Part shown: positions 1 through 64,000 of the stretch, piece after piece
Layout: each line of letters opens with the position of its first letter
Numbering within the stretch: the stretch's first letter is position 1
NCBI RefSeq assembly: GCF_024223415.1
Contig: NZ_CP100500.1
Length of the DNA: 64,000 nt
Direction: 5' to 3' (one strand)
Source of the DNA: Escherichia coli
GTDB lineage: Bacteria; Pseudomonadota; Gammaproteobacteria; Enterobacterales; Enterobacteriaceae
Made by a program: the position numbers and the translations under genes
The notes under the pieces: generated by a model
The model's input: the letters and a program-made list of their open reading frames with translations, nothing else
The model's database searches: none
Told to the model about the DNA's origin: nothing

Positions 1-301
1 TGCATGGCGCAGTACGCCGGAAGAACTGGCTGCACGGATTGCGCGTGGTGACAGCAAGCTGGAAAAATATGAAGACCAGGCAGGCTTCAGCAAAGTTGCG
101 ACCCTGCAAGATATTAAAGATAACGACTACGTGCTGACGCCGGGCCGCTATGTGGGTGCAGCCGAGCAGGAAGAGGACGGCGTGGCATTTGAGACAAAAA
201 TGCGGGAGTTGTCGAAGACGTTGTTTGAGCAGATGAAGCAGGCGGAAGAACTGGATTGTGCGATTCGCCAGAATCTGGAGGCGCTGGGTTATGGGGAGTA
301 A
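1..301 (+). CDS. hsdM: Type I restriction-modification methyltransferase subunit HsdM, C-terminal 99 codons only (5' end lies upstream of window)
   Basis: Open frame from window edge to TAA at 299-301; translation ...IKDNDYVLTPGRYVGAAEQEEDGVAFE... resembles HsdM C-terminal region; immediately followed by an overlapping hsdS start. Confidence 0.75.
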   Translation, partial: AWRSTPEELAARIARGDSKLEKYEDQAGFSKVATLQDIKDNDYVLTPGRYVGAAEQEEDGVAFETKMRELSKTLFEQMKQAEELDCAIRQNLEALGYGE

Positions 302-1604
302 TGCTATTACAACAATAATTGGTGAACACTTGCTGATTAGAAATGGCAAATCTTCGCCATCAAGAGCCATAACAGGAGAATATCCTGTTTATGGTTCAAA
401 TGGAATAATAGGTTATTCAGATGAATATAACGCTAATGAAAATACAATAATTATCGGGCGTGTTGGGTCATATTGTGGTTCAGTTTATATTTCCGATAAA
501 AAATGTTGGGTCACTGATAATGCAATAATTGGAACCGCAAAGAATGAAAATGAAAGTCATTTTTGGTTCTATCTTTTAAAAAAAATAGATTTGAACAATT
601 ATAGTACTGGTTCAGGCCAACCTCTCATTAACCAAACAATAATTAATACAATATCCGTTACCATTCCTAAGCTCAGTGAGAAAAGAGTAGCCATTGGACA
701 TTTTTTACGCCACTTTGATCAAAAGATAAATTTATCTCTTAATATCAATCAATCCTTGGAACAAATGTCCCAAACCTTGTTCAAATCCTGGTTTGTGGAT
801 TTCGATCCGGTGATTGATAACGCGCTGGACGCGGGAAACCCAATCCCGGAAGCGATGCAATCTCGCGCAGAACTGCGTCAAAAAGTACGTAATAGTGCAG
901 ATTTTAAACCGCTTCTAGCGGAAATCCGCTCGCTTTTCCCAAGTGAATTTGAAGAAACCGAACCAGGATGGTTACCTAAGGGCTGGAAACATGGTAATTT
1001 AAATGATGTCACGAAGATCTTAAGTGGGTTTGCTTTTAAGAGTAAAGACTTTGGTGATGAAGGTAAAAGTGTCATAAAAATAAAGAACATTAATATCGAT
1101 AAAACAATTGATATAGATCATACTCAAAAAATTTCTGATATCGTAGCCAAAGACGTAAAGCGTTTTCAATTATTTGATGCCGATATTTTGATGGCTATGA
1201 CTGGTGCCACGGTCGGTAAATTTGGAATATTAGCATCAAAAAATCATGAAGAATATTATCTTAACCAACGAGTTGCGAAGTTTGAAACAGATAAAAAAGC
1301 TTACCTTTATTGTATATTGAATCAAGAAAGTACCGAAAGATTTATAATCAATACAGCTCAGGGCAGTGCACAACCAAATATCAGTGCTAAAGATATTTTA
1401 AGTATTCCACTCACACTACCATCAAACGAAATAATAACTATATTCAATACATTTGTTGATCCTTTATTCTACAGAATGATAGCGAATACAAAAGTTAGTT
1501 TAAGTCTAACAGAACTCCGCGACACCTTGCTCCCAAAACTCATCTCCGGCGAGCTCTCCCTGGAAGATCTTCCGGATCTCAGCACCAATACAGAAGCCGC
1601 ATAA
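291..1604 (+). CDS. hsdS: Type I R-M specificity subunit HsdS (two AT-rich target-recognition domains flanking a conserved central region)
   Basis: ORF track 258..1604; ATG at 291 overlaps the hsdM stop (preferred start, 258 is an alternative). Central conserved segment LFKSWFVDFDPV and C-terminal LPKLISGEL repeat typical of HsdS; TRD-like AT-rich blocks on both sides. Confidence 0.8.
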   Translation: MGSNAITTIIGEHLLIRNGKSSPSRAITGEYPVYGSNGIIGYSDEYNANENTIIIGRVGSYCGSVYISDKKCWVTDNAIIGTAKNENESHFWFYLLKKIDLNNYSTGSGQPLINQTIINTISVTIPKLSEKRVAIGHFLRHFDQKINLSLNINQSLEQMSQTLFKSWFVDFDPVIDNALDAGNPIPEAMQSRAELRQKVRNSADFKPLLAEIRSLFPSEFEETEPGWLPKGWKHGNLNDVTKILSGFAFKSKDFGDEGKSVIKIKNINIDKTIDIDHTQKISDIVAKDVKRFQLFDADILMAMTGATVGKFGILASKNHEEYYLNQRVAKFETDKKAYLYCILNQESTERFIINTAQGSAQPNISAKDILSIPLTLPSNEIITIFNTFVDPLFYRMIANTKVSLSLTELRDTLLPKLISGELSLEDLPDLSTNTEAA

Positions 1605-1612
1605 CGCATTTT

Positions 1613-1637
1613 GCCCCTGTAAAATCAGGGGCTTTCT
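1613..1637 (+). terminator. Stem-loop GCCCCTG-TAAAAT-CAGGGGC followed by TTTCT, immediately after hsdS stop
   Basis: Perfect 7-bp inverted repeat with 6-nt loop and short T-run seen directly in sequence; would separate hsdMS from hsdR transcription. Confidence 0.4.
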
Positions 1638-1698
1638 GGTAAGGTTTTCTACTGATACGGGAATGCTTACCAGAAATTAGCCAGGGTTGGAGCGCGAT

Positions 1699-4600
1699 AT
1701 GAGTCTCTCTTTCAGTGAAGCAAAATTAGAACAAGCGATCATTGAACTGCTGCAGGATCAGGGATATCAACACCTGATCGGCGATAATGTCCCACGTTCA
1801 AGTCTCGATCAGGTCATCATCGAAGACGATCTCCGTCATTATTTAGCGGCACGCTACCAGCCTGATGGCATTACTGAAGAAGAGATTCAACGGCTGATCA
1901 AACAGTTCACCACGCTTCCGGCCTCCGACCTTTATGAAAGCAACAAAACATTTTGTCGCTGGCTGGCAAATGGTTTTCTGTTCAAACGCGACGATCGGCA
2001 ACAAAAAGATCTCTATATTGAATTGCTCGACACCCGGCATCTACCCGCCGCACTGCGCCAGATATTTGACACCGACGATGTCCCGTTGCAACAGGCGGCG
2101 GAACTCCCGCCTTCCTATATTAATCCGCCGCTTAACCGGATTAAGATTGTTAACCAGCTTAAAATCTCCGGTAAAGATAATCAGACTCGTATTCCTGACG
2201 GCATTCTCTATATCAACGGTCTGCCACTGGTCGTCTTTGAATTTAAAAGTGCGGTGCGCGAGCAAGAAGCCAGTATTGGCGATGCCTGGAAGCAGCTCTG
2301 TAAACGCTATCGCCGGGATATTCCGCAACTGTTTATCTACAACGCGCTCTGCGTTATCAGCGATGGCGTAAATAACCGGATGGGCAACCTGTTTGCGCCC
2401 TATGAATACTTTTACTCATGGCGCAAAGTCACCGGTAATGAAAACCGTGAACAGGACGGAATTCCATCATTGCACTCAATGATTCAGGGGCTGTTTCATC
2501 CGGTACGTCTGCTGGACGTGATTAAAAACTTTATCTGCTTCCCGGATAAAGCCAAGCACGAAGTAAAAATTTGCTGCCGATATCCGCAGTACTATGCCGC
2601 CCGCAAACTCTATTACAGCATCAAGCAAGCGCGTAAACCTTTCGGTAGCGGTAAAGGCGGCACCTACTTTGGCGCAACGGGCTGTGGCAAAAGTTACACC
2701 ATGCAATTTTTAACGCGTCTTTTGATGAAGAGCGTGGAGTTTGCCAGCCCGACCATTGTTTTGATCACCGACCGCACCGATCTGGACGATCAGCTTTCTG
2801 CGCAAATGTGCAACGCCAAAAATTACATTGGCGACGACACCATCGTTCCTGTTACCAGCCGTGAAGATTTGCGTAATCAACTGGCGGGACGCAATAGTGG
2901 CGGTGTATTCCTGACAACGATCCATAAATTCACCGAAGACACCGAACTCCTTTCTGAACGCAGCAATATCATTTGCATCTCGGACGAAGCACATCGCAGC
3001 CAGGTTAACCTCGACCAGAAAGTCATCGTCGATAAAGAAAGCGGAAAAGTGCGCAAAACTTATGGCTTTGCGAAATACCTGCACGATTCACTGCCAAACG
3101 CCACCTATGTTGGCTTTACCGGCACACCGATTGACGCGACGCTCGATGTCTTCGGTGAGGTGATCGACAGTTACACCATGACCGAATCCGTTCAGGATGA
3201 AATCACTGTACGCATCGTGTACGAAGGCCGTGCGGCTAAAGTGATCCTGGACTCCAGTAAACTGGAAGAAGTTGAAAAGTATTACGAAGAGTGCGCAAAC
3301 GCAGGCACCAATGAGTGGCAAATCGACGAAAGCAAAAAAGCCACCGCAACCATGAATGCGGTACTGGGTGATGAAGATCGGTTAAAAGCCCTCGCGGAAG
3401 ATTTTGCCAAACATTATGAAAAACGCGTAGACGAAGGTTCCACCGTAAAAGGCAAAGCCATGTTTGTTTGTGCCAGCCGTGAAATTGCCTGGGATTTCTA
3501 CCGTCAGCTTAAAGCTATTCGCCCTGCCTGGTTTGAAGTGAAGCAAGCACCCGATGGCGTCGTCCTGACGGAACAGGAGCAGAAAGAGTTACCGCCTTCA
3601 GAAATGGTGAAGATGGTCATGACGCGCGGTAAAGATGACGACGAGGCGCTTTATGATTTACTGGGCACAAAAGAATATCGTAAAGAGCTGGATAAACAGT
3701 TTAAAAACGCTAAATCGAATTTCAAAATTGCCATTGTTGTTGATATGTGGCTGACCGGTTTCGACGTCCCGGAACTGGATACCATCTATATTGATAAACC
3801 CTTACAAAAACATAATCTTATCCAGACCATTTCTCGCGTTAACCGTAAACTGGAAGGCAAAAGTAAAGGGTTAGTGGTGGACTACATCGGCATTAAAAGT
3901 CAGATGAACCAGGCACTGGCAATGTATTCCCGCATTGATGCCACCAACTTTGAAGATATTCAGCAATCGGTAATAGAAGTTAAAAACCATCTCGATTTGT
4001 TGGGGCAAGTCTTTTACGAATTTGACAGTCGGGATTATTTTAGTGGTGAGCCACAAGCGCAATTATCCTGCCTCAACCGCGCGGCGGAATTTGTTCTGCG
4101 TACCCAGAAAGTTGAACGTCGTTTTATGGGACTGGTTAAACGCATGAAAGCCGCCTACGACGTCTGCTGCGGCAGCGAAGCATTATCACAGACAGAACGT
4201 GACTATATTCACTATTATCTTGCTGTTCGTTCAATTGTTTTCAAACTGACGAAAGGTGACGCACCGGATGTCACCCAGATGAATGCACGCGTTCGTGAAA
4301 TGATTGCAGAAGCGTTAAAAGCTGATGGCGTAGAAGAGATTTATTTTCTTGGCGATAAAAAAGCGGAATCCATCGATATTTTTGACGAAGATTATCTGGC
4401 ACGAATTAACAAGATCAAACTTCCGGCAACGAAGATCCAGTTATTACAAAAATTACTGGAAAAAGCGATCAGCGACTTCAAGAAAGTGAACCAGTTGCAA
4501 GGGATTAACTTCACCCGCCGCTTCCAGGCAATTATAGATCGTTATAATGAGCGGCGAGAAGATGATGTACTCAACGGTGAAGAATTCGATACATTCAGTC

Positions 4601-4962
4601 AGGAAATGACCGATATTATCTATGATATTAAAACCGAAATGGGCACCTGGGCCGATTTAGGCATTGATATTGAAGAAAAAGCGTTTTTCGACATTCTTGC
4701 TCATATGCGCGATAAATATCAGTTCACCTATGACGATGAAAAAATGCTGTCACTGGCAAAAGAGATGAAAAGCGTGGTTGACAACACATCGAAATATCCT
4801 GACTGGAGTAAACGTGATGATATTAAAGCGAAACTGAAAGTTGAACTTATTCTGCTTCTACACAAGCATAAGTTCCCGCCAGTAGCGAATGATGATGTTT
4901 ATATGGGTGTGCTGGCACAGGCAGAGAATTTTAAAGAACACCATATGAGTGCTTTAAATTAA
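1699..4962 (+). CDS. hsdR: Type I restriction enzyme R subunit HsdR (PD-(D/E)xK nuclease plus SF2 helicase motor)
   Basis: ORF track 1687..4962 (TTG); ATG at 1699 with GGAG 7 nt upstream preferred. Motifs: nuclease LPLVVFEFK, helicase motif I GATGCGKS, motif II ISDEAHRSQ, motif III FTGTPID. About 1087 aa. Confidence 0.85.
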   Translation: MSLSFSEAKLEQAIIELLQDQGYQHLIGDNVPRSSLDQVIIEDDLRHYLAARYQPDGITEEEIQRLIKQFTTLPASDLYESNKTFCRWLANGFLFKRDDRQQKDLYIELLDTRHLPAALRQIFDTDDVPLQQAAELPPSYINPPLNRIKIVNQLKISGKDNQTRIPDGILYINGLPLVVFEFKSAVREQEASIGDAWKQLCKRYRRDIPQLFIYNALCVISDGVNNRMGNLFAPYEYFYSWRKVTGNENREQDGIPSLHSMIQGLFHPVRLLDVIKNFICFPDKAKHEVKICCRYPQYYAARKLYYSIKQARKPFGSGKGGTYFGATGCGKSYTMQFLTRLLMKSVEFASPTIVLITDRTDLDDQLSAQMCNAKNYIGDDTIVPVTSREDLRNQLAGRNSGGVFLTTIHKFTEDTELLSERSNIICISDEAHRSQVNLDQKVIVDKESGKVRKTYGFAKYLHDSLPNATYVGFTGTPIDATLDVFGEVIDSYTMTESVQDEITVRIVYEGRAAKVILDSSKLEEVEKYYEECANAGTNEWQIDESKKATATMNAVLGDEDRLKALAEDFAKHYEKRVDEGSTVKGKAMFVCASREIAWDFYRQLKAIRPAWFEVKQAPDGVVLTEQEQKELPPSEMVKMVMTRGKDDDEALYDLLGTKEYRKELDKQFKNAKSNFKIAIVVDMWLTGFDVPELDTIYIDKPLQKHNLIQTISRVNRKLEGKSKGLVVDYIGIKSQMNQALAMYSRIDATNFEDIQQSVIEVKNHLDLLGQVFYEFDSRDYFSGEPQAQLSCLNRAAEFVLRTQKVERRFMGLVKRMKAAYDVCCGSEALSQTERDYIHYYLAVRSIVFKLTKGDAPDVTQMNARVREMIAEALKADGVEEIYFLGDKKAESIDIFDEDYLARINKIKLPATKIQLLQKLLEKAISDFKKVNQLQGINFTRRFQAIIDRYNERREDDVLNGEEFDTFSQEMTDIIYDIKTEMGTWADLGIDIEEKAFFDILAHMRDKYQFTYDDEKMLSLAKEMKSVVDNTSKYPDWSKRDDIKAKLKVELILLLHKHKFPPVANDDVYMGVLAQAENFKEHHMSALN

Positions 4963-4969
4963 TTATGAA

Positions 4970-4995
4970 GGCCGGATACACTTTGTTATCCGGCC
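4970..4995 (+). terminator. Perfect palindrome GGCCGGATA-CACTTTGT-TATCCGGCC downstream of hsdR (terminator or REP-like hairpin)
   Basis: 9-bp inverted repeat with 8-nt loop seen in sequence 8 nt after hsdR stop; no strong T-run, so function uncertain. Confidence 0.35.
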
Positions 4996-5083
4996 ATTCT
5001 GAATTAACGTTAATTTCTCTTCCAGATCTTTCCAGTAACGCTTTTATTATTTTCTATTTTTAGCTGGACTATCCCTGTATTTA

Positions 5084-5099
5084 CTGATGATATATCCAG
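5084..5099 (+). promoter_or_regulatory. Putative LexA (SOS) box CTGATGATATATCCAG upstream of symE
   Basis: Matches CTG-N10-CAG architecture with AT-rich centre; symE is a known SOS-induced gene in K-12. Confidence 0.4.
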
Positions 5100-5103
5100 G
5101 TAT

Positions 5104-5181
5104 TTAGCGCGGTGCGGATGTGCGCCAACACACCCGCACCGCTCATCACAATCACTATTTTCAAGGAATAGCAGTTATGAC
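5104..5181 (-). ncRNA. symR: SymR antisense sRNA (antitoxin of type I TA pair symER); coordinates approximate
   Basis: By position only: region antisense to symE 5' UTR and start codon, includes inverted repeat GCGGTGCGG...CCGCACCGC (5108-5142). Ends not determinable from sequence. Confidence 0.35.
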
Positions 5182-5515
5182 TGACACGCATTCTATTGCA
5201 CAACCGTTCGAAGCAGAAGTCTCCCCGGCAAATAACCGCCAATTAACCGTGAGTTATGCGAGTCGCTACCCGGATTACAGCCGTATTCCCGCCATCACTC
5301 TGAAAGGTCAGTGGCTGGAAGCCGCCGGTTTTGCTACCGGCACGGCGGTAGATGTCAAAGTGATGGACGGCTGTATTGTCCTCACCGCCCAACCACCCGC
5401 CGCCGAAGAGAGCGAACTGATGCAGTCGCTACGCCAGGTGTGCAAACTGTCGGCACGTAAACAAAAGCAGGTGCAGGAGTTTATTGGGGTGATTAGTAGC
5501 AAAACGCCACGCTAA
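5177..5515 (+). CDS. symE: SymE, SOS-induced toxin-like protein (type I toxin-antitoxin)
   Basis: ORF track 5120..5515; internal ATG at 5177 preceded by AGGAA gives the 112-aa product [15 protein letters not shown]... matching my recollection of K-12 SymE. Confidence 0.85.
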
Positions 5516-5523
5516 GTTTCTCT

Positions 5524-5546
5524 CCCCTTCCCCATACGTGAAGGGG
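5524..5546. terminator. Hairpin CCCCTTC-(9 nt)-GAAGGGG between convergent symE and yjiS
   Basis: 7-bp inverted repeat seen in sequence between two convergent stop codons; no clear U-run on either strand. Confidence 0.3.
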
Positions 5547-5557
5547 AATTGCCCCCA

Positions 5558-5722
5558 TCACTCCACATCCTCCTTGCGTAACCCAATATCCCTCAACCGT
5601 TCATCACTCATTTGCTGTAACACTCGTCGGGTCTGCATTTGTCGCCGCCAACGCCTCACCGCCTGCCAGAGTTGCACAAGTCTGATAAACGGCGTTTTGG
5701 CTTTGTTTTCGTGAAATTCCAT
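5558..5722 (-). CDS. yjiS: Small DUF1127-family protein YjiS (54 aa)
   Basis: Hand-translated minus-strand ORF MEFHENKAKTPFIRLVQLWQAVRRWRRQMQTRRVLQQMSDERLRDIGLRKEDVE; below the ORF-track length cutoff; matches recalled K-12 YjiS. Confidence 0.75.
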   Translation of the reverse strand: MEFHENKAKTPFIRLVQLWQAVRRWRRQMQTRRVLQQMSDERLRDIGLRKEDVE

Positions 5723-5898
5723 CTGCTGCCTCCTCATCTTTCAGAGGCTTCATCATCCGCCTTCTGGCAGTTCACAATACAGATGCAAATATTAGTTTTA
5801 TTTAACATACAGACAGGTTAAAACAGCATCTGCATCCGGTTTTTTAGCCTCATCTGTACCGGTTTTTCTCTCTGTATGGTCTAAATAAGGAATACAGC

Positions 5899-7311
5899 AT
5901 GACGCGTTATCAACATCTGGCAACTCTGCTTGCCGAGCGGATTGAGCAAGGGCTGTATCGTCACGGGGAGAAATTGCCGTCGGTGCGCAGCTTAAGTCAG
6001 GAGCACGGCGTCAGCATCAGCACCGTGCAGCAGGCGTATCAGACGCTGGAGACGATGAAGCTCATCACTCCGCAGCCGCGTTCGGGGTATTTTGTCGCAC
6101 AACGTAAAGCCCAGCCGCCAGTGCCGCCGATGACGCGTCCGGTGCAGCGCCCGGTGGAAATTACCCAGTGGGATCAGGTACTGGATATGCTGGAGGCGCA
6201 TAGCGACAGTTCCATTGTTCCGTTAAGCAAAAGCACGCCGGATGTCGAAACGCCCAGCCTGAAACCACTCTGGCGGGAGCTAAGCCGGGTGGTACAGCAT
6301 AATCTGCAAACCGTTCTCGGTTATGACTTGCTAGCCGGTCAGCGGGTATTGCGCGAGCAGGTTGCCCGCCTGATGCTCGACAGCGGCTCGGTGGTCACCG
6401 CCGATGACATCATTATCACCAGCGGCTGCCATAACTCGATGTCGCTGGCGTTAATGGCGGTGTGTAAACCGGGCGATATTGTCGCGGTCGAATCCCCCTG
6501 TTATTACGGTTCGATGCAGATGCTGCGCGGCATGGGTGTGAAAGTGATTGAAATCCCAACCGATCCAGAAACTGGCATCAGCGTTGAAGCGCTGGAACTG
6601 GCGCTGGAACAGTGGCCGATTAAAGGCATCATTCTGGTGCCAAACTGTAATAATCCGCTGGGATTTATTATGCCGGACGCGCGCAAACGGGCCGTTCTCT
6701 CTCTCGCTCAGCGTCATGATATTGTGATTTTTGAAGATGATGTCTACGGCGAACTGGCAACGGAGTATCCGCGCCCGCGGACCATTCATTCCTGGGATAT
6801 CGACGGGCGAGTGCTGTTGTGCAGCTCGTTCAGTAAAAGTATTGCTCCAGGCCTGCGGGTGGGTTGGGTCGCACCGGGGCGCTATCACGATAAACTGCTG
6901 CATATGAAATACGCCATCAGCAGCTTTAATGTACCGTCCACGCAAATGGCGGCGGCAACGTTTGTGCTGGAAGGTCACTATCATCGCCATATCCGGCGGA
7001 TGCGGCAGATCTATCAGCGCAATTTGGCGCTTTATACCTGCTGGATACGGGAATATTTTCCCTGCGAAATCTGTATTACGCGCCCGAAAGGCGGATTTTT
7101 ACTGTGGATCGAATTGCCTGAACAGGTCGATATGGTCTGCGTCGCGCGGCAGCTATACCGCATGAAAATCCAGGTGGCGGCAGGCTCGATTTTCTCGGCT
7201 TCCGGCAAATACCGTAATTGTCTACGTATCAACTGCGCTTTGCCGCTCAACGAAACCTATCGCGAAGCACTGAAGCAAATTGGCGAGGCCGTGTATCGGG
7301 CAATGGAATAA
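5899..7311 (+). CDS. yjiR: MocR-type transcriptional regulator (GntR HTH fused to aminotransferase-like domain)
   Basis: 470-aa ORF; N-terminal GntR-type HTH (LPSVRSLSQEHGVSISTVQQAY) and class I aminotransferase-like C-terminal domain. Confidence 0.9.
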   Translation: MTRYQHLATLLAERIEQGLYRHGEKLPSVRSLSQEHGVSISTVQQAYQTLETMKLITPQPRSGYFVAQRKAQPPVPPMTRPVQRPVEITQWDQVLDMLEAHSDSSIVPLSKSTPDVETPSLKPLWRELSRVVQHNLQTVLGYDLLAGQRVLREQVARLMLDSGSVVTADDIIITSGCHNSMSLALMAVCKPGDIVAVESPCYYGSMQMLRGMGVKVIEIPTDPETGISVEALELALEQWPIKGIILVPNCNNPLGFIMPDARKRAVLSLAQRHDIVIFEDDVYGELATEYPRPRTIHSWDIDGRVLLCSSFSKSIAPGLRVGWVAPGRYHDKLLHMKYAISSFNVPSTQMAAATFVLEGHYHRHIRRMRQIYQRNLALYTCWIREYFPCEICITRPKGGFLLWIELPEQVDMVCVARQLYRMKIQVAAGSIFSASGKYRNCLRINCALPLNETYREALKQIGEAVYRAME

Positions 7312-7427
7312 ATTCGAATTAGTGGCGAAGCACCTGATTTATTCTCACGAATCGCCTGTGACTCGTTTTATCTTTGCAGGATCATAGCCACGTTCCGGCA
7401 TGGCTTAGTAAAGTGCGCTTCGTTCAT

Positions 7428-7526
7428 GCCGGATGCGGCGTGAACGCCTTATCCGGCTTACAAATCGCGCAAATTCAATAGATTGCAGAGGTAATGTAGG
7501 TCTGATAAGCGTAGCACATCAGGCAG
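7428..7526. repeat. BIME: two REP elements (GCCGGATGCGGCGTGAACGCCTTATCCGGC... and TGTAGGTCTGATAAGCGTAGCACATCAGGCA)
   Basis: Canonical enterobacterial REP consensus recognisable by eye between convergent yjiR and rpnD. Confidence 0.6.
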
Positions 7527-7551
7527 CTTTGCGTTTGTCATCAGTCTCTGA

Positions 7552-8496
7552 TTAGTACTCGATCCATGGATCGCGCTTGCTTTCAGGCAAGGGTTGCTCT
7601 AATGCCTGCATTTGCTCTGCCGAAAGTCCAGTATATCGTTGTATCCATTCAGGATCCGCACCGTTCTGCAAAAGCAATCTAAGGAGGCGTTGTTCCCCTT
7701 CTTCTTTCCCCTTTTCCATCCCTAACAGCCATCCATCATTATGAATTCGCTCTGCAATCGTCATTATTCGCTCCCTGTGTTGTGGCATTCGACTGGTTAG
7801 TTCGCTGATAAACTCTTTAAAACTCGCTTCATCGCCAGCCAGTAAAATGTAATTTAACAGCGCGGTTATCTGGCTGTCATTAGCGCACCCTGTAACCAGT
7901 AATACTGCCAGTTGATCAATAAGCCCCATTAGATCGCGCTGGCGAATATGCTTTTGGATCAACTCCAACAGGGCGACTCTGCGGTGCTGCACAATCTCGT
8001 CGTCTGGCACGACAGTGATATCCACCAGCGGGAACGCGGCATTATAAAGTTTCCGTGCGGTAGTCGGGTCGGCAAATTCGTCCAGCCAGCACAGGGACCA
8101 GGGGTAAGGACTACGGCTACCGTGATAAAACAGCATCGGGATGACCAGCGGTAGCTGCCGGCGTTTATCATGCTCGATATGGCGCTGCATCACCGCCATG
8201 GAATAGCGCATCAGGCGAAAGGCCATATGAATATCCTCACGGCTCTGATGTTCAATCACCACATAAATATAGCCATCGCCTTCGCGGGTCTTTACCGACC
8301 ACAGAATATCGGAATGTAGCGCCCGCAATTTTTCATCGACAAAGCTGGCGGATTCCAGTTTTAAGCTGTCGAGATCGCACAGTTCCCGTAAATCTTTAGG
8401 TAAGTGGATCTCCATAAAATCCCGCGCGGTGTCAGGGTGCATGAGAAAGGATTTAAATAATGCGTCATGCGGCGTGCTGGTCGTGAAGTTTGTCAT
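7552..8496 (-). CDS. rpnD: Rpn-family recombination-promoting nuclease (YhgA-like), intact 314 aa
   Basis: 314-aa ORF with YhgA-like N-terminal nuclease region ([23 protein letters not shown]); position corresponds to K-12 yjiP/yjiQ. Confidence 0.8.
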
Positions 8497-8962
8497 GGCG
8501 ATCCGTCACCTGTAGATAAGATGGCCCGACTGTAGCGACTAACAAAACCATTCTCACCCGGCAATTTCTCGTTCCCCGAGGTGCTTTCCAGGCTATTTTT
8601 ATTCTTCTGCAAACGATACATTTTTCCGGAAACAGGCTCGCGTTTTACATGTCCTGTACCCGGCAGATATTCCCCTTTCCACCGCGCTCTTTTGATTAAC
8701 CGCAAATTTTAATTACACTTAAGGTGTATATTTTCTATGCAACCCATCAATTAAAGAGGTGTAATGTGCTGATGACTATTTGTAATCGTTATACATTCTG
8801 ACCTGGAGTCAGAAGGTATTTCTCTGTCTGTGTGTTCACAGGCAGTGTGGTTGATTACATGAAATTCAGTACATTTGTCCTTCTCGCCTACCTTTCGTCA
8901 TTACCGACGGTATTGAATTTCGTTTTCCCCGTTGGGGTTCTCCGGACAAGGAGTTGTTTGTT

Positions 8963-19056: not shown

Positions 19057-22000
19057 ATGGCTTCGACAAATGCGCATCAAATAAAAAATAATGATCAAAA
19101 CTCTTTATGTGGTCTGGGTGACAAAATACGCCGCCTGACCGCCGGAGTTTGTTTATTTACACAATTTTTTTTCCCCGTCATGGCGACGGCACAAAATGTG
19201 GTACACGCTAAACCTCAGACGACAGTTTCATCAGCCCCCCCTCTACTAGAAAATAATACGGTGCCTTACACGCTTGGTGCGCTGGAATCAGCGCAAAGCG
19301 TTGCTGATCGATTCGGTATTTCACTGGAGGAGCTTCGTCGTCTTAATCAGTTCCGTACTTTTGCTCGCGGCTTTGATAACGTGCGCCAGGGTGAGGAACT
19401 GGATGTTCCGGCAACAACCTCGCAGAAAAGCCATGAGCAACAAAATGCCATACCGCCTGCGAATGGCGAAAACACGCTGGAGAATCAAATAGCCAGCACC
19501 TCGCAGCGAGTTGGCACTCTGCTTTCACAAGATATGAATAGTGAGCAGGCCAGCGGAATGGCGCGTGGTTGGGCGTCTTCAGAAGCCTCTGGCGCGATGA
19601 CTGATTGGTTAAATAACTTTGGCACGGCGAAAATCTCTCTGGGTGTGGATGAAGATTTTAGCCTGAAAAATTCGCAATTCGACTTCCTGCATCCGTGGTA
19701 TGACACACCCGATTATCTGCTCTTCAGCCAGCATACCCTTCACCGAACAGACGATCGTACCCAGATCAACACCGGTTTGGGCTGGCGTCATTTCACCTCC
19801 AGCTGGATGTCAGGCATCAACCTGTTTTTTGACCACGACCTGAGCCGCTATCACTCCCGCGCGGGGCTTGGCGCAGAATACTGGCGTGATTATCTGAAGT
19901 TGAGCAGCAACGCTTATATTGGCCTGACCGGCTGGCGTAGCGCACCAGAATTGGATTATGACTTCGAAACCCGCCCGGCCAACGGTTGGGATTTACGCGC
20001 GGAAGGCTGGTTACCTGCCTGGCCACAACTGGGGGGAAAACTGGTCTATGAACAATACTATGGCGATGAAGTGGCGCTGTTTGACAAGAACGATCGCCAA
20101 AGTAATCCCCATGCTATTACCGCGGGCCTCAACTATACCCCCTTCCCGCTTCTGACTCTCAGTGCGGAACAGCGTCAGGGGAAGCAAGGTGAAAATGACA
20201 CACGTTTTGCCGTTGATCTGACCTGGCAACCCAGCAGTTCAATCCAGAAACAGCTTAACCCGGACGAAGTGGCCGGACGGCGCAGTCTGGCCGGTAGCCG
20301 TTATGACCTGATTGATCGCAACAACAACATCGTTCTGGAATACCGCAAGAAAGAGCTGATTCGCCTGAGTCTGCTGGATCCGGTGAAAGGGAAGTCTGGA
20401 GAAATAAAACCGCTGGTTTCCTCGCTACAGACCAAATATGCCCTTAAAGGCTATAACATCGAAGCCGCTGCGCTGGAAGCTGCCGGAGGTAAAGTCAGCA
20501 CTTCTGGAAAAGATATCACGGTCACGCTGCCAGGTTACCGCTTCACTAACACCCCAGAAACCGATAATACATGGTCGATAGACGTTACCGCCGAGGATGT
20601 AAAAGGTAACATGTCTCGGCATGAACAAAGCATGGTAGTTATTCAGGCTCCGACATTAAGCCAGAAAGATTCTCTATTATCCGTTAATCCGCTAACCGTG
20701 GCTGCAGATAAAAAATCGACGACCACATTGACCGTTACTGCGCACGATTCCGACGGAACTCCGGTGCCGGGGCTGGCGCTGCAAACCCGCAGTGAAGGCG
20801 TTCAGGATATCACCCTGTCTGACTGGACAGATAACGGTGATGGTAGTTACACACAGATACTGACCGCCGGAACGACATCAGGTTCAGTAACACTGATGCC
20901 GCAAATTAACGGTGAGAGTGCGGTAAAAGAATCCATCGTCGTTAATATCGTCCCTGTTGTCTCATCCCGCGATCATTCTTCAATAACAATTGATAACGTA
21001 TCGTATTATGCCGGAGACGACATCAAGGTTAGGGTGGAACTGAAAGACGAAAGTAATCAACCGGTTGCATATCAAAAAGAGGAATTGGTAAAAGCCGTTA
21101 CTGTCGAAAACAGCAAACCTGGCACCACGATTATCTGGCACGAAGAGCAGCCGGGGGTTTATACCGCGAATTATCCGGCCCATAAGCAAGGGACTGCACT
21201 AAGGGCACAACTTAGCCTTCACAACTGGAATGCTCCACTGCAATCGCATATTTATAACATTGAGGCAAACCAGAATAAGGCTCGCGTCGCCACATTATCA
21301 GCGACAAATAATGACGTTTACGCCGATAAAAAGACATTTAATACCCTCACTATCAACGTCACTGATGAGAGTGATAATCCCCTGATAAATCATCAGGTCA
21401 CCTTTAAGAATGAAAAAGGAAGCGCGGAATTTGTCGAACCGCCGCAGCAAAATACGGATGGATACGGTGTTGCCACAATCAACATGGTAAGTCAGGTTGC
21501 GGAAGAAAATACGATTAGCGCCACGCTGCCAAATGGTTTCTCACAACGGATAATTGCGAAATTCGTTAGCGATTCGAGTACGCCAAAATTCAAACAACTG
21601 GTTGCCGATCCAGATACCATTATTGCTGGCAACAGCCAGGGCAGTACTCTGACCGCCATCGTCACAGACTTTCATAACAACCCGTTAAAAGATATGAAAG
21701 TGAATTTTGTGGCACCTGGTGGCTCGCAACTGGACAACACGACCGCCACAACAGACCAGTCCGGTATTGTGCGGGTGCACCTGACCAGTTCAAAAGCTGG
21801 TAGCTATTCCGTCGATGCCTCGCTTGAGGTGGATAAAAATATTCACCAGTCGGTCACGATCACCGTGGTCCCAAACAGGGAACAATCGGTAATGACCTTG
21901 AATGCCGGGTCGGGCAGTGCGATCGCTAACAATACAAATATCGTTACCCTGACTGCCAGTGTGAAAGATGTTTATGGACACCCGTTGCCGGATGAGGATG

Positions 22001-24297
22001 TGAAATTTACCTTGCCAGCCTCCATGACCGGGAACTTCACGCTAAGTAGTGAAACCGCCCGCACCGATGCAAACGGTGATGCCGTGGTCACATTGCGAGG
22101 CACAAAAGCGGGTGAGTTTACAGTTACGGCGACGCTGACCAGAAATAATACCGTTGCTTATCAGCAAGTCACTTTTATTGGGGATACAAACAGTGCGCAG
22201 CTCCAGCCGCTGACTGCCTCATTAAATTCCATTGTTGCGGGTAACAGTACGGGGAGTACCCTGACGGCAACGATCCTGGACGCTTACCAAAATCCGCTTA
22301 AAGACCAGTTGGTCACTTTCCAGAGTAACGATGTCACTCTAAGCGAAACAGAAGTCACCACCAATACGCTGGGTCAGGCGACGGTAACAATGACCAGCAA
22401 TATTGCCGGACAACATAACGTCGTGGTGAGCCGGAAAGCGCAAGCTTCCGATAATAAAACGTTTAGTTTATCAGTGCTGCCGGATGAAAGTTCGGCGAAG
22501 GTAATAAGTATAACCGGAGCCGAAAAAACGATAACGGTTGGCGAAAACATCACGCTACGGATACTCGTCCAGGACGCGTTTAACAATGTAATAGCGGGTC
22601 AACGCGTCAGATTAAGTGCGCAGCCAACAGCTAACATTACGATAGGCGATACGGCTTACACCGATAATAACGGTTATGCGTACGTTAACCTTATTAGCAC
22701 CCAGCCTGGGGTTTATCAGGTGACGGCAACGCTGGACAATAACAGTAGTAGTAAGGTTGACGTGAATGTGGCAAATGGCAAACTCGAGTTAACATCATCG
22801 AAGCCAGAAACCACGGTCCATAACAGTGAAGGTATTACGCTGACCGCAACGGCGAGAAATGCGCAGGGTGAATTGATGCCAGGGCAAATTATCACCTTTA
22901 GCGTAACGCCTGAAGGTGCAACGCTAAGCAATACAGGGGAAGTCCTTACTGACCAGTCAGGTCAGGCCAAAGTGACGCTGACCAGTGACAAAGTGAATGT
23001 CTATACCGTTACGGCCATAATGGGCAAAGATGTTCCCGTTCAGAGCCAGGTAACGGTTGCGGTTAAGGCAGATGCTAAAACGGCACATGTTGTGAGCGTC
23101 GTGGCTTCTCCTGACACCATCACCGCCGACGGCATCGATAGCAGCACCATCACTTCACGAGTAGAAGATGATTACGGATTCCCGGTTGAAGGTGTCGATG
23201 TTAGTCATGGCTTAGACACCAAAGGCAGCCCGGTAGTTAATATTCCAACTACGCGTACCGATCAGTCCGGGCAAGTCACGGCGACAATAACCAGTACATT
23301 GGCAGAAACCTTAACAGTCAATGTGCAAGTTCCTGGTACAGCCAACCAATCCGCAACCATTACATTGGTTGCCGGCACGGCCGATGAAAGTAAGTCAATT
23401 TTGAAATCCGATGTTGACACTCTGAAGGCTGACTACCAGCAGAGCGCAAAACTTACGCTAACATTGCAAGACAAGTACGGTAACCCGATAGTGACGTCTG
23501 ATCATCTGGAATTTGTCCAGTCAGGCCCCTTCGTGAACTTTCTCAAGTTGAGCGATATTGATTACAGCCAAAGAAATTATGGCGAGTACACCGTGACTGT
23601 CACTGGCGGAAAAGAGGGAACAGCGACACTCATTCCCATGCTGAACGGGGTTCATCAGGCAAACTTAAGCATATCGCTGAATCTCATCCAATCGATAAAA
23701 GAAATGTCCGGTCATGTCACTGCAAACAACCATACCTTCTCCACGGCTAAATTCCCGAGCGAAGGCTTTGCAGGGGCGTATTACACACTCAACAATGATA
23801 ACTTTGAAGCGGGTAAAACCGTTGATGATTATATGTTTTCAAGTTCACAGAGTTGGGTGTCTGTCGATGCTTCAGGTAAGGTTTCTTTCGCAAATATCGG
23901 CGATCAAACGTCAGTCACAATAAGCGCTGTTCCCCGACAAGGAGGTACAACCTACCAGACCTTAATTAAGCTGAAAGGCTGGTGGGTGAATAATGGAAAT
24001 CATACCAATATCTGGCTAGCTGCCAATGCGCTCTGTCATGCTAAAAATGATGGATATAATCTTCCTGGCATCACACATTTGACGTCTGGTGAAAACAAAC
24101 GCACGCAGGGATCACTGTATGGTGAATGGGGGAACGTTGGAGCGTTTTCCAGTAATTCGCAATTTACACCGGGAGCTTACTGGACAAGTGAACCTGATGA
24201 TTACAGTCGGCACTACTATGTGCAGATGCTAACCGGTATGACCGGAAGCGACGCTGATTCCAGCCCCCAACTGACCGCCTGCCGTAAATCACTTTAA
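19057..24297 (+). CDS. Intimin/invasin-family inverse autotransporter adhesin (1746 aa): LysM, beta-barrel, about 12 Big_1 Ig-like repeats, C-type lectin-like tip
   Basis: N-terminal LysM-like segment (FGISLEELRRLNQFRT), intimin-type beta-barrel region, repeated roughly 100-aa units with TLTAT/VTAT and GxAxV motifs, Cys-containing C-terminal domain; GGAAGG RBS. Confidence 0.85.
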   Translation: MASTNAHQIKNNDQNSLCGLGDKIRRLTAGVCLFTQFFFPVMATAQNVVHAKPQTTVSSAPPLLENNTVPYTLGALESAQSVADRFGISLEELRRLNQFRTFARGFDNVRQGEELDVPATTSQKSHEQQNAIPPANGENTLENQIASTSQRVGTLLSQDMNSEQASGMARGWASSEASGAMTDWLNNFGTAKISLGVDEDFSLKNSQFDFLHPWYDTPDYLLFSQHTLHRTDDRTQINTGLGWRHFTSSWMSGINLFFDHDLSRYHSRAGLGAEYWRDYLKLSSNAYIGLTGWRSAPELDYDFETRPANGWDLRAEGWLPAWPQLGGKLVYEQYYGDEVALFDKNDRQSNPHAITAGLNYTPFPLLTLSAEQRQGKQGENDTRFAVDLTWQPSSSIQKQLNPDEVAGRRSLAGSRYDLIDRNNNIVLEYRKKELIRLSLLDPVKGKSGEIKPLVSSLQTKYALKGYNIEAAALEAAGGKVSTSGKDITVTLPGYRFTNTPETDNTWSIDVTAEDVKGNMSRHEQSMVVIQAPTLSQKDSLLSVNPLTVAADKKSTTTLTVTAHDSDGTPVPGLALQTRSEGVQDITLSDWTDNGDGSYTQILTAGTTSGSVTLMPQINGESAVKESIVVNIVPVVSSRDHSSITIDNVSYYAGDDIKVRVELKDESNQPVAYQKEELVKAVTVENSKPGTTIIWHEEQPGVYTANYPAHKQGTALRAQLSLHNWNAPLQSHIYNIEANQNKARVATLSATNNDVYADKKTFNTLTINVTDESDNPLINHQVTFKNEKGSAEFVEPPQQNTDGYGVATINMVSQVAEENTISATLPNGFSQRIIAKFVSDSSTPKFKQLVADPDTIIAGNSQGSTLTAIVTDFHNNPLKDMKVNFVAPGGSQLDNTTATTDQSGIVRVHLTSSKAGSYSVDASLEVDKNIHQSVTITVVPNREQSVMTLNAGSGSAIANNTNIVTLTASVKDVYGHPLPDEDVKFTLPASMTGNFTLSSETARTDANGDAVVTLRGTKAGEFTVTATLTRNNTVAYQQVTFIGDTNSAQLQPLTASLNSIVAGNSTGSTLTATILDAYQNPLKDQLVTFQSNDVTLSETEVTTNTLGQATVTMTSNIAGQHNVVVSRKAQASDNKTFSLSVLPDESSAKVISITGAEKTITVGENITLRILVQDAFNNVIAGQRVRLSAQPTANITIGDTAYTDNNGYAYVNLISTQPGVYQVTATLDNNSSSKVDVNVANGKLELTSSKPETTVHNSEGITLTATARNAQGELMPGQIITFSVTPEGATLSNTGEVLTDQSGQAKVTLTSDKVNVYTVTAIMGKDVPVQSQVTVAVKADAKTAHVVSVVASPDTITADGIDSSTITSRVEDDYGFPVEGVDVSHGLDTKGSPVVNIPTTRTDQSGQVTATITSTLAETLTVNVQVPGTANQSATITLVAGTADESKSILKSDVDTLKADYQQSAKLTLTLQDKYGNPIVTSDHLEFVQSGPFVNFLKLSDIDYSQRNYGEYTVTVTGGKEGTATLIPMLNGVHQANLSISLNLIQSIKEMSGHVTANNHTFSTAKFPSEGFAGAYYTLNNDNFEAGKTVDDYMFSSSQSWVSVDASGKVSFANIGDQTSVTISAVPRQGGTTYQTLIKLKGWWVNNGNHTNIWLAANALCHAKNDGYNLPGITHLTSGENKRTQGSLYGEWGNVGAFSSNSQFTPGAYWTSEPDDYSRHYYVQMLTGMTGSDADSSPQLTACRKSL

Positions 24298-24420
24298 TTT
24301 CAGCAGTTGTTATTAAAGGATACCCTTTTACGAGGGTATCCTTTCAGACTGATAACAAACGCTACATTGCCGGATGTGCTGCGCTTATCAGGCCTATATA
24401 GCCCCTGCAATATATTGAAT

Positions 24421-25005
24421 TTATTGTTTTTGTACCCCAGTCGGCATAAACGACCACTCAAGAAACTCAACAGCAACCGTTGATGTCAGCCAGACCCCGT
24501 TTTCCGCTTGCCAGAAAGGGATGCCTCGTTTCGCCATCTCCTGTGCTTTGACGGTTAAGATAACCGGCGATCCGTGTCTTGCTCCCACTTTGCGTGCCGT
24601 TGCTTCATCAGCAGAGAGATGCACGTAATGACGATCCCCTGCAATCAGCCCCTGTTTTTTTATCTCGTCAAGGAAACGGCTTGCCGTACCGTGGTAGAGA
24701 AACTGTGGCGGTGTTTTTTCGGCAAAGGAAATAGCGACCTGCGAAGTCGAATGCCCCTGAACCGCGCGGATGCACCTACCATCACTGGAATAACTAAAAC
24801 GCTTTTTATCGCTGGTGGCGACCACGGTATCCAGCAATGCACGGGTTAATCGCTTGCCCGCTTTTTGGGCACAAAGTATGAGCTTATCGATATCCGCCCA
24901 TCCTTCACGGTCCAGTACGATACCTATCGCCTCCGGTTTGTGTCGGAGGACAAAACTTAAAAACTTGCTCGTATCCGCCAGCTCTTTTTCGTTGTGCTTT
25001 GCCAT
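24421..25005 (-). CDS. kptA: RNA 2'-phosphotransferase KptA (Tpt1 family)
   Basis: ORF track 24421..25107; start moved to [25 protein letters not shown] at 25005 by comparison with Tpt1/KptA N-terminus; longer upstream frame probably not translated. Confidence 0.85.
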
Positions 25006-25242
25006 CTCGTTTTCGTCCCTGGATTTTCTGTTTTTATTTACCAATGTCATTGTCACTGGGTTTATGAATTTTCTGCAACTTAATCCTGCGCAGAACCTTT
25101 TCCACACAGCGTAATGTTTCCCCTATGCAAAAAACGCATAGCCAGAAACATACTTGCATTTTCCCCATACCCACATGGCTGATAAGGTTTTTCAGTTCCA
25201 GGAATTTTCCTGGCTCAAGCAACACACAAACACAAAAAAACA

Positions 25243-25938
25243 ATGGGGATTGTTATGACACAACAAGGGGATGCTGTAGCCGGGGAGCTGGCGACAGAAA
25301 AAGTGGGCATTAAAGGGTATCTGGCTTTTTTTCTCACCATAATCTTTTTTTCCGGTGTTTTTTCCGGAACAGACAGCTGGTGGCGCGTTTTTGATTTTTC
25401 CGTTCTGAACGGATCGTTTGGGCAACTGCCTGGTGCGAATGGAGCCACCACCTCATTTCGCGGGGCGGGTGGCGCGGGGGCTAAAGATGGCTTTCTCTTT
25501 GCGCTGGAGCTGGCACCGTCAGTCATTCTCTCTCTGGGGATTATTTCAATTACCGATGGTCTTGGTGGATTACGCGCCGCGCAGCAGTTAATGACACCTG
25601 TGCTAAAACCGTTGTTGGGCATTCCAGGGATCTGCTCGCTGGCGCTGATCGCTAACCTGCAAAACACGGATGCCGCCGCCGGTATGACCAAAGAGCTGGC
25701 GCAGGAAGGTGAAATTACCGAACGCGATAAAGTGATTTTCGCCGCATATCAAACCAGCGGTAGCGCCATCATCACCAACTACTTCTCTTCCGGCGTCGCG
25801 GTGTTCGCCTTTCTGGGCACGTCCGTAATCGTACCTTTAGCCGTCATCCTGGTGTTTAAATTTGTCGGAGCCAACATTTTGCGCGTCTGGCTTAATTTCG
25901 AAGAACGTCGCAACCCAACGCAAGGAGCGCAAGCATGA
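25243..25938 (+). CDS. yjiH: Inner membrane protein YjiH (nucleoside-transporter-like/SpmA-type)
   Basis: 231-aa hydrophobic ORF; 4-nt overlap with downstream yjiG; start could be 25255. Confidence 0.8.
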   Translation: MGIVMTQQGDAVAGELATEKVGIKGYLAFFLTIIFFSGVFSGTDSWWRVFDFSVLNGSFGQLPGANGATTSFRGAGGAGAKDGFLFALELAPSVILSLGIISITDGLGGLRAAQQLMTPVLKPLLGIPGICSLALIANLQNTDAAAGMTKELAQEGEITERDKVIFAAYQTSGSAIITNYFSSGVAVFAFLGTSVIVPLAVILVFKFVGANILRVWLNFEERRNPTQGAQA

Positions 25939-26396
25939 CAACTCAGGTCCGCAAAAACGTCATGGATATGTTTATCGATGGCGCGCGCCGTGGCTTTACT
26001 ATCGCCACGACCAACCTGCTGCCAAACGTGGTGATGGCGTTTGTCATCATTCAGGCGCTGAAAATAACCGGCCTGCTCGACTGGGTGGGGCATATCTGTG
26101 AACCCGTAATGGCGCTGTGGGGATTACCCGGTGAAGCGGCAACCGTCCTTTTAGACGCATTAATGAGTATGGGCGGCGCAGTCGGTGTCGCCGCCAGTCT
26201 GGCAACCGCTGGCGCATTAACCGGCCACGATGTCACCGTTTTACTGCCCGCAATGTATTTAATGGGCAACCCGGTGCAAAATGTCGGTCGCTGCCTGGGG
26301 ACAGCCGAAGTGAATGCCAAATATTACCCGCATATCATTACGGTCTGCGTGATTAACGCATTGCTGTCGATCTGGGTTATGCAGCTTATTGTTTAA
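25935..26396 (+). CDS. yjiG: Inner membrane protein YjiG (SpmB-like)
   Basis: 153-aa hydrophobic ORF, ATGA overlap with yjiH. Confidence 0.85.
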   Translation: MTTQVRKNVMDMFIDGARRGFTIATTNLLPNVVMAFVIIQALKITGLLDWVGHICEPVMALWGLPGEAATVLLDALMSMGGAVGVAASLATAGALTGHDVTVLLPAMYLMGNPVQNVGRCLGTAEVNAKYYPHIITVCVINALLSIWVMQLIV

Positions 26397-26408
26397 CAAG
26401 GAGTTACC

Positions 26409-27581
26409 ATGATTGATTATACCGCAGCCGGTTTTACCCTGCTGCAGGGAGCGCATTTGTATGCGCCGGAAGATCGGGGAATTTGCGATGTCCTCGTCGC
26501 TAACGGAAAAATTATCGCCGTTGCCAGCAATATCCCTTCTGACATTGTACCGAACTGCACGGTTGTCGATCTCAGTGGGCAGATCCTCTGCCCAGGTTTT
26601 ATTGATCAACACGTCCATTTGATTGGCGGTGGCGGCGAAGCAGGTCCCACGACGCGCACGCCGGAAGTGGCGCTAAGTCGCCTGACGGAAGCGGGCGTCA
26701 CGTCAGTGGTTGGTCTGCTGGGCACCGACTCTATCTCTCGCCACCCGGAATCCCTGCTCGCCAAGACCCGTGCGCTCAATGAAGAAGGCATCAGCGCCTG
26801 GATGCTGACCGGCGCTTATCATGTCCCTTCCCGCACTATTACGGGTTCCGTGGAAAAAGACGTGGCGATTATCGATCGTGTGATTGGCGTGAAATGCGCC
26901 ATCTCTGATCACCGTTCTGCCGCACCGGACGTTTATCACCTGGCTAATATGGCGGCAGAATCCCGCGTTGGCGGTTTGCTCGGCAGTAAACCTGGCGTCA
27001 CCGTGTTCCACATGGGCGACAGTAAAAAGGCGTTACAGCCTATCTATGACCTGCTGGAAAACTGCGATGTGCCGATCAGCAAGCTGCTGCCGACCCACGT
27101 TAACCGCAACGTACCGTTGTTTGAGCAGGCGCTGGAGTTCGCGCGCAAAGGCGGCACCATCGATATCACCAGCAGCATTGACGAACCGGTCGCCCCTGCC
27201 GAAGGTATTGCCCGCGCCGTTCAGGCGGGTATTCCGCTGGCACGCGTCACCCTCAGCTCCGACGGCAACGGTAGCCAGCCGTTCTTCGATGATGAAGGGA
27301 ATTTAACCCATATCGGCGTTGCAGGTTTTGAAACGTTGCTGGAAACCGTGCAGGTGCTGGTTAAAGACTATGATTTCAGTATCAGCGATGCCCTGCGCCC
27401 GCTCACCAGTAGCGTAGCCGGTTTCCTTAACCTGAGCGGGAAAGGCGAAATTCTGCCAGGCAATGACGCAGACTTACTGGTCATGACGCCAGAATTGCGC
27501 ATTGAGCAGGTATACGCTCGCGGCAAACTGATGGTCAAAGACGGCAAAGCCTGCGTGAAAGGAACGTTTGAAACGGCATAA
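26409..27581 (+). CDS. iadA: Isoaspartyl dipeptidase IadA (amidohydrolase superfamily)
   Basis: 390 aa; metal-binding HVHLIGGGGE motif; synteny with yjiG/hypT. Confidence 0.9.
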   Translation: MIDYTAAGFTLLQGAHLYAPEDRGICDVLVANGKIIAVASNIPSDIVPNCTVVDLSGQILCPGFIDQHVHLIGGGGEAGPTTRTPEVALSRLTEAGVTSVVGLLGTDSISRHPESLLAKTRALNEEGISAWMLTGAYHVPSRTITGSVEKDVAIIDRVIGVKCAISDHRSAAPDVYHLANMAAESRVGGLLGSKPGVTVFHMGDSKKALQPIYDLLENCDVPISKLLPTHVNRNVPLFEQALEFARKGGTIDITSSIDEPVAPAEGIARAVQAGIPLARVTLSSDGNGSQPFFDDEGNLTHIGVAGFETLLETVQVLVKDYDFSISDALRPLTSSVAGFLNLSGKGEILPGNDADLLVMTPELRIEQVYARGKLMVKDGKACVKGTFETA

Positions 27582-27645
27582 ACGGTTGTCAGCCGCCCGA
27601 ATGGACGTAGAATGCCCGCAAGGGCGGCTGACAGAGTAAAACGTA

Positions 27646-28557
27646 ATGGATGACTGTGGTGCGGTTTTGCATAATATTGAAACCAAATGGCTTTATGATT
27701 TTCTGACTCTGGAAAAATGCCGCAATTTTTCCCAGGCGGCAGTCAGTCGCAACGTCTCGCAACCGGCATTCAGCCGCCGCATCCGTGCACTGGAACAGGC
27801 GATTGGCGTTGAATTGTTTAACCGCCAGGTGACGCCGCTGCAACTCTCAGAACAAGGGAAAATCTTCCATTCGCAGATCCGCCATCTGTTGCAACAGTTA
27901 GAAAGTAACCTTGCAGAGCTGCGTGGCGGCAGCGATTACGCGCAACGTAAAATCAAGATAGCCGCTGCACACTCTCTTTCCCTCGGTCTGTTACCGTCCA
28001 TTATCAGCCAGATGCCGCCGCTCTTTACCTGGGCGATTGAAGCTATTGATGTCGATGAAGCAGTCGATAAACTGCGCGAAGGGCAAAGTGACTGTATTTT
28101 TTCCTTTCACGACGAAGATTTGCTGGAAGCGCCGTTTGACCACATTCGCTTATTTGAATCTCAATTGTTCCCCGTTTGCGCCAGTGACGAACACGGAGAA
28201 GCACTTTTTAACCTCGCGCAGCCACACTTTCCGTTACTGAATTACAGCCGCAACTCCTACATGGGGCGATTGATTAATCGCACCCTGACGCGCCACAGTG
28301 AGTTAAGTTTCAGCACCTTTTTTGTCTCTTCGATGAGCGAGCTTTTAAAGCAGGTTGCCCTCGACGGCTGTGGGATTGCCTGGCTGCCGGAATACGCCAT
28401 CCAACAAGAAATTCGCAGCGGGCAGCTCGTTGTACTGAATCGGGACGAACTGGTGATCCCGATTCAGGCCTATGCATACCGAATGAATACCCGCATGAAT
28501 CCTGTTGCCGAACGCTTCTGGCGTGAACTGCGCGAGCTGGAGATTGTGCTTAGCTGA
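27646..28557 (+). CDS. hypT: LysR-type transcriptional regulator HypT (YjiE), hypochlorite-responsive
   Basis: 303 aa; N-terminal LysR HTH ([29 protein letters not shown]). Confidence 0.9.
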
Positions 28558-28942
28558 CATTCTCCAGCGTCGCACTGCGCCAACCGCCATTATCCCAGAC
28601 CAGATCAAACGTTAGCGGTTCATCGTCGTGGTACAGCATTATCTCAAGGCTGATCGCCAGAGTGTGGCAGTACGCTTCTTTCAAATTAACCTGCAACGCC
28701 GCAATCCGTGGCTCATGAAATAACAGTGCAGAACGCAGCTGACGGCAATACCAGCTCTGGAGATGTTTGTCGCTCGGGTTATGCACTTGCCACTCGGGCA
28801 TGCCTGAAACAAGTAATGACGGTAATGCCGAATGAGGAGAATTAAAAAGAGTGAGGAGATCGCTGCATACCGATTTACGCAGCAATGACGTTTTATTGCC
28901 TGAAATTTCAGGTAAAACAGCCTGAAGTGATTGGCGCATCAT
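28550..28942 (-). CDS. iraD: Anti-adaptor protein IraD (RssB inhibitor)
   Basis: ORF track 28550..28951; start at [15 protein letters not shown] (28942) by recollection of K-12 IraD, about 130 aa. Confidence 0.8.
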
Positions 28943-29613
28943 TTTGCGCACTCCTGACGTTTAGCAACATATGCGGCTTGCCCTGAACACCGGGCACCAC
29001 TGTATTGATGCTCATTTTCCATAGCCATTCCCTTTTGTTCATTACATCCATGTCAGTCTGAGACAGGCCTGAATCCTGTCAGCAAAGTATAAAACCTTAC
29101 TTGCCTATGAATATCTACTGACTTTTCAGGAAAAAAGTCATGATTTGATAAAAATCATCAAACTCAAAAAAAAACCGCTAGTATATTCTGAATATTCCGA
29201 ATAGTTACGTAGATGAAAATACTTGTCACCGCTGCTACTTAATTCCGGTGGGAAATTATTTATTTCCGCATAATCAGCCATGTATTATTTGAAACAATTA
29301 GTTTGTAAATAATATAAATTGATAACATATCAAATACATCAAAAATAACATTCACAGGCATTATTAATATAGACCTCAATATAGCAACATCAAATTCCAA
29401 TTAGTAATAAGATATGCTTTTAAATTGCATGAAAATAATTTCAAATGAGCGTTTTTTGATACTTTAGAGTGTTTCCTACCCTTTAATATCACCGTGTAGA
29501 GTTGATATCACTACAACAGAAACATGCATGTCATTTTTTTACTTCTTTTTTACTACAGAAAAATTTATCTATTTTTCTAAACATCAGTGAAATACTCATA
29601 AAAGGTAACTATT

Positions 29614-30444
29614 ATGTCTATGCCATTAAGCAATGCCCTTCAGAGTCAAATTATTACAGATAATCACTTCCTTCATCACCCAAAAGTCGACAATGAGTTA
29701 ACACGTAAATATGAACGAGCACGCCTGGATACGGAAAATATCTATCTTCTGCCTCTTGCTCGTGGCAATAACCATAATTACGATGGAAAAAGCGTTGTCG
29801 AAATTAGAAAACTTGATATTAGTAAAGAGTCCTGGCCATTTAATTATGTGACAGAAGCATGCAGAGAATCCGATGGTATTACAACAACAGGACGTATGCT
29901 CTATCGAAACTTGAAAATCACCTCAGCTTTAGACGAAATATATGGTGGCATATGTAAAAAGGCGCATGCTGCTACAGAATTAGCAGAAGGTTTACGGCTA
30001 AACTTATTTATGAAGAGCCCTTTCGATCCTGTTGAGGACTATACAGTTCATGAAATAACATTAGGCCCTGGTTGCAATGTTCCTGGTTATGCCGGAACCA
30101 CGATAGGATATATTTCAACCCTTCCAGCTTCTCAGGCAAAAAGATGGACCAATGAGCAGCCAAGAATTGATATCTATATTGATCAGATAATAACTGTCTC
30201 AGGGGTAGCAAATTCTTCCGGATTCGCCCTTGCCGCATTACTTAATGCTAATATTGAGATGGGAAATGACCCAATCATTGGTATAGAAGCCTATCCTGGT
30301 ACCGCGGAGAACCATGCAAAAATGGGATATAACGTTATCCCCGGTGATGAAGATGCGCCACTCAAACGCATGACTCTGCAACCGTCATCTCTTCCAGAAC
30401 TGTTTGAATTAAAAAATGGTGAATGGAATTATATTGGTAAATAG
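29614..30444 (+). CDS. yjiC: Uncharacterised protein YjiC
   Basis: 276-aa ORF downstream of a roughly 600-bp strongly AT-rich leader; synteny. Confidence 0.8.
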   Translation: MSMPLSNALQSQIITDNHFLHHPKVDNELTRKYERARLDTENIYLLPLARGNNHNYDGKSVVEIRKLDISKESWPFNYVTEACRESDGITTTGRMLYRNLKITSALDEIYGGICKKAHAATELAEGLRLNLFMKSPFDPVEDYTVHEITLGPGCNVPGYAGTTIGYISTLPASQAKRWTNEQPRIDIYIDQIITVSGVANSSGFALAALLNANIEMGNDPIIGIEAYPGTAENHAKMGYNVIPGDEDAPLKRMTLQPSSLPELFELKNGEWNYIGK

Positions 30445-30584
30445 CCACTGAGAAGAATGAGTACTAATATTCAGGTTATACAGATATTTAAACAATACCC
30501 TGCAATTTACAAAGTAATACTCATTGCGACTTCTTAATTTAAGAAAGCGCAAGGAACGTTTACCCTTGCGCTTATTATAATAAG

Positions 30585-31358
30585 TCAGGCGTCGACTTTA
30601 TCCAGCGGCCATGAATCAAACAGATAGCCGTCAAAATAAATATCGTCAACGTTCGAGAATTCCAGCAGACGTTGCTTAACGTTTTCCAGATGCTGCCACA
30701 TTGCCAGCTTCGCCGCTCGGGCATCTTTTTTGATTAACGCGGCGAGGATCTGTTTGTGATCGCCCAACCACTCTTTGCGATACAGGCTGTCATCCAGATG
30801 GCTGTGCAACTGGATCCACATTGGATTGTTTTCCCGCCACTGCCAGGACTGACGGAATAACTCCACCAGCATGCTGTTATGCGTTGCTTCGGCAATGGCG
30901 AGATGGAACTGCATATCACCGCTTTCGCTGCTACCCGGCGCGCTGGAAGCCAGTTCACGCTCTTCCAGTTGCAATGCCTGACGCATTTTGACGATATCTT
31001 CGCGGGTAGCCTGCAGGGCGGCAAACTCGGCGATGTTACTTTCCAGTAACTGACGCGCCTGTAACAGCTCAAAAGGACCCGCATCATTGCAGACGTTGGC
31101 ATCCGGACTGTCTGTGTTGTGGCTGCCTGAGCTATCAAGAACATAGATACCGGCACCCCGGCGCACTTCCACCAGCCCTTTGATCTCCAGCATGATCAGC
31201 GCTTCACGTACCACCGTCCGCGTGACATCAAGCATTTCTGCAATTTCACGCTCCGGCGGTAGCCGTTCACCAGGATTGTACGGCGTCTTTATGATCAGAT
31301 CGCGGATCATCGCCCCGACTTCCTGGTAAGGTCTTTGCGCAGAGGTGGCAGATTTCAT
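30585..31358 (-). CDS. uxuR: Hexuronate regulon repressor UxuR (GntR/FadR family)
   Basis: 257 aa; GntR HTH (EREIAEMLDVTRTVVREALIMLEIKGLVEVRRGAGIYV). Confidence 0.95.
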   Translation of the reverse strand: MKSATSAQRPYQEVGAMIRDLIIKTPYNPGERLPPEREIAEMLDVTRTVVREALIMLEIKGLVEVRRGAGIYVLDSSGSHNTDSPDANVCNDAGPFELLQARQLLESNIAEFAALQATREDIVKMRQALQLEERELASSAPGSSESGDMQFHLAIAEATHNSMLVELFRQSWQWRENNPMWIQLHSHLDDSLYRKEWLGDHKQILAALIKKDARAAKLAMWQHLENVKQRLLEFSNVDDIYFDGYLFDSWPLDKVDA

Positions 31359-31395
31359 GGTGTTGTGTCCGTTAGGTGCGGTTAATCAAATTTTT

Positions 31396-31430
31396 GCCGG
31401 ATGCGGCGTGAACGCCTTATCCGGCCTACA
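31396..31430. repeat. REP element (GCCGGATGCGGCGTGAACGCCTTATCCGGCCTACA)
   Basis: Canonical REP consensus seen in sequence between uxuR and uxuB. Confidence 0.6.
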
Positions 31431-31572
31431 ACGGGCAATTTTACGGCCCCCGTTAATCTCAAACTATACCATTAGCACTGGAAGTTGGCACGTACAGGTG
31501 GGCAAAAAAACGAAAACTGGTCAACCAAATATCAGTTTGATTGACCAGTAAGTCTGTAGGGTAATCAGTTAG

Positions 31573-33033
31573 TTACAGCGCAGCCACACACTCGCGCGCA
31601 CCGCGTTCGCACAGCTGCTGATATGCCGCCGTCACCGCGCCAACAAAGTCGGCATTCTGCGGCAGATCATCGGCAAAAATACCGCTCAGGCCCAGCAGCG
31701 CTTTCACGCGGTCTGCGCCCTGATACTGCGCGTTAATCTTCTGGAACTCGGCCAGCATCGGGTCGACCACGTCAATGGCATTACCCTGCTCATCCACGCC
31801 CTGGGTGTAACGCATCCAGCCAGCCACGCCCAGCGCCAGGTGACGCCAGCTGCCGCCGTTTTGCAGGTGCAGACGCACCGGGTCCAGTAGACGCTGTGGT
31901 AACTTCTGGCTGCCGTCCATCGCAATCTGCCAGGTACGGTGACGCAGAGACGGGTTGCTGAAACGCTCGATCAGCAGCGTCGCATAGGCGTTCAGGTCCG
32001 TACCTTCCGGCATCGACAGCGTTGGCGCTTGTTCCTGCATCATCAGGGCAAAGGCCGCTTTGCGATAATCCGGGTTAGTCATGGTGTCGGCAATGGTTTC
32101 ATAGCCGCCGAGGTAACCGAGGTACGCCAGGAAAGAGTGGCTGCCGTTCAGCATACGCAGTTTCATCATTTCGAACGGCACAACGTCTGCAACGAACTGT
32201 GCGCCCACTTTATCCCAGTCCGGACGACCATTAACGAAGTTATCTTCAATCACCCACTGACGGAACGGTTCGCAGGCAATGGCGCACGGGTCGTAAACAC
32301 CCAGCTGGTCAGCAATTTCCTGTAAGGTTTCTGGCGTCGCCGCCGGAACGATGCGGTCAACCATGGTGCACGGGAAGGTGACGTTCTCTTCAATCCATGC
32401 CGCCAGCTGCGGGTCACGCGCCTGAGCCAGCCCCAGTACCGCGACCTTCGCCACATGACCGTTTTCACGCACGTTATCGCAGGACATGACAGTAAATGCT
32501 TTCAGCCCTTTTTCACGACGCAGACGCAAGGCTTCGACGATGTAACCAATCGCGGACTTCGGCGCAGTCGGGTTTTCCAGATCGTGCTTGATCAGCGGGT
32601 TATTGAGATCCAGTTGACCGCTTGCCGCATCAGCGCAGTAGCCTTTTTCCGTGACCGTCAGGGAGACAATCGCCGTCTGCGGACGCGCCATCGCGTTGAG
32701 AATACCTTCGCAACCGTCGATTTCCGGATGCAGCGCTTCTTTCATCGAACCGATAATTTTCAGCTCGGTGCTTTCTGCGCCTTTTTCCGCCACGGTGTAC
32801 AGCAGTTGCTGTTTTTTCAGGTTTTCGATCAGCACGCGGTCGTTGCCTGGCATCAGGTTAACTTCGCAGATGCCCCAGTCGCTGTCGGTGCTTTCCAGCA
32901 GATGATGGGTATACAGCGCCTGGTGCGCGCGGTGAAACGCCCCGCAACCGAGATGCACAATGCGTGATTCCAGACGAGAATGATCCCATGACGGGCGGGC
33001 AACCGGCAGATTGCTGTCAACAATAGTAGTCAT
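31573..33033 (-). CDS. uxuB: D-mannonate oxidoreductase UxuB
   Basis: 486 aa; N-terminal Rossmann motif HLGCGAFHRAHQ; synteny uxuA-uxuB-uxuR. Confidence 0.95.
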   Translation of the reverse strand: MTTIVDSNLPVARPSWDHSRLESRIVHLGCGAFHRAHQALYTHHLLESTDSDWGICEVNLMPGNDRVLIENLKKQQLLYTVAEKGAESTELKIIGSMKEALHPEIDGCEGILNAMARPQTAIVSLTVTEKGYCADAASGQLDLNNPLIKHDLENPTAPKSAIGYIVEALRLRREKGLKAFTVMSCDNVRENGHVAKVAVLGLAQARDPQLAAWIEENVTFPCTMVDRIVPAATPETLQEIADQLGVYDPCAIACEPFRQWVIEDNFVNGRPDWDKVGAQFVADVVPFEMMKLRMLNGSHSFLAYLGYLGGYETIADTMTNPDYRKAAFALMMQEQAPTLSMPEGTDLNAYATLLIERFSNPSLRHRTWQIAMDGSQKLPQRLLDPVRLHLQNGGSWRHLALGVAGWMRYTQGVDEQGNAIDVVDPMLAEFQKINAQYQGADRVKALLGLSGIFADDLPQNADFVGAVTAAYQQLCERGARECVAAL

Positions 33034-33113
33034 CGTAAACTCCAGAATCCGTCTTCAAAGAGTGACGGCAAGGAAGAAGGAACCGGCACGGCGCGCAGCC
33101 ATGCCGGTGGATA

Positions 33114-34298
33114 TTAACGGCTAAAGAAAGCGCGCTGGATCGCCAGTTCGACACCGCGAACTTCGGCCAGGCCTTTCAGACGACCAATTGCGGAGTAACC
33201 TGGGTTAGTTTTCTTCTTCAGGTCGTCCAGCATCTGATGACCGTGGTCCGGGCGCATCGGGATCAGGTCTTCTTTGCCTTCCGCTTTACGACGGTGTTCT
33301 TCTTCAACAATCGCTTTCACCACTTCGTACATATCAACGTCACCGTTCAGGTGCGCCGCTTCGTGGAAGGTTTTCGGGTTATCTTCACGCATGGTGGAAC
33401 GCAGATGGGTGAAGTAAATGCGCGGACCGAACTGCTTGATCATATCAACCAGATCGTTGTCAGCACGCACGCCGTAGGAACCGGTGCACATGGTGAAACC
33501 GTTCGCCATGCTATTTACGGTATCAACCATCCACTGCATATCTTCAATGGTAGAAACAATGCGCGGCAGGCCGAGGATTGGGCGCGGCGGATCGTCCGGG
33601 TGAACAGCCATACGCACGCCAACTTCTTCGGCAACCGGAATAATCGCCTTCAGGAAGACCGCAAAGTTTTCGCGCAGTTTGGCTTTGTCGATATCTTTGT
33701 ACAGCTCCAGGTGCTTACGGAACTGGTCGAGGGTGTACCCTTCTTCCGCGCCCGGCAGACCGGCAATGATGTTACGGGTCAGACGCGCTTTGTCTTCGTC
33801 GCTCATAGTGGCGAAGCGTTCAGCTGCCTGAGCAACTTCTTCTTCGGTGTAATCCGCTTCCGCGCCTGGACGTTTCAGGATATGCATTTCGAATGCAGCG
33901 AATTCGATCTGGTCGAAGCGCAGAGCTTTGGAGCCGTCTGGCAGCACGTATTCGAGGTCAGTACGGGTCCAGTCGAGCACCGGCATGAAGTTGTAGCACA
34001 CGGTGCGAATGCCGCACTGCGCCAGGTTGCGCAGAGTCTGCTGATAGTTAGCGATCCACTGCTCATAGTTGCCGGTATGGGTTTTGATATCTTCATGAAT
34101 TGGCACGCTTTCTACGACAGACCACACCAGGCCTGCGTCTTCAACGATCGCCTTGCGTTTGAGGATCTCTTCTACGGACCATACTTCGCCGTTCGGGATA
34201 TGGTGCAGCGCGGTAACCACGCCAGTTGCGCCCGCCTGACGGACATCAGCTAAAGAAACCGGATCGTTTGGGCCGTACCAGCGCCAGGTCTGTTCCAT
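33114..34298 (-). CDS. uxuA: D-mannonate dehydratase UxuA
   Basis: ORF track 33114..34334; start at [16 protein letters not shown] (34298) gives 394 aa. Confidence 0.95.
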
Positions 34299-34637
34299 GA
34301 TTTTTCCTCTTTCACATAGTGGGTTCCACAGCAAAGAGACGCGGAACCCTGGAGTTGTTTAGGTATCCGGATGAACAACCAGACCGCAGCCGTGGCGTTG
34401 CATCGGATGAGATGGCGTATAAGTTCTACCTTTTGGTAAGACATGTCAACCCGAATTCTAAAATTGGTTAACCACATCACAAGAATTTCACTCTCCTGGT
34501 TGTTGCTGCAAATTGCAGCAAAGGGTAATCGATGGTTATTGATCAGAGGATGTGACATTCATCGCAACAATGGTTGACCAATTTACATAACATGTCGCCC
34601 AAAATAACAACGGTTCAACCAGGTAAGGTAAAACGTT

Positions 34638-35981
34638 ATGCATGTGCTTAACATTCTCTGGGTGGTATTCGGCATTGGTCTGATGCTGGTACTGAATTTG
34701 AAGTTCAAAATCAATTCAATGGTGGCTTTGTTGGTGGCGGCGCTGTCCGTCGGGATGCTGGCGGGCATGGATTTGATGTCGCTGCTGCACACCATGAAAG
34801 CGGGCTTCGGCAACACGCTGGGGGAACTGGCTATCATCGTGGTGTTCGGTGCGGTCATCGGTAAATTGATGGTCGACTCCGGCGCGGCTCACCAGATAGC
34901 GCATACGTTGCTGGCGCGTCTCGGTCTGCGCTATGTACAGCTGTCAGTGATTATCATCGGCCTGATTTTTGGTCTGGCGATGTTCTATGAAGTGGCCTTT
35001 ATCATGTTAGCGCCGCTGGTTATTGTTATTGCCGCCGAAGCTAAAATTCCGTTCCTGAAACTGGCGATCCCGGCAGTAGCAGCTGCCACTACCGCACATT
35101 CACTGTTCCCACCGCAGCCGGGTCCGGTGGCGCTGGTGAATGCTTATGGCGCAGATATGGGGATGGTTTATATCTATGGCGTACTGGTGACGATCCCAAG
35201 TGTAATCTGCGCAGGTCTGATCCTGCCGAAGTTCCTCGGCAATCTTGAGCGCCCAACGCCATCATTCCTGAAAGCAGATCAACCGGTAGATATGAACAAT
35301 CTGCCCTCTTTCGGCGTTTCGATTCTGGTGCCGCTGATCCCGGCGATCATTATGATCTCTACCACCATCGCCAATATCTGGCTGGTAAAAGATACCCCTG
35401 CCTGGGAAGTGGTTAACTTTATCGGTTCCTCGCCGATTGCAATGTTTATTGCGATGGTGGTTGCATTCGTACTCTTTGGCACCGCACGTGGTCATGACAT
35501 GCAATGGGTGATGAACGCTTTTGAAAGTGCGGTGAAAAGCATTGCAATGGTGATTCTGATCATCGGTGCGGGTGGCGTGCTGAAGCAAACTATCATCGAC
35601 ACCGGCATTGGCGACACCATCGGCATGTTGATGTCCCACGGCAATATCTCGCCCTACATTATGGCATGGCTGATCACTGTGCTAATTCGTCTGGCGACGG
35701 GTCAGGGTGTCGTTTCGGCGATGACCGCCGCCGGGATTATCAGTGCTGCAATCCTTGATCCAGCAACTGGTCAGCTGATTGGCGTGAATTCGGCGCTGCT
35801 GGTGCTGGCGACGGCTGCGGGTTCCAACACCCTCACCCACATTAATGATGCCTCATTCTGGCTGTTCAAAGGTTACTTTGACCTGTCAGTAAAAGACACG
35901 TTGAAAACCTGGGGACTGCTGGAGCTGGTCAACTCCGTGGTTGGGCTGATTATTGTGTTGATTATTAGCATGGTAGCGTAA
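34638..35981 (+). CDS. gntP: Gluconate/fructuronate transporter GntP
   Basis: 447-aa polytopic membrane protein of the GntP family; synteny. Confidence 0.95.
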
Positions 35982-36046
35982 AAGAACACCAGAGCCTGCC
36001 AATGGCAGGCTCAGTTCGGATTGTCGGCAAAGTGCGCTTTGTTTAT

Positions 36047-36084
36047 GCCAGATGCGACGCTGACGCGTCTTATCTGGCCTACAA
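36047..36084. repeat. REP element (TGCCAGATGCGACGCTGACGCGTCTTATCTGGCCTACA)
   Basis: REP-type palindrome between gntP and fimH seen in sequence. Confidence 0.55.
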
Positions 36085-36155
36085 AGGGCTAACGTGCAGG
36101 TTTTTAGCTTCAGGTAATATTTGCGTACCTGCATTAGCAATGCCCTGTGATTTCT

Positions 36156-37058
36156 TTATTGATAAACAAAAGTCACGCCAATAATCGATTGCACATTCCC
36201 TGCAGTCACCTGCCCTCCGGTACGTGCGTAATTTGCCGTTAATCCCAGACTTACCGCCGAAGTTCCTACTGCTCCTAACGATACCGTGTTATTCGCTGGA
36301 ATAATCGTACCGTTGCGCGTCAACTGTACGCCGACGCCCTGCGCTGGTGAAAACGACGCGGTATTGGTGAAAATCGAGTTGCCCGCATCTGCGGTTGTGC
36401 CGGAGAGGTAATACCCCAGGTTTTGGCTTTTCGCACAATAAACGGTAAGAGGAATTGGCACTGAACCAGGGTAGTCCGGCAGAGTAACAGTGACATCACG
36501 AGCAGAAACATCGCAGCCGCCAGTAGGCACCACCACATCATTATTGGCGTAAATATTCCACACAAACTGGAAATCATCGCTGTTATAGTTGTTGGTCTGT
36601 CGCAAAATAAGCACGGCAATTAATGAGCCAGCTTTAATCGCCACCCCGCCCGCACTGCTCACAGGCGTCAAATAAAGCGCCACCGGCCACGGCTTATCCG
36701 TTCTCGAATTATAAACAACCCGCGGCGTTTCGCTGGTGGTCGGAAATGGATAGCTACTGCCACTATATTTTACGGTCCCGGAAAAATTAGATAACACGCC
36801 GCCATAAGCCGAGCCTCGTTGCAGTGTGACATAGTCTGTAATGGTTTCCGGATAATCGTTATGGCAAAAGATTTGCGTCGAAAGATCTACGACCAGGTTT
36901 TGCCCCACATTCACGGCAGGCGCAAGGTTTACATAAACATTAGCGCTGCCACCGCCAATAGGGATAGCGGTACCATTGGCGGTTTTACAGGCGAATGACC
37001 AGGCATTTACCGACCAGCCCATCAGCAGTACAGCAAACAGGGTAATAACTCGTTTCAT
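36156..37058 (-). CDS. fimH: Type 1 fimbrial tip adhesin FimH (mannose-specific)
   Basis: 300 aa; N-terminal MKRVITLFAVLLMGWSVNAWSFACKTANGTAIPIGGGSANVYVNLAP matches FimH. Confidence 0.97.
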   Translation of the reverse strand: MKRVITLFAVLLMGWSVNAWSFACKTANGTAIPIGGGSANVYVNLAPAVNVGQNLVVDLSTQIFCHNDYPETITDYVTLQRGSAYGGVLSNFSGTVKYSGSSYPFPTTSETPRVVYNSRTDKPWPVALYLTPVSSAGGVAIKAGSLIAVLILRQTNNYNSDDFQFVWNIYANNDVVVPTGGCDVSARDVTVTLPDYPGSVPIPLTVYCAKSQNLGYYLSGTTADAGNSIFTNTASFSPAQGVGVQLTRNGTIIPANNTVSLGAVGTSAVSLGLTANYARTGGQVTAGNVQSIIGVTFVYQ

Positions 37059-37077
37059 TACAATTATCTCTTCGGGT

Positions 37078-37581
37078 TCAGCTGTAGGTATAGGTGATGC
37101 TAATCACTGCCTGAATGGTTCCCTGAGTGGCTCCGCCATTTACCGTCAATGCTCTGACCTGTAACGGGAAGTGCGCTGATTGTGAGGAATCATCCACCTG
37201 AACTGTTTTGGTTGCGCCAGTATTCAATGTGTTGCCACTGTCATCCTGTAGCTCTAACTGGATGTTTTGCGCGGTCCCCTGGTTTTTATAATATCCGGTA
37301 CTGTCGGCTGCCCCGCTGAAGCTGGCAGTGACCCTCGACGTTCCCACCGGACAATTAGTCAACTCAAGCGCAACATCATGCCAGGCCGATGCCGCCCCGG
37401 CAGACATCAGACTGAAAGAATAAAGATCGCCGAGATCAACCATGGCATTGGTGGTGGAAACTGTGCACGGTTTGGCGACGACCTTACCGTTCACCGTGAT
37501 GGTGACATCGGCTGCCTGTATCGTCGCACTTGCGAGCGCCAATATTGCCGCCAATAAATACCCACGTTTGCGCCATTTCAT
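37078..37581 (-). CDS. fimG: Type 1 fimbrial minor subunit FimG
   Basis: ORF track to 37587; start MKWRKRGYLLAAILALASA; 167 aa. Confidence 0.95.
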   Translation of the reverse strand: MKWRKRGYLLAAILALASATIQAADVTITVNGKVVAKPCTVSTTNAMVDLGDLYSFSLMSAGAASAWHDVALELTNCPVGTSRVTASFSGAADSTGYYKNQGTAQNIQLELQDDSGNTLNTGATKTVQVDDSSQSAHFPLQVRALTVNGGATQGTIQAVISITYTYS

Positions 37582-37593
37582 GAGCATCTCCAG

Positions 37594-38124
37594 TTACTGA
37601 TATTCAAGAGTGAAGGTAGCCGTGGCATTGATATGCCCCGCAGTGACAGGCACCTGTGTCGCCATTAGCCGGGCGTAAAAATTCAACGTATTTGGTTTAC
37701 CCGGCGTCAGGGTCGTCCACGAAATCGCGGACGATGGAGCATTAAGGGGTATCTGATTTTGCTGCTCATTCAGAAGCTGTATTCCCAGTCCCGAAGCCGC
37801 TGACACCGTATTTTCAAGTGCAAGCAGGTTGGCATTGTGGCTATCTGCAACGCCGGTAAACCCAACCTTTACGGCAGAAACGGCGTTACCACAGGGTGAC
37901 AGCAAAATACGAAATGGAACGACAGGAGTCGTTGCGCCAATGTTGTTAAATTGCTTCGCCGCGTTTTCCATCAAATCAACAGTAAAATTGGTTGATTCAG
38001 CGGCCACACTACAGCCGTTATCTCTGACATAGCCGCGGATAGTAATCGTGCTATCCGCAGCCAAAGCGTGACTCACCGCCAGCCACAAAAAAGCGCACAG
38101 AAGATAAAAAGGTTTGTTTCTCAT
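37594..38124 (-). CDS. fimF: Type 1 fimbrial minor subunit FimF
   Basis: ORF track to 38127; start [22 protein letters not shown]; 176 aa. Confidence 0.95.
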
Positions 38125-38133
38125 CACGCCCCC

Positions 38134-40770
38134 TTAACGACATTCAGCTGATAGCTGGGTTAATAACTGCTGCTGACTCTCTGGTGGCAGTTGATAATTG
38201 GCGACACAGTGAGCATTTTCCTCTTCTCCCCATTTCACCTGAACTTTTCCCGCTAGAGGCATTCCGCTGAGGTAAACCTGACCATTATCCGCAACAATGC
38301 CGCTACTCTGGCTACTCTCTGATGTCACCATCGCCCCAAACGGCAGCGGCTTATTATTGTGGGTTAGCGTCATGAGCAGTTTTATCCCAACGCGCGCTTT
38401 AAACTCTGCTCGCACGATCGCCCCACGAGTGGGAACAACGTTAGCGACCGCGTTATCTAAATCGACGTTATCAGCCAGGGTATTGGTATCCAGCGCCACT
38501 CTGTTTTCCCGATATTCGGTGGCATAAGGCAGCACGGCATAACCGCGCCAGTCGGTACGCACCCCCGTCTGGTTTTCGACTTTTGCATCTTTTGCGCCAG
38601 GCGCTTTAACAAGCACCACCGTATCGTTTAACGGCTGCCCCAGCGTTACGCCATTGGCATGAGCCAGTACCCCACCGCTGACTCCGTAATAGAGCTGCTT
38701 AATATCATCGCTATGGCTGTAACCGATATTGGCATTGCCGTAACCACCGCGATAATTCAGCGTGGCGTAGCCTGTACTTCCGCTATTACCATCGCCTCCC
38801 CCGGCATAGCCGGTTTGCACGCTATAACTGAGGTTGTTGTCTTCCAGCAACGTACCGTATACACCAGCCAGATTGGTCATCCGACCGTTGAGATCGTGTG
38901 ACATGCTGTAGCTGGCACTGGCATGTCGCCACTGAGATCTACTGTCAGAACGCAGCCAGTGGCTGAAAGGAATATTGACGTTAAGCGCTAACATCTGATC
39001 CCGTCCTTTTTGCCAGGCGTTTTTCGTCAGGCTATAGCTGAGCGTCCAGTTGATATCTTCGAACGCAGTATTTAAACCAGCCTGGAATTGCTCATCGACA
39101 TTACTCGTTCCCCAATAAGTTTGATGGCTACCACTCAAATACAGTGTTGATGTGCGCCCGAGTTGCTGAGTAACGGTGAGCTGTAATTTCCCGCGTTTGT
39201 TATAAGCGAGGTTGTAATAGTCGGTGAATTTCGGCTTAACCTGAATAACTCCATCCTGTGTTTCGATGTTGTAGCCATTCATTCGACTGTATGTTGTATC
39301 AGCGAAATTAAAATATCCGCTGGTCGAATAACGGTAACCCACTAACTGAATATTCGTGCCTGACTCATTGAGCGATTTGTTATAGAGAAAACGCACCGAT
39401 TGTCCGTCATGCTGACTGTCATCGGGAAGTGTGGAATTAGCCTGCGTCATATCCACAGACAGAGCGCCCAGTGCCCCCATGTTTTTCCCGATACCGAAAT
39501 TAAAAGCACGATAACGATCTGCCAGTTGCGTTCCACCATATATTGTCCAGCCAGCCGGAAGGCCGTGGAGTAATGTACTTTGGAAAAAGCGGGGTTTTTC
39601 CTGTTGCGCATTTCCACTACGGTATTCTCCTGCCGTAATGGAATAACGAGTATGCCCTTCACGTTGCAAAAGCGGGACTGACGAATAGGGTACGGTAAAA
39701 ATCTGCGTGCTGCCGTCAGCCTCTTTAATCGTTACCTGCAAGTCACCACTATTACCTGCGGCATAGATATCGTTGATGGTAAAAGGCCCCGGCGGCACCG
39801 TACTATTATAAATGTCATACCCATTTTGTTTAATAGTGACCTGTGCAGTACCACGAGCAATACCGTGGATCACCGGGGCAAATCCTCTTTGGCTATCGGG
39901 TAACATATTGTCATCTGAGGCCAATTGTGCGCCGCGAAAGTTAATACCATCGAAAATATCGCCCTGAGTATAACCATCACCCAGCGTCAGCCGGGAACGT
40001 AACGGTATTATGTCTCGCTCAAGCCAGGTATTGATATGCTGCCATTTATTTTTGCTACCTGATGATCTGTCGCTACTGTTATAACTCCAGGTGGTATTGT
40101 CGCGTAAACGCCACGCACCAATATTTAACCCACTCTGTAGGTTTAAATATGCATAATGGCTGTTACCCCCAATCCGATTCTGTACACTATTTCCGCTGAA
40201 ATTATAATTGAGCAATCCGGCATTAATACCGGGATCCCATAACTCAGGAGGAATATAACCACGCGCGCGATTACTCATAAATGCCTGAGGGATCGTCAGG
40301 TTGAGTCGCTGCTGACCAACATCCAGATGCGCAGTAGCGTCATGGATCATTGAGGTTAATGGCACGCAGGCATCATCCGCCAGCAGATTCATACCGGAGA
40401 CAGAAGCCGTATTCAGCCCCATACTGGCAAGTTGCGCGCGTGTCAGGCAGGGAACAATCCCTTGTTCGCTGTCGCCCGTATTAAATGTGACATCACGCGT
40501 TGCCATATAACCATTATTCAAATAGATATCGACACGATACGTCCCTGGCGGTAATTCTTGCCCATTTTCAAAACGCGATAAATCGGCCACAGCCTGGGGA
40601 TCATCCGCTAAAAAGCGCGGATTAAAATAGAGTTCGGCAGATGACAAAGGTGCCTGTGCGGCAAAAGCACAGGCGACAACGAGCCGGACAAAAAAACCAG
40701 CCAAACGATGCTTACGAATATGCAAGCATTGTGTGTTTCGCTGGTAAAGTCTTAAATTCAGATATGACAT
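38134..40770 (-). CDS. fimD: Type 1 fimbrial outer membrane usher FimD
   Basis: 878 aa; usher-family sequence, synteny fimC-fimD-fimF. Confidence 0.97.
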   Translation of the reverse strand: MSYLNLRLYQRNTQCLHIRKHRLAGFFVRLVVACAFAAQAPLSSAELYFNPRFLADDPQAVADLSRFENGQELPPGTYRVDIYLNNGYMATRDVTFNTGDSEQGIVPCLTRAQLASMGLNTASVSGMNLLADDACVPLTSMIHDATAHLDVGQQRLNLTIPQAFMSNRARGYIPPELWDPGINAGLLNYNFSGNSVQNRIGGNSHYAYLNLQSGLNIGAWRLRDNTTWSYNSSDRSSGSKNKWQHINTWLERDIIPLRSRLTLGDGYTQGDIFDGINFRGAQLASDDNMLPDSQRGFAPVIHGIARGTAQVTIKQNGYDIYNSTVPPGPFTINDIYAAGNSGDLQVTIKEADGSTQIFTVPYSSVPLLQREGHTRYSITAGEYRSGNAQQEKPRFFQSTLLHGLPAGWTIYGGTQLADRYRAFNFGIGKNMGALGALSVDMTQANSTLPDDSQHDGQSVRFLYNKSLNESGTNIQLVGYRYSTSGYFNFADTTYSRMNGYNIETQDGVIQVKPKFTDYYNLAYNKRGKLQLTVTQQLGRTSTLYLSGSHQTYWGTSNVDEQFQAGLNTAFEDINWTLSYSLTKNAWQKGRDQMLALNVNIPFSHWLRSDSRSQWRHASASYSMSHDLNGRMTNLAGVYGTLLEDNNLSYSVQTGYAGGGDGNSGSTGYATLNYRGGYGNANIGYSHSDDIKQLYYGVSGGVLAHANGVTLGQPLNDTVVLVKAPGAKDAKVENQTGVRTDWRGYAVLPYATEYRENRVALDTNTLADNVDLDNAVANVVPTRGAIVRAEFKARVGIKLLMTLTHNNKPLPFGAMVTSESSQSSGIVADNGQVYLSGMPLAGKVQVKWGEEENAHCVANYQLPPESQQQLLTQLSAECR

Positions 40771-40836
40771 TATTCCTCCGGTTTAAAATCACCCGGCAGT
40801 CAATTCTTTTTATTCAGGCGAAAAATTCCCCCTGCG

Positions 40837-41562
40837 TTATTCCATTACGCCCGTCATTTTGGGGGTAAGTGCGCCATAATCATTTATTGTTCGGTAAGTA
40901 ATATTGCTTCCTGCATCAGAAGGCAATTTAACCGTGCTTTCGCCCATTGGAGGCACCAATGCATTTTCAAGAACCCGGGTTCCGGCATTCAACTCTGTTA
41001 CCGTCAGGTAATAGGGTGTCGGGTTAATCAGCGTCAGAGAATTCGCGCTACGACGAAATCTTAATTTTTCTGCGGCCTGATCGGGTGGCAACGCTAATTT
41101 AGCCGGACGATAGTACAGTTTAATGCGGCTGATAATTGCGAGCTGTAGCGTATTCTCAGTCAATTTTGATTTATCCATTGACGGAATCGCTTTAACGTTC
41201 ATCCAGAATAAACTTTCCCGGTCCTGTGGCAATTGGTTATTTGTTGCATCAAGAATACGCAAGGTATTCTCTTTTTTTCCCTTCATCGCAAACAGAGGAG
41301 GCGTCACGATAAAACGACCATCCTTTACACCATCGGCATTTTCCACCCATGATTGAATTAAATAGGTACTATTTTCATCATTATTTGTCACGGCAAGTTG
41401 CACTTGTTTTTGCCCTGCCGGATAAATTACGCGAGTCGCACCTAAGGCCACTCCCGCTTCAGCGCGTCCGGCAACCATCATTGCCATGAACATCAGGATA
41501 CCTGCCAGCAAGCAGAATATTATTTCCTGCGATTTCCTTACATTGACGTTTTTATTACTCAC
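40837..41562 (-). CDS. fimC: Type 1 fimbrial periplasmic chaperone FimC
   Basis: 241 aa; PapD-like chaperone, signal peptide. Confidence 0.97.
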   Translation of the reverse strand: MSNKNVNVRKSQEIIFCLLAGILMFMAMMVAGRAEAGVALGATRVIYPAGQKQVQLAVTNNDENSTYLIQSWVENADGVKDGRFIVTPPLFAMKGKKENTLRILDATNNQLPQDRESLFWMNVKAIPSMDKSKLTENTLQLAIISRIKLYYRPAKLALPPDQAAEKLRFRRSANSLTLINPTPYYLTVTELNAGTRVLENALVPPMGESTVKLPSDAGSNITYRTINDYGALTPKMTGVME

Positions 41563-41598
41563 TGTCCTGTTCCTGTTATCACATTATCTGCTGAACAA

Positions 41599-42138
41599 TT
41601 ACTGATAGGTTAAAGAGAACCAGGCCTGGGCATTGGCGATGCCGCCAGTAACCCGACGCCCGGTAGCACGATATTTGGCGATGAAATGTAGCGAAGTAGA
41701 GCCTGAGTAAAGCCGTTTCCAGTTTGCTGGAGGACGATTAATCGGTACGAGGTTTCCTTCATCATCAAACAACGCTACGCCAATATTGGTGGCTATCCCT
41801 GGCCCCTCTCCCACGGAAAGCACATCCGGATTTTTACCATCCGCGACACCGTGAAACGCCACACCCACACGTTCACTCACCACCGTGCTACATTCCCGTA
41901 AATGAATAACAAAAGGCACCGGTGCGCTATCTTCCCCTACCGCATGAAACCGGTTACTGCTGATTTGCCCCATATTGACCGTCATTTGTTTATCACCGGC
42001 TTCAATCCGGCAAGTTTCCGCAATAATGACGCCCTGAAATTGCATATTTCCGCCGGGCAGCGTGGTATTCCATTTATTTCCGGCCAGAGCAAACATTGGC
42101 AGCAACGACGCTAATAGAAATAATCTCTTCCTTTTCAT
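41599..42138 (-). CDS. fimI: Type 1 fimbrial subunit-like protein FimI
   Basis: ORF track to 42270; start placed at [19 protein letters not shown] (42138) for a 179-aa pilin-like product; longer upstream extension is the alternative. Confidence 0.85.
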
Positions 42139-42202
42139 CGTTATTTTTATCGCACAAGGGTGGGCATCCCTGCCCGTAATGACGTCCCTGAACCTGGGTA
42201 GG

Positions 42203-42751
42203 TTATTGATACTGAACCTTGAAGGTCGCATCCGCATTAGCTGCGCCAGGGGTTGCGGCACCGGTTGCAAAATAACGCGCCTGGAACGGAATGGTGTTGG
42301 TTCCGTTATTCAGGGTTGTTTGTGCACTAAATGTCGCACCGTCCAGCGCCAGCGCAGCGCCCGTTCTGTCCAGGATCTGCACACCAACTTTTGTTGCGCT
42401 ACCCGCAGCTGAACTCTGCAAAGCTAATACGTTAGGATGAGTGCCATCAATTGCGGTACCAAGGAAGGCAATAGCTGCTTTGTCTGCAACAGTAGTGTCA
42501 CAATCGTTCAGTTGAATGTTAAAACCGACAGCAGAACTGGTTGCTCCTTCTTGTGCCAGCGATGCGGTACGAACCTGTCCTAACTGAACGGTTTGATCAA
42601 CAGAGCCTGCATCAACTGCGCAAGCGGCATTAACAATTTCCCCTTTAAAGTGAACGGTCCCACCATTTACCGTCGTAGTATCGGCCAGAGCCGCTGCGGA
42701 ACTGAGGGACAGAGCCGACAGAACAACGATTGCCAGAGTTTTAATTTTCAT
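42203..42751 (-). CDS. fimA: Type 1 fimbrial major subunit FimA
   Basis: ORF track to 42808; start [23 protein letters not shown] at 42751, 182 aa; shows allelic differences from the K-12 FimA I recall (expected antigenic variation). Confidence 0.95.
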
Positions 42752-42870
42752 GCTGCTTTCCTTTAAAAAAACTATTTCTAAATCGACATGGGCAGTCGTT
42801 CTGTACACTTTGTTTTGTCAACGAGTTTGACTGCCAACACTGCACAGTTTTCCCCCAAAAGATGAAACAT

Positions 42871-43184
42871 TTGGGGCCATTTTGACTCATAGAGGAAAGC
42901 ATCGCGCACAAACTTTTTCAGTTTATTTGTTGGCTTAATATTCTATTGTTATCTTTATTTATAGATTTTTATATTGAATGAGGTGGTTTTTGGAGAGAAG
43001 AATGAGGAAGATGCGTCGAGCCACAGAAACGTTAGCTTTACATATAGCGGAGGTGATGTGAAATTAATTTACAAGAGAAATAATTTACATATCAAACAGT
43101 TAGATGATTTTTGTCGTTTTTTAAGATTTTTATGCTTGAGAAAAAATACGTAACTTATTTATGATATGGACAGTTTGGCCCCAA
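42871..43184. promoter_or_regulatory. fimS: fimS invertible phase-variation switch (314 bp) bounded by 9-bp inverted repeats TTGGGGCCA (42871-42879) and TGGCCCCAA (43176-43184); orientation appears OFF
   Basis: Both 9-bp IRs found exactly 314 bp apart between fimA and fimE. The only good sigma70-like promoter inside (TTGAGA-N18-TATGAT, 43136-43165) is on the plus strand, pointing toward fimE and away from minus-strand fimA. Confidence 0.8.
43136..43165 (+). promoter_or_regulatory. fimA promoter (-35 TTGAGA, -10 TATGAT) as positioned in the phase-OFF orientation
   Basis: Hexamers read directly from sequence; lies 10 bp inside the fimE-proximal inverted repeat and is oriented antisense to fimA. 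Confidence 0.55.
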
Positions 43185-43231
43185 TTGTCTTGTATTTATT
43201 TGTTTTTTAACTTTATTATCAATAAGTTAAA

Positions 43232-43828
43232 TCAAACCTCTTCTCTTTTTAATTTTTCGTTTATGAGATTATTTCTTTCCCATAATCCGGCAAAACGAGC
43301 AGCATTACTGGCGGTATAACGTACAGTATGGCGAATATTTCGATGCCCGAGATAATCCTGAATTAAACGAGTATCTGCACCACGCTCCGCCAGTTCATAA
43401 CCGCAAGCATGCCTTAACATATGAGGATGAGTCTGCGTTACGGTTCCAGCTTCAATACCGGCATCACGAATAATGCGATAGGCCTGCTGGCGAGAAAGCC
43501 GACTCCCGCGGCGAGAAATAAATATGGCGTCGGTCCGGTCAGCGCCTTTCCAGTTAGCACGTTCCTGGGTCCAGCGTTCCACGGCTTCACGCTCATCAAA
43601 ACGCAACGGGTGAACGGTAGAAAACCCGTTCTTCAGTCGGCGAATATTTATTCGACCTTCATTAAGGTCAAGATCCTGATAATGCAGATCAAGCAGTTCA
43701 CTAATACGCATCCCATGCCGATATGCCAACAGAATAAGACAATAATCTCTGGCTCCCGTTGCCCCGTAACAAACCGCCTGCATCATGGCCTGAACTTCTT
43801 TACCGGTAAGATAACGACGTTTACTCAC
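43232..43828 (-). CDS. fimE: Tyrosine recombinase FimE (ON-to-OFF switching)
   Basis: 198 aa; integrase-family C-terminal motifs (HPHMLRHACGYELAERG, LGHRNIRHTVRYT). Confidence 0.97.
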   Translation of the reverse strand: MSKRRYLTGKEVQAMMQAVCYGATGARDYCLILLAYRHGMRISELLDLHYQDLDLNEGRINIRRLKNGFSTVHPLRFDEREAVERWTQERANWKGADRTDAIFISRRGSRLSRQQAYRIIRDAGIEAGTVTQTHPHMLRHACGYELAERGADTRLIQDYLGHRNIRHTVRYTASNAARFAGLWERNNLINEKLKREEV

Positions 43829-44305
43829 AATAGTAGTACTCCTAACTGAGATATATTTGAATGAATACCTATAGGAAACCTCAATAGGTCAAAATTAGCC
43901 CAATAGATAAAAAGATAACCACACACGACGTGATGTGGCTATCAGTCAATTACATTAAATATCATACAAAAATAAAATATCACTGATGTGATAACATCTA
44001 TTTTCATTGATTTGATTCAATATAACAATAGATTGCAGTGGATTAACTTCCAGTTGCTTAAAAAATAAAGAAAAAAGTGCGAAAACAGGAGAATTTAAGT
44101 GATGTGTAAATTTATGAATGATTTTGTTTATTTATTTTGAAGAACACAAACCATTGTATTTTGTATGGATATGGTTAACTTAATGTTTATTATGATAATT
44201 AAGAATTATACTTACAATAACATCAATTAATAAATGGTTAATCATTTTTGATATATCGTAAGAATAATGTAGTTTTTAACACCATCCCTGGTATCTCAAC
44301 TATCT

Positions 44306-44908
44306 CTATAAAACAGCGTGACGCTGTCGTCCTCTGGCTCTATCCCAGATGCCGTAAAAACGCCCTGCATTGCTGGCGGTATACCAGACAGTATGACGAA
44401 TATTGCGATGCCCAAGATAATCCTGGATAAGTCGCGTATCTATTCCCATATTCGCCAAAGCAAAACCACACGAATGGCGTAACATGTGCGGATGAATCTC
44501 CAGTGACAACCCGGCATTACCACCGGAAGTCGAGATAATATGGTAAAACTGTTGCCGAGAAAGCGGATTCCCCTTACGCGATAAAAATACCCACTCGCTC
44601 TCAGCATGCGGGTACGAAGTACGGATACTCAACCAGTTTTTTAAAGCCTGAACTTCTTTGTTCAATAGCGGGTGCGTTGTTGAAAAGCCTTTTTTTAATC
44701 GATGGATATATATACACTTTGCCTTAAGATCAATATCCGAAATCCTCAATCGACAAATTTCACTCGCCCGGAAACCATGAATAAAACAAAGCAAAGTCAG
44801 ACAATAATTACGTGCTGCATGAGGCCCGGTATTTGCTGCTTTAAGGAGTGATTCGATTTCACTATGGGTCAGGAAGTTCCTTTTTTTGTTATCAGCCTTA
44901 TTCTTCAT
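44306..44908 (-). CDS. fimB: Tyrosine recombinase FimB (bidirectional switching)
   Basis: ORF track to 44938; start MKNKADNKKRNFLTHSEIESLLKAAN at 44908, 200 aa; paralog of fimE. Confidence 0.95.
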   Translation of the reverse strand: MKNKADNKKRNFLTHSEIESLLKAANTGPHAARNYCLTLLCFIHGFRASEICRLRISDIDLKAKCIYIHRLKKGFSTTHPLLNKEVQALKNWLSIRTSYPHAESEWVFLSRKGNPLSRQQFYHIISTSGGNAGLSLEIHPHMLRHSCGFALANMGIDTRLIQDYLGHRNIRHTVWYTASNAGRFYGIWDRARGRQRHAVL

Positions 44909-45923
44909 CGTTTTTCCCTTATAATTACAGACGCGCACTAGCTGTGCTGGGTTAGCAATAATCCAACATTTTTATCCTGATTATGTTTATAAAAGCGAAC
45001 GTTTGCTTAATAACTAACGTAAGTGGACCAGTTCTTCTGAGTGAACTTAAATGGGGTAGCAACAGTTAATTATAATAACGTTGCCATACAAACGCTATGC
45101 TCTTGCATGCTATGTACCTTTATATATTTATCAATCGGATACGAATCTAATAATAACCCTCATCATTAATGCAACTAATCTTATCTATATATCATGTGAT
45201 ATGTTCTGTAACAAGTAAAATCAACATAAAAAATTCAGCAAAATTTAATATTCGTTCAACTAGCCGTCTCACATATGACATTATTAGTCAACTCCATTTG
45301 CCACAAAATGGCTATTTCATGGAGCGCAGTAATTTCTTAGTGGCTATTATCATGCTAATTCTTAGGTCCCTAGCGATTATTCCTGGCTGGTTCGTCAGCT
45401 TACGCCATGAGATTGTTACATTCCTTTTTATCCTGGAGATATGGGGGAACGCAGGAGATGATTTTTTCATCTACATTCGTTGGTAAATATGGCTTTGGTC
45501 ACTACGACTTAAACCTTCCTCAATCACAGCCATTCGCCGGGCGATACGGCAAACAAACTAAGTGAAACATCATCCTGAAAACACCAACATCAACAAGCCT
45601 CTCCAGATCGACTTCAGAAGTGACCAGTTACAAGCCACAAACCAGGAAACATATTTCATGATGAGAATTATGCTCAGCCTGATGGCGGGTAAACACTGAT
45701 TTTCACCAAGCTCACTGAGTTAGCTTGCAAAGCTTCCCTTGTTTAGACTCTAAATAAATTTTTTATAAAACAAATAGTTAAAAGAAGATCTTTAGTTTTT
45801 GAAGACCACTGCAAGTGTTCGTCTGGCTTCACATGGCATCTTCCTCTTAGAAAAAGATCGACATATTTTGTGACACGAATTGCAAATCTGGTTTTGTTGT
45901 ATGGATTGCGTGATTTTTGATCT

Positions 45924-45946
45924 GGTATAACAGGTATAAAGGTGCA
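45924..45946. promoter_or_regulatory. Putative NanR operator (GGTATA-ACA-GGTATA-AA-GGTGCA repeats) in the nanC-fimB divergent regulatory region
   Basis: Two perfect and one degenerate GGTATA hexamers seen in sequence about 420 bp upstream of nanC; assignment to NanR is from recalled knowledge of the sialic-acid regulon. Confidence 0.4.
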
Positions 45947-46361
45947 CCAAGATAGTCAATGAGACAGGGCATCTCGCAATCTATGGCAAACATCACTTCA
46001 GTTCTTTCTCATCGGGTGATGAAAACGCACTTCAGTCTGAAAGGAATATGAAAATGAGATCAATAGACACTCTATTTTATGACTCTGGGTAAAATGAATT
46101 GAGTAAGTGATATAGCTTACGAACATTCAAATCAATTAAACATCAGAAGAGATTTTATACTCAGGTATTTAATCTGGCTCTCTGTTTATTTAAATAATGT
46201 GGAAAGAGAATTTTCACAGGAGACCTTATACAAAAAATATAAAATAAGCTACCCGTTGCCAAAGACACTATAAGCCTGGCAAAAAATATTACACAACATA
46301 AATGCTAATTGTTTATGCGGGCTTTGTATTGCTTTCTGTATCCTACAAATGAGTGAAATTT

Positions 46362-47078
46362 ATGAAAAAGGCTAAAATACTTTCTGGCGTATTATTACTG
46401 TGCTTTTCGTCACCATTAATTTCTCAGGCTGCGACACTGGACGTACGTGGTGGATATCGTAGTGGAAGCCACGCCTATGAGACTCGACTCAAAGTCAGTG
46501 AGGGATGGCAAAATGGATGGTGGGCAAGTATGGAAAGTAATACCTGGAATACCATTCATGATAATAAAAAGGAAAATGCCGCACTCAATGATGTTCAGGT
46601 TGAAGTTAATTACGCGATTAAACTTGATGATCAATGGACGGTGCGCCCGGGAATGTTAACGCATTTTAGCAGCAACGGCACACGCTACGGACCCTACGTA
46701 AAACTGTCCTGGGACGCGACAAAAGATCTTAATTTTGGCATTCGCTATCGTTACGACTGGAAAGCTTACCGACAACAAGACTTATCCGGTGATATGTCTC
46801 GTGATAACGTTCATCGTTGGGATGGATATGTCACTTACCATATTAATAGTGATTTCACCTTCGCATGGCAAACGACGCTATACAGCAAACAGAACGATTA
46901 TCGCTATGCAAACCATAAGAAATGGGCGACGGAAAATGCATTTGTTCTACAATACCATATGACGCCCGATATTACGCCATACATAGAATATGACTACCTG
47001 GACCGTCAGGGTGTTTACAACGGCAGAGATAATTTATCGGAAAACAGTTATCGCATTGGTGTGTCATTTAAACTGTAG
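46362..47078 (+). CDS. nanC: N-acetylneuraminic acid outer-membrane channel NanC (KdgM family)
   Basis: ORF track 46353..47078; start MKKAKILSGVLLLCFSSPLISQA (46362) with signal peptide; 238 aa. Confidence 0.9.
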   Translation: MKKAKILSGVLLLCFSSPLISQAATLDVRGGYRSGSHAYETRLKVSEGWQNGWWASMESNTWNTIHDNKKENAALNDVQVEVNYAIKLDDQWTVRPGMLTHFSSNGTRYGPYVKLSWDATKDLNFGIRYRYDWKAYRQQDLSGDMSRDNVHRWDGYVTYHINSDFTFAWQTTLYSKQNDYRYANHKKWATENAFVLQYHMTPDITPYIEYDYLDRQGVYNGRDNLSENSYRIGVSFKL

Positions 47079-47097
47079 TAGACAGGAGACAGTCACA

Positions 47098-48204
47098 ATG
47101 AATAAAACAATAACGGCGCTTGCTATCATGATGGCTTCATTTGCCGCAAACGCGTCTGTATTACCGGAAACTCCTGTGCCATTTAAAAGTGGTACCGGAG
47201 CAATTGATAACGACACTGTCTACATTGGTTTAGGTAGCGCAGGTACGGCATGGTACAAGCTGGATACACAGGCCAAAGATAAAAAATGGACAGCGTTAGC
47301 TGCATTCCCTGGCGGACCAAGAGATCAAGCAACCTCTGCATTTATTGATGGCAATCTGTATGTGTTTGGCGGCATTGGCAAAAACAGCGAGGGCTTGACT
47401 CAGGTATTTAATGACGTACACAAATACAACCCCAAAACCAATAGCTGGGTTAAATTGATGTCGCACGCGCCGATGGGCATGGCGGGCCATGTGACTTTTG
47501 TACACAACGGCAAGGCTTATGTTACTGGCGGTGTTAACCAGAATATCTTCAATGGCTATTTTGAAGATCTCAACGAGGCTGGAAAAGATTCAACCGCTAT
47601 AGATAAAATCAACGCTCACTATTTTGACAAAAAAGCAGAAGATTATTTCTTCAATAAGTTTCTGTTGTCTTTTGATCCCTCAACACAGCAATGGAGTTAC
47701 GCTGGCGAATCTCCCTGGTACGGAACGGCTGGTGCGGCGGTTGTGAATAAAGGTGATAAAACCTGGCTTATTAATGGCGAAGCCAAACCAGGATTGCGAA
47801 CGGATGCCGTATTTGAACTTGATTTCACCGGCAATAATTTAAAATGGAATAAGCTTGCTCCCGTCTCATCACCAGATGGCGTCGCTGGCGGTTTTGCGGG
47901 GATAAGCAATGATTCTCTTATATTTGCCGGAGGGGCCGGATTCAAAGGTTCACGAGAAAATTACCAGAACGGTAAGAACTATGCGCATGAAGGCCTGAAA
48001 AAATCATATAGCACTGATATTCATCTTTGGCATAACGGGAAATGGGATAAATCGGGTGAATTATCGCAAGGTCGGGCCTACGGAGTATCATTGCCCTGGA
48101 ATAATAGTCTATTGATTATTGGCGGTGAAACTGCAGGCGGCAAAGCGGTGACGGATTCAGTTTTGATCTCTGTGAAGGATAATAAAGTCACAGTACAAAA
48201 CTAA
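47098..48204 (+). CDS. nanM: N-acetylneuraminate mutarotase NanM (Kelch beta-propeller)
   Basis: ORF track 46990..48204 overlaps nanC; ATG at 47098 (MNKTITALAIMMASFAANA, signal peptide) gives 368 aa. Confidence 0.9.
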   Translation: MNKTITALAIMMASFAANASVLPETPVPFKSGTGAIDNDTVYIGLGSAGTAWYKLDTQAKDKKWTALAAFPGGPRDQATSAFIDGNLYVFGGIGKNSEGLTQVFNDVHKYNPKTNSWVKLMSHAPMGMAGHVTFVHNGKAYVTGGVNQNIFNGYFEDLNEAGKDSTAIDKINAHYFDKKAEDYFFNKFLLSFDPSTQQWSYAGESPWYGTAGAAVVNKGDKTWLINGEAKPGLRTDAVFELDFTGNNLKWNKLAPVSSPDGVAGGFAGISNDSLIFAGGAGFKGSRENYQNGKNYAHEGLKKSYSTDIHLWHNGKWDKSGELSQGRAYGVSLPWNNSLLIIGGETAGGKAVTDSVLISVKDNKVTVQN

Positions 48205-48268
48205 CGCTTCAGGGCCCCAGTAAAGGGGCCCTGCTATCAATTTGTCATTTCAATTACGCGAAATTTAT

Positions 48269-49249
48269 ATGAACGCAATAATATCGCCTGATTATTACTA
48301 TGTTCTTACCGTTGCTGGTCAGTCTAATGCCATGGCGTATGGCGAAGGACTGCCATTACCGGACAGGGAAGATGCGCCTCATCCCAGAATTAAACAATTA
48401 GCGAGATTTGCGCATACGCATCCCGGAGGCCCGTCATGTCACTTTAACGACATTATTCCACTGACTCACTGCCCACACGATGTTCAGGATATGCAGGGTT
48501 ATCACCATCCTCTGGCAACGAATCATCAAACACAGTACGGCACCGTTGGCCAGGCACTGCATATTGCACGGAAATTACTGCCCTTTATTCCTGATAACGC
48601 AGGGGTTCTCATCGTTCCGTGTTGCCGTGGCGGATCGGCTTTTACCGCGGGCAGCGAAGGGACATATTCAGAACGGCACGGAGCCAGCCATGATGCTTGT
48701 CGTTGGGGAACGGATACTCCGCTATACCAGGATTTAGTCAGCAGAACGCGAGCCGCATTGGCAAAAAATCCGCAGAACAAATTCCTCGGCGTATGCTGGA
48801 TGCAAGGCGAATTTGACTTAATGACCAGTGACTACGCGTCACACCCTCAACACTTTAATCATATGGTTGAAGCCTTTCGTAGGGATCTAAAACAATACCA
48901 TTCTCAGCTTAATAATATTACTGATGCGCCCTGGTTTTGCGGCGATACCACCTGGTACTGGAAAGAAAATTTCCCTCATGCGTATGAAGCTATTTATGGC
49001 AATTACCAAAATAATGTTTTAGCCAATATTATTTTCGTCGACTTCCAGCAACAAGGTGAAAGAGGACTGACGAACGCGCCTGATGAAGACCCGGACGATT
49101 TAAGCACGGGATATTACGGTTCAGCGTACCGGTCACCGGAGAACTGGACGACGGCACTGAGAAGCAGCCATTTCAGCGCGGCAGCCCGTCGGGGGATTAT
49201 TTCTGACAGGTTTGTAGAAGCAATTTTGCAGTTTTGGCGCGAAAAGTGA
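48269..49249 (+). CDS. nanS: 9-O-acetyl-N-acetylneuraminate esterase NanS
   Basis: ORF track 48242..49249; start MNAIISPDYYYVLTVAGQSNA at 48269; about 326 aa. Confidence 0.85.
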   Translation: MNAIISPDYYYVLTVAGQSNAMAYGEGLPLPDREDAPHPRIKQLARFAHTHPGGPSCHFNDIIPLTHCPHDVQDMQGYHHPLATNHQTQYGTVGQALHIARKLLPFIPDNAGVLIVPCCRGGSAFTAGSEGTYSERHGASHDACRWGTDTPLYQDLVSRTRAALAKNPQNKFLGVCWMQGEFDLMTSDYASHPQHFNHMVEAFRRDLKQYHSQLNNITDAPWFCGDTTWYWKENFPHAYEAIYGNYQNNVLANIIFVDFQQQGERGLTNAPDEDPDDLSTGYYGSAYRSPENWTTALRSSHFSAAARRGIISDRFVEAILQFWREK

Positions 49250-49379
49250 GCGTTCATTAATTTGATTTATTCGCATCCATCAACGCTTTTAACTCCTCCG
49301 GCGTGCGGCACTATAACGACTTCCACAACAAGGAGCCATTTTCTTATACCACTTTCAGTGACCATCCGCTTATGCCACC

Positions 49380-49790
49380 ACCCTCTACGCAACTGTTTGC
49401 AGAGCACCTTCCCACCGAGTGGATACAGCACTTCCTGACGCTTTCTGCTCATGCGACCGTTCGTCGTCTTAACCTGAGCGTGGATGGCGAAGCGGGGATG
49501 AACCTGCTGGCGCCCGCAGCGCTGTCACCCAGGCGCGTCAGCGCGTGGGGGCCGCCCCGGTGGAATGGCTCTTCCGCCAGACCGCACAGACATGGGGCGC
49601 GGAACGTTACCTGAAGGATGACTGGCACGGCCTGCAACTTTTTGCCATTGATGGCGCACAGTTCAGGACACCTGATGAACCCGAGCTGCGTGAATATTAT
49701 GGCTCTGCCAACACATCCACTGAGCGGCAGAGCGCCTACCCCGTCATGCGTCTGGTGGCGTTAATGAATCTGGGAATCACATTCTACTGA
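49380..49790 (+). pseudogene. Remnant of an IS4-family transposase gene (N-terminal region, frameshifted and truncated)
   Basis: Two consecutive frames (49303..49614, 49545..49790) give ...TVRRLNL... and ...WHGLQLFAIDGAQFRTPDEPE...YPVMRLVALMNL, resembling the IS4 transposase N-terminal LTLLAIDGVFWRTPDTPE...YPQVKMVCQMEL region from memory; no intact ORF or terminal IRs seen. Confidence 0.45.
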
Positions 49791-50742
49791 ATGCCATGAC
49801 CGCGCCTACCAGCGGAGCGATACGGCGTGAGGCAACAAAAGCGGCGTCAGAGATCAGCTTTAAGTTCGCGTTCCAGTTTATCGTGACAGAAATGATAGTG
49901 CTGGGAAACACGGCGTCACCGGGGACTATCCCGAAACGACTGGAGCATCTGCGGGGGCTCTGGAAGTGGTGTTCATAACAAAACGCCCCCGACCATCAAG
50001 GGCGAGGGCGGTTAAGATATCAAAAACCCGTTATCCTGTGAAACACAGTGCCGCCCCGATTAAGTGAACGGCATTGTGTTTCTGAGGGACCTTAATTTTC
50101 CCTGATTCTCTGACGTTCCTTACCATTGATATTTCCTTCATTCCTCACCAGAGAAATAAAAAATCACTATACTCATCAAAATATGAGATTACCTTTATTC
50201 AGGTGATCACCTTACTATTTTTTACGGAAAATAAATTATGAATAACAAGAAATCACTGACAAACCACCTGTAAAATGTCAATCATTTTAGTTCAATTGCC
50301 TTTGTCATGATTATCTTTTTATCGTCCTGACGATACTATTAACAATTGCAATTTTTATACCCCTCCTGAACAAATAGAAAAGAACTAATATATTCGTTTA
50401 TAATTCTGGTAATCCTGGCATCATACGTTTAAAACTTAAGATATTTATTTTATCATCATCATGGTTCCAGAGACTATTGGTCAGCTGGAAATGCCAGCCT
50501 TTTCGTGCCAGCTATATTTGTCCAGTGTGTCACCCCATCCAAAAATCATCCACATCCTGACGTTACGTTAGATATAGAGAAAACAGGTTGTACTGTGCAA
50601 TATGCAAACCGCATAAGCGAATATAATTTCTAAGTTGATATTGTCTGGCTGTTGGGAGCTAAGCAATATAAATATCGCCAGTTGCCAGAACGGTTATATA
50701 GACCAGGAGCGTTTCGGCTCCTGGCCTGTTTTGGACATATTA

Positions 50743-52857
50743 TCAGTCAGCCACTAATAGCGGACTAGGGACACCAGATGATGAAACAAACAGCCCTTTT
50801 ACGGCACGGGTTGCAGCCACATGCAGTAACGCGCGCTCATTAAATAATGCATCACGCTGTTCAACGGGATCATCGGATGCTAATGCTTTTATTTCCGGCA
50901 CAACGCCTTCGTTAATCCCCACCAGGAACACATACTGGAACTCAAGCCCTTTAATACGGTGCATCGTTGCAACCCGCACGCCAGGGCGTGCATCGCTGTC
51001 ACCGCTATCATTGCCTAAATTAAATGTCTCAATTCCGGCGTCATTCAGTGCTGATGCGTAGCGGTCACAAGCATGTTTAGTACGCGCAGTAATGCAGATA
51101 TCCTGAGAACGAACCTGATTCGCCAGCAATGCCTGAATTTGCTTGACGAGCGTTGCAGCCTCTTCTTTGAAATCTGCCGCATGCGTAATCATGGGCTTTT
51201 CCCCGTGCAGTAATGACAAATAATCATTACTGGTATCCGCTTCGCCATCGAGGTTATCAACCTTCACACCAGTTAACAGCCCAACAGCAAATTGACGCGT
51301 CTCTTCTGTGGTCCGATAGTTAATCTTCAATTTTTTACTGCGACGACCACGGACGTTAATACCACACTGACCAAGAACGACCTTATTGCGATAAATACGC
51401 TGATGCCCATCCCCGACAATAAACAGATCGTTGGGCGACTCGGGAACCAGGCTGCGAATAAGAGTAAATGCCGGGGCACCGATATCTTGAGCTTCATCGA
51501 CCACAATACTGCTATAAGGTAGTTGGACCTGCTTTTCTTTAAACAGAACAATAGCCTCATGCATGGCATCGCCCATTTCGCGCAGTTTGGCACGCGCCAT
51601 TTGTGCTCTGAATTCTTCAAAGACTGGCCAGATTTTCGCCCGTTGAATACGGGATAACGCTGTACCACGTCCAACCCGGCTGACTTTGAGGTATTCCTCC
51701 CGGGTGTAAACCGCATTTGGCTGGACAACGCGTTGCCACTCTTCAGCATAGAAATTATCAGGTAGCCCCAGTTCGGCAGGTGCCTGCTGCAAGGCATAGT
51801 TCCAGCATTTGCGTCGCCCTTCATCGCTGTCGTATACCACGCGGAAATCATAACCGTGGCGTTTTAGTTGGTCGCTCATCCAGGCATCAATGTTAACGAC
51901 GTCAATACGCGCCATCTCTTCTCGCGTACACAACCGCTGGAGATTAGCGCGAATATCTGCCGCCAGGTTACGCGTAAAGGTCGTGAAAAGTACCTTCTTA
52001 CCGGGTTTATCTGCCAGACGCTGAGATAACCACCGCGCACGGTGCATCGCAACAACCGTTTTCCCTGTACCTGCACCGCCCAGTACTCGTACCGGACCAT
52101 TAGCGGGCGACTCCACCAGTTTTCGCTGGCTCGGATGCAGAAATACACGCCATTTTTCTAAAGGCGCATTAAGCATCTGCAACAGCTCCTGTTCATTTTC
52201 AACGACATGGAAGCGACGTTTACTTCGTTCAATCGCCTCCATAAAGTCGTTGGTATCAACAGGCTCATCACGATGATCGTTAAACTCTTCCAGCACTTCC
52301 TGGTAATCCAGCCCTTCTGCCAGCCAGTGCAGAGGTTCCCAGGCTTCTGCTGGCATTATGCTTTCAAGTTGGTTAAGCCCGGCTTCATCGGTAAGCGCCA
52401 TCACCTGATCAATAAAGACAGGCGGCACGCCCAGGGCCAGAATCTGTTCCGCGCTGTAAGCCGCGAAGAGTTTCGGTTTATCAACCACCGCTTCCGGTGC
52501 CGGTTTGATATAGCTAATATCAATAACCTGAATCGCGCCGGTAACTGGGTGAATCGAACAATCATGCCGCCGCGCCCAGTCGTATGCTTCGTCGTGTTTA
52601 TCCACCCACATCAGCATATACAGGGCACCCTGTTCAGGTTTCAGAACAATGCCGCGATAAGTTTGATCGATTCGCACCGAATGGACATTTTTACTGCGCG
52701 CATCGTGGATCTTTTCATAGTTAAGTCCATTACTGGTCGGGTCCTGACGGAATTTGGAGATGAATTCCTGCACCTTTTTTTGCTGTGCTTTTGGGATCCG
52801 CGCGAATGCGCCCAGAAAACCATCAGAAAGTGCCACCTTGGGCGTTTGCACCGTCAT
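50743..52857 (-). CDS. UvrD/Rep-like SF1 helicase (704 aa) with about 250-aa N-terminal domain of unknown function; third gene of candidate defence operon
   Basis: Walker A LGGAGTGKT (aa 259-267), Walker B/motif II VVDEAQD, C-terminal motif MHRIKGLEFQYVFLV typical of UvrD/PcrA family; ATG overlaps upstream gene stop (ATGA at 52854-52857). Confidence 0.85.
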   Translation of the reverse strand: MTVQTPKVALSDGFLGAFARIPKAQQKKVQEFISKFRQDPTSNGLNYEKIHDARSKNVHSVRIDQTYRGIVLKPEQGALYMLMWVDKHDEAYDWARRHDCSIHPVTGAIQVIDISYIKPAPEAVVDKPKLFAAYSAEQILALGVPPVFIDQVMALTDEAGLNQLESIMPAEAWEPLHWLAEGLDYQEVLEEFNDHRDEPVDTNDFMEAIERSKRRFHVVENEQELLQMLNAPLEKWRVFLHPSQRKLVESPANGPVRVLGGAGTGKTVVAMHRARWLSQRLADKPGKKVLFTTFTRNLAADIRANLQRLCTREEMARIDVVNIDAWMSDQLKRHGYDFRVVYDSDEGRRKCWNYALQQAPAELGLPDNFYAEEWQRVVQPNAVYTREEYLKVSRVGRGTALSRIQRAKIWPVFEEFRAQMARAKLREMGDAMHEAIVLFKEKQVQLPYSSIVVDEAQDIGAPAFTLIRSLVPESPNDLFIVGDGHQRIYRNKVVLGQCGINVRGRRSKKLKINYRTTEETRQFAVGLLTGVKVDNLDGEADTSNDYLSLLHGEKPMITHAADFKEEAATLVKQIQALLANQVRSQDICITARTKHACDRYASALNDAGIETFNLGNDSGDSDARPGVRVATMHRIKGLEFQYVFLVGINEGVVPEIKALASDDPVEQRDALFNERALLHVAATRAVKGLFVSSSGVPSPLLVAD

Positions 52858-55800
52858 TTGTCACCTCCGGACAGATGTTGCAATGTATTTTCGTCAATTG
52901 GCCCGAATGCAACGTGCCAACCTCTGGTTGTGAATAATGGAATAAATTCTTGATTATCAATAATCAATGCCCATTTTTGTGATGGCCAGGCGAGATCGGC
53001 TTCCGCAATAATTTCACCTTCATCATTTTGCAATTCGTAGCCGAGAGTCGGCGCAGAGAGAGAATGAGACTGAAGCAACGCGATCTCTTCAGCGCTTAAT
53101 AAGCCAAACTCAATAATCTCAGCCCAACTCTCATCAGTCTCTGGTACTGCCTCTGGCGTTGCCGAAACTTTAGTGTCAACGCTTTCCTGCGGTAAATGCA
53201 CGGCTTTACGGCTGGTAAAGGTCATATCCGGCAGGAACTGTAACAGGTTTACCAGTCGCCAGAAGCCATTGAGTCCCGCTTCATAACCGTCATCCTGCGT
53301 ATAGCGATCGTCAAAACAGATATGCAAACGCAGCCAGCTGCGCATTTGTGCGACGCTGGTCGTCGGTTTAATGGCTTGTTGTGGCAACACCGAAGCCAGC
53401 TCAATAAATTGCTGCGATGAGTTACAGCTATCGAGTAAACCACCAAAGACAAACGGTTCGTCTGGCAAAAGCTCTGCTAGCCGCCAGGCTGGCGCGTTTT
53501 CCTGCATTTCATAGGCATACTTTTGTTTCGTTCCCGCGTCCTGTGACTTCTTCACATCCAACCACACCCAGGCATGTGCAGCAGCCATTCTCTGCCATAA
53601 CTGCGTTCTTCCGCCCGGATCGGCGAGATAATCCAGCAGCAGTGCAAAACTGTTGCGTTCCCGGAACGACGCTTCAAGGGCCGCAAAGTTGGTATCGTGA
53701 AACAGGTTATAAAACTTAGGCTGTTTCATATCCGGGTTATGCCCAAGTCCCAGGACATCCTGAACATGTTTAAGCCCAGGCTCTTTGAGATCGGCCCACG
53801 TGACTGTCCACACCCAGAAATTACCGCTATCCCGAATCGCCTGGCGTTTTTGCACATCCTCTGCGACGCTATTTTTGTGGAACGCAAAGCCATCAAGGAA
53901 AATAGCCACCGGTTTAATGACATCAGACTGCATAAGCGGATATAGCACGTAATCCGGGCGACAAGGGATCCCCACCGCCTCTTTAGCGCCTAAATCCACC
54001 TGAGCTTTAAGATGCCAGCTCATCATCGGTTCGCTGCGGGTGTTAATAATCCACCCAGCGCCCTGATGCGCGTAACTGCGACTGACAATCAGGTTTTTAT
54101 TTTCTTGCAGGCAGCTAATAAACCGTTTTTCCAGCTCACTGCCCATCATGGCTTCGAGGGAAATGTTTTTGATGGAATCAATTACCCGTATCGAATCTCT
54201 TGCCTGCAAAATTTTCGCCAGCAAGAGACGCGCCTGATCGCGGGAGACATACTTCATGCGCCCACGGTCACGGTAAGCGTAAACGCAACGATAACAACCA
54301 TCTTTATGCGTATCATTGTTGCAACTGCATTCCACTATTGCCTGATAGGCCAGTTCAAGTAATTTCAGCAAATTGTCGGGAGTGCGCATCAGCTCTTTAA
54401 GAGAACCAGTTCCCCCCGGGACGGTATCGTAAATCACCAGATACTGCCTCCAGGATTCGCCTTCATTTTCCGGCTCGCGGTACACAACGCCTTTCAGGTG
54501 ATCGACATTCCCCTTGAAGTAATGTTTAAGGCCGAGCTGGATCGCCGCCCCAAGAGAAGCCTCCACGACACGGTCATTACTGTAACTGCTTACCGGGAGC
54601 AGAATACGCAACGCTTCTGACTCCAGCTGGCGATAGAGATAGAGATAATCTTCGAACTTCGCCTTTTCCGGTTCCGTGCGATATTTGCAGCTCAAATCAT
54701 GACGTGGTTCATGATCGCGAGGACGCTGCACCATGCCGCACCCGAGGCAAACTTTAAACCCGGTTCGCTTCTTCGCTTCTCCGGCAATCATCAACTCATT
54801 GGCATCATCCGCCATTTTGCCGAAGTTGATATCCCGCAGGGTGACTTTGCTTAAAAATTCAAAACCAAACGGAACTTCGCCTTCCTCAATCGCGTATGCC
54901 GCCGATACATCTTCTTTTTCGAAACTAACCAATAGCTGACGCTGGAAGAAAGCAGGTTCACGGCTGTCGCTATCGTCGCTGATCTGGCTATCACGTGCGC
55001 TGGCGCGGGCATAAACCTGGCGAAGTTTCAGCAGCGTGGTTTTTTGTCCGGCATCGGCCCACCCCGGTGTGCCACATTTCGGGCAATATTTATGCTGGTC
55101 GCCCGTCTGGTCGATATTTTCGCTGTAGTTACAGTGGCTACAGATACGCCAGTTCTCCGGCTCAGAGACCTTCAGGTCTATCTGCTCAATTTCAACTTTA
55201 TGCCCACCGGCATAGAAATTATTCAGCGGAGCCAGCTCAGCCAGCGCCGTTGATGCCGGGCGTTCATATTCGAAAGTGGTGTTTTGATATTCACGCGCTT
55301 CCCCGCCTTCTTTACGCCGCCAGAGCACAGAACGTAACGTAATACCGGCTTCCGGGAAGGCGTAGTTAGGCAGCAGACCTTCATCCGTGAGGAAATTCAG
55401 CGTTTGCTTATTGTTGATTTGATTGACCAGCGCCATCAGCGCCTGCCGTTCTGAAGTCAGTTCGCGCATATCGCTGTCAAAGTTTTGATCGCGCGGCGCG
55501 TTCTCCAGTTTATCGATGCTGCGCTTGAGTTTATCGATGCGTGAGCGCAAAGATTTGCGATCTTCCACCAGCAGTTTTAACGCTTCTTCGATACGCTGCA
55601 CCAGCGAACGTTGCCCTGGCGCGCCCTGAAGATAAGACAACAGCTGTTGGCGAGTTTCTGCGGCAAGATCGGGGAAGATCGCCGTAAATTGTGCAGCAAT
55701 CTCCGCATGATGCTGTTCGATATATCGCAGTAAGTTATACGGAAAACCCGATTTACGCCCGAACTCCAGCTCATCCAGCATCTGTTTGACGTTTTTACAG

Positions 55801-58800
55801 ATAGCGGATTCTGGTACACCGGTTTTCACCCAGTTATCCATACAAAAAGCTGCCAGCTGGCGTTCGAGAATAGCCGTTGCATTGAGGAAGACGCCAGGAG
55901 CCTGCACCTGGCCCTGCATCATCTCCAGCGGTTCTTCAAAGAAAAACTGATCGTGCGGGTTCCCTTCTGCCACGGTAATGTTTAACGCGTTACCATCTTT
56001 ACGACCGGCGCGACCAATACGCTGCAAGTAGTTGGCCTGAGCAGGTGGGACAGAACAGAGTAAAACGGTGGAAAGATCGCCAACGTCAATACCCATCTCC
56101 AGCGTCGGTGTTGCCGACAACAGGTTGATATTCCACGGTTGGTTGCCGCGGTAGAACGATTTTTCGGTGGCTTCGCGATCTTCACGGCTAAGCAGCCCCG
56201 TGTGTTCTGCGCCCTGTACGCGCGCGATGTCCATGTTCTCCCAACGCCAGGTCGCCGTATTGTCGACTTCCTGGTAACGACCTTCACAACGTAAAGAGAG
56301 ACAAGGCGCATTACGCCACTGCCAGCCTTGATCGGCCGGAGCCCGGACAACCTCACGGCAACATGAACAATTAAGCTGAACGACGTCACGGCTCACCACC
56401 AGCGCCGAAGGCACCAGTCCCCAGGCTTCACGCCCTTTGGTGTCAAAATCTTTTACTACTCCGGCTATTTTCAACGCCGTAAACAGGCGTCGTAACACTG
56501 TTTCCGCAACGCTACTGATAAACAGATTATTGCCGTTACTCAGCGTGCGATTGATCCAATGCTGATACCAACTGGGGTTAGACTTCGCGCCAATCAGGCG
56601 ATGGAAACCATTAATTTTTTCAAACGACGCATAAGCCGGTTTACGCGTTTTCGGACCGATAGAAGGCATATAGCGCGAGGTACGCTCTTTTTGCGTCATC
56701 ATAAAGGTCGTGCCATCACGGCGATAACTTTCGAACGCCGGATGCATAACGGCCCCGGCCTGGCGTTGATACCAGATAACCCCCAGCGCCAGGTGCGCGA
56801 CCTGCTCGACGCTCACACCGGACATCTCATCACCCAGCTCTTCACAAAGCTGTTGATGCAGGGCGGTAATTGCCGGATTAAAGCGTTCTTTATCCACTCC
56901 GGCAACGGCATAACCGGTGGCTTCCAGCGTACGTCCGATACGCGCGCGCAGGGTGAATTCGCTGTACACCTCCCAGTCGAGGCGCAGGGAAACCAGCTCC
57001 GGCAGATCGGAGTTCTCCGCCAGTTTGCCTTCATTTTTCAGCATCTGATAATCATTCAGCCACTGCATATTTGGTGCGATGAAGTTCGCTGCAAAATGAG
57101 CATCGTCCGGTGAACGTTCACGCGTTTGTTGGCAAACACGCGCCGCGAACGCATCCAGCGGTAATGTCTCTTTTTCGCCAAGAACACTGGCGATTTGCCC
57201 ACGAATCATCAGCGGCCAGGTACGGGCAGTAAAGAAGCTGGCACGATGCGCGGCGTCTTGTACCGAGTCAGAAAACGTAATCAGCTTTTTATGTTCGTTG
57301 AACTGGCTGCCATAAAGCTGGTGAATCATCACCGCCGACAAACTGGCAGCCCGTGACCCCAGGATCGAAATCCCCTGTTTGCTGTTGCAGTACGGGCATT
57401 CATTAGCAAACTCCAGCTCGTCCTTACGCTCTTTGAGCATATCCGGGATCAGTACCTGCAACAGTTCCGTATGACCGCAATGTCCACACTGGACGCTGGA
57501 CTGTCGGTTCAGTTTCAGACAGGTAGGACACAGTTTCTGGTGTGCGCCACTGACCGCTTTTTCGTTGTTATCCGGGAAAGCAAGGACGATGGAGCGTCCT
57601 TTTTCAAAGAACTGGCGATAAATGCCGTCGAGGTCTGTTTCCAGCTGAACGCTTTGCCCATGACGCAGGCTGGCCCAGCCAGTTGCGTGGCAGTCACGGC
57701 AGTGGATAACCGGCAAATAGTGTTCGCGATCTTCCACCGCCACATCATCGGCAAACACCAGTCGGGGCGTTTTCGCCACGCTGGCGACCAGACGACGCAT
57801 CTCACGAAGCCACAACTGGGAGCGCAGTTGCACAAACGGCAGCACCGGACGCGCTTTCTTCGCCTGGAGACGTTTTTGCCGATCGTGTTCCGTTTCCGGT
57901 ACTTCGAGACGTGCCTGTGCGATCAGCGCCAGAATGCTTTGCAGCACGCGTCGGGCATGGTCGGCGCTTTCTGCCAGCATGACCTGGAGATTTTCCAGAC
58001 ACTCTCGTTCAGAGAGGATCCCGCCTTGCAGATCATGGAGTAAGACATGCATCACGCTGTGGCGGCGTAACAGTGACCCCAGCGCAATACGCTTTTCACG
58101 CCCGTCGTCGCTCTCCAGATCGTCCGGGAGTTGCAAGTCGCTGTCGGGGAACCACAAAGGGATTTGCCCGTTAAGATACGCTACCGGGGTAGCGTAACTC
58201 TGCGGGTCCAGGGCCGAAGCGACCTCCGGCCCCGGATACTGACTGTACGCAATGGCGTAATCCTGCAAGTACTCCGCTGCCGTGTAGCGATCTTCGCGAA
58301 TAACGGCGTCATCGGTAAACGGCTGGTCAAAGATTGTTTTTGCGTAATCGAGCAGTTGCCCCAGCTCGTCGCCGACGGTAGCTGATGTCCCGACGCAGGC
58401 GAATCGTTGGTTATCTACACCTATGTGATGCTTCAGACGTCGCACCAGACAGGCCAGATCCGACCCTTGCGCGCCATCAAACGTATGCAATTCATCCACG
58501 ACCAGGTAACGCAATGAACCGGGCTGGTTGTAACGCCAGAGCGGCTGATCGCCAGGGCGCATCAGCAGGTAGTCGAGCATTTTGTAGTTGGTCAACAGGA
58601 TGTCCGGCGGGCTTTCGCGCAGCGTGTGCTTGCAGGTAATGACCTTTTCTGCCGACATTTTTTTGCTGGGTTCGATTTCGCTGTCGCCGACAAACAGGCC
58701 GACGGTCACCTTGCCATGCAGTTGTGTATCGCTGGCGATGGTTTTGGCGAAACGGCTGGCCTGATCGGTTGCCAGGGCGTTCATCGGGTAGATGATAATC

Positions 58801-59195
58801 GCTTTAACCCCGGCTTGTGACGCGCCCGCGCAGTGGTTGAGCAGCGGGAACATAAAGCATTCTGTTTTACCGGAGCCGGTACCGGTAGCAACCAGCGTCG
58901 GCTGTGGCGCGTCGCTTCCCAGACGCTGAAATGCCCGGGCCTGATGCGCGTGCGGCGGGAACGGCAGCGTCAGATTAGGGAAGAAATTCAGCGGTAAGTC
59001 ACTTTTACGAAACGGCAACTGGGCGGAAAGGTATGGTCCTTTCAGCAGCGTTTCGGGCTGGGCCAGAAATTGCTCCAGCATTGAGACATTATCGTTATTC
59101 TCACCGTTAAACAGCGGACTGTTTAGCGGGAACGCCGCCCGTAAAAAGGCGGCAACGCTGTCGGCGACCTGCCGACTGACAACGGATGGCAGCAT
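52854..59195 (-). CDS. Giant multidomain SF2 (DExH, Lhr-like) helicase, 2113 aa, with zinc-ribbon/Cys clusters (DUF1998-like) and C-terminal Vsr/DUF559-like endonuclease motif; second gene of candidate defence operon
   Basis: Motif I ATGTGSGKT (58863-58883), Ia YPMNALATDQ, II VVDELH (58485-58496), V LEMGIDVGD and VI QRIGRAGR about 800 aa later; Cys clusters CSHCN...CPKCG and CSC...DGCYRC; FLDGFAFH...RQAIRDSG near aa 1740-1800 (about 53796-53978); start codon overlaps stop of upstream gene. Confidence 0.85.
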   Translation of the reverse strand: MLPSVVSRQVADSVAAFLRAAFPLNSPLFNGENNDNVSMLEQFLAQPETLLKGPYLSAQLPFRKSDLPLNFFPNLTLPFPPHAHQARAFQRLGSDAPQPTLVATGTGSGKTECFMFPLLNHCAGASQAGVKAIIIYPMNALATDQASRFAKTIASDTQLHGKVTVGLFVGDSEIEPSKKMSAEKVITCKHTLRESPPDILLTNYKMLDYLLMRPGDQPLWRYNQPGSLRYLVVDELHTFDGAQGSDLACLVRRLKHHIGVDNQRFACVGTSATVGDELGQLLDYAKTIFDQPFTDDAVIREDRYTAAEYLQDYAIAYSQYPGPEVASALDPQSYATPVAYLNGQIPLWFPDSDLQLPDDLESDDGREKRIALGSLLRRHSVMHVLLHDLQGGILSERECLENLQVMLAESADHARRVLQSILALIAQARLEVPETEHDRQKRLQAKKARPVLPFVQLRSQLWLREMRRLVASVAKTPRLVFADDVAVEDREHYLPVIHCRDCHATGWASLRHGQSVQLETDLDGIYRQFFEKGRSIVLAFPDNNEKAVSGAHQKLCPTCLKLNRQSSVQCGHCGHTELLQVLIPDMLKERKDELEFANECPYCNSKQGISILGSRAASLSAVMIHQLYGSQFNEHKKLITFSDSVQDAAHRASFFTARTWPLMIRGQIASVLGEKETLPLDAFAARVCQQTRERSPDDAHFAANFIAPNMQWLNDYQMLKNEGKLAENSDLPELVSLRLDWEVYSEFTLRARIGRTLEATGYAVAGVDKERFNPAITALHQQLCEELGDEMSGVSVEQVAHLALGVIWYQRQAGAVMHPAFESYRRDGTTFMMTQKERTSRYMPSIGPKTRKPAYASFEKINGFHRLIGAKSNPSWYQHWINRTLSNGNNLFISSVAETVLRRLFTALKIAGVVKDFDTKGREAWGLVPSALVVSRDVVQLNCSCCREVVRAPADQGWQWRNAPCLSLRCEGRYQEVDNTATWRWENMDIARVQGAEHTGLLSREDREATEKSFYRGNQPWNINLLSATPTLEMGIDVGDLSTVLLCSVPPAQANYLQRIGRAGRKDGNALNITVAEGNPHDQFFFEEPLEMMQGQVQAPGVFLNATAILERQLAAFCMDNWVKTGVPESAICKNVKQMLDELEFGRKSGFPYNLLRYIEQHHAEIAAQFTAIFPDLAAETRQQLLSYLQGAPGQRSLVQRIEEALKLLVEDRKSLRSRIDKLKRSIDKLENAPRDQNFDSDMRELTSERQALMALVNQINNKQTLNFLTDEGLLPNYAFPEAGITLRSVLWRRKEGGEAREYQNTTFEYERPASTALAELAPLNNFYAGGHKVEIEQIDLKVSEPENWRICSHCNYSENIDQTGDQHKYCPKCGTPGWADAGQKTTLLKLRQVYARASARDSQISDDSDSREPAFFQRQLLVSFEKEDVSAAYAIEEGEVPFGFEFLSKVTLRDINFGKMADDANELMIAGEAKKRTGFKVCLGCGMVQRPRDHEPRHDLSCKYRTEPEKAKFEDYLYLYRQLESEALRILLPVSSYSNDRVVEASLGAAIQLGLKHYFKGNVDHLKGVVYREPENEGESWRQYLVIYDTVPGGTGSLKELMRTPDNLLKLLELAYQAIVECSCNNDTHKDGCYRCVYAYRDRGRMKYVSRDQARLLLAKILQARDSIRVIDSIKNISLEAMMGSELEKRFISCLQENKNLIVSRSYAHQGAGWIINTRSEPMMSWHLKAQVDLGAKEAVGIPCRPDYVLYPLMQSDVIKPVAIFLDGFAFHKNSVAEDVQKRQAIRDSGNFWVWTVTWADLKEPGLKHVQDVLGLGHNPDMKQPKFYNLFHDTNFAALEASFRERNSFALLLDYLADPGGRTQLWQRMAAAHAWVWLDVKKSQDAGTKQKYAYEMQENAPAWRLAELLPDEPFVFGGLLDSCNSSQQFIELASVLPQQAIKPTTSVAQMRSWLRLHICFDDRYTQDDGYEAGLNGFWRLVNLLQFLPDMTFTSRKAVHLPQESVDTKVSATPEAVPETDESWAEIIEFGLLSAEEIALLQSHSLSAPTLGYELQNDEGEIIAEADLAWPSQKWALIIDNQEFIPLFTTRGWHVAFGPIDENTLQHLSGGDK

Positions 59196-62100
59196 CAGGC
59201 GTTCTCCTTATCTTGTGCAAAGAACGCCCAGGCCACTTTGTAGTCGTCTTCGCGATCTGGCTTGATAAACGGAGCCTGCCAGGTGACGGTGCGGCGCTCG
59301 CCTTCGTCGCTGCGGGTATAGTCATCAAAGGTGACGCTGACGGTACCGGTTTTCAGATGTTTGACATCATCCCAGCCGATGGCTTGATCGGTGCAGTCAC
59401 CGCCGGTCCACTCCGGGCTGTCGACGTTAAAGACAAAGCTGTTTTTCAGATCAGCTTTACGGGCGGTACGCGGCAGACCGACGCCCACCAGCCCTTTGCT
59501 TGGGGTAAAGATGATGCGGCCGTTTTGGTCGTACCAGGTGTCCGCTTCGTACTGGCGCATCACCGGGAACTGTACACGGTAAATGGTAAGCAGCTCTTCG
59601 AGAGTTAACCCCAGCGCCTGTGCCACCAGCACGTCGATTTCCACCAGCGCCTGACGACGACTGTAGTCGGAGCGTAAGGCGCAGTTACGCTGCCACTCTG
59701 GGGTCAGATTGGTGAAGAAATCTTGTGGCAGCAGCGGGAGATCGCGGCTCCAACGCTGGGTGTTGAAGTCTGGGGTGTAGCAGGATTGCCAGAGATCGGC
59801 GTAATCTTTCGTTAACACATTCAAAGCTAATGCTCTTGAGTTTGCACTCATTAGCTCAACATAAGGGAAGCCACGCAATGTTGATTCATAAACATCCGCC
59901 CGTCCTGTTGTTTTCAAATAAAAATCAGCCACTATTGAATGGCAAAATGCAGAGAAACTTAGCAGGTTTATTGGCTCTCTAAATGTTGTTGAGAGTACAG
60001 GGTGTATATGAGCAACGTGCTTTGGAACTATGCTGGATATCATCGAGCGTTCTGATGATGCCCCAAACATTCTCCGATTAACAAAACGATAATAATCCGT
60101 CACCTTCCTCGGCTCGTCTTCATCCTGCTCTTTCCACGAAACCCGTGGGGTGCGCTTTGCATACTCCTGTGCATCACATGCCGGAATGTAGTTAGTTCGC
60201 GGCAGGTAATCGTCGGGCAGGGTTAATAAATCAAGGCAATCATAATGGCTATTTGCCTCACAGAGAGCTCTTGGTGTCTTATTGAAAGGATTACCCACGA
60301 AGAAATGGGGACCAGACAATACCCATTGAGAAGCATCTTTTGGATACATTGTTTTACGCTCGATAGTGCCATCAATTTGCTGATTTGTTTCATGCCACAT
60401 TTCCAGAGAAAAATACTGGCCTTGCAAATCGCCTAATCGCTTCGGCTGATTGGCAAATTTTTCCAATACCGCGACAAGTTGCTCTGCGTGCAAAGCGGGA
60501 AGACGAGCCTGTAATGCTGGCGTGTCGGGTTCATCATACAAACGAGCAAATAAAGCTAGCTGCTCTTTCGTGACACGAATAAGCCTGGATTTATGACCTT
60601 TAGTATTCCATCGGCTATAGTAAACATCTTTTATATAACCTTCTTCCTTAATGCCACCAACCAATCCATCACCTGAATGCTCAAAACTCTCATCAAGAGT
60701 TGAAGGAATAAAAAGATTATTAATATTAATAAACTCCACGTCGTTCGATTTGGTCATAGAGTAAACATGTGTCCCAAATTTCATTCGACCGTGATCATTT
60801 GTTCCAACAAATAGAGAAAACTCATTTTGATATTGGCAATGTAGACGTAACCTTGGATAGATCTCTTCTCTGAAGAGCCCTCCCTTAGGATCGTCATATA
60901 CCCCCTCTGGGTGAACAAATCCTGCCACGCCTTTCTCTGCCCCCAGACGCCAGGCCTGAGGCAGGAAGCATTTATACAAGTTGGTCTGCACCCCGCGCAG
61001 TACCGGGTAGTTTTGCTGCGCATTGAGGAAGTTTTGCATCCCTTCACAGCCTTCATACTCGCTGCGCCAGGCCGCTTCCAGCGCCGGGATCTGGTTAAAG
61101 GTATCAATACGCAACGTTGCCAGCTTCGATGCACTCAGCTTACGCAGCACAAATTCCGGCTCGTAATCACCCAGCACGCCCGCTTCCTGCCATTCCACTT
61201 TCAGCCACGGCGGGTTTCCGAGCATCAGGTCAAAACCGCCGCGCTCGGCAAACAGGTCGCAGAACTCCAGATCCCAGTGGAAGAAACGGTGCTGCTTTCT
61301 CAGGGCATCGACAATCGCCAGACGCGGCAAATGGCGGAACAGCACATCGGTTTTCAGACGACCAGCAACGGAAAACAGCGAAGACTCTTCTCGCAGCAGG
61401 CCTTCTTCGGCAAACAGATCGCCAGTAGTGCGCTCCGCAACTTCAGTGACTTTTTCCGTAATCACAATCCCGTCGAGCAGGGTTTCAATCTCAAACAACC
61501 AGGTACCGCGATCCGGTAACTCATCGGCTTTGTCGATCGGCCAGAACCACAGCGCGCACCAGTAGTCCATCACCCAACGCAGCTTCTGGTAGGCGCTGTT
61601 ATCTTCAAGACGACCGCTAAAGGTTTCATCTTTACTGCTCAGCGAAGAACGCGTCTGCTCGCTGTTTTCTGCCGGCCACACCGGGTAGCTGTCGGCGGTT
61701 TTCAGACGTTCTGCTTTAAGTTGCTGGCGATAGGTGTTCCACAGTGCTTCCACCTTTTCGCTGATACGCTGCACATCAGCAATCTCATGCCCGGCAAAGC
61801 TTTTAATAAACTCTTTGCGCCAGCTGTCCAGCGCTTTGAAGTCATCCGGATAACGCTGCTTAACAGTTTTATCGCTGTAGTTAGCCATACCGCCGTCGGG
61901 CAGCAGGAAGTGGAAAATCTGCGTCTCTTCACGCGGCGTGTTCATCGCCAGTTCGACCGGCTCGCTGTTAAGCCAGCTAGGATCTTTGGCTTTTTTGTAG
62001 GTCAGTTCGCTCTTGTTGAACACCTGACGGCGCGCGCCCACCAGCGAGTTACCGCAGTGCAGCTGGTAACCAAACCACGGTACAAAGGCATCGCCACTGA

Positions 62101-64000: not shown

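What the first reader, a model, noticed from the sequence alone, without database searches (positions are those of the whole stretch)
1..4995. Type I R-M system with hsdM-hsdS-hsdR gene order in the immigration-control region
The classical chromosomal EcoKI-type arrangement I recall is hsdR-hsdM-hsdS. Here hsdR follows hsdS, separated by a hairpin terminator-like structure and a second 8-bp inverted repeat (CTGGTAAG...CTTACCAG, 1636-1674). This suggests hsdR has its own promoter, as in plasmid-type (type IC-like) families. The HsdS TRDs are AT-rich and differ from the K-12 HsdS I recall, predicting a different recognition sequence. There is no mcrBC between the hsd genes and symE.
Basis: partly seen in the sequence, partly recalled or inferred. 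Interest (0 to 1): 0.45.

Follow-up and report, generated by a model that had tools for sequence, protein, structure and literature searches.

The report
Ordinary type ID restriction-modification locus
This is a complete, apparently functional copy of a well-known E. coli DNA restriction system (the "type ID" family), whose methylase-specificity-nuclease gene order is normal for that family, so the layout is ordinary, not new.

Summary
The window holds the hsdM 3' end (1-301), hsdS (291-1604) and hsdR (1699-4962). The 94-nt hsdS-hsdR spacer carries two perfect inverted repeats. The TRDs are AT-rich, and symE follows with no mcrBC.

The interpretation of organisational novelty fails. HsdM and HsdR are 94% and 91% identical to a Klebsiella locus. 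That locus's HsdS is identical to UniProt O34140_KLEPN, which I infer is KpnAI, a type ID prototype. They are only 24-27% identical to type IA (K-12) and IB (CFT073) proteins, and only remotely related to type IC (EcoR124).

A near-full-length copy of this hsdR is found in 862 of 5,426 complete E. coli genomes. A 2025 review lists type ID in 12% of enterobacterial immigration-control regions. Every relative in which hsdM and hsdS were detected within 5 kb, across dozens of genera, has the order M-S-R. No second hsdR lies upstream, and the HsdR catalytic motifs are intact.

An hsdR-specific promoter is not supported: no sigma-70-like site lies in the spacer. The first hairpin looks like an intrinsic terminator. 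The second (11/11 nt) is conserved with compensatory changes in enteric relatives. I infer attenuated read-through.

The exact hsdS allele occurs in 8 genomes, and its recognition sequence could not be predicted.

The parts
1..301 (+). 3' end (last 100 codons) of hsdM, the N6-adenine methyltransferase subunit. The full gene is 539 aa and starts upstream of the window.
   Evidence: Identical to L001:9001-9301. The full gene L001:7682-9301 is annotated as subunit M. It has NPPF at residue 288. It is 93.7% identical to the HsdM of the locus inferred to be KpnAI.
291..1604 (+). hsdS, the specificity subunit, 437 aa. Its start overlaps the hsdM stop by 11 nt, which suggests translational coupling.
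   Evidence: The same 11-nt overlap is present in the relatives checked.
300..740 (+). TRD1 of HsdS (about aa 4-150), 29-35% GC.
   Evidence: Variable block in alignment A3; GC profile. This TRD is shared with Yokenella L005 and, at 95.8% nucleotide identity, with many other E. coli that carry a different TRD2.
741..986 (+). Central conserved region of HsdS (aa 151-232).
   Evidence: Nearly invariant across 10 type ID HsdS sequences, including the inferred KpnAI HsdS.
987..1505 (+). TRD2 of HsdS (about aa 233-405), 30-33% GC. This is the rare half of the allele.
   Evidence: Only 8 genomes carry both TRDs.
1506..1604 (+). C-terminal conserved region of HsdS (LTELRDTLLPKLISGELSLEDLP...).
   Evidence: Invariant block in A3.
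1613..1637 (+). Hairpin 1: a 7-bp stem with 6 G-C pairs and a 6-nt loop, followed by TTTCT. It looks like an intrinsic terminator and sits 9 nt after the hsdS stop codon.
   Evidence: Conserved in 13 enteric relatives.
1633..1676 (+). Hairpin 2: an 11-bp perfect outer stem (TTTCTGGTAAG/CTTACCAGAAA) plus a 5-bp inner stem. Its 5' arm includes the T-run that follows hairpin 1.
   Evidence: Photorhabdus and Xenorhabdus show compensatory changes.
1688..1691 (+). GGAG, the likely ribosome-binding site of hsdR.
   Evidence: Read directly from the sequence. The block GGAGCG-N-GAT-ATG is conserved in the enteric clade.
1699..4962 (+). hsdR, the restriction (nuclease and translocase) subunit, 1087 aa, intact.
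   Evidence: TIGR00348 at 469.7 bits. Nuclease motif D167 with E181-x-K183 (nt 2191-2247). Walker A GATGCGKS 325-332 (nt 2671-2694). DEAH 429-432 (nt 2983-2994). All are invariant in 21 homologues. 91.2% identical to the HsdR of the locus inferred to be KpnAI.

Best explanation
This is a complete type ID (StySBLI / KpnAI / EcoR9I family) type I restriction-modification system. It sits at its usual chromosomal site, the E. coli immigration-control region between yjiA and yjiS.

hsdM and hsdS overlap by 11 nt and are probably translated as a coupled pair. Together they give the M2S methyltransferase, which marks a bipartite target set by the two TRDs. hsdR lies downstream, as in all members of this family examined. 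It encodes an intact PD-(D/E)xK nuclease plus DEAH translocase, which joins M2S to cut unmethylated DNA.

Inferred, not shown: the 94-nt hsdS-hsdR spacer has no recognisable promoter. It begins with a terminator-like hairpin followed by a second conserved hairpin. On that basis hsdR is most likely transcribed by partial read-through from the hsdM promoter. That would keep HsdR scarcer than HsdM and HsdS, a safe arrangement for a system that must methylate before it cuts.

My confidence in the identity is about 0.93. My confidence in the read-through mechanism is about 0.4.
For: Identity:
- HsdM is 93.7% and HsdR 91.2% identical to those of the K. grimontii locus L014. That locus's HsdS is identical to UniProt O34140_KLEPN 'HsdS'. 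I infer this 1997-era Klebsiella pneumoniae entry to be KpnAI, which reviews list as type ID.
- The HsdS conserved regions are nearly identical to those of that HsdS and of the S. Enteritidis HsdS.
- Identity to type IA and IB proteins is only 24-27%. EcoR124 is remote.
- The review PMC12707154 lists type IA, IB and ID, but not IC, at the immigration-control region, with ID at 12%.
- A near-full-length copy of this hsdR is in 862 of 5,426 E. coli genomes.
- Upstream lie brnTA, an Mrr-like gene and hsdM. There is no second hsdR.
- The order M-S-R holds in all relatives where M and S are seen. Gene order is cited as a family trait (PMC519025; PMC10030836).
- The catalytic motifs are intact and invariant.

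Mechanism:
- No promoter-like site was found.
- Hairpin 1 was flagged as terminator-like.
- The spacer structure has z = -3.87.
- 87% of cells are paired, 6 pairs change on both sides, and 0 of 500 shuffles reach the observed covariation score.
- In distant relatives hsdS and hsdR are 2-24 nt apart, so co-transcription occurs in this family.
Against: - Family membership rests on sequence identity, not on the defining complementation test.
- That O34140 is KpnAI is my inference from the age of the accession and the organism.
- No methylome or restriction data were available.
- For the mechanism, classical type I systems usually have a separate hsdR promoter (PMC3510504), and such promoters are weak and can escape consensus scans.
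- The Proteus / X. hominickii subclade has a canonical terminator followed by a plausible promoter, TTGTTA-15/16-TATCTT (Proteus) or TATTTT (X. hominickii). A separate hsdR promoter therefore may exist elsewhere in the family.
- The covariation evidence comes from only 13 related sequences.
- The role of hairpin 2 is unexplained. It has no downstream T-run, so it is not a terminator.
Confidence: 0.85

Rival explanations
1. hsdR has its own promoter in or near the hsdS-hsdR spacer. hsdMS transcripts end at hairpin 1 and hsdR is transcribed independently, as in EcoKI and EcoR124I.
For: A terminator-like hairpin sits directly after hsdS. [quoted passage not shown] Proteus-type relatives have a plausible promoter after their terminator.
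Against: No site scoring 8/12 or better against the sigma-70 consensus lies within 260 nt upstream of the hsdR ATG in E. coli, Citrobacter, Enterobacter L013 or Pragia. The 9/12 scan also found none in the spacer. The 66 nt between hairpin 1 and the ATG are taken up by hairpin 2 and a GC-rich block containing the ribosome-binding site. No conserved AT-rich -10 element appears in the alignment.
Confidence: 0.3
2. The system is a type IC-like (plasmid-family) cassette that has moved into the chromosome.
For: It has the same M-S-R gene order as EcoR124I. Among solved structures, the only HsdR hits are EcoR124 proteins.
Against: The similarity is remote: HsdR E 1e-24 over about 370 residues, and HsdM E 1.5e-38, against 2.4e-133 for the closest solved HsdM, entry 3khk. 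The system is 91-94% identical to the locus inferred to be KpnAI, type ID. Type IC was not found at the immigration-control region in 9,040 genomes (PMC12707154). The hsdR copies are chromosomal in 1,149 of 1,150 places.
Confidence: 0.03
3. The locus is a decayed or restriction-deficient system that only methylates, with a non-functional HsdR.
For: Some relatives do carry damaged hsdR. In S. Enteritidis the HsdR lacks about 70-78 aa just after the DEAH motif. Some E. coli genomes hold only fragments (H40-H42).
Against: Here hsdR is a full-length 1087-aa ORF. All nuclease and helicase motifs that are invariant in 21 homologues are present. It is 98-100% identical to the copy in hundreds of genomes.
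Confidence: 0.05

Closest known systems
KpnAI (Klebsiella M5a1), type ID
   Same: Gene order hsdM-hsdS-hsdR. HsdM 539 aa in both (93.7% identical). HsdR 1086 against 1087 aa (91.2% identical). Near-identical HsdS conserved regions. The hsdS-hsdR spacer is 95 against 94 nt and holds the same two hairpins.
   Different: Both TRDs differ (HsdS is 38% identical overall), so the recognition sequence is not GAA(N6)TGCC. The host and flanking genes also differ.
StySBLI / StySENI (Salmonella), type ID prototype
   Same: The S. Enteritidis locus L004 has the same order, the same 11-nt hsdM/hsdS overlap and the same 94-nt spacer with both hairpins. It sits next to yjiS, an rpn gene, mdtM and yjiN. HsdM is 93.5% identical. 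StySENI and StySBLI both recognise CGA(N6)TACC.
   Different: The TRDs differ. That L004 is StySENI is my inference. The L004 hsdR carries an internal deletion. symE is replaced by a DUF5655 gene.
EcoKI (type IA, E. coli K-12)
   Same: The same chromosomal site, between yjiA and yjiS and next to symE. The same three-subunit logic, with hsdM-hsdS coupling.
   Different: The order is hsdR-hsdM-hsdS, with a documented promoter before each unit. HsdM is 24% identical and HsdR about 25% over 219 aa. K-12 also has mrr, mcrBC, yjiT and yjiV.
EcoR124I (type IC, plasmid)
   Same: hsdM-hsdS-hsdR order. It is the closest HsdR with a solved structure.
   Different: It is plasmid-borne. Sequence similarity is only remote. 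It has its own hsdR promoter, which I state from general knowledge and did not test here.

Membership tests
Type I R-M system (general) | Three genes: HsdR (nuclease plus SF2 ATPase), HsdM (N6-adenine methyltransferase) and HsdS (two TRDs plus two conserved regions) | tested here: met
   HsdR matches TIGR00348 at 469.7 bits, above the 284.55 cutoff. D...ExK, Walker A and DEAH are present. HsdM has NPPF, and the homologues carry HsdM_N and N6_Mtase domains. HsdM scores 172 bits on TIGR00497, below its 242.75 cutoff. HsdS has the layout TRD1-CR1-TRD2-CR2.
Type ID | High HsdM and HsdR sequence identity to a proven member (StySBLI, KpnAI or EcoR9I) | tested here: met
   93.7% and 91.2% identity to locus L014, whose HsdS equals O34140_KLEPN. 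Equating that entry with KpnAI is an inference.
Type ID | HsdS conserved regions of the family type, which are the basis of subunit exchange | tested here: met
   CR1 and CR2 are nearly invariant across the window, the inferred KpnAI HsdS, the S. Enteritidis HsdS and seven others.
Type ID | Genetic complementation or subunit exchange with a family member. This is the formal definition. | not testable with these tools
   It needs merodiploid complementation with StySBLI or KpnAI subunits.
Type ID | 6 bp between the two methylated adenines of the target | not testable with these tools
   It needs a SMRT or nanopore methylome. The criterion is taken from Table 1 of PMC12707154.
Type ID | Chromosomal allele at the immigration-control region, with gene order hsdM-hsdS-hsdR | tested here: met
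   The neighbourhood is yjiA-brnAT-mrr-like-hsdM-hsdS-hsdR-symE-yjiS. The order is conserved in all relatives examined.
Type IA (EcoKI) | Close HsdM and HsdR similarity to EcoKI; order hsdR-hsdM-hsdS | tested here: not met
   HsdM is 24.5% identical and HsdR 24.7% over 219 aa. The order differs.
Type IB (EcoAI) | Close similarity to EcoAI-type HsdM and HsdR (CFT073 EcoCFTI recognises the same GAG(N7)GTCA sequence as EcoAI); order R-M-S | tested here: not met
   HsdM is 26.5% identical. HsdR has no significant alignment (best E 0.002 over 42 aa).
Type IC (EcoR124I) | Close similarity to EcoR124 HsdM and HsdR; plasmid-borne | tested here: not met
   The matches are only remote (HsdR E 1e-24; HsdM E 1.5e-38). 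The locus is chromosomal. Only the gene order is shared.
Type IE (KpnBI) | Similarity to the KpnBI subunits | not tested
   No KpnBI sequence was available. The review reports only types IA, IB and ID at this locus.

The most novel reading that the evidence does not exclude
The two tandem stem-loops in the hsdS-hsdR spacer may be a dedicated cis-regulatory RNA element. They are conserved with compensatory base changes from E. coli to Photorhabdus and Xenorhabdus, and they match no Rfam family. The element could be an attenuator, an RNase processing site or a stability element. It would set the HsdR:HsdM/S ratio in enteric type ID systems, a control layer not described for type I R-M.
Probability: 0.3. 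Interest if true: 0.35.

Novelty: already known. Interest (0 to 1): 0.12.

Why it matters
It matters little beyond correct annotation. The locus should be labelled a type ID hsdMSR system with a rare TRD combination, so the strain will methylate and restrict a target different from EcoKI's. That is relevant for transforming such strains and for reading their methylomes. The only open point of some interest is how hsdR is expressed behind a conserved terminator-like double hairpin that has no visible promoter.

Tried and rejected
- I looked for the primary type ID literature to read the published gene order and promoters: Titheradge 2001 (PMC60208), Murray 2000 (PMC98998), Sibley & Raleigh 2004 (PMC373321) and the KpnBI paper (PMC524312). 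None is held.
- The source names of HsdR homologues gave no enzyme names. The exact-sequence cluster look-up did give O34140_KLEPN.
- A covariance model of the spacer (R1) was searched over 61 sources (793 kb). It found only the 13 sequences it was built from, plus reverse-strand echoes. The element is therefore confined to the enteric clade and is not a dispersed repeat.
- Rfam has no family in the spacer.
- I tried to predict the recognition sequence from TRD similarity to solved or characterised HsdS proteins. Only weak matches came back (7eew E 1e-18 for TRD1; 7vru E 3e-7 for TRD2; no TRD shared with the inferred KpnAI, StySENI or EcoKI). No prediction was made.
- I considered the loop of hairpin 1 (TAAAAT) as a -10 element. 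I rejected it because there is no -35 or extended -10, and the loop is not conserved in relatives.
- I considered hairpin 2 as a bidirectional terminator. I rejected it because the T-run is 5' and the A-run 3' on both strands.
Full report
**What is there**

The first 5 kb of the window hold four features:
- the last 100 codons of hsdM (1-301)
- hsdS (291-1604, 437 aa), whose start overlaps the hsdM stop by 11 nt
- a 94-nt spacer (1605-1698)
- hsdR (1699-4962, 1087 aa)

HsdR matches NCBIfam TIGR00348 well above its cutoff, at 469.7 against 284.55 bits. It carries the nuclease motif D167 with E181-x-K183, Walker A GATGCGKS (325-332) and DEAH (429-432). All of these are invariant in an alignment of 21 homologues.

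The spacer contains two perfect inverted repeats. The first is GCCCCTG/CAGGGGC at 1613-1619/1626-1632, followed by TTTCT. The consensus scan flags it as terminator-like. The second is TTTCTGGTAAG/CTTACCAGAAA at 1633-1643/1666-1676. The spacer folds at -37.6 kcal/mol with z = -3.87.

The two TRD-coding stretches of hsdS are 29-35% GC. The conserved hsdS regions and hsdR are 43-50% GC. symE (5177-5515), with its antisense symR (5106-5182, Rfam 91.7 bits), follows hsdR. yjiS follows symE, so mcrBC is absent.

**Genomic context**

The sequence is the E. coli chromosome. Positions 1-5600 match six complete genomes at a reported 100.0% (one nucleotide in hsdS differs) and two more at 99.9%.

In strain Ec-RL2-1X the neighbourhood is yjiA, brnA, brnT, a 388-aa Mrr-like restriction endonuclease, hsdM (539 aa), hsdS, hsdR, symE, yjiS. 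There is no second hsdR upstream.

In K-12 the same site reads yjiA, mrr, hsdR, hsdM, hsdS, symE, mcrB, mcrC, yjiV, yjiT, yjiS. However, mcrBC in K-12 lies beyond symE, not between hsd and symE.

**Which family**

The window's HsdM and HsdR are only about 24-25% identical to the type IA proteins of K-12. HsdM is 26.5% identical to the type IB HsdM of CFT073, and HsdR has no significant alignment to the CFT073 HsdR. That CFT073 is type IB rests on two results. Its HsdR is annotated EcoAI/FtnUII family. EcoCFTI recognises GAG(N7)GTCA, the same sequence as EcoAI.

Against solved structures, HsdR hits only EcoR124 HsdR, at E 1e-24. HsdM hits EcoR124II M at 1.5e-38 and EcoKI M at 4e-18, but the closest solved HsdM (entry 3khk) at 2.4e-133. 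The system is therefore not type IC either.

The positive evidence comes from the Klebsiella grimontii locus L014. Its HsdS (439 aa) is identical in sequence to UniProt O34140_KLEPN 'HsdS'. From the age of that accession and the organism, I infer it to be the KpnAI HsdS of Lee et al. 1997. Reviews list KpnAI as a type ID member.

The window's HsdM and HsdR are 93.7% and 91.2% identical to those of L014. The two conserved regions of HsdS are nearly identical.

The S. Enteritidis locus L004 gives parallel support, with HsdM 93.5% identical. StySENI, which I recall comes from S. Enteritidis, recognises CGA(N6)TACC, the same as StySBLI.

A 2025 review reports that the immigration-control region hosts types IA (14%), IB (11%) and ID (12%), and never IC. 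I conclude that this is a type ID system. The formal tests, complementation and the 6-bp adenine spacing, could not be run.

**Is the gene order unusual?**

It is not. I examined two sets of relatives:
- Ten loci were reached through the protein collection: Salmonella, Yokenella, Photorhabdus, Vibrio, Proteus, Enterobacter, Xenorhabdus and three metagenomic contigs.
- Eighty loci came from a scan of one genome per species. In that scan, 387 stretches in the genome collection (one genome per species) encode a relative. The 80 best are 61-100% identical and reach into Bacteroidota.

Every case in which hsdM and hsdS are visible within 5 kb shows them upstream of hsdR, on the same strand, in the order M-S-R. 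Sometimes one or two extra genes lie between S and R.

A near-full-length copy of this hsdR occurs in 862 of 5,426 complete E. coli genomes, or 16%. Published work treats gene order as one of the traits that distinguish type I families. It also describes hsdMSR operons as common and as grouping with type ID.

**Does hsdR have its own promoter?**

The sequence does not support this for the E. coli clade.

- The tool scan (9 of 12 matches) finds no site in the spacer.
- A laxer scan (8 of 12 matches) finds none within 260 nt upstream of the hsdR ATG in E. coli, Citrobacter, Enterobacter L013 or Pragia.
- The 66 nt between hairpin 1 and the ATG are occupied by hairpin 2 and a conserved GC-rich block that ends in GGAG-N7-ATG.

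Both hairpins are conserved in 13 enteric sequences. In these, 87% of cells are paired and six pairs change on both sides. None of 500 column shuffles reaches the observed covariation score. In Photorhabdus the outer stem of hairpin 2 has a different sequence but stays complementary.

The family varies elsewhere:
- Proteus and X. hominickii have a single canonical terminator followed by a plausible promoter.
- Several marine members have hsdS and hsdR only 2-24 nt apart, so those must be co-transcribed.

My best inference is that in E. coli hsdR is expressed by partial read-through of hairpin 1, and that this keeps HsdR sub-stoichiometric. I hold this at about 0.4. A weak, unrecognised hsdR promoter remains a live rival at about 0.3.

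The role of hairpin 2 is unexplained. It has no T-run after it on either strand, matches no Rfam family, and is not repeated elsewhere in the loci searched.

**The hsdS allele**

HsdS has the usual layout: TRD1 (aa 4-150), CR1 (151-232), TRD2 (233-405) and CR2 (406-437).

TRD1 plus CR1 is shared, at 95.8% nucleotide identity, with many other E. coli genomes that carry a different TRD2, for example APEC IMT5155. The combination of both TRDs occurs in only 8 of 5,426 genomes, and the window differs from all of them by one nucleotide. Among the relatives, TRDs recur in different pairings. This is the classic TRD reassortment.

Neither TRD matches the inferred KpnAI HsdS, the S. Enteritidis HsdS, EcoKI or the CFT073 HsdS. 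The specificity is therefore different from all of those, but I could not predict it.

**Verdict**

The features are real. The system is an ordinary, apparently intact member of a family described in the 1990s. It sits at its usual locus and has that family's normal gene order.

The 'type IC-like' label and the implied organisational novelty are not supported, and the separate-promoter idea finds no sequence support. The one modestly interesting leftover is the conserved double hairpin between hsdS and hsdR.

Noticed in passing
window 5106-5182 (-) and 5177-5515 (+): The symR antisense RNA (Rfam RF01809, 91.7 bits) overlaps the 5' end of symE directly downstream of hsdR. It occupies the same position relative to the hsd genes as in K-12 and CFT073, although the hsd family differs.
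   Followed up: partly
L001:6452-7618 (just upstream of the window); also L005:695-1864, L090:1-814, L092:1-793: A 388-aa Mrr-like restriction endonuclease (Mrr_cat plus NA-iREase1 domains; no NCBIfam hit) sits directly upstream of hsdM. It recurs there in Yokenella (86% identical), in a metagenomic contig, and in a shorter Mrr_N form in Xenorhabdus. This suggests a linked type IV / type ID cassette. A BrnT/BrnA toxin-antitoxin pair lies next to it in E. coli.
   Followed up: partly
L004:7001-10030: The S. Enteritidis hsdR of this family is 1009 aa. It lacks about 70-78 residues directly after the DEAH motif (window residues about 440-508) and is listed in 42 blocks of the collection (24 contigs read). 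It may be a widespread restriction-deficient allele.
   Followed up: no
L007:3180-4868, L093:2498-3844, and many loci with 0.8-3.6 kb gaps: In Vibrio, Tolumonas, Alteromonas and other marine relatives, extra genes are inserted between hsdS and hsdR. Examples are a 562-aa SWIM-domain protein and an ATPase_2/DUF234 protein. In V. splendidus a McrBC pair follows hsdR.
   Followed up: no
window 291-987 against 987-1505: TRD1 plus the central conserved region is shared at 95.8% nucleotide identity with many E. coli genomes that have another TRD2. The full allele is in only 8 genomes, and the window differs from all 8 by one nucleotide. This is a textbook case of TRD reassortment.
   Followed up: partly
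window 7552-8496 (-): An intact 314-aa Rpn-family (rpnD-like) recombination-promoting nuclease gene. The K-12 counterpart, rpnD, is annotated as a pseudogene.
   Followed up: no
window 7422-7503: Two adjacent sub-threshold Rfam hits lie between yjiR and the rpn gene: naRNA4 at 36 bits and ES036 at 33 bits. They are probably REP-type repeats.
   Followed up: no
L057-L089: HsdR of this family is still 61-63% identical in Bacteroidota, Calditrichota and Cloacimonadota genomes. That is unusually high conservation across phyla and is consistent with wide horizontal spread.
   Followed up: no
L001:7682-9301: The full-length HsdM scores 172 bits on NCBIfam TIGR00497 (hsdM equivalog), below the curated cutoff of 242.75. 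That model therefore does not name type ID HsdM proteins.
   Followed up: no

Follow-up and report, generated by a model that had tools for sequence, protein, structure and literature searches.

In the Escherichia coli genome studied here, a symE gene lies directly between hsdR, which encodes the restriction subunit of a type I system, and the small gene yjiS. This raises the question whether it is the symE/symR locus known from strain K-12, with its antisense RNA and its SOS control, and how its close spacing to yjiS should be read. The window is the whole stretch of DNA that was analysed, 64,000 nucleotides in length, and all positions given below refer to it.

We consider it very likely that the window carries the chromosomal symE/SymR locus known from the immigration control region of E. 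coli, and that this locus works, by analogy, as the K-12 locus does. Every feature of the symER family that can be tested by sequence was found, and the locus reads as a regular member of that family. symE/SymR, its LexA operator and the arrangement seen here are already known, and they are ordinary.

Layout of the locus and its neighbours

The coordinates of all features are collected in Table 1. In K-12, symE is also named yjiW (b4347), and symR is also named ryjC (b4625). The symE product matches all 54 positions of the PF08845 profile with 76.6 bits, where the cut-off is 29. It also matches NF010128, the NCBIfam equivalog model for SymE, with 222.7 bits against 132, covering positions 1-110 of 113. 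The gene is intact.

Table 1. Features of the symE locus and the genes on either side, in window positions.
Feature	Position	Strand	Basis
hsdR, type I restriction subunit HsdR, 1091 aa	1687..4962	+	PF04313, PF18766, PF22679, PF11867; TIGR00348 hsdR, 469.7 bits
GC-rich 9-bp hairpin GGCCGGATA...TATCCGGCC	4970..4995	+	RNAfold, -21.1 kcal/mol for 4960-5012
Conserved block CTGGACTT, inferred -35 element (TGGACT) of the symE promoter	5063..5070	+	Alignment
LexA box TACTGATGATATATCCAGGT, core CTG-N10-CAG at 5084-5099	5082..5101		Likeness to K-12 and conservation
SymR antisense RNA, 77 nt	5106..5182	-	Rfam RF01809
symE Shine-Dalgarno sequence AAGGA	5163..5167	+	Sequence reading
symE coding sequence, 112 aa, AbrB/MazE-fold product	5177..5515	+	PF08845, NF010128
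symR promoter -10, TAGAAT on the minus strand	5190..5195	-	Within symE codons 5-7
Spacer hairpin, 8 bp, between the symE and yjiS stop codons	5523..5547		Folding
yjiS, 54-aa DUF1127 protein	5558..5722	-	PF06568, 46.9 bits against a cut-off of 23.3
yjiR, GntR/MocR-type regulator with aminotransferase domain	5899..7311	+	PF00392, PF00155, RefSeq annotation

The first-pass annotation of this DNA placed hsdR next to symE and a tiny convergent yjiS on the other side, and both neighbours were confirmed. hsdR is the last gene of an hsdM-hsdS-hsdR cassette and the left-hand neighbour of symE, with a 214-nt spacer (4963-5176) from its end to the symE ATG. The GC-rich hairpin just past the hsdR stop codon is a possible hsdR terminator, albeit one without a T run, and a terminator scan of 4900-5950 did not call it. 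The single terminator-like site found by that scan lies inside symE (5311-5325), and one such site is about the number expected from shuffled sequence.

On the right-hand side, the yjiS product is 91% identical to YjiS of K-12, and a candidate ribosome-binding site, GGAGG, is read 6 nt 5' of the ATG at 5722. symE and yjiS are convergent and their stop codons are separated by 42 nt (5516-5557). This spacer contains the 8-bp hairpin, with folding energies of -13.4 kcal/mol (plus strand) and -18.8 kcal/mol (minus strand). It was considered as a bidirectional terminator and rejected, with z-scores of only -1.8/-1.5 and no U run. Beyond yjiS lies yjiR, a right-hand framework gene of the region. Rfam snoRNA matches at 5720-5761 and 6573-6642 were all far under their gathering scores and were treated as chance.

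A near-identical strain, SCU-316, shares 99.9% identity over 961 bp and 99.97% over 9 kb. Its RefSeq annotation covers the symE locus, and the hsdR and yjiS genes are annotated there too. For wider comparison, 56 symE loci were taken from species-representative genomes, with SymE identity down to 54%, and 55 of them had enough upstream DNA. They come from Escherichia, Citrobacter, Salmonella, Klebsiella/Raoultella, Kluyvera, Pantoea, Kosakonia, Chimaeribacter and others.

SymR and the activity of SymE

The Rfam model for SymR is matched over its full length (model positions 1-77 of 77) with 91.7 bits against a gathering score of 61 and an E-value of 7e-18. SymR is complementary to the symE leader (71 nt), the Shine-Dalgarno sequence, the start codon and 3 further nt, that is, from -72 to +6 relative to the symE ATG. 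The Rfam model also found SymR in 16 of 17 sampled other loci, always at -72 to +6.

SymR folds into two hairpins with -39.3 kcal/mol (z = -6.1), and none of 200 shuffled sequences was equally stable. The symE Shine-Dalgarno sequence sits opposite the loop and the 3' arm of hairpin 1. Hairpin 2 has a 15-bp stem at 5109-5142, which accounts for the stable inverted repeat noticed earlier in the antisense region. The sense strand of the same region folds 10 kcal/mol worse, with -29.3 kcal/mol. The SymR structure is rich in G-U pairs, and the sense-strand equivalents of these are A-C mismatches. The stronger fold of the SymR strand fits selection acting on the antisense RNA.

Covariation in an alignment of 50 SymR sequences agrees with this structure. 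Standard pairs are formed in 96.6% of cells; in controls with the partners shifted by 1-3 columns, the share falls to 27-51%. Compensatory changes were seen in 12 of the 29 pairs, nine of them in the 15-pair hairpin 2, and the covariation score was reached by none of 500 shuffles. In hairpin 1, the loop that faces the ribosome-binding site of symE is hypervariable, with 32 different sequences among the 50.

The -10 element of the symR promoter, which reads CATTCT on the plus strand, is identical to that of K-12. A mutation from CATTCT to CACTCC abolished SymR in K-12 (Kawano 2007). Either ATTCTA or ATTGTA is kept at this position in about 53 of the 56 loci. In the window sequence, no U run follows the SymR 3' end.

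The activity of SymE is disputed. In the study of Kawano 2007, overproduction of SymE led to growth inhibition, reduced protein synthesis and RNA degradation, and SymE co-purified with ribosomes. On this evidence SymE would be an endoribonuclease toxin that cleaves cellular RNAs after SOS induction, and SymR would be a classical type I antitoxin. The name "endoribonuclease SymE" is still used by NCBIfam and in RefSeq. However, in the summary given by PMC11894785, the later work of Thompson 2022 saw no endoribonuclease activity and describes instead non-specific, genome-wide DNA binding and compaction of the nucleoid. The K-12 RefSeq record now reads "nucleoid-associated protein SymE", and the fold of SymE is that of the DNA-binding antitoxin MazE. 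We favour, with some reserve, the reading of SymE as a DNA-binding protein, and regard an endoribonuclease as less likely.

It should be noted that the first-pass annotation called the locus a toxin-antitoxin module. The identity of both parts stands on PF08845, NF010128 and RF01809. The toxin label follows Kawano 2007, and the later work, in the summary given by PMC11894785, makes SymE a nucleoid-condensing DNA binder and not an RNase.

The symE-yjiS junction in the immigration control region

According to secondary descriptions, the immigration control region is a replaceable cassette of restriction genes with yjiS and yjiA at its borders. The window contains the yjiS/yjiR side, and the yjiA side falls before its first position. 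Upstream in strain SCU-316, an 8-kb stretch carries hsdM, a gene for a restriction endonuclease and brnTA, and no yjiA. The gene order in K-12 is yjiR, yjiS, yjiT, yjiV', mcrC, mcrB, symE/symR, hsdS, hsdM, hsdR and mrr. Approximately 7.6 kb, holding yjiT, yjiV', mcrC and mcrB, lie between yjiS and symE there, and the earlier statement that mcrBC and further genes separate these elements in K-12 is thus correct.

A query running from the 3' part of hsdR through symE and yjiS to the 5' part of yjiR was covered to at least 80% in 916 of 5426 complete E. coli genomes, about one in six. The symER block was present in 2872 genomes of this set. Genomes with other neighbours match only positions 5046-5494 of the window and the yjiS side from about 5546 on. 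From these alignments, symER is a conserved block of approximately 449 bp (5046-5494) with a replaceable defence slot on each side. In other genomes the right-hand slot carries GmrSD, TIR-domain, C5-methylase, helicase/MZB, AAA_5/HNH and DndB genes. Here the right-hand slot is empty, so that symE abuts yjiS, and the left-hand slot holds a type I system in M-S-R order, so that symE abuts hsdR. The right-hand breakpoint lies inside symE (5494), which explains why SymE and its K-12 counterpart differ in their last 6-7 residues.

symE, yjiS and yjiR are also contiguous in two Citrobacter species. In one of these, Citrobacter sp. FP75, the alignment with the window is unbroken through the junction and a homologous spacer hairpin is present. 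Its SymE ends in SAKTRRQK, which is similar to SSKTPR in the window.

Because it is shared by 916 E. coli genomes and by Citrobacter, we suggest that the compact symE-yjiS state is probably a common and old empty cargo slot and not a compaction specific to this strain. The direct adjacency of symE and yjiS, which had been pointed out before, is real, but it does not set this strain apart.

The junction could also have arisen if this lineage had recently lost mcrBC/yjiTV-like cargo by deletion, from a slot that was not ancestrally empty. A deletion or recombination end-point could yield the pattern at 5494, where the homology to K-12 stops inside symE and the last 6-7 codons differ, and the slot bears cargo in many relatives. 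We consider such a deletion unlikely, given the contiguous symE-yjiS-yjiR order in the E. coli and Citrobacter genomes above and the unbroken alignment, homologous hairpin and related SymE C-terminus of Citrobacter sp. FP75. The old empty slot is the reading we retain.

The association of symE with restriction-modification systems was already noted by Kawano 2007. In 20 of the 55 species-representative loci, the nearest upstream ORF is a co-oriented type I hsd gene, encoding HsdS in 16 loci and HsdR in 4. A tblastn comparison showed that the Hsd proteins among symE loci vary widely in similarity. Most of this association is accounted for by the shared synteny of a single hot spot. It may be speculated, with little expectation that it is true, that symER is a homology anchor for cassette exchange, that SymE is functionally coupled to the adjacent type I enzyme, or both. 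If so, SOS-induced SymE coating the DNA could shield the unmodified or damaged chromosome from self-restriction (restriction alleviation).

Probable SOS control and comparison with known systems

A putative LexA box about 80 nt upstream of symE had been proposed from the sequence. It turned out to be the published site with one A-to-C change. The symE ATG starts approximately 78 nt beyond the end of the 20-mer TACTGATGATATATCCAGGT. The K-12 yjiW/symE LexA site (TACTGATGATATATACAGGT) differs from it by one base just before CAG, with TATATA-CAG in K-12 and TATATC-CAG here. The K-12 site is reported to be LexA-bound and damage-inducible (Fernandez De Henestrosa 2000, as cited by Kawano 2007), and induction by mitomycin C was shown by Kawano 2007 itself.

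Compared with the LexA consensus TACTG(TA)5CAGTA, taken from PMC6590174, TACTGATGATATATCCAGGT is the best core-intact site in the window, with agreement at 14 of 20 positions. The bare motif CTG-N10-CAG was counted 21 times in the 64-kb window, against 12.3 expected. By consensus match alone the box is not significant, as 39 of 200 shuffled windows hold a site at least as good, and conservation was therefore relied on instead.

The box proved to be conserved. A core-intact CTG-N10-CAG lies upstream of symE in 50 of the 55 loci, mostly starting 93-101 nt upstream of the ATG, and 120-141 nt upstream in five loci. CTG and CAG are invariant in the core-intact boxes, whereas the inner ten bases differ between lineages. 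Of the remaining loci, three show a single mismatch in the core, and in one the upstream region has been replaced. The motif gains its significance from its position and its conservation.

The single base that differs from K-12 was followed with an exact 35-mer in the 5426 complete E. coli genomes. The C variant was found in 1976 genomes and the A variant of K-12 in 437. The C variant is thus the commonest box allele in E. coli, and the K-12 form is in the minority. The C variant is also present in E. whittamii and E. albertii. Several validated LexA boxes contain CCAG half-sites. That the motif is a chance match, or was inactivated by the A-to-C change so that symE here is without SOS control, is highly improbable given these half-sites, the allele counts and the conservation of the core across Enterobacterales, despite the imperfect consensus match, the equally good sites in shuffled windows and the recurrence of the bare motif in the window.

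Upstream of the box, the block CTGGACTT is near-invariant in 47 aligned upstream regions and stands at a fixed distance of 14-15 nt before the box. We infer that TGGACT within this block is the -35 element of the symE promoter; at this distance, the -10 element would fall inside the LexA box. A simple sigma-70 promoter scan of 4900-5950 returned no promoter for symE or symR; it is regarded as uninformative and not as negative evidence. As a separate observation, several weak hexamers lie inside or just past the box and are candidates for the symE -10.

The identity, position, integrity and conservation of the sequence elements were established in the window, and their activities are taken from K-12. 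By this analogy, LexA on 5082-5101, overlapping or abutting the symE promoter, would keep symE off until DNA damage triggers cleavage of LexA. SymR, a stable RNA of two hairpins, would be made constitutively from a promoter inside symE codons 5-12. By pairing with the entire 5' UTR of symE, in which the Shine-Dalgarno sequence lies, and with the AUG, it would block translation and lower the level of the mRNA. Lon protease would further limit any SymE that is made. In K-12, SymR cuts translation more than sevenfold and mRNA about threefold, and repression of SymE by LexA, SymR and Lon is additive (Kawano 2007). The effect of SymE overproduction on growth would be due to non-specific DNA binding and condensation of the nucleoid, according to the most recent evidence as summarised in PMC11894785.

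Beyond a correct annotation, the locus has little to add, being a textbook SOS-regulated antisense RNA locus in a common arrangement. Four small facts are added. The K-12 allele of the LexA box is the minority one among E. coli genomes. Across Enterobacterales, conservation extends to the LexA box, the promoter of symR and the hairpins of SymR. The SymR loop that faces the ribosome-binding site of symE is hypervariable. Finally, symER is a fixed block between two swappable slots for defence genes, of which the right one is empty here.

Alignment to symER of K-12 shows the same elements in the same order and spacing, with the LexA box, SymR over the 5' UTR, Shine-Dalgarno sequence and AUG, and the symR promoter within symE. 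The SymE proteins are 91% identical and differ in their last 6-7 residues, SSKTPR here and AGKQKVA in K-12. SymR aligns end to end, with 77 nt in both and 8 differing positions, 6 of them in the hairpin 1 loop that faces the Shine-Dalgarno sequence of symE. Hairpin 2 is fully paired here, whereas it has an A-C mismatch in K-12. The neighbours of symE are hsdR and yjiS here, and hsdS and mcrB in K-12. On sequence comparison, we take all these differences, in the box base, the hairpin 1 loop, the paired hairpin 2, the C-terminus and the neighbours, to be allelic.

As to the immigration control region, the framework genes yjiS and yjiR are shared, and a type I hsd cassette occupies the variable part here too. 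The cassette is in M-S-R order, and its HsdR is only about 24-26% identical to HsdR of EcoKI. There is no mcrBC or other cargo between symE and yjiS.

A further comparison is with tisB/istR-1, another SOS-controlled type I locus of E. coli. Both loci have a LexA-repressed toxin gene with translation held by a small RNA (Kawano 2007). IstR is encoded beside its target and is not an overlapping cis-antisense RNA, whereas SymR is an overlapping antisense RNA. TisB is a membrane peptide of 29 aa; SymE, at 112 aa, is a soluble protein with an AbrB fold.

Rarity of the symER allele and a mosaic symE in E. albertii

The symER allele of the window is rare in E. coli. Among 5426 complete E. coli genomes, only 8 carry a block (5046-5494) with at least 99% identity to it, and most E. 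coli copies are 90-96% identical. On the yjiS side, by contrast, the framework reaches 97-98% identity to the window.

Escherichia albertii NBRC 107761 (locus L020) shares hsdR with the window at 99% amino acid identity. Between L020 3754-4400 and window 4930-5515, identity is 98% in the hsdR-symE spacer and 92% in the region comprising promoter, box and SymR, drops to just 77% over symE positions 5183-5410, and returns to 96% in the final 84 nt of the symE block that both share. The SymE proteins are 73% identical. This alignment shows a mosaic symE allele in E. albertii, and the uneven identity suggests either recombination within symE or locally accelerated divergence.

The final 6-7 codons of symE fall outside the conserved block and vary with the right-hand neighbour. 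The protein ends in SSKTPR in the window, in AGKQKVA in K-12, E. whittamii and E. albertii, and in SAKTRRQK in Citrobacter FP75. A role in tetramer contacts has been proposed for the C-terminal helices of SymE (PMC11894785).

Two metagenome-assembled genomes labelled Bacillota bacterium (L007 and L008) also contain symE loci, 93-94% identical to that of the window. The L007 contig encodes an EcoKI-like hsdM (97%) and the L008 contig a yjiS (98%). Both appear to be Escherichia contigs that contaminate the bins.

Features of the window discussed in this section
Feature	Coordinates	Strand	Description
Type I restriction-modification cassette	258-4962		order hsdM-hsdS-hsdR
SymR 3' end	5100-5106	-	…CCGCGCU, then AAAUACC
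SymR hairpin-1 loop	5158-5165		opposite the symE SD
Final symE codons	5495-5515		6-7 codons
Recombination-promoting nuclease, Rpn/YhgA-like	7552-8496	-	intact, 314 aa, PF04754

Hairpin-1 loop and 3' end of SymR

The hairpin-1 loop of SymR is hypervariable: 50 loci show 32 different sequences for it. The adjoining 5-bp stem (CUAUU/AAUAG) is invariant. Several genomes hold two symER copies, e.g. the pairs L022/L030 and L018/L033 of the species-representative symE loci. Divergence of the loop could allow such paralogous SymR RNAs to avoid cross-reaction.

No U run follows the 3' end of SymR in the window, and the strong hairpin 2 is thus not a canonical intrinsic terminator. SymR of K-12 likewise lacks a U run at its 3' end.

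Neighbouring genes and spacers

In Citrobacter sp. Res13-Sevr-PEB04-36 (L028 4340-4470) the symE-yjiS spacer holds an inserted REP/BIME-like palindromic element, replacing the short spacer hairpin that the window shares with Citrobacter FP75.

HsdR of the window is 1091 aa long, carries a HindI-like domain (PF11867) at its C-terminus, and is also found in E. albertii (99%) and Citrobacter sp. On2M (92%). Its identity to the HsdR of EcoKI is about 24-26%, and in the PDB the HsdR of EcoR124I is only a distant relative (E 2e-24). The position of the intact Rpn gene is occupied in K-12 by the rpnD pseudogene.

What the first reader, a model, noticed from the sequence alone, without database searches (positions are those of the whole stretch)
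7552..8496. Intact Rpn-family nuclease gene at the yjiP/yjiQ position
A single 314-aa YhgA-like ORF lies where I recall K-12 having split yjiP/yjiQ fragments. Rpn proteins promote RecA-independent recombination, and an intact copy next to variable loci may matter for local genome plasticity.
Basis: partly seen in the sequence, partly recalled or inferred. Interest (0 to 1): 0.25.

Follow-up and report, generated by a model that had tools for sequence, protein, structure and literature searches.

The report
Intact rpnD nuclease gene, already known
This is the normal, intact form of the E. coli gene rpnD (formerly yjiP/yjiQ), a DNA-cutting toxin with its own antidote encoded inside the same gene. 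Only the laboratory strain K-12 and a few other lineages carry a broken copy, and this was published in 2015.

Summary
Window 7552-8496 (- strand) is one 314-aa ORF with a full-length PF04754 (YhgA-like/Rpn) domain (E=1e-86). It lies between yjiR and mdtM, the position of K-12 rpnD (old names yjiP/yjiQ).

K-12 MG1655 annotates rpnD (b4584) as a pseudogene. The cause is a single TAG at codon 104, where the window has CAG.

None of this is new. Kingston et al. [quoted passage not shown] The exact 314-aa protein is already on 375 public contigs. The K-12 TAG 56-mer occurs in only 339 of 5,426 complete genomes, and the eight of these that were sampled all carry laboratory-strain names.

The window allele keeps all residues that are essential in RpnA. 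It also keeps the internal promoter-like motif, the Shine-Dalgarno sequence and Met245 that define the nested antitoxin RpnS. It differs from K-12 by two extra four-residue repeats in the RpnS helix, which is the known hypervariable feature (alleles of 306, 314 and 318 aa).

The best reading is an ordinary RpnL/RpnS toxin-antitoxin nuclease at the border of the restriction island. The idea that it drives local genome plasticity was tested in 2015 and found no support. Interest is low.

The parts
7552..8496 (-). rpnD full-length ORF (RpnD_L): 314 aa, ATG start, TAA stop
   Evidence: ORF list. Pfam PF04754 E=1e-86. TIGR01784 above cutoff. 92% identical to the K-12 RpnD translation, against 49-62% to RpnA, B, C and E. 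Identical protein annotated in SCU-316 and seen on 375 public contigs.
7867..8475 (-). N-terminal YhgA-like / PD-(D/E)XK nuclease domain (residues 8-210). It includes D11, D63, E82, Q84, R94 and the PDDEI motif (D165).
   Evidence: Pfam match over 8-210. All six positions are invariant in the alignment with K-12 RpnA-E. In RpnA, D11A, D63A, E82A and Q84K abolish activity, and D165A is hyperactive. dN/dS is 0.08-0.19 against seven other alleles over codons 1-244.
8185..8187 (-). Codon 104: CAG (Gln) here, TAG (amber) in K-12. This single difference makes K-12 rpnD a pseudogene.
   Evidence: Pairwise DNA alignment. K-12 annotation 'internal stop' / pseudogene. Population counts.
7851..7880 (-). 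Candidate internal promoter for the short rpnD_S transcript (ATGACA, 18 nt, TG-TAAATT)
   Evidence: Consensus scan; the number of sites found is not above chance on its own. The same motif (AATGACAG...CTGTT(T/A)AATTA) is conserved at the homologous position in K-12 rpnA, rpnB and rpnE. In rpnB of EDL933 an internal TSS was mapped 650 bp after the start codon (PMC10469882), about 7 nt downstream of this -10 element. Use of the promoter in rpnD is inferred, not shown.
7762..7776 (-). Internal ribosome-binding site AGGGAG (7771-7776) and internal start codon ATG (7762-7764, Met245) of RpnD_S
   Evidence: Sequence. Met245 is invariant in all Rpn paralogues, with AAGGAG or AGGGAG 6 nt upstream in rpnA, rpnB, rpnD and rpnE (rpnC differs). 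The element is identical in 8 of 9 rpnD alleles. The corresponding RBS and start were shown to make RpnA_S, and all five K-12 RpnS proteins were detected.
7552..7764 (-). Nested in-frame ORF for RpnD_S (70 aa), the predicted cognate antitoxin. This is the hypervariable C-terminal domain.
   Evidence: 75.7% DNA identity to K-12 here, against 95.1% in the N-terminal domain. Weak sequence match to the RpnA_S crystal structure 7TH0 (E=0.022). Published RpnS function.
7696..7731 (-). Three four-residue repeat units, [12 protein letters not shown], starting 11 residues after Met245. K-12 has one unit (YIKG) and the common 318-aa alleles have four.
   Evidence: 24-nt indel against K-12. Alleles of 306, 314 and 318 aa differ by multiples of 4 aa at this spot. 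Unit boundaries. This matches the published four-residue repeat variation, which begins 8-20 residues after the RpnS start. TRF does not detect the repeats at DNA level.

Best explanation
The ORF is the intact, ordinary allele of the E. coli chromosomal gene rpnD (formerly yjiP/yjiQ).

It encodes two proteins in one reading frame. RpnD_L (314 aa) is a PD-(D/E)XK DNA endonuclease that damages DNA and is toxic when made in excess. RpnD_S (70 aa) is translated from internal Met245, probably from a short transcript that starts at an internal promoter. It has the same sequence as the C-terminal tail of RpnD_L and is predicted to bind that tail and block the nuclease.

The number of four-residue repeats in the first RpnS helix sets which RpnS fits which RpnL. 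There are three units here, one in K-12 and four in many other strains.

The pair most likely works as a toxin-antitoxin type anti-phage module at the edge of the restriction (immigration control) island.

Shown here: the identity of the gene, its orthology and synteny, its intactness, conservation of the catalytic residues, conservation of the internal start elements, and the allele lengths.

Shown in the literature for the repaired K-12 allele: toxicity, SOS induction and stimulation of recombination on overexpression.

Shown only for the paralogues RpnA, RpnB, RpnC and RpnP2, and inferred for RpnD: antitoxin action, repeat-number specificity and phage defence.
For: Family membership. Synteny with K-12 rpnD, and K-12 pseudogene status. 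One amber codon is the only disruptive difference. The protein is 92% identical to RpnD and at most 62% to the other paralogues, and all RpnA-essential residues are conserved. Purifying selection acts on the nuclease domain (dN/dS 0.08-0.19). The internal SD and ATG are conserved across paralogues and alleles. The internal promoter motif sits where rpnB has a mapped internal TSS. Allele lengths of 306, 314 and 318 aa differ by 4-aa units at the published position. The literature shows that repaired YjiP is toxic, induces SOS and raises RecA-independent recombination. It also shows that RpnS proteins are antitoxins, that repeat number gives specificity, and that RpnP2 defends against T-even phages. 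The window has restriction genes to its left (hsdS, hsdR), which is a defence-island context.
Against: No experiment addresses this allele. Phage defence has been shown only for the plasmid-borne RpnP2, not for RpnD. In MG1655 the long RpnD protein was not detected, but that strain has the amber codon, so the result says nothing about intact alleles. PADLOC (2023) has no model that matches the protein. The structure model was too poor (pLDDT 54) to confirm the folds. The promoter scan alone is not above chance. Two large lineages have lost the gene's integrity (K-12 amber; O157:H7-type 25-nt duplication), and some strains lack it altogether. It is therefore dispensable.
Confidence: 0.85

Rival explanations
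1. RpnD is mainly a recombination-promoting nuclease. In this reading its intact copy drives replacement and rearrangement of the adjacent variable restriction island.
For: Overexpressed repaired YjiP raises RecA-independent recombination 4.5- to 5-fold. The gene sits at the proximal border of the immigration control region. In some strains the DNA on both sides of rpnD differs: mdtM is missing and yjiR is truncated or replaced by GmrSD.
Against: Kingston 2015 tested this and found no evidence that YjiP targets replacements to the island. Deleting rpnA-D left basal recombination unchanged. The effect needs overexpression in a recA-deficient background. The authors of the 2023 study consider the recombination effect secondary to DNA damage by a toxin.
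Confidence: 0.08
2. It is the transposase of a mobile element, as the database labels 'putative transposase' and 'ISNCY family transposase' suggest.
For: The Pfam name Transposase_31. The best NCBIfam hit by score is labelled 'ISNCY family transposase'.
Against: That NCBIfam model scores 393 bits, below its cutoff of 583. There are no terminal inverted repeats or flanking direct repeats beyond 12-17-nt chance matches. There is a single copy in the window. The gene occupies a fixed syntenic position across thousands of genomes. The 2023 study found no inverted repeats, no target-site duplications and no evidence of autonomous transposition for rpn genes.
Confidence: 0.02
3. The ORF is intact but functionally idle: a poorly expressed remnant on its way to decay, as in K-12 and O157:H7.
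For: There are independent inactivations in two lineages and complete loss in others. No sigma-70-like promoter was found upstream for the long transcript.
Against: dN/dS of 0.08-0.19 over the nuclease domain, at dS 0.11-0.17, shows long-term purifying selection. All catalytic residues are kept. Length variation in the tail stays in frame, in 12-nt steps. The exact protein is found on 375 contigs.
Confidence: 0.05

Closest known systems
E. coli K-12 RpnD (YjiP/YjiQ, b4584) and its repaired form yjiPc (Kingston et al. 2015, 2017)
   Same: Same locus between yjiR and mdtM. 92% protein identity, the same catalytic residues and the same internal SD and ATG. The repaired K-12 protein is toxic, induces SOS and raises RecA-independent recombination.
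   Different: K-12 has TAG at codon 104; the window has CAG. K-12 has one four-residue unit (YIKG), the window three ([12 protein letters not shown]). The last ~50 residues are the most diverged part (75.7% DNA identity over the RpnS region).
RpnA (YhgA) of E. coli K-12, the biochemical exemplar, with RpnA_S crystal structure 7TH0
   Same: Same domain architecture. D11, D63, E82, Q84, R94 and PDDEI are conserved, and the internal start is at the aligned Met.
   Different: Only 57% identical. The window protein scores below the RpnA equivalog cutoff (382.6 against 583 bits). It sits at a different chromosomal locus. RpnD_S has a 13-residue C-terminal extension that RpnA, B, C and E lack. The match to 7TH0 is marginal (E=0.022).
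RpnP2 (plasmid-borne Rpn of ECOR13), the Rpn shown to defend against T-even phages
   Same: Same family and the same gene-within-gene toxin-antitoxin organisation, according to PMC10400941.
   Different: RpnP2 is plasmid-borne, and its sequence was not compared here. Phage defence has not been shown for chromosomal RpnD.

Membership tests
Rpn / YhgA-like family (PF04754, TIGR01784) | Full-length match to the family profile above the curated cutoff | tested here: met
   PF04754: 290 bits against 21, profile positions 1-202 of 203. TIGR01784: 172 bits against 52.
Rpn / YhgA-like family (PF04754, TIGR01784) | PD-(D/E)XK active-site residues (RpnA D11, D63, E82, Q84, R94) and the PDDEI motif | tested here: met
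   All are invariant columns in the alignment with K-12 RpnA-E. Their roles come from RpnA mutagenesis.
Rpn / YhgA-like family (PF04754, TIGR01784) | [quoted passage not shown] | tested here: met
   AGGGAG, 6 nt, then ATG at Met245. Met245 is conserved in all five paralogues, the SD in rpnA, B, D and E, and both in 8 of 9 rpnD alleles. The sequence feature is met; translation itself cannot be tested here.
Rpn / YhgA-like family (PF04754, TIGR01784) | Internal promoter for a short transcript | tested here: inconclusive
   A promoter-like site lies at 7880-7851 (the count is not above chance). Its motif is conserved in rpnA, B, D and E and sits about 7 nt upstream of the position homologous to the mapped rpnB internal TSS. 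It lies in conserved coding sequence, so its conservation is not independent evidence.
Rpn / YhgA-like family (PF04754, TIGR01784) | [quoted passage not shown] | tested here: met
   Alleles of 306, 314 and 318 aa differ by 4-aa multiples starting 11 residues after Met245.
Rpn / YhgA-like family (PF04754, TIGR01784) | RpnS three-helix-bundle fold and PD-(D/E)XK core fold | tested here: inconclusive
   The AlphaFold2 model from an 11-sequence alignment had mean pLDDT 54, too low for a fold search. The sequence match to RpnA_S 7TH0 is only E=0.022. The full-length protein finds no PDB entry at E<=0.01.
Rpn / YhgA-like family (PF04754, TIGR01784) | DNA endonuclease activity, toxicity, and neutralisation by the cognate RpnS | not testable with these tools
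   Toxicity and SOS induction are published for repaired K-12 RpnD. Antitoxin action is published for RpnA, B, C and P2 only.
rpnD orthologue (as opposed to rpnA, B, C or E) | Conserved position between yjiR and mdtM, and highest identity to RpnD | tested here: met
   Synteny. 92% identity to RpnD, against 62, 57, 55 and 49% to RpnB, A, E and C.
RpnA equivalog (NF007361) | Score above the equivalog cutoff | tested here: not met
   382.6 bits against a cutoff of 583.
Insertion sequence / ISNCY transposase (NF007418) | Score above cutoff, terminal inverted repeats, target-site duplication, multiple copies | tested here: not met
   393.4 bits against a cutoff of 583. No convincing flanking inverted or direct repeats. 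No second copy in the window.
Catalogued anti-phage defence systems (PADLOC-DB 2.0.0) | Match to a defence-protein model | tested here: not met
   0 families. The library dates from 2023, the same year Rpn defence was reported, and appears to hold no model for the family, so this says little.

The most novel reading that the evidence does not exclude
The most novel reading that the evidence does not exclude has two parts. First, intact RpnD alleles such as this three-repeat one may be active defence genes. Second, their nuclease may occasionally cause the deletions and replacements seen immediately next to rpnD in some strains: mdtM lost, yjiR truncated, or the whole block lost next to IS1. 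The state of rpnD would then co-vary with the architecture of the restriction-island border. Nothing here supports a causal link, and the one direct experiment (Kingston 2015) found no targeting.
Probability: 0.05. Interest if true: 0.4.

Novelty: already known. Interest (0 to 1): 0.07.

Why it matters
It matters little. The gene, its intact state in most strains, the K-12 premature stop, the nested antitoxin and the four-residue repeat polymorphism are all published. The exact protein is already in public databases under the family name. The practical point is only that K-12 is an atypical reference for this locus: it keeps the antitoxin part (RpnD_S) but not the toxin. Work on RpnD biology, including any phage-defence role, should therefore use an intact natural allele such as this one.

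Tried and rejected
1. Structure prediction from an 11-sequence alignment gave pLDDT 54. I did not run a fold search, because a low-confidence model gives meaningless matches. I ran no further search on a deeper alignment, because the answer would not change the verdict.

2. PDB sequence search. The full-length protein finds nothing at E<=0.01. The 70-aa tail finds designed ankyrin repeats through a short LLLxxGADP-like motif (summed E=1e-7, but each stretch has i-E of 26-290). I treat this as a motif resemblance, not homology. RpnA_S 7TH0 matches only at E=0.022.

3. PADLOC scan: no hit for the Rpn protein.

4. Tandem Repeats Finder on the tail: nothing. The repeat claim therefore rests on the protein pattern and on the in-frame 12-nt-multiple length differences between alleles.

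5. Search for inverted and direct repeats as insertion-sequence ends: only 12-17-nt chance-level matches. The transposon reading is rejected.

6. Supplement of the 2023 PNAS paper (for the published RpnD internal start and repeat alignment): not held.

7. Using the identity bands of a 131-nt query to count the three-repeat allele failed, because short 40-nt perfect matches fill the >=99% band. Only a rough split could be read from the evenly spaced sample: about 7% identical to the window, about 20% of the same length, about 40% 12 nt longer, and about 30% short alleles.

8. I did not determine gene integrity in every one of the 5,426 genomes. Only the two specific lesions were counted.

Full report
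**Observation.** The window has a single ATG-started ORF of 314 codons at 7552..8496 on the minus strand. It is a real gene. Pfam PF04754 (Transposase_31, 'YhgA-like') matches residues 8-210 across the whole profile at E=1e-86. NCBIfam TIGR01784 'Rpn family recombination-promoting nuclease/putative transposase' passes its curated cutoff. The RpnA equivalog and the 'ISNCY family transposase' models stay below theirs.

The flanking genes are yjiR (5899-7311, +) and mdtM (8954-10195, +), followed by yjiN, yjiM and yjiL. This is the order around rpnD in K-12 and in the 99.9%-identical strain SCU-316.

**Comparison with K-12.** NC_000913.3 annotates rpnD (b4584) as a pseudogene at 4568998-4569918. 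PGAP marks the same gene in an MG1655 derivative 'internal stop'. My alignment of the two genes shows that the only disruptive difference is codon 104: CAG in the window (8185-8187) and TAG in K-12. The lesion is a nonsense codon, not a split or a frameshift.

**Already published.** Kingston et al. [quoted passage not shown] They built a repaired allele, yjiPc. The window's exact 314-aa protein is in the public protein collection on 375 contigs, under the Rpn family name. It belongs to a 90% cluster of 3,918 members with lengths of 314 and 318 aa among others.

**Population check.**
- A 56-nt probe ending just past the K-12 TAG matches perfectly in 339 of 5,426 complete E. coli genomes. The eight of these in the evenly spaced sample (ER1709, MG1655 derivatives, JM109, JW-5 and others) carry laboratory-strain names, several of them known K-12 derivatives.
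- The same probe with CAG finds the locus in 4,201 genomes.
- A second, independent lesion exists. It is a 25-nt tandem duplication just after the internal start, seen in ERL03-1416. It is present in 279 genomes, and the sampled ones are O157:H7.
- Of nine alleles read in full, seven are intact.
- Some strains lack the gene. In isolate w264 the stretch from yjiA to mdtM holds only brnTA and an IS1 remnant.

**Anatomy.**
- The protein is 92% identical to the K-12 RpnD translation and 62, 57, 55 and 49% identical to RpnB, A, E and C. With the synteny, this makes it the rpnD orthologue.
- D11, D63, E82, Q84, R94 and the PDDEI motif are invariant in that alignment. In RpnA, the changes D11A, D63A, E82A and Q84K abolish all phenotypes, and D165A is hyperactive.
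- Over codons 1-244, dN/dS against seven other alleles is 0.08-0.19 at dS 0.11-0.17. This indicates long-term purifying selection.

**The gene within the gene.** Zhong et al. 2023 (PMC10400941) showed that rpn genes contain an internal promoter and an internal start. These produce RpnS, the C-terminal tail as a separate small protein, which binds and inhibits the toxic full-length nuclease RpnL. All five K-12 RpnS proteins were detected. Among the long forms, RpnD_L was not detected, as expected from the amber codon.

In the window, the equivalent elements are all present:
- AGGGAG (7776-7771) lies 6 nt before ATG (7764-7762, Met245). This opens a 70-aa in-frame ORF that ends at the same stop codon.
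- Met245 is invariant in all five paralogues, and an AAGGAG or AGGGAG element precedes it in rpnA, rpnB, rpnD and rpnE (rpnC has a different upstream sequence). The RBS and start are identical in 8 of 9 rpnD alleles.
- A promoter-like site (ATGACA, 18 nt, TG-TAAATT) lies at 7880-7851. The scan count is not above chance. However, the same motif is conserved in rpnA, rpnB and rpnE at the homologous position. In rpnB of EDL933, an internal transcription start was mapped 650 bp after the start codon (PMC10469882), about 7 nt downstream of that -10 element. By homology I place the rpnD_S start near 7844. This is an inference.

**The variable tail.**
- Against K-12, DNA identity is 95.1% in the nuclease domain, 75.7% in the RpnS part and 80.7% in the downstream intergenic region. 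The neighbouring genes are 95.7-98.4% identical.
- The window has 24 extra nucleotides. After [11 protein letters not shown] it reads [16 protein letters not shown], where K-12 reads YIKG-EQRI. The common 318-aa alleles (ST131, O111) read WLLG-RERG-RKEG-K(E/V)EG.
- These are the published four-residue repeats: one hydrophobic residue plus charged residues or glycine, starting 8-20 residues after the RpnS start. For RpnC, their number determines which RpnS neutralises which RpnL.
- Mosaic alleles exist. P0007 has the window-type repeat count with the K-12-type C-terminal end.

**Function.** Published for repaired RpnD: overexpression is toxic in recA-deficient cells, induces SOS, and raises RecA-independent recombination about 4.5- to 5-fold. 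Removing the last 45 residues lowers these effects.

Inferred from paralogues: antitoxin action of RpnS and repeat-number specificity come from RpnA, B, C and P2. Phage defence comes from RpnP2 only, against T-even phages, and it depends largely on the active site.

They tested it and found no evidence that YjiP targets replacements to the adjacent island. Deleting rpnA-D did not change basal recombination.

The transposase label fails on four counts. The ISNCY model is below its cutoff. There are no terminal repeats. There is no second copy in the window. The position is fixed across thousands of genomes.

**What did not work.** The AlphaFold2 model from a shallow alignment was poor (pLDDT 54), so the folds were not tested. 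PDB sequence searches gave only a marginal match to RpnA_S 7TH0 (E=0.022) and a short ankyrin-like motif resemblance. PADLOC has no model that matches. TRF does not see the 12-nt units. The PNAS supplement is not held.

**Verdict.** The gene is the ordinary intact allele of a described gene, and the contrast with K-12 was published in 2015. The best-supported mechanism is the RpnL/RpnS toxin-antitoxin nuclease, probably with a defence role, rather than a driver of local genome plasticity. Novelty: already known. Interest: low.

Noticed in passing
window 52854-59195 (-) and 59195-63967 (-): Two very large adjacent genes that share the base at 59195 (stop/start overlap). The first is a 2113-aa DEAD/Helicase_C/MZB (DUF1998) protein whose best PADLOC match is DruE (DruE3, E=4.6e-104). 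The second is a 1590-aa Eco57I-type methylase that matches the PADLOC type IIG restriction-methyltransferase model at E=4e-289. Together they look like a Druantia-like or type IIG-associated defence pair at the right end of the window.
   Followed up: partly
window 258-4962 and 5046-5898: The left end carries a type I restriction specificity subunit (258-1604) and an R subunit with a HindI-like C-terminus (1687-4962). These are followed directly by the symE-yjiS region. The K-12 block with yjiT, yjiV and mcrBC is absent: blastn jumps from K-12 locus position 10478 to 18080.
   Followed up: partly
window 19057-24297 (+): A 1746-aa inverse autotransporter (intimin/invasin type) with an IAT_beta domain, 8 Big_1 repeats and 7 Invasin_D3 repeats.
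   Followed up: partly
window 14122-16491 (+): A 789-aa pentapeptide-repeat protein. It was not examined further.
   Followed up: no
window 7410-7552: The intergenic stretch between yjiR and the 3' end of rpnD is a repeated extragenic (REP/BIME-like) element. This part of the query matches dozens of places per E. coli genome (median 28 places per genome for the whole query). It is only 80.7% identical to the K-12 counterpart.
   Followed up: partly
L013 755-1712 (strain ERL03-1416) and 279 genomes: rpnD has been inactivated independently in the O157:H7-type lineage. A 25-nt tandem duplication (GACGATTGCAGAGCGAATTCATAAT) right after the internal start shifts the frame of both RpnD_S and the tail of RpnD_L.
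   Followed up: yes
L008, L009, L010 (strains w264, N24, MS10858): The DNA that abuts rpnD varies between strains. In N24 and MS10858, mdtM is missing, so rpnD lies next to yjiN. On the other side, yjiR is either truncated right up to the rpnD 3' end or replaced by GmrSD/DUF262 genes. In w264 the whole island plus yjiR and rpnD is gone, leaving brnTA and an IS1 remnant next to mdtM.
   Followed up: partly
window 7640-7700 (RpnD_S residues ~19-40): The segment [22 protein letters not shown] resembles the ankyrin-repeat consensus helix-loop (..G..E.V.LLL..GADPN). It therefore pulls designed ankyrin proteins out of the PDB. No single aligned stretch is significant.
   Followed up: partly
window 5552-13760: The whole stretch next to the restriction island is only 95.7% identical to K-12. 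Identity rises from 95.7% in mdtM to 98.4% in yjiM and yjiL with distance from the island, and rpnD synonymous divergence is 0.11-0.17. This is higher than I would expect for the E. coli core genome (my own knowledge, not tested here). It is consistent with known hypervariability around hsd.
   Followed up: partly
literature (PMC5350276 vs PMC4498929): The 2017 Rpn paper describes RpnD as an active K-12 protein and says all constructs were amplified from MG1655 DNA, without mentioning the stop codon. Only the 2015 paper states that the tested allele was a synthesised repaired gene. A reader of the 2017 paper alone could wrongly conclude that K-12 rpnD is intact.
   Followed up: yes

Follow-up and report, generated by a model that had tools for sequence, protein, structure and literature searches.

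The 64-kb E. coli window (the whole stretch of DNA analysed, 64,000 nucleotides) contains the genes iadA(+), hypT(+), iraD(-), yjiC(+), and uxuR(-) in this order. The divergent iraD(-) and yjiC(+) genes are separated by a gap of 671 bp (28943-29613), raising the question of what this long and AT-rich interval encodes, and on behalf of which of the two genes. The evidence very strongly favours one answer: the gap is the known E. coli iraD control region, lying back to back with the yjiC promoter region in AT-rich DNA that is reportedly bound by H-NS. The feature is already characterised in the literature, and the composition and length of the gap are real. The functional evidence consists of K-12 experiments, carried to this strain by sequence identity.

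The gap sequence is found in 4890 of 5426 complete E. coli genomes, in one copy each, with 100% identity to E. coli SCU-316 and 99.3% identity to K-12 derivatives. Its GC content is 0.319 versus 0.485 for the window, a value as low in just 1.45% of the 671-bp windows of the 64 kb, and it contains nine A or T runs of at least five bases and twice the window frequency of TpA steps. These values bear out the original prediction of a long, strongly AT-rich gap with A/T tracts between divergent iraD and yjiC. The extent given there, 28952-29613 (GC 0.316), has the correct right edge and a left edge displaced by nine bases, a GTG at 28951 having been used in place of the annotated iraD ATG at 28942. 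AT-richness is unevenly distributed, with a GC content of 0.48 in the 137 bp adjoining iraD (28943-29079), 0.29 over 29080-29359, and 0.26 over 29360-29613. Low GC runs on through yjiC (0.40) and its 3' flank up to 30584, with a value of 0.35 over 29100-30584 versus that of the window. At the other end of iraD, hypT (ending at 28557) and iraD (ending at 28550) are convergent, and their 3' ends overlap by 8 bp.

The gap corresponds to the K-12 iraD P1/P2 region (Park 2017; Sass 2021), occupying the same locus with the same synteny, hypT-iraD-yjiC-uxuR. Comparison with K-12 over 681 bp reveals six substitutions (one in iraD, one in the P1 leader at 29348, and four upstream of P1) and a deletion of 1 bp near 29546, also upstream of P1. 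Since this sole indel lies upstream of P1, published iraD-relative numbers convert directly to window coordinates (window position = 28942 + distance). The P1 and P2 hexamers, the four CsrA GGA sites, the DnaA box, idlP, ytiC, and ytiD are identical here and in K-12, and the K-12 differences touch no mapped element. Judged by this alignment, all published iraD control elements appear to be present at the coordinates given below, with a single change, at 29348. The features, ordered from iraD toward yjiC, are as follows.

28550-28942, minus strand: iraD coding sequence, encoding the anti-adaptor that protects RpoS from RssB/ClpXP (RefSeq annotation here and in K-12).
28924-28954, minus strand: predicted hairpin in which the iraD SD GGAG (28952-28955) pairs with early coding sequence (MFE fold of the P2 leader).
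28939-29022, minus strand: idlP (ORF27), encoding a 27-aa leader peptide (RefSeq; sequence; PMC5574718).
29015-29023, plus strand: DnaA box TTTTCCATA "at -81" (pattern search; function from Sass 2021).
29019-29054, minus strand: CsrA sites BS4 (29019-29020), BS3 (29026-29032, over the idlP SD), and BS2 (29045-29054), from footprints at -78/-77, -90 to -84, and -112 to -103.
29074-29076, minus strand: GGA core of CsrA site BS1, just downstream of the P2 TSS (published site and sequence).
29079-29091, minus strand: P2 promoter, with TSS A at 29079, -10 hexamer TATACT at 29086-29091, and a poor -35 (TSS from Sass 2021, and sequence).
29119-29140, strand not assigned: perfect 8-bp inverted repeat, TGACTTTT-N6-AAAAGTCA (sequence; predicted hairpin).
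29138-29281, minus strand: ytiD (ORF47), translated in K-12 (RefSeq).
29260-29328, minus strand: ytiC (ORF23), translated in K-12 (RefSeq).
29359-29393, minus strand: P1 promoter, with TSS G at 29359, -10 hexamer TATATT at 29366-29371, -35 hexamer TTGATG at 29388-29393, and a 16-bp spacer (TSS from Sass 2021, and consensus scan).
29080-29359, minus strand: P1-specific iraD leader, 280 nt, GC 0.29, with a predicted closed fold (MFE prediction).
29360-29613, strand not assigned: DNA upstream of P1, common to the putative yjiC promoter and 5' UTR; GC 0.26 and the most polymorphic segment.
29614-30444, plus strand: yjiC coding sequence (DUF2686, YjfZ/YjiC family), with its ATG at 29614 (annotation).

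The position of the gap, the distances of the P1 and P2 hexamers, the overlap of the 27-codon idlP, and the four GGA sites all match the iraD regulatory region. The P1 and P2 promoters of iraD are reportedly associated with Merrikh/Lovett. In K-12, the two iraD start sites lie at -417 (P1) and -137 (P2) relative to the ATG; P1 is induced in late log and stationary phase, P2 is active in all growth phases, and both ppGpp and the replication inhibitor AZT act on the two promoters (Sass 2021). A consensus scan independently recovers TTGATG-16-TATATT (29393-29366), ending 7 nt before the published P1 TSS, and the TATACT of P2 likewise ends 7 nt before its published TSS. Transcription from P1 makes 417 of the 671 bp of the gap an iraD leader on the minus strand. 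K-12 RNA-seq after AZT gives an induction of 260-fold for ytiC (the most induced gene in the cell), 33-fold for ytiD, 18-fold for idlP, 14-fold for iraD, and 11-fold for yjiC.

DnaA-ATP represses P1 and P2, partly via the box at -81; DnaA shifts a 672-bp fragment in EMSA, and SspA also modulates iraD expression (Sass 2021). The box overlaps the idlP ATG (29020-29022) and CsrA site BS4. DnaA boxes occur in the whole window at chance frequency (127 versus 129), so the assignment of the -81 box rests on published mutagenesis and not on enrichment. The inverted repeat is positioned at -61 to -40 relative to the P2 TSS, where it overlaps the ytiD stop, and its right arm is kept across Escherichia. 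With P1, P2, DnaA binding, and the CsrA sites on the leader RNA, the gap is densely regulatory, and the suggestion that it may hold regulatory sites is supported. IraD stabilises RpoS, the general stress sigma factor, and through it the region makes the stress response answer to replication stress (via DnaA), starvation (via ppGpp and SspA), and carbon status (via CsrA), a connection that is already established. Both iraD promoters are naturally deleted in E. coli 2018-18.25PC, in which two IS1 copies (locus 3684-5234) stand in place of yjiC and everything upstream of ~29067. What is left beside uxuR is iraD, idlP, and a stretch of P2 leader that stops just short of the P2 TSS.

Adjacent to iraD, the idlP TGA overlaps the iraD ATG as ATGA. 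Four CsrA sites are footprinted on the iraD leader RNA, and CsrA represses translation of idlP; its repression of iraD operates entirely via translational coupling, the iraD SD being sequestered and the iraD start overlapping the idlP stop (Park 2017, PMC5574718). Translation of iraD, whose SD lies hidden in a hairpin, therefore takes place only when idlP is translated. The footprinted CsrA positions fall on GGA cores at 29018-29020 (BS4), 29029-29031 (BS3), and 29047-29049 (BS2) in this strain. CsrA would bind the four GGA sites around the idlP start and block translation of idlP and, hence, of iraD. The ~30 nt directly before the iraD ATG do not vary among six aligned Escherichia lineages. 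Nor does the SD hairpin vary, which leaves the covariation test on the six Escherichia sequences uninformative; the fold of the whole P2 leader has a z score of 0.1.

Farther from iraD, the P1-derived leader contains two more minus-strand ORFs, ytiC and ytiD. lacZ fusions to ORF23, ORF47, and ORF27 are all expressed, and start-to-stop mutations in ORF23 and ORF47 leave iraD expression unchanged (Park 2017, PMC5574718). The original prediction, which saw no convincing ORF here and read the interval as a leader upstream of yjiC, fails on both counts: idlP, ytiD, and ytiC are annotated and translated, and the mapped promoters belong to iraD on the opposite strand. A long AT-rich gap that seems empty can thus hold the leader of the opposite gene together with small translated ORFs.

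Conservation distinguishes the parts of this region. Among 13 E. coli alleles (97.5-100% identity), the P2 leader contains 0.7 variable sites per 100 nt, the P1-P2 segment 5.0, and the DNA upstream of P1 7.5, and the IdlP protein is identical in all 13 genomes. The E. albertii counterparts of these three parts are 82%, 64%, and 55% identical, respectively, and a block of 63 nt around P2 is near-identical. The alignment shows no conservation of the P1 -10 hexamer in E. albertii. At IraD-anchored loci, idlP with its overlapping stop/start and the P2 block are kept in E. albertii, E. whittamii, and three further lineages. yjiC, by comparison, is present only in E. albertii (63% amino acid identity) among these five other Escherichia lineages. 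In the four yjiC-less lineages, ~410-420 bp separate the uxuR stop from the iraD ATG. Their homology to the E. coli leader can be followed clearly to ~-270 and is doubtful from ~-270 to ~-420, which places the end of the yjiC indel close to P1 and the P1 core promoter on yjiC-side DNA. The P1 promoter DNA is absent from the same four lineages.

As judged from these alignments, only the P2-idlP-iraD module appears to be under strong constraint, both within E. coli and across Escherichia, while P1, ytiC, ytiD, and yjiC appear to sit in AT-rich DNA that evolves fast and is patchily distributed. The first three seem to have been added recently, in connection with the yjiC insertion, and yjiC itself looks horizontally acquired. 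Citrobacter, source of the nearest homologues outside the genus, was tried as an outgroup for the iraD neighbourhood and rejected, since its matches are tssE in T6SS clusters and lack synteny; whether yjiC was gained or lost could therefore not be decided. These comparative results are a modest addition to a known locus.

Upstream of P1, two blocks are conserved with E. albertii (29438-29465 and 29573-29593). The first, AAAGTATCAAAAAACGCTCATTTGAAAT (minus strand), lies ~80-105 bp upstream of the P1 TSS and is near-identical in E. albertii within surroundings of ~55% identity, making it a candidate regulator site for P1 and/or yjiC. In E. coli 3090, yjiC is a frameshifted pseudogene (locus 2211-2961), and yjiC is also not listed at the four other most divergent alleles of the sample (97.7-97.8% identity). 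A protein 99% identical to E. coli IraD is encoded on a 605-bp contig of the "Bacillus coahuilensis m4-4" assembly; this contig is most likely E. coli contamination.

The P1-specific leader raises the possibility of a further function at the RNA level. Its predicted MFE is -74.1 kcal/mol versus -49.8 ± 4.4 kcal/mol in dinucleotide shuffles (z = -5.5), beyond all 160 same-length background windows (mean z -0.67, SD 1.16, minimum -4.17). The fold model closes with a 13-bp helix between P1 +1 to +13 (29359-29347) and 29115-29103 and further comprises a long irregular arm that buries the ytiD start and three local hairpins. Such a fold could constitute an E. coli-specific, discrete RNA domain (29359-29080, minus strand) with a role of its own: stabilising and protecting the damage-induced P1 transcript, masking the ytiD start, or giving rise to a stable processed RNA behind the 260-fold induction of ytiC versus 14-fold for iraD; in a linked evolutionary reading, P1, inducible by damage and in stationary phase, would have been recruited from AT-rich DNA travelling with yjiC. 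The z score stays strong in K-12 (-4.8) and a divergent E. coli allele (-5.2), and folding is stronger on the sense strand (-5.9) than on the antisense strand (-4.25). However, the antisense value itself indicates that much of the fold signal reflects inverted symmetry at the DNA level, and the E. albertii homologue of the segment has a z score of +1.8. Predicted stems, which take in 66% of positions, show no depletion of variable sites among the 13 E. coli alleles (9 of 14); five of the stem changes keep the pair, four break it, and none is compensatory on both sides. Neither covariation nor conservation in relatives, as expected of a structured cis-regulatory RNA, was found for the segment, whose signal is confined to E. 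coli. Translation of ytiC and ytiD would, moreover, unfold the structure, and the ORF23 and ORF47 start-to-stop mutations are without effect on iraD. A functional structure in the P1-P2 segment is therefore possible but unlikely.

Among the background windows, the most structured, 24201-24480 (minus strand, z = -4.2), spans the gap between a convergent 1746-aa ORF (ending at 24297) and a minus-strand ORF at 24421-25107 and is probably a bidirectional terminator or REP-type element.

The two ORFs in the P1-P2 segment might themselves encode small proteins with their own functions, since both are translated and strongly induced by replication stress and a YtiC-like family exists in Pfam. Their distribution makes this improbable. 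Neither is intact in any of the five other Escherichia lineages, E. albertii included, and in one E. coli lineage the ytiD start ATG has become ATA and ytiC is cut short (TGG to TAG), both through one G-to-A substitution. Across the 13 E. coli genomes, ytiC is annotated with 22, 32, 33, or 38 aa or not at all, and YtiD, which is without a Pfam match, has at least five protein alleles versus a single protein accession for IdlP. From this pattern, ytiC and ytiD appear to be unstable ORFs confined to E. coli. The Pfam profile in question (PF23685) comprises 33 residues, of which ytiC matches positions 12-33 only. The ATG of the 33-codon ytiC (29359-29361) has the published P1 TSS as its G and is thus untranslatable from the P1 transcript. 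Within ytiD, a 9-bp tandem repeat, TATTCGGAA/TATTCAGAA (29181-29201, minus strand), gives rise to the SEYSEY motif of YtiD; it is present as a single copy in E. albertii and in both copies in the yjiC-less lineages.

We also consider it quite unlikely that yjiC, on the plus strand, takes up most of the gap with a long untranslated 5' leader and an H-NS-silenced promoter. No start site is mapped for yjiC, and a weak plus-strand TTGATA-16-AAAAAT at 29319-29346 would yield a leader of ~260 nt; promoter-like sites are, however, no more frequent in the gap than in shuffles (4 versus 4.4 in the consensus scan), so that their number is uninformative here. AT-richness, the tabled H-NS binding, and the co-induction of yjiC by AZT are consistent with such a leader, but the 417 bp nearest iraD are transcribed the opposite way, from P1 and P2. 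The remaining segment, 29360-29613, is the least conserved part, and its plus-strand fold is unremarkable (z = -0.5). A literature search for yjiC returned almost exclusively an unrelated Bacillus glycosyltransferase and no mapped yjiC TSS. The putative yjiC promoter must lie within 29360-29613 or further in, leaving ~38% of the gap without a demonstrated function.

An independent small regulatory RNA gene is highly improbable: the steep gradient from ytiC to iraD after AZT could reflect a short P1-derived RNA, and the P1-P2 segment has a highly structured predicted fold, but the gradient is also explained by a constitutive P2 that lifts the idlP and iraD baseline, and neither an Rfam match, nor a terminator-like site on either strand, nor an annotated RNA gene was found. 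Specifically, Rfam searches yield no match in the gap at the gathering score (whole window) and chance-level matches only at a permissive E-value (28400-30700); the terminator scan of 28800-29750 returns zero sites on both strands; and RNA genes are annotated in the gap in 0 of 13 E. coli RefSeq genomes. Among the Term-seq 3' ends listed (Adams 2021), none falls between 81 bp beyond the yjiC start codon and ~53 bp into the P2 leader, on K-12 coordinates. These searches give no evidence for a separate sRNA gene, and this part of the original prediction is not upheld.

The only family at the Rfam gathering score in the 64 kb is the SymR antitoxin RNA (RF01809, 91.7 bits) at 5106-5182 (minus strand). 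The Adams 2021 table also contains a significant site antisense to yjiC (K-12 4555483, plus strand; within window positions 29614-30444), which we took to be bicyclomycin (Rho)-sensitive. If so, transcription from the uxuR side toward iraD would be stopped by Rho inside yjiC.

The AT-rich composition itself was originally read as typical of H-NS-silenced promoters. A table in PMC3661553 lists a 526-bp yjiC(-)/iraD(+) "promoter island", given in an older K-12 numbering and associated with predicted foreign (horizontally acquired) genes; H-NS binding is marked for it in both the Kahramanoglou (MG1655) and the Oshima (W3110) ChIP data. An inhibition of IraD expression by H-NS has been reported as well (Battesti 2012, as cited in PMC6064147). 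The sequence agrees with xenogeneic DNA in two respects: AT content is far above average over several hundred bp (29080-29613), and yjiC is patchy in a way that fits gain or loss, being absent from four of five other Escherichia lineages and IS1-replaced or frameshifted in some E. coli. The high-affinity H-NS 10-mer motif (TCGATAAATT-like) is not enriched, with one 1-mismatch site (29562-29571) versus 2.0 expected from composition. The original reading thus stands in part, an H-NS-type regulatory region being supported at second hand by the tabled binding and, on the sequence side, by composition only. With transcription start sites mapped and H-NS binding reported in these sources, the idea of an H-NS-type regulatory region survives, with iraD as the gene to which the mapped promoters belong.

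The iraD control region also has likenesses to other known systems. With leader-ORF coupling systems that employ an SD-sequestering hairpin, it shares an upstream ORF whose stop overlaps the downstream start (ATGA), a paired downstream SD, and a regulator, here CsrA, acting at the initiation region of the upstream ORF. The AT-rich yjiC/iraD gap is also one of 78 H-NS-bound promoter islands (Panyukov and Ozoline 2013); such islands are described as almost transcriptionally silent, whereas this one has two productive, well-characterised promoters. A further likeness concerns the protein. The iraD product matches Pfam PF04965 (GPW_gp25; E = 2.9e-13), the family of TssE and phage gp25, and is 52-54% identical to Citrobacter proteins encoded between hcp and tssF (T6SS), some of which carry the source name "anti-adapter protein IraD" (match 4001-4381 in the extracted loci). 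Since these IraD-like proteins are tssE in complete T6SS clusters, Escherichia IraD looks like an orphaned TssE/gp25-family gene. In Escherichia, by contrast, iraD stands alone between hypT and uxuR/yjiC, equipped with its own elaborate leader.

What the first reader, a model, noticed from the sequence alone, without database searches (positions are those of the whole stretch)
42871..43184. fim phase switch captured in the OFF orientation
The 314-bp element between the 9-bp inverted repeats contains a strong sigma70-like promoter (TTGAGA-N18-TATGAT) that lies next to the fimE-proximal repeat and points toward fimE, away from fimA. In the ON state the same sequence would be inverted and sit next to the fimA-proximal repeat reading into fimA. 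The sequenced molecule therefore represents phase-OFF cells, so type 1 fimbriae would not be expressed from this template.
Basis: partly seen in the sequence, partly recalled or inferred. Interest (0 to 1): 0.5.

Follow-up and report, generated by a model that had tools for sequence, protein, structure and literature searches.

The report
Ordinary fimS switch, assembled phase-OFF
This is the well-known 314-bp invertible promoter switch of the E. coli type 1 fimbrial operon, assembled in its OFF orientation, which is the orientation seen in about 94% of complete E. coli genomes, so it is correct but ordinary.

Summary
Two perfect 9-bp inverted repeats (TTGGGGCCA, 42871-42879 and 43176-43184) bound a 314-bp element. 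It lies between fimE (43232-43828, minus strand) and fimA (42203-42751, minus strand). The best sigma-70 match, TTGAGA-18-TATGAT (43136-43165, plus strand), sits 10 bp inside the fimE-proximal repeat and reads away from fimA.

The OFF reading is supported by tests that do not depend on the promoter guess:
- In-silico versions of two published orientation assays both give the OFF fragment pattern: OL4/OL20 with BstUI, and CMD1258/1259 with HinfI.
- Flipping the core in silico gives the ON pattern in both assays.
- The element is colinear with the MG1655 reference, which also scores OFF.
- It is the exact reverse complement (293/296) of the core in a natural ON assembly, strain EC93.

Of 4718 complete E. 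coli genomes with a match, 4451 share this orientation and 244 are inverted. FimB and FimE are 100% identical to K-12, and the switch has no indel relative to K-12. It is therefore most likely a normal, switchable fimS whose majority (FimE-driven) state was assembled.

Already known; low interest. The only oddity is a private C-to-A substitution at 42977 inside the switch.

The parts
42871..43184 (.). fimS, the 314-bp invertible element including both 9-bp repeats, in the phase-OFF orientation
   Evidence: 99% identical and colinear with MG1655, no indel. The OFF state is shown.
42871..42879 (+). fimA-proximal 9-bp inverted repeat (IRR), TTGGGGCCA
   Evidence: Naming follows PMC9993118 and PMC2647292.
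43176..43184 (-). fimE-proximal 9-bp inverted repeat (IRL), TTGGGGCCA on the minus strand
43136..43165 (+). PfimA candidate: -35 TTGAGA (43136-43141), 18-nt spacer, -10 TATGAT (43160-43165). It reads towards fimE in this orientation. The inferred start lies around 43172, just inside IRL.
   Evidence: Both hexamers are identical to K-12. It lies at the end of fimS opposite the BstUI/LRP-2/Fis end, which PMC9993118 calls promoter-distal. That these hexamers are the mapped fimA promoter (Olsen and Klemm 1994) is from my own memory; that paper was not readable here.
42913..42948 (.). Fis site overlapping Lrp site LRP-2 (core 42926-42933), at the promoter-distal end of fimS
   Evidence: The wild-type version of mutagenesis primer FBSREV2 of PMC9993118 is found exactly in the sequence.
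42903..42906 (.). Single BstUI site (CGCG) used for the orientation assay. HinfI (42884-42888) and SnaBI (43147-43152) are also asymmetric in the element.
43232..43828 (-). fimE, tyrosine-type DNA invertase that drives ON-to-OFF switching
   Evidence: 100% identical to MG1655 FimE. NF007371 scores 451.7 bits against a cut-off of 222.
44306..44908 (-). fimB, tyrosine-type DNA invertase that switches in both directions
   Evidence: 100% identical to MG1655 FimB. NF007370 scores 458.4 bits against a cut-off of 221.
42203..42751 (-). fimA, major type 1 fimbrial subunit and first gene of fimAICDFGH. It is disconnected from its promoter in this orientation.
   Evidence: NF011741 scores 183.3 bits against a cut-off of 140. 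The gene order matches strain NCTC10444.

Best explanation
This is the canonical E. coli fim switch (fimS), assembled in the phase-OFF orientation. The 314-bp segment carries the fimA promoter at one end. The tyrosine recombinases FimB and FimE, encoded just upstream, cut and rejoin within the two 9-bp repeats and invert the segment.

In the orientation present here, the promoter end abuts the fimE-proximal repeat and fires away from fimA. The fimAICDFGH operon therefore has no promoter, and this template makes no type 1 fimbriae. According to the literature, the OFF orientation also places a Rho-dependent terminator inside fimS downstream of fimE. That shortens and destabilises the fimE mRNA.

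Both recombinases, both repeats and the whole switch are intact. The strain is therefore most likely a normal phase-variable one. OFF is simply the majority state that an assembler reports, because FimE's ON-to-OFF bias dominates in wild-type cells.

Shown here: the anatomy, the orientation, the intactness of the parts, and how common the OFF state is among assemblies. Inferred: the exact transcription start, the terminator effect, and that this particular strain actually switches.
For: Anatomy.

Orientation:
- In-silico BstUI assay gives 539+188 bp (published OFF 539+187); the flipped core gives 434+293 bp (published ON 433+293).
- In-silico HinfI assay gives 414+236 bp (published OFF 411+239); the flipped core gives 519+131 bp (published ON 522+128).
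- The element is colinear with MG1655 at 99%, and MG1655 itself gives 540+188 bp.
- The natural ON assembly EC93 matches the reverse complement of the core at 293/296 and gives 433+293 bp.

Census: 4451 genomes share the window's orientation and 244 the inverted one, out of 4718.

Intactness: FimB and FimE are 100% identical to K-12, and there is no indel in fimS.

Mechanism from the literature: the promoter and a Rho-dependent terminator lie inside fimS, and FimE bias makes OFF predominate (PMC9993118; PMC2647292). The UTI89 reference genome is OFF (PMC6458436). Only 4.3% of E. coli cells formed a fim-expressing cluster in single-cell RNA-seq (bioRxiv 10.1101/2021.03.10.434868).
Against: No read-level data exist for this window, so switching in this strain is not shown. 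I could not read the primary paper that mapped the fimA start site, so calling TTGAGA/TATGAT the fimA promoter rests on memory plus its position relative to landmarks in PMC9993118. Fragment sizes differ from the published ones by 1-3 bp. One base inside the switch (42977 A) is found in none of 4492 complete genomes with a match to a 61-nt probe centred on 42977, and its effect is unknown.
Confidence: 0.93

Rival explanations
1. The switch is genetically locked OFF in this strain, as reported for EHEC O157:H7 and EPEC E2348/69. On this view it is not a snapshot of a freely switching population.
For: Locked-OFF lineages exist (PMC9096935; PMC6458436 mentions EHEC regulatory mutations). The window carries a private substitution at 42977 inside fimS, absent from all 4492 genomes with a match to the 61-nt probe. 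It lies within the first 10 nt of the 135-bp probe that PMC9993118 says contains LRP-1 and LRP-2.
Against: There is no deletion in fimS relative to K-12. Both 9-bp repeats are perfect. FimB and FimE are identical to the functional K-12 proteins. Close relatives with 99.4% identical sequence occur in both orientations. Trans-acting factors such as Fis, which keeps E2348/69 OFF, cannot be judged from this window.
Confidence: 0.05
2. The orientation in the assembly is an assembler artefact or arbitrary choice and does not reflect the majority of cells.
For: Invertible elements are a mixture in the sequenced DNA (PMC6458436). The window differs from the near-identical NCTC10444 record by 16 scattered substitutions in 41.3 kb, so small errors or edits cannot be excluded.
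Against: The near-identical NCTC10444 assembly has the same orientation. OFF is the expected majority when FimE is intact (PMC9993118). A 314-bp inversion is spanned by single reads on any long-read platform.
Confidence: 0.02
3. The reader misidentified the promoter, and the element is really ON. The true fimA promoter would then be another site reading towards fimA, such as the minus-strand TTGATA-18-TAAATT at 43095-43066.
For: That site exists and scores 9/12. The primary start-site paper could not be consulted.
Against: Two published assays, each stating the fragment sizes expected from ON and OFF fimS, both classify this orientation as OFF. Strains locked in this orientation make no fimbriae (PMC9096935). 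A 9/12 match is at chance level in this AT-rich DNA.
Confidence: 0.01

Closest known systems
E. coli K-12 fimS (fim switch) with FimB/FimE, as in MG1655 NC_000913 between fimE and fimA
   Same: Same locus, same 9-bp repeats, same 314-bp length and same orientation. Identity across fimE-fimA is 99% with identical promoter hexamers. The recombinases are identical. The BstUI pattern is the same OFF pattern.
   Different: There are six substitutions inside the element and a one-base shorter A-run in the fimE-fimS spacer. One of the substitutions (42977) is private to this window.
Natural phase-ON assemblies, e.g. E. coli EC93 NZ_CP061329
   Same: Same flanks, repeats and core sequence (293/296 identical).
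   Different: The core is reverse-complemented. The promoter lies next to the fimA-proximal repeat and the BstUI fragments are 433+293 bp. Only 244 of 4718 genomes are like this.
Locked-OFF fim switches of EHEC O157:H7 and EPEC E2348/69
   Same: Same OFF orientation and no fimbriae from the template (PMC9096935; PMC6458436).
   Different: From my own knowledge, the O157:H7 switch carries a 16-bp deletion. No deletion is present here. The E2348/69 lock depends on Fis in trans, which cannot be assessed from this window.
Other tyrosine-recombinase promoter invertons of E. coli (ipuS/upaE, hyxS)
   Same: A short promoter-bearing segment is flipped between short inverted repeats by Fim-family recombinases (PMC6083910; PMC6458436).
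   Different: They lie at different loci, have 7-bp repeats and control different target genes. They are not in this window.

Membership tests
fimS invertible promoter switch of the E. coli type 1 fimbrial operon | 314-bp segment bounded by perfect 9-bp inverted repeats (TTGGGGCCA) | tested here: met
   The definition is from PMC9993118 and PMC2647292.
fimS invertible promoter switch of the E. coli type 1 fimbrial operon | Located between fimE and fimA, with fimB-fimE upstream and fimAICDFGH downstream | tested here: met
   plus annotation of the near-identical NCTC10444 region and of MG1655.
fimS invertible promoter switch of the E. coli type 1 fimbrial operon | Sequence homology to the reference K-12 switch | tested here: met
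   99% identity, colinear, with no indel inside the element.
fimS invertible promoter switch of the E. coli type 1 fimbrial operon | Intact FimB and FimE tyrosine recombinases | tested here: met
   Both are 100% identical to MG1655. NF007370 and NF007371 score above their cut-offs.
fimS invertible promoter switch of the E. coli type 1 fimbrial operon | Sigma-70 promoter for fimA inside the element, near one end | tested here: inconclusive
   A 10/12 consensus match lies 10 bp from the repeat. It is identical to K-12 and sits at the end opposite the 'promoter-distal' Fis/LRP-2 end of PMC9993118. The primary start-site mapping could not be read and no transcript data exist for this window.
fimS invertible promoter switch of the E. 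coli type 1 fimbrial operon | Both orientations occur in nature, with breakpoints in the 9-bp repeats | tested here: met
   4451 genomes match the window's form and 244 match a synthetic exact flip, full-length and in one piece. EC93 was examined base by base.
fimS invertible promoter switch of the E. coli type 1 fimbrial operon | Inversion actually takes place in this strain | not testable with these tools
   This needs raw reads or PCR on the culture.
Phase-OFF state of fimS | Restriction pattern of published orientation assays | tested here: met
   BstUI gives 539+188 bp (OFF 539+187). HinfI gives 414+236 bp (OFF 411+239).
Locked-OFF fimS (EHEC type) | Deletion within the switch that prevents inversion | tested here: not met
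   The element is 314 bp with no indel relative to K-12.

The most novel reading that the evidence does not exclude
The private C-to-A substitution at 42977 inside fimS matches none of the 4492 complete E. coli genomes hit by a 61-nt probe centred on it. It lies at the edge of the region that holds the Lrp sites. It might alter Lrp or IHF binding and shift the switching bias of this strain, giving a natural cis-acting fimS bias mutant.
Probability: 0.03. Interest if true: 0.25.

Novelty: already known. Interest (0 to 1): 0.05.

Why it matters
It matters little beyond correct annotation. The fim switch has been a textbook phase-variation system since 1985, and OFF is the default state of reference assemblies. 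There are two practical points. fimA expression should not be predicted from an assembly's fimS orientation without looking at the reads. Also, about 5% of complete E. coli genomes (244 of 4718) are deposited with the switch ON, which can look like a structural variant in comparisons.

Tried and rejected
- **Primary papers not available.** I tried to read Gunther 2002 (PMC128061), Hinde 2005 (PMC1317003) and Abraham 1985 (PMC390624). None is held. Olsen and Klemm 1994 is not in the library either. Full-text searches for the mapped fimA start site or the hexamers found no usable text. TTGAGA and TATGAT do not occur in PMC9096935.
- **SnaBI assay.** The SnaBI site was located at 43147, but the published SnaBI assay could not be reproduced because its primers were not available.
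- **Alternative fimA-directed promoter** (43095-43066, 9/12). Rejected as a chance-level match, and OFF-locked strains are afimbriate.
- **16-nt imperfect inverted repeat across the fimE-proximal repeat** (43151-43166 / 43214-43229). Not centred on the 9-bp repeat and lies in AT-rich DNA, so not pursued.
- **EHEC-type deletion.** Absent.
- **No intrinsic terminator-like site** was found in 42600-43400. This is compatible with the terminator in fimS being Rho-dependent, but it does not locate it.

Full report
**What is in the sequence**

The window carries the type 1 fimbrial cluster on the minus strand. The genes are fimB (44306-44908), fimE (43232-43828) and fimA (42203-42751), followed by fimI, fimC, fimD, fimF, fimG and fimH at lower coordinates.

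Between fimE and fimA, the 9-mer TTGGGGCCA occurs at 42871-42879 on the plus strand and at 43176-43184 on the minus strand. These are its only two copies in the 64 kb. They are separated by 296 nt, which gives a 314-bp element.

The consensus scan finds TTGAGA (43136-43141), an 18-nt spacer and TATGAT (43160-43165) on the plus strand. This is a 10/12 match and the best in the region. It ends 10 bp before the fimE-proximal repeat and reads towards fimE. Every detail in the finding is therefore correct.

Neither the 9-mer pair nor the promoter match is statistically remarkable on its own. The pair is reached in 16 of 100 shuffles. The three promoter-like sites compare with 2.0 +/- 1.5 in shuffles. 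The feature is real because of its homology to the K-12 switch.

**Identity**

The fimE-to-fimA interval aligns colinearly with E. coli K-12 MG1655 (NC_000913). Identity is 99%, there is no indel inside the element, and both promoter hexamers and both repeats are identical.

FimE and FimB are 100% identical to the MG1655 proteins. Both pass the NCBIfam tyrosine-type DNA invertase models well above cut-off.

The window as a whole is nearly identical to strain NCTC10444, a calf isolate. It differs by 16 substitutions over 41.3 kb.

**Which orientation is this?**

I did not want to rely only on the promoter guess, so I reproduced two published wet-lab orientation assays in silico.

| Assay (source) | Published OFF | Published ON | Window as is | Window core flipped |
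|---|---|---|---|---|
| OL4/OL20 + BstUI (PMC9993118) | 539+187 | 433+293 | 539+188 | 434+293 |
| CMD1258/1259 + HinfI, 650 bp (PMC6727828) | 411+239 | 522+128 | 414+236 | 519+131 |

PMC9993118 states the BstUI fragment sizes expected from OFF and ON fimS, and works with strains whose fimA-lacZ fusion reports phase as a colony phenotype. In the window the OL4/OL20 primers give a 727-bp amplicon with a single CGCG site at 42903. MG1655 gives 540+188 bp in the same assay. The CMD1258/1259 primers give a 650-bp amplicon in the window.

A third landmark agrees. [quoted passage not shown] It draws that site at the right end (IRR) of phase-OFF fimS. The wild-type version of their mutagenesis primer sits at 42913-42948, and its altered core (42926-42933) lies 47 bp from the fimA-proximal repeat. 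So in this window the promoter-distal end faces fimA, and the end carrying TTGAGA/TATGAT faces fimE.

The window is phase OFF.

**Natural ON examples and how common OFF is**

I built an exact in-silico flip of 42880-43175 within 100-bp flanks. I then searched both versions against 5,426 complete E. coli genomes.
- The window's own version is matched over at least 80% of its length in 4451 of 4718 genomes that have the locus.
- The flipped version is matched in 244 genomes, full-length and in one piece at up to 99.4% identity.
- The remaining 23 genomes match neither version over 80%.

One ON assembly, EC93 (NZ_CP061329), was examined directly. It has the same flanks and repeats. Its core matches the reverse complement of the window's core at 293/296, against 77/296 for the direct comparison. 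Its promoter lies next to the fimA-proximal repeat on the fimA strand, and its BstUI fragments are exactly 433+293 bp.

About 94% of finished genomes therefore show OFF and about 5% show ON. The literature states that the UTI89 reference is also OFF (PMC6458436).

**How it works**

The mechanism below comes from the literature, with the parts located here. fimS carries the promoter of the fim structural operon. FimB and FimE recombine within the 9-bp repeats. FimB switches in both directions, while FimE strongly prefers ON-to-OFF and dominates in wild-type cells, so populations are mostly OFF (PMC9993118; PMC2647292).

In the OFF orientation the promoter is disconnected from fimA. A Rho-dependent terminator inside fimS comes to lie downstream of fimE, shortening and destabilising its mRNA. 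IHF, Lrp, H-NS and Fis shape the recombination substrate.

In a single-cell RNA-seq study, only 4.3% of cells in a culture formed the fim-expressing cluster. This fits an assembler reporting OFF.

Several things are inferred here rather than shown. One is the transcription start, expected around 43172. From there a promoter-driven transcript would cross the fimE-proximal repeat and run antisense to the 3' end of fimE. The location of the Rho-dependent terminator is also not shown. The scan found no intrinsic terminator, which is compatible with Rho dependence but not informative. Finally, it is not shown that this strain actually switches.

**Rival readings**

- **Locked-OFF switch of the EHEC type.** Not supported: there is no deletion, the repeats are perfect and the recombinases are intact. 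A trans-acting lock, such as Fis in EPEC E2348/69 (PMC9096935), cannot be judged from the window.
- **Assembly artefact.** Unlikely, because the near-identical NCTC10444 record has the same orientation and OFF is the expected majority.
- **Element really ON with a different promoter.** Contradicted by both assay reproductions and by the EC93 comparison.

**Limits**

I could not read the primary start-site paper (Olsen and Klemm 1994) or three other classic papers. That TTGAGA/TATGAT is the experimentally mapped fimA promoter therefore rests on my memory plus positional agreement with PMC9993118. The orientation call does not depend on it.

**Verdict**

The feature is already known and the state is the commonest one. 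Interest is low. The only unusual detail is a private C-to-A change at 42977 inside the switch. None of the 4492 complete genomes with a match to a 61-nt probe centred on 42977 (42947-43007) carries it, and its significance is unknown.

Noticed in passing
window 42977: There is a single-base difference (A here) inside fimS. NCTC10444 and MG1655 both have C at this position. None of the 4492 complete E. coli genomes with a match to the surrounding 61-nt probe matches it exactly. It lies at the edge of the 135-bp probe said to hold Lrp sites 1 and 2. It could be a real private variant, a sequencing error or an edit.
   Followed up: partly
window 22400-63700: The window is nearly identical to E. 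coli NCTC10444 (calf isolate) but differs by 16 scattered substitutions over 41.3 kb, with no indels. It is therefore a very close relative or a different or altered copy of that strain.
   Followed up: partly
window 50743-63967 (minus strand): A defence-island-like trio lies beyond nanC/nanM. It consists of a 704-aa UvrD/GajB-like helicase, a 2113-aa DruE-like giant helicase (Druantia DruE3 model, E = 4.6e-104) with an HNH-like tail, and a methyltransferase of at least 1590 aa that matches a Type IIG restriction-methyltransferase model (E = 4.3e-289). The 20-kb stretch 44000-64000 that contains this trio (together with fimB, nanC and nanM) is covered at 80% or more in 443 complete E. coli genomes, including O157:H7. 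The system type was not resolved.
   Followed up: partly
window 43151-43166 and 43214-43229: A 16-nt, 88% complementary inverted repeat (TAACTTATTTATGATA / TATTATCAATAAGTTA) straddles the fimE-proximal 9-bp repeat and overlaps the -10 hexamer. It exists only in the OFF orientation. It may be chance in AT-rich DNA or may relate to recombinase or IHF half-sites.
   Followed up: no
window 48242-50700: In the near-identical NCTC10444 record, the gene after nanM (sialate O-acetylesterase) is annotated as truncated. It is followed by a frameshifted transposase-domain gene at the border of the defence island. This suggests an insertion scar.
   Followed up: no
E. coli genomes census: 244 of 4718 complete E. 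coli genomes are deposited with fimS in the ON orientation, and 23 match neither form over 80% of the 501-bp probe. I did not examine whether the ON assemblies are enriched for fimE or fimB defects or for particular culture conditions.
   Followed up: no

Follow-up and report, generated by a model that had tools for sequence, protein, structure and literature searches.

A probable non-functional, multi-layer recombination scar at the nanS-side edge of the O-island 172 defence module in Escherichia coli O157:H7

In Escherichia coli O157:H7 the conserved nan genes give way to an accessory operon across an interval occupying positions 49250–50742 of the window, the stretch of 64,000 nucleotides analysed as a whole, which raises the questions of what this DNA consists of, whether any of it is functional and how it came to lie there. 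We consider it very probable that the interval is a non-functional, multi-layer recombination scar at the nanS-side junction of an anti-phage module of about 31.5 kb.

Position of the interval at the edge of OI-172

The source of the window is E. coli O157:H7, and region 49250–50742 is 100% identical to strain Sakai, to which coordinates were converted as Sakai position = 5440898 − window position. The spacer at 50077–50742 (Sakai 5390156–5390821) is 100% identical in many O157:H7 genomes, including an EDL933 assembly and TW14359, and 50238–50760, comprising the right part of the spacer and the 3' end of armD, matches the Sakai record with 100% identity. The features of the region are as follows; comparison loci are given with an L number.

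47078–49304, plus strand: intact right-hand copy of a duplicated segment (nanC stop, nanM, nanS, HNH relic), with second copies left of zorE
48269–49249, plus strand: intact nanS (sialate O-acetylesterase), the final core gene ahead of the junction, from its open reading frame (ORF)
49250–49304, minus strand: 55-bp nanS 3' flank, from alignment with L011 and L012 and the intact gene in L023
49305–50076, plus strand: ISCro3-like IS4-family remnant (IS positions 42–1430, gapped), from block alignment to L005 1460–2889, Pfam and the Sakai annotation
50059–50076, plus strand: intact right terminal inverted repeat of the IS, ATTAAGTGAACGGCATTG, matching the full-length copy and K-12 insZ
50077–50237, plus strand: upstream region (161 bp, GC 32%) apparently orphaned by loss of a gene with the uracil-DNA glycosylase (UDG) fold, collinear with L003 8813–8972, which lies directly 5' of a 651-bp ORF
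50238–50244, plus strand: start codon ATGAATA and apparent deletion scar of this 216-aa UDG-superfamily gene, from comparison with L003
50245–50742, no strand assigned: AT-rich (GC 37%) intergenic DNA of about 500 bp 3' of armD, travelling with the ARMADA II operon
50703–50724, no strand assigned: GC-rich hairpin with an 8-bp stem (6 G-C), from a pattern scan and folding of both strands
50743–52857, minus strand: armD (z5902/ECs_5264), a 704-aa UvrD/GajB-like helicase gene and the final ARMADA II gene, from Pfam, PADLOC, the Sakai annotation and the published system
52854–59195, minus strand: armC (ECs_5263), encoding a 2113-aa DEAD/DUF1998 helicase, from Pfam, PADLOC and Sakai mapping
Minus strand: armB (ECs_5262), a large methyltransferase-like gene, from domain matches and Sakai mapping

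ARMADA II is defined by armA–armD with a YprA-type helicase, a PglX-like methyltransferase and a UvrD/GajB-like helicase; domain matches were found for the three genes inside the window, and armA lies outside it. This system (z5899–z5902) of EDL933, located on O-island 172 (OI-172), has been described and tested in published work, and the island was earlier named the 'MAO island' in the literature. The PADLOC call of DruE for the 2113-aa protein was rejected, since the literature identifies it as ArmC of ARMADA II and the true DruE is encoded upstream, outside the window.

On the other side, nanC, nanM and nanS lie on the plus strand and reach 49249, the stop of nanS. The nan region is 98.7% identical to that of K-12, and the homology finishes at 49252. 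K-12 yjhR was considered as a remnant of the same helicase and rejected, because there is no DNA homology past this position. In the Sakai record the feature 'phage-like element SpLE6' terminates 3 bp from the nanS stop; the interval is the nanS-side edge of OI-172/SpLE6, beside armD, and existing annotation already has this island finish here.

The interval had been proposed, from its sequence and ORFs, to mark a junction between the nan genes and a horizontally acquired or rearranged accessory operon, and this main reading is supported. K-12 homology stops at the junction, and other strains carry different defence genes there. Positions 49245–49304 are common to 2948 of 5426 complete E. coli genomes, just 446 of which go on into the IS remnant and the spacer. 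The two observations that would have refuted the reading, a fragment unlike any transposase and a junction sequence identical in all E. coli, were thus not made. Composition changes as well: a GC-rich block (55–61%) at about 49250–49990 is followed by a trough down to 28%, and the GC content is 56.5% for the IS remnant (772 bp) and 35.6% for the spacer (50077–50742, 666 bp), compared with 48.5% for the whole window (1–64000). An AT-rich, gene-free spacer of roughly 750 bp had been proposed. Such a spacer is present before the armD stop at 50743, and its length is 666 bp; the start placed at 49980 lies about 100 bp too far to the left, so that 49980–50740 takes in the last 97 bp of the IS.

Two observations concern nanS itself. 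In several complete genomes (L001, L003, L007 and L011), RefSeq/PGAP treats it as a partial pseudogene ('missing C-terminus'). In these loci it is 98–99% identical to the intact 326-codon ORF of the window; the call looks like an annotation artefact, perhaps linked to an overlapping call of the small protein YthB. On the minus strand, opposite the 3' end of nanS, lies a 47-aa ORF (49114–49257) whose start is a short way past the nanS stop. K-12 has YthB annotated at the equivalent place, and related loci have a 29-aa product matching Pfam YthB (PF23516). Since the start of the 47-aa ORF falls in the variable junction, its N-terminus varies by junction type.

Anatomy of the junction

The first component is the nanS 3' flank. 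On the minus strand, 49257–49304 is what remains of a truncated HNH endonuclease gene, namely its last 15 codons and the stop (TPEELKALMDANKSN*); strain M160133 has this gene intact, encoding 216 aa. In the 2948 genomes sharing this flank, the minus-strand HNH endonuclease (pseudo)gene comes next, and past it lie other genes of defence, for example those for a phosphorothioate-sensing restriction enzyme, McrBC or a type I restriction-modification system. In the window, the HNH sequence passes into the IS at 49304/49305, the T at 49304 being ambiguous. The IS begins at 49305, immediately after this HNH remnant; a deletion therefore joined internal IS sequence to internal HNH sequence.

The IS remnant comprises 773 aligned bases (49304–50076, including the junction T common to the flank) of a 1430-bp element and shows 91–95% DNA identity to full-length copies on E. 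coli F-type plasmids, annotated as IS4 family, a similarity well above what chance would give. The name ISCro3 is based on this identity and on the label in Sakai, where RefSeq annotates 49837–50075 as 'ISCro3 Family: IS4 partial' and 49545–49790 as the hypothetical protein ECs_5266. The sequence-only reading had recognised an IS4-family fragment at 49380–49790; the assignment was correct, and the true extent (49305–50076) is nearly double, only the middle having been caught. A full-length copy (L005) has 1430 bp, 18-bp inverted repeats CAATGCCGATCAGTTAAG ... CTTAAGTGAACGGCATTG and an 11-bp target duplication CCCGCTTCGCG, and encodes a 445-aa transposase with Nterm_IS4 (PF13006, 109 bits) and DDE_Tnp_1 (PF01609) domains. 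Similarity to the transposase is also seen at the domain level, since the fragment translated from 49491–49775 matches Nterm_IS4 with 27.1 bits, above the Pfam cut-off of 25; the fragment from 49375–49614 gives 17.1 bits, under this cut-off, and the Pfam search found no match to the DDE domain PF01609 in any remnant fragment.

Block alignment against L005 revealed deletions of 41 bp at the left, including the left inverted repeat, and then of 19, 87, 488 and 21 bp. The 488-bp deletion (IS positions 663–1150, residues ~195–355) takes out the bulk of the DDE domain; the part holding the second aspartate and the glutamate is gone, and of the DDE core only the region of the first aspartate remains. 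The reading frame is disrupted by one 2-nt insertion (+2) and three 1-nt deletions (−1); accordingly, tblastn matches of the transposase fall in three frames, with residues ~190–356 missing. At the other end, homology to the plasmid copies ends exactly at 50076, the last base of the intact right inverted repeat. The right flank TGTTTCTGAGG has no partner as a direct target duplication, for which 10–13 bp would be expected, and none is possible, because the left end is deleted; this missing end was sought at the other junction of the module and was not found there. With the left inverted repeat missing and the catalytic core and frame broken, the remnant would neither encode a transposase nor be mobilisable in trans, and judged by its sequence it is dead and immobile.

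The closest chromosomal counterpart is the IS4-like pseudogene between adhE and tdk in K-12 (L002 2892–3883), which we take to be insZ. It shows about 93% DNA identity to the remnant and has an identical right inverted repeat. However, insZ retains both inverted repeats and a target duplication of about 10 bp (CCCTTCTGGG) and has one 409-bp deletion, whereas in the O157 remnant the left end is gone and the deletions are different ones and more numerous. Some part of the query was matched in 3821 genomes, most of which appear to be accounted for by the insZ copy, pointing to an old, fixed insertion. An apparent continuation of insZ homology past 50076 to 50099 was rejected, being a weak match that runs on by chance between unrelated flanks. 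Positions 50035–50053 and 50069–50087 form an inverted repeat of 19 nt (84% complementary) that straddles the right terminus of the IS, coupling IS-internal with flanking target DNA; it was not seen in the plasmid or insZ copies and is probably coincidental.

To the right of the IS, the spacer matches about 150 other genomes as two pieces with 93–94% identity, between which lies the 651-bp ORF, annotated in NCBI as 'hypothetical protein' or 'uracil-DNA glycosylase family protein', with the protein accessions WP_001026378.1 and WP_001586621.1. The gene is intact at this locus in L003, L007 and L014–L021, and the gene-less allele belongs to the O157/O55/O145 lineage. Cutting L003 8981–9641 (661 bp, between AATCATGAATA and AATCATTAATA), a segment bounded by direct repeats of 11 nt, regenerates the window sequence, in which only 7 nt of the gene survive. 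From these sequence comparisons, the left part of the spacer is best read as a gene-deletion scar. In one further locus (L017, 6001–7311 and 9914 onward), nanS, the IS remnant, the UDG-like gene and the spacer are kept, only 147 bp of armD are left, and Pap-type fimbrial genes come after the armD stub; ARMADA II can thus be lost while the junction remains.

The encoded protein scores 18.1 bits against the Pfam UDG family, below the cut-off of 24.3, and has no PADLOC or NCBIfam match and no significant PDB sequence match (best E-value 0.18); its homologues in Muribaculaceae and Clostridia, 40–48% identical, carry PF03167. The fold search alone was informative. An AlphaFold2 model of the intact L003 allele (pLDDT 89.4) matched family 4/5 UDG, UdgX and TDG in Foldseek, with E-values of 7e-6 to 1e-3 and TM-scores of about 0.5–0.68. 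According to the model, the product of the lost gene has the UDG alpha/beta fold. It is possible, though rather doubtful, that this 216-aa protein is an anti-phage DNA glycosylase of the Brig type; the OI-172-type defence island of about 150 non-O157 E. coli genomes would then have it as a fourth, accessory component. The sole support for a defence role is the UDG fold and the neighbourhood in E. coli: Brig1 and Brig2 are defence glycosylases of the UDG superfamily, and AT-rich DNA beside defence systems, the setting of the lost gene, is the context reported for Brig2-like genes. However, the lost gene has no PADLOC match and a Pfam UDG score under the cut-off; no Brig1 entry occurs among the best 50 of 51 PDB matches of the model (Foldseek, E ≤ 0.001), and the genome context of one homologue (Muribaculaceae/Duncaniella-type) contains detoxification-type cargo genes, not defence genes.

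The remaining DNA, 50245–50742, accompanies armD wherever the operon is found, including tRNA-Phe islands, and IS1 cuts there at varying points. The hairpin at 50703–50724 begins 18 nt past the armD stop and is followed on the plus strand by CCTGTTTTGG; on the minus strand, which is the sense strand of armD, the tail UCUAUAUAACC is weakly U-rich. The arrangement of a GC-rich stem-loop and a subsequent T run corresponds to an intrinsic terminator, and the stem is kept in 7 of 8 variants. A terminator had been suggested for the spacer; a terminator-like hairpin is present, and its sequence indicates that it probably acts as a terminator between convergent genes, making it the one spacer element that we rate as probably functional. 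A 49-bp segment including the hairpin (50693–50741) has about 92% identity to short segments of many plasmids from E. coli, Klebsiella and Enterobacter, some of them annotated beside a terminase gene, and may be a shared terminator motif.

The duplicated nan segment

The defence module extends for about 31.5 kb from zorE to the IS remnant and contains Zorya II and Druantia III together with ARMADA II. It is bracketed by direct copies of the 2.2-kb segment 47078–49304, of which the left one has diverged to 79–95% identity. In Sakai and ATCC 8739, the DNA left of zorE is a decayed nan copy consisting of 245 bp and 36 bp of nanM and ending at the nanC stop; the nanM'–zorE junction is the same in both strains, and this left junction was found in 555 genomes. 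The left copy in Sakai directly abuts the restriction-enzyme gene that adjoins nanS in other strains. In M160133 the left copy is less eroded, with the full HNH gene, a 130-bp 3' end of nanS and 517 bp of nanM.

The duplication also bears on an existing annotation. ECs_5255, labelled 'N-acetylneuraminate epimerase' (L022 2973–3336, Sakai 5359772–5360135, outside the window), is the decayed nanM duplicate. One of its sides is fused to the upstream flank of the restriction-endonuclease gene and the other abuts the zorE 3' flank. The 31.5-kb defence module has its opposite end at this duplicate.

Divergence, alternative readings and origin

Constraint was assessed from the divergence between the O157 allele and a B2-type allele. 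Whole-gene divergence of nanS, armD and armC is 1.3–1.5%, and that at their four-fold degenerate sites is 2.9–5.0%, compared with 6–8% in the 55-bp flank, the IS remnant and both spacer parts. The interval thus diverges at or above the neutral rate and is under no overall purifying selection. The right part of the spacer is uneven, with about 12% divergence in 50238–50487 versus about 3% in 50488–50742; this fourfold contrast may reflect a recombination breakpoint near 50490 or a local mutational bias. Promoter-like hexamer pairs number 11, versus 2.8 ± 1.8 expected, an enrichment that is to be expected of AT-rich DNA; by sequence, the DNA may be transcribed. No protein families were found for the ORFs of 50245–50742, and Rfam 15 covariance models yielded no match at threshold in the interval, the best score being 22 bits versus 43 and all E-values at least 0.89. 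Permissive Rfam matches were dismissed as sub-threshold noise of eukaryotic snoRNA and miRNA models, with Spot 42 reaching 17 bits against a threshold of 80, and Esr41/EcOnc14, a small RNA (sRNA) of an EHEC island, was rejected because it is located in SpLE1/OI-43. The suggestion that the spacer hides an sRNA is therefore unsupported, there being neither an Rfam match nor overall constraint.

A narrower version of this suggestion is that the armD-proximal half of the spacer, approximately 50488–50742, holds a small functional element: an sRNA, an RNA derived from the armD 3' untranslated region, or a 42-aa ORF at 50505–50633. The lower divergence of this half relative to the adjoining 250 bp would agree with such an element, as would its constant association with armD, the fold z-scores against shuffled sequences (−1.8 for the plus and −2.3 for the minus strand) and the fact that all three substitutions in the 42-aa ORF are synonymous. 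However, 3% falls within the neutral range of the four-fold sites of armD and armC (4–5%), and IS1 insertions delete parts of this region in some ARMADA-bearing strains. The 42-aa ORF lacks both a conserved start codon and a recognisable ribosome-binding site, amino-acid replacements abound in its N-terminal extension, and its homologues among 5.8 billion proteins are only two near-identical E. coli fragments; the lack of Rfam matches in the spacer points the same way. We regard a functional element here as quite improbable. Scarcely more credit can be given to the proposal that the UDG-fold gene was inserted in non-O157 lineages and that the window preserves the ancestral empty state. The indel is bounded by short repeats, which by themselves give no direction, but the window retains the exact upstream region of the gene with its ATGAATA start, and the 3' end of the gene is linked to ARMADA II elsewhere too, since one unrelated tRNA-Phe island still has the last 165 bp of the UDG-like gene beside ARMADA. 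A deletion mediated by the repeats is more parsimonious than a precise insertion of ORF size that would generate a start codon for itself out of sequence already present, and on these grounds of parsimony we infer a deletion at this locus.

The least likely of the alternatives concerns the junction as a whole, which might be where the leuX island ends at an integrase/att site, or else a fresh end of IS4-type transposition with a target duplication. The SpLE6 feature does end beside nanS, and the island lies downstream of leuX and has integrases. Nevertheless, the 26-nt repeat of the leuX 3' end is present at the SpLE5|SpLE6 boundary, and in 48901–51000 the longest match to it is 7 nt, which is chance level. 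An IS without its left end provides no junction or duplication of the transposition type, and the module is bracketed instead by the diverged nan copies, leaving this possibility with almost no credibility.

The preferred reading, a multi-layer recombination scar, accommodates the anatomy, breakpoints, genome distribution and neutral-or-faster divergence described above. Its first layer would be the ancestral flank of nanS (55 bp), which holds the 15 terminal codons of the truncated HNH gene, and its second the ISCro3-like element, dead, immobile and broken in frame. The third would comprise the promoter-side flank and ATG of the UDG-fold gene, left by a 661-bp deletion between the 11-nt direct repeats, and the fourth about 500 bp of AT-rich armD 3' flank, in which the terminal hairpin probably stops convergent transcription. 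The module could have arrived together with a flanking nan segment through a single homologous (Campbell-type) crossover, an entry that we infer and that would have produced the 2.2-kb nan duplication, one copy of which would subsequently have decayed.

The feature is real, ordinary and already largely explained: most of what it comprises is known, from the island and where it ends beside nanS to the partial IS and the adjacent defence system. Published texts on OI-172 treat its genes, whereas the present work concerns the junction. In the 2025 OI-172 preprint, the main text does not mention nanS, the word 'transposase' does not occur in the 2013 OI-172 paper, and neither 'glycosylase' nor 'UDG' occurs in the ARMADA paper. 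The OI-172 and ARMADA papers leave undescribed the detailed structure of the IS remnant, the relic of the HNH gene, the 661 bp lost with the UDG-fold gene and the nan duplication, which represent useful, not surprising, additions.

These data fix the precise limits of the OI-172 defence module in the EHEC genomes studied most, although their practical value is limited. The annotated SpLE6 edge would be a recombination scar and not an att site, and the seemingly empty AT-rich gap could be explained as a lost gene. Where ARMADA II is cloned or deleted 'with native flanks', the O157 flank would be one without the UDG-fold gene that other lineages have kept. Finally, the decayed nan duplication hints that homologous recombination can carry large defence blocks, along with flanking core DNA, from one E. 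coli lineage to another.

Follow-up and report, generated by a model that had tools for sequence, protein, structure and literature searches.

Three giant overlapping Escherichia coli genes assigned to the ARMADA Type II anti-phage operon, with two hypervariable blocks in the methyltransferase ArmB

Gene layout and surroundings

Three giant genes occupy the last part of the window (the whole stretch of 64,000 nt of E. coli DNA that was analysed). They are named here after the operon armABCD of ARMADA Type II (disARM-related Antiviral Defense Array), which was described in two preprints of September 2025, Bell et al. (PMC12458937) and Li et al. (10.1101/2025.09.22.677730).

59195..64000, minus strand: armB, ORF of at least 1601 aa within the window, open at the window end; predicted PglX/DrmMI-like N6-adenine DNA methyltransferase
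52854..59195, minus strand: armC, ORF of 2113 aa; predicted YprA-family DExH helicase-nuclease of 2113 aa
50743..52857, minus strand: armD, ORF of 704 aa
50703..50724, no strand assigned: GC-rich palindromic hairpin about 20 nt past the armD stop, scored on the plus strand only

The ORF coordinates and both junctions agree with the overlapping arrangement given in the first-pass annotation. The stop of armB and the start of armC overlap by 1 nt in TGATG (59197 to 59193), with AAGGAG 9 nt upstream, and armC and armD overlap by 4 nt in ATGA (52857 to 52854), with GGAGGTG upstream. The three genes are intact over 13 kb without premature stops, and the hairpin is a possible operon terminator. No in-frame stop for armB was found between 63967 and 64000, so the first gene runs off the window, as had been stated; in the closest genome, NCTC10444, the full protein has 1643 aa, of which the first 42 are encoded past the window end. 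The earlier description of a large methyltransferase thus holds, while the GTG start that gave its length of at least 1590 aa is a mechanical ORF start, because the protein is 1643 aa long in the closest genome.

The expectation that further components lie upstream was also correct, and the idea of a three-gene set has to be given up, since the annotated locus holds a fourth gene. In NCTC10444, armA precedes armB by 2 nt, just beyond the window, and the spacings along armA-armB-armC-armD are 2 nt, -1 nt and -4 nt (annotated locus; armA outside the window). ArmA is a DrmD/BrxHII-like SNF2 ATPase/helicase, with matches to DrmD (2e-99) and BrxHII. The window is not an exact copy of NCTC10444, from which it differs by 11 substitutions over the 30 kb overlap. 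As proposed earlier, the operon is located in a variable island, and identical synteny (zorA2B2E / druH-druE / armA-armB-armC-armD) is present in NCTC10444, O157:H7 493/89, EDL933, and ATCC 8739. The K-12 gene yjhR, named by the first pass at this locus, does belong to the same neighbourhood, but it is not homologous to ArmD and was ruled out as an armD remnant (BLASTP E = 1.2).

Predicted proteins and assignment to ARMADA Type II

The domains and residues assigned to the three proteins are as follows:

62312..62314, minus strand: ArmB G605 in SAM-binding motif I (EPAMGSAAF), by residue mapping
61205..61216, minus strand: ArmB catalytic NPPW, aa 971-974, by residue mapping
58362..58946, minus strand: ArmC RecA1/DEAD domain, aa 84-278 (Pfam DEAD 2.5e-22)
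58866-58868, minus strand: ArmC Walker A K110, by residue mapping
58494-58496, minus strand: ArmC DELH D234, by residue mapping
55998..56219, minus strand: ArmC Helicase_C (RecA2) motif region, aa 993-1066 (Pfam)
54282..54551, minus strand: ArmC MZB/DUF1998 zinc-binding domain, aa 1549-1638 (Pfam MZB 7.3e-13)
53781..54098, minus strand: ArmC Vsr/DUF559-like PD-(D/E)xK nuclease core, aa ~1700-1805 (D1748, D1768, H1773, D1780, R1784)
52965..53132, minus strand: ArmC C-terminal small domain, aa 2022-2077, homologous to the Zorya II ZorE C-terminus (PADLOC ZorE2 5.9e-9)
52519..52857, minus strand: ArmD RelE/ParE-fold domain, aa 1-113 (AlphaFold2 model and Foldseek)
50779..52137, minus strand: ArmD SF1 helicase core (Pfam UvrD-helicase and UvrD_C), with Walker A K266 (52060-52062) and D454

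ArmB matches the PADLOC model REase_MTase_IIG PDLC03614 over almost its full length (4e-289) and DrmMI (4e-57), and it matches PglX models weakly (E 8.5e-6 and 5.5e-7, the latter far below the cut-off). Pfam, run on ArmB in two halves, gave weak matches to Eco57I, MmeI_Mtase, and N6_Mtase, and found no nuclease domain in aa 1-546. According to Bell et al., the substitution G605A led to a partial loss of defence, and N971A in the NCTC 12900 orthologue abolished it (PMC12458937).

In ArmC, the DUF1998 module is fused with the YprA-family helicase in a single polypeptide (Pfam), and both K110A and D234N were reported to abolish defence (PMC12458937). The protein has nine CxxC motifs and an insertion of ~700 aa ahead of Helicase_C (CxxC at 499, 556, 570, 600, and 943); the definition of Type II ArmC names a BrxA-like domain, a β-barrel Zn module, and a MarR-like domain as insertions between RecA1 and RecA2. 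The C-terminal Vsr-type PD-(D/E)xK nuclease, predicted to be active, agrees with the Type II definition; the Vsr/DUF559 domain was not detected by Pfam. The extreme C-terminus is 40% identical over 57 aa to the island's own ZorE (BLASTP, E 2e-8); a word-index search for homologues of the ArmC C-terminus returned five matches, and an exhaustive representative search was required.

ArmD contains UvrD-helicase (4.8e-23) and UvrD_C domains and matches GajB in PADLOC (2.5e-36). PDB sequence searches with full ArmB, ArmC 1641-2113, and ArmD 1-235 returned nothing usable, and structure prediction with fold search was used where they failed. In the AlphaFold2 model (pLDDT 94.3), the N-terminal domain of ArmD, not detected by Pfam, has RelE, YoeB, YafQ, and Cami1 as its top PDB matches in Foldseek (target TM-score ~0.7, probability 1.0), so ArmD is read as a RelE fold joined to a UvrD-like helicase. 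Conserved residues of the RelE fold in ArmD are R62, R68, and H88. The Pfam results for ArmC and ArmD, with NPPW and the SAM motif of ArmB, bear out the domains predicted in the first pass.

On these sequence comparisons, the three giant overlapping genes are identified as armB, armC, and armD of ARMADA Type II, an operon that has already been described and that comprises four genes rather than three, armA being the fourth. The gene order is that of the published system, running from an SNF2 helicase (BrxHII/DrmD-like) through a PglX-like methyltransferase and a YprA-like helicase to a GajB-like helicase, and the domain composition matches the Type II definition, with ArmA, ArmB, ArmC, and ArmD all assigned. 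Compared with O157:H7 (strain 493/89, which shares the RefSeq protein ids of ArmB and ArmD with EDL933), identity is 99.6% for ArmC and 99.7% for ArmD; for ArmB it is 90.4% overall and ~99% (99.3%) in the constant region. All residues mutated by Bell et al. are in register (ArmA K136/D236, ArmB G605/N971, ArmC K110/D234, ArmD K266/D454).

Previous studies demonstrated phage protection by ARMADA Type II in E. coli NCTC 12900, ATCC 8739, and EDL933, with many siphoviruses, T5-like phages, some podoviruses, and Vequintavirinae as targets; protection is direct, not abortive, and synergises with the neighbouring Druantia III (PMC12458937; 10.1101/2025.09.22.677730). Hypermodified T-even phages escape (10.1101/2025.09.22.677730). 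All four genes are required, as deletion of any single one abolishes protection, and the required motifs are Walker A/B of ArmA and ArmC, Walker A of ArmD, and NPPW of ArmB; genomes of different phyla keep the order of the four genes (PMC12458937). In the native host ArmD is only partially required, and deletion of armB is non-toxic, the methyltransferase being needed for restriction too, like in BREX. These demonstrations of phage resistance all concern orthologues of the proteins in the window (ArmC and ArmD 99.6-99.7% identical, ArmB 90.4% overall).

A possible mechanism starts with ArmB, which would N6-methylate adenines in a short motif and so mark host DNA as self, the motif being read by a modular target-recognition region formed by two hypervariable blocks past NPPW. 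Unmarked incoming or replicating phage DNA would be engaged by ArmA, as a translocase, and by ArmC, a YprA-type helicase whose OB-CON-DUF1998 canopy may grip ssDNA; the Vsr-like PD-(D/E)xK domain of ArmC would then cut the engaged DNA, and ArmD may assist processing.

Variation in ArmB and state of the operon copy

Pairwise comparison of alleles placed the variation of ArmB in two blocks, both downstream of NPPW:

60482..60844, minus strand: hypervariable block B1, aa 1095-1215, putative target-recognition module
59747..60091, minus strand: hypervariable block B2, aa 1346-1460, putative second target-recognition module

Among 11 E. coli alleles, mean pairwise identity is 0.33-0.52 in B1 and 0.97-1.00 outside the blocks, and it is 0.17-0.59 in B2 (E. 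coli alleles). The B1 of the window is at most 49% identical to each of ten other alleles, and its ArmB variable region shares ~64% identity with the O157 allele and ~65% with that of ATCC 8739. A broad range of ArmB alleles occurs in 526 E. coli carrier genomes, one of which has the window's allele. The two blocks reassort independently, since strain ES7 combines the B1 of ATCC 8739 with the B2 of PK8566, each at 100% identity, as the parts of a modular target-recognition domain would.

Because of their position and pattern of variation, B1 and B2 are taken as candidate target-recognition domains, and the variation suggests that self is marked by sequence-specific methylation. We give about an even chance to the further proposal that ArmB is a programmable specificity subunit, in which exchangeable B1 and B2 jointly set the self-marking m6A motif, so that ARMADA would discriminate by sequence-specific methylation. 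Confinement to blocks, independent shuffling, the wide allele spectrum, and the escape of hypermodified T-even phages argue for sequence-specific methylation. However, Li et al. expect recognition by ArmC to be of DNA structure rather than sequence (10.1101/2025.09.22.677730), and the SAM-motif mutant ArmB G605A kept some defence (PMC12458937). Neither preprint describes this reading of B1 and B2. A methylation motif, a nuclease activity, or a DNA substrate for ARMADA is absent from both (PMC12458937; 10.1101/2025.09.22.677730), the word "methylation" does not occur in the main text of Bell et al. (PMC12458937), and a literature search for a published O157:H7 methylome naming an ArmB-dependent motif returned nothing relevant. 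If the proposal is true, E. coli would harbour many ARMADA "immunotypes" created by natural shuffling of B1 and B2, with a rare, hitherto unsampled combination in the window, and ARMADA would discriminate like BREX and Type IIG/IIL enzymes rather than via DNA structure alone. The two-block region offers a concrete handle on self/non-self discrimination by ARMADA.

The armA of NCTC10444 has a 1-bp deletion compared with O157:H7, one C being missing from a CCC run at nt ~600, and RefSeq annotates the gene as frameshifted. Since defence needs all four genes, NCTC10444 could have a dead system, unless the deletion is a sequencing error; if it is real, that copy is probably inactive. Under this alternative, the copy studied here would be a decaying, non-functional ARMADA II whose armA shifts frame at codon ~200, in the stretch that separates Walker A from Walker B. 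The loss of protection on any single deletion (PMC12458937) is in keeping with this, and broken components are found elsewhere too, such as the frameshifted armC of strain MB20. On the other side, the three downstream genes are wholly intact, the window is not identical to the NCTC10444 record, and armA lies outside it. Moreover, single-base homopolymer deletions are a frequent error of PacBio assemblies, and the NCTC10444 assembly was presumably made from PacBio reads, so its frameshift could be an error of this kind. Decay of the copy therefore seems to us possible but doubtful. The frameshifted armA of NCTC10444 and the broken armC of MB20 indicate that a strain may have the island and still lack an active system, which matters for predicting the phage susceptibility of EHEC-related strains.

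Relation to known defence systems

Taken as a whole, assignment of the three genes to ARMADA Type II, with armA just upstream and the mechanism proposed above, is in our view very probably the right explanation. The first pass had rightly seen an anti-phage operon of a methyltransferase, large helicases, and a nuclease, related to DISARM and Druantia yet neither of them, but it had taken the operon to be uncharacterised. What was found is essentially a characterised system with all its canonical partners, an outcome that the annotation itself had named as speaking against novelty, and the NPPW and Walker A mutants that it proposed had already been made by Bell et al., with defence abolished (PMC12458937). 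Little is therefore added as discovery, since the system, the island, the phage spectrum, and even these point mutants are in the September 2025 preprints.

Three other assignments were weighed, and each is highly improbable. A variant Druantia, with the 2113-aa helicase as its DruE, is suggested by the best PADLOC matches of ArmC (DruE3 4.6e-104, DruE1 8e-97) and by its position nearest the Druantia helicases in the published YprA tree (PMC12458937). However, the DruE3 match is only partial (348 bits in two stretches), while the true DruE, 8 kb upstream, scores 2185 bits over its full length. The operon lacks DruH, DruA-D, and DruM/F/G, the nearby DruH belonging to the neighbouring druHE pair; the C-terminal nuclease of ArmC is Vsr-like instead of the tandem PLD of DruE3, and ArmC is encoded together with an SNF2 helicase, a methyltransferase, and a UvrD helicase. 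Similarly slight is the chance that ArmB acts alone as a Type IIG restriction-modification enzyme with unrelated helicase neighbours, although PDLC03614 spans it nearly end to end, DefenseFinder lists RM IIG in O157:H7 (Li et al. 10.1101/2025.09.22.677730), and Type IIG and IIL enzymes typically show TRD-like variation of this kind. The first half of ArmB (aa 1-546) has no Pfam nuclease domain, the arm genes are translationally coupled with an order shared across phyla, and ArmB does not restrict by itself, as defence is lost on deletion of armA, armC, or armD (PMC12458937; 10.1101/2025.09.22.677730). A class 1 DISARM with fused or missing parts is a shade less improbable, given the matches of ArmA to DrmD and ArmB to DrmMI, the weak DrmA matches of ArmC, and its DUF1998, the DrmB signature. 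Against it, helicase and DUF1998 form one polypeptide with no separate DrmB gene, no DrmC PLD nuclease is present in the 46 kb locus and no PLD domain in the operon, armD is an extra RelE-UvrD gene, and the helicase of ArmC falls among those of Druantia rather than with DrmA (PMC12458937); the authors of the family set ARMADA apart from DISARM.

Read as ARMADA Type II, the operon still shares parts with each of these systems and with others. Druantia type III (DruH-DruE), directly upstream, has a giant YprA-family helicase-nuclease of the same clade, is co-transcribed with ARMADA II in one direction, and was reported to act in synergy with it; unlike Druantia, ARMADA II has no DruH, and it adds a methyltransferase, two extra helicases, and a Vsr-like nuclease. 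With class 1 DISARM (DrmD, DrmMI, DrmA, DrmB, DrmC) it shares an SNF2 helicase, a large N6-adenine methyltransferase, a helicase with DUF1998, and, presumably, self/non-self discrimination by methylation. It differs in fusing DrmA and DrmB into one protein with large Zn-rich insertions, in carrying the nuclease as a Vsr-like domain on the helicase rather than as a separate PLD protein DrmC, and in the RelE-UvrD gene. BREX type 1 resembles it in a large γ-class methyltransferase (PglX) that is required for defence and for modification (the latter predicted for ArmB) and whose deletion is non-toxic, in specificity placed in a C-terminal variable TRD (putative in ArmB), and in a BrxHII-like helicase, optional in BREX. 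In contrast to BREX, ARMADA lacks PglZ, BrxC, BrxA, BrxB, and BrxL (PglZ and BrxC are not annotated in 46 kb around the operon), has a recognisable nuclease, and matches PglX weakly (E ~1e-5 to 1e-7). The SF1/UvrD core of ArmD matches GajB models of Gabija, but the locus has no GajA-like (OLD-family ATPase-nuclease) partner gene, and GajB lacks the N-terminal RelE-fold domain. The closest likeness is to the published ARMADA Type II of NCTC 12900, EDL933, and ATCC 8739, with which gene order, island context, domain architecture, and all tested residues agree, and from which the window differs in its ArmB variable region and its nearest genome in the frameshifted armA.

Gene layout and genomic island

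Inspection of reading frames and junctions confirmed the three long minus-strand genes, overlapping at both junctions, that the first-pass annotation had described:

50743-52857, minus strand, armD, 704 aa
52854-59195, minus strand, armC, 2113 aa
59195 to window end, minus strand, armB, cut by the window

At the armB/armC junction, TGA and ATG have one base in common at 59195, with an AAGGAG Shine-Dalgarno sequence 9 nt upstream, while armC and armD overlap in ATGA at 52857-52854, preceded by GGAGGTG. The armB reading frame contains no in-frame stop before position 64000 and is therefore cut by the window, as previously noted. A perfect 8-bp GC-rich palindromic hairpin (50703-50724) lies ~20 nt past the armD stop, and the AT-rich spacer between it and the IS remnant holds 10 promoter-like matches versus 3.1 expected.

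The nearest match to the 14-kb stretch is the chromosome of E. coli NCTC10444; 11 substitutions and no indels separate the two in a 30-kb overlap (window 34000-64000, positions 16001-46001 of the NCTC10444 locus, L001). At least 80% of the stretch is present in ~521 of 5426 complete E. coli genomes, including O157:H7. The NCTC10444 annotation reads in order:

zorE-zorB2-zorA2, divergent
STY4851/ECs_5259-family gene and a 2104-aa helicase gene, after the zor genes
L001 13015-15872, armA, 952-aa-class DEAD/DEAH helicase, annotated as frameshifted
armB (1643 aa), armC (2113 aa) and armD (704 aa, UvrD-like), after armA
IS remnant, truncated nanS, nanM, nanC and fimB, after armD

Since armA is directly upstream of armB, 2 nt from its start, the operon consists of four genes; the proposed three-gene operon was right about the coupled genes, and the further upstream components it allowed for include armA, outside the window.

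In the stretch with zorE and beyond (L016), a short internal nanM fragment (1426-1674) suggests insertion of the defence block within the nan locus. It is followed by a gene whose annotated product is a restriction endonuclease binding phosphorothioated DNA (1742-2614), then by CP4-type 'moron' genes (CbtA/YeeU, RadC, antirestriction and DUF932). The nanM fragment, the endonuclease gene and the 'moron' genes agree with delivery of the island by a mobile element, the view of Bell et al. (PMC12458937). K-12 yjhR, which adjoins nanS in a comparable position (K-12 locus, 15016-16032), was ruled out as an armD remnant, since its product shows no homology to ArmD (E 1.2); yjhR is left over from another helicase gene rather than from the ARMADA operon.

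Identity and domains of the ARMADA Type II proteins

The operon had been proposed as an uncharacterised defence system matching no known gene set. It was correctly seen as a real defence system, but exactly this locus is already described as ARMADA Type II in two preprints, Bell et al. (PMC12458937) and Li et al. (10.1101/2025.09.22.677730). When cloned from E. coli NCTC 12900, the operon gave protection from 13 of the 80 phages tried, with no abortive infection, and all four arm genes were required; defence was abolished by ArmA K136A/D236N, ArmC K110A/D234N, ArmD K266A and ArmB N971A, whereas ArmD D454N and ArmB G605A caused partial loss (PMC12458937). The ATCC 8739 system protected against 30 phages, in synergy with Druantia III (PMC12458937). 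The same defence was shown for z5899-z5902 in O-island 172 of EDL933, and the island was found in 426 E. coli genomes, with armB as its variable gene (10.1101/2025.09.22.677730).

O157:H7 strain 493/89, whose ArmB and ArmD RefSeq identifiers are those of EDL933, served as orthology reference. ArmC and ArmD of the window are 99.6% and 99.7% identical to its proteins, and each of the eight residues that Bell et al. mutated has the same number and lies in the same motif in the NCTC10444/window proteins and O157:H7. Judged by sequence, the window operon is ARMADA Type II itself and not a mere relative, as these identities and the eight residues in place argue.

Among PADLOC models, ArmB matched Type IIG along almost the whole protein (4e-289), as well as DrmMI (4e-57), ArmC partially matched DruE3 and DruE1 (~1e-104 and ~1e-97), and ArmD matched GajB (2.5e-36). 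The intact O157:H7 ArmA is DrmD-like (2e-99) and also BrxHII-like, and the pair upstream of armA is a textbook DruH3/DruE3 (2552 and 2185 bits). The operon itself did not qualify as Druantia, DISARM, BREX or Gabija, and comparison with Type IIG restriction-modification gave a mixed picture. No NCBIfam model reached its own cut-off. Pfam identified UvrD-helicase/UvrD_C in ArmD, DEAD, a distant Helicase_C and MZB/DUF1998 in ArmC, and weak Eco57I, MmeI_Mtase and N6_Mtase matches in ArmB.

The zinc-binding clusters (nine CxxC motifs) and Vsr nuclease motif earlier ascribed to the 2113-aa helicase are borne out, the C-terminal Vsr-like signature RPD...DGxxxH...D...R being invariant or nearly so in the homologue alignment. 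The last small domain of ArmC (aa 2022-2077, window 52965-53132) shares homology with the C-terminal end of ZorE, the Zorya II effector (BLASTP against the zorE product at L016 99-1202: 40% identity across 57 aa, E 2e-8; PADLOC ZorE2 model, 5.9e-9); this common domain, with both systems in one island, could bear on cooperation. A structure model of ArmD aa 1-235, built from 50 homologues (pLDDT 94.3), predicts that residues ~1-113 match the fold of RelE, YoeB, YafQ and the RelE domain of Cami1 (target TM-score ~0.7). ArmB has ~365 residues between G605 of SAM motif I and the catalytic NPPW (971) of motif IV, a spacing that is generally far shorter in ordinary γ-class N6-adenine methyltransferases; a large extra domain thus appears to be set into the methyltransferase fold, in the stretch aa 606-970.

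In both distant loci examined, ArmC homologues retain an ArmD partner. One, an ARMADA-II-like locus (GCA_030252245.1, CP126972.1; L014 1-18625), has an extra 1662-aa SACS/NOV_C gene (Pfam) separating the methyltransferase gene from that of the ArmC-like helicase, and adjoins an integrase, AlpA and primase module. The other (JGI metagenome 3300076002; L015 8842-18613) has the ArmC-like and ArmD-like pair directly after a VapBC-type toxin-antitoxin pair, without adjacent armA/armB, and may be a methyltransferase-less variant.

Variable blocks of ArmB

ArmB shares 90.4% identity with its O157 counterpart, and 168 of the 176 differences lie within aa ~1000-1500. Across 11 E. coli alleles it is 97-100% conserved outside two blocks, B1 (aa ~1095-1215) and B2 (aa ~1346-1460), which have mean pairwise identities of 0.17-0.59 and are separated by a better-conserved scaffold. 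MB20, whose armC is annotated as frameshifted (MB20 locus, 5920-9489), has the most divergent constant region of the set (~97%). ES7 combines B1 of ATCC 8739 (100%) with B2 of PK8566 (100%); Res13 and MB20 have B1 in common (99%) but not B2 (28%), as do O157 and CREC_5 (96% and 49%). The aligned alleles thus indicate that B1 and B2 reassort independently. The window allele was found at ≥99% identity in NCTC10444 only, among 526 genomes with a match.

Type I, Type IIG and BREX PglX enzymes typically have target-recognition domains that lie just past NPPW and are shuffled as modules, and by analogy the ArmB blocks are a putative target-recognition domain. This reading is in neither PMC12458937 nor 10.1101/2025.09.22.677730, and Li et al. 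expect non-sequence-specific recognition (10.1101/2025.09.22.677730). The two-module variability of ArmB is new here, and it offers a handle on the ARMADA mechanism.

Activity and proposed mechanism

Of the rival readings, one remains live, and it bears on whether the system is active in the strain rather than on what the system is. In NCTC10444 armA, one C is missing from a CCC run at gene nt ~600, truncating the product between Walker A and Walker B, while armA is intact in O157:H7, EDL933 and ATCC 8739. Because all four genes are required for defence, the NCTC10444 copy may be inactive; however, the deletion could alternatively be a long-read homopolymer error, and it is read from the NCTC10444 record, as armA lies outside the window.

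Defence by ARMADA Type II is broad and non-abortive and depends on three ATPases together with the catalytic motif of the methyltransferase (PMC12458937, 10.1101/2025.09.22.677730), and hypermodified T-even phages escape it (10.1101/2025.09.22.677730). We propose that ArmB would write a sequence-specific m6A self mark, that ArmA and ArmC would engage unmarked DNA, which the Vsr-like domain of ArmC would cut, and that ArmD may assist. No growth defect was reported for ΔarmB strains (PMC12458937, 10.1101/2025.09.22.677730). Since restriction depends on the methyltransferase and cells survive its loss, the proposed logic of ARMADA is closest to that of BREX or DISARM, and differs from that of classical restriction-modification.
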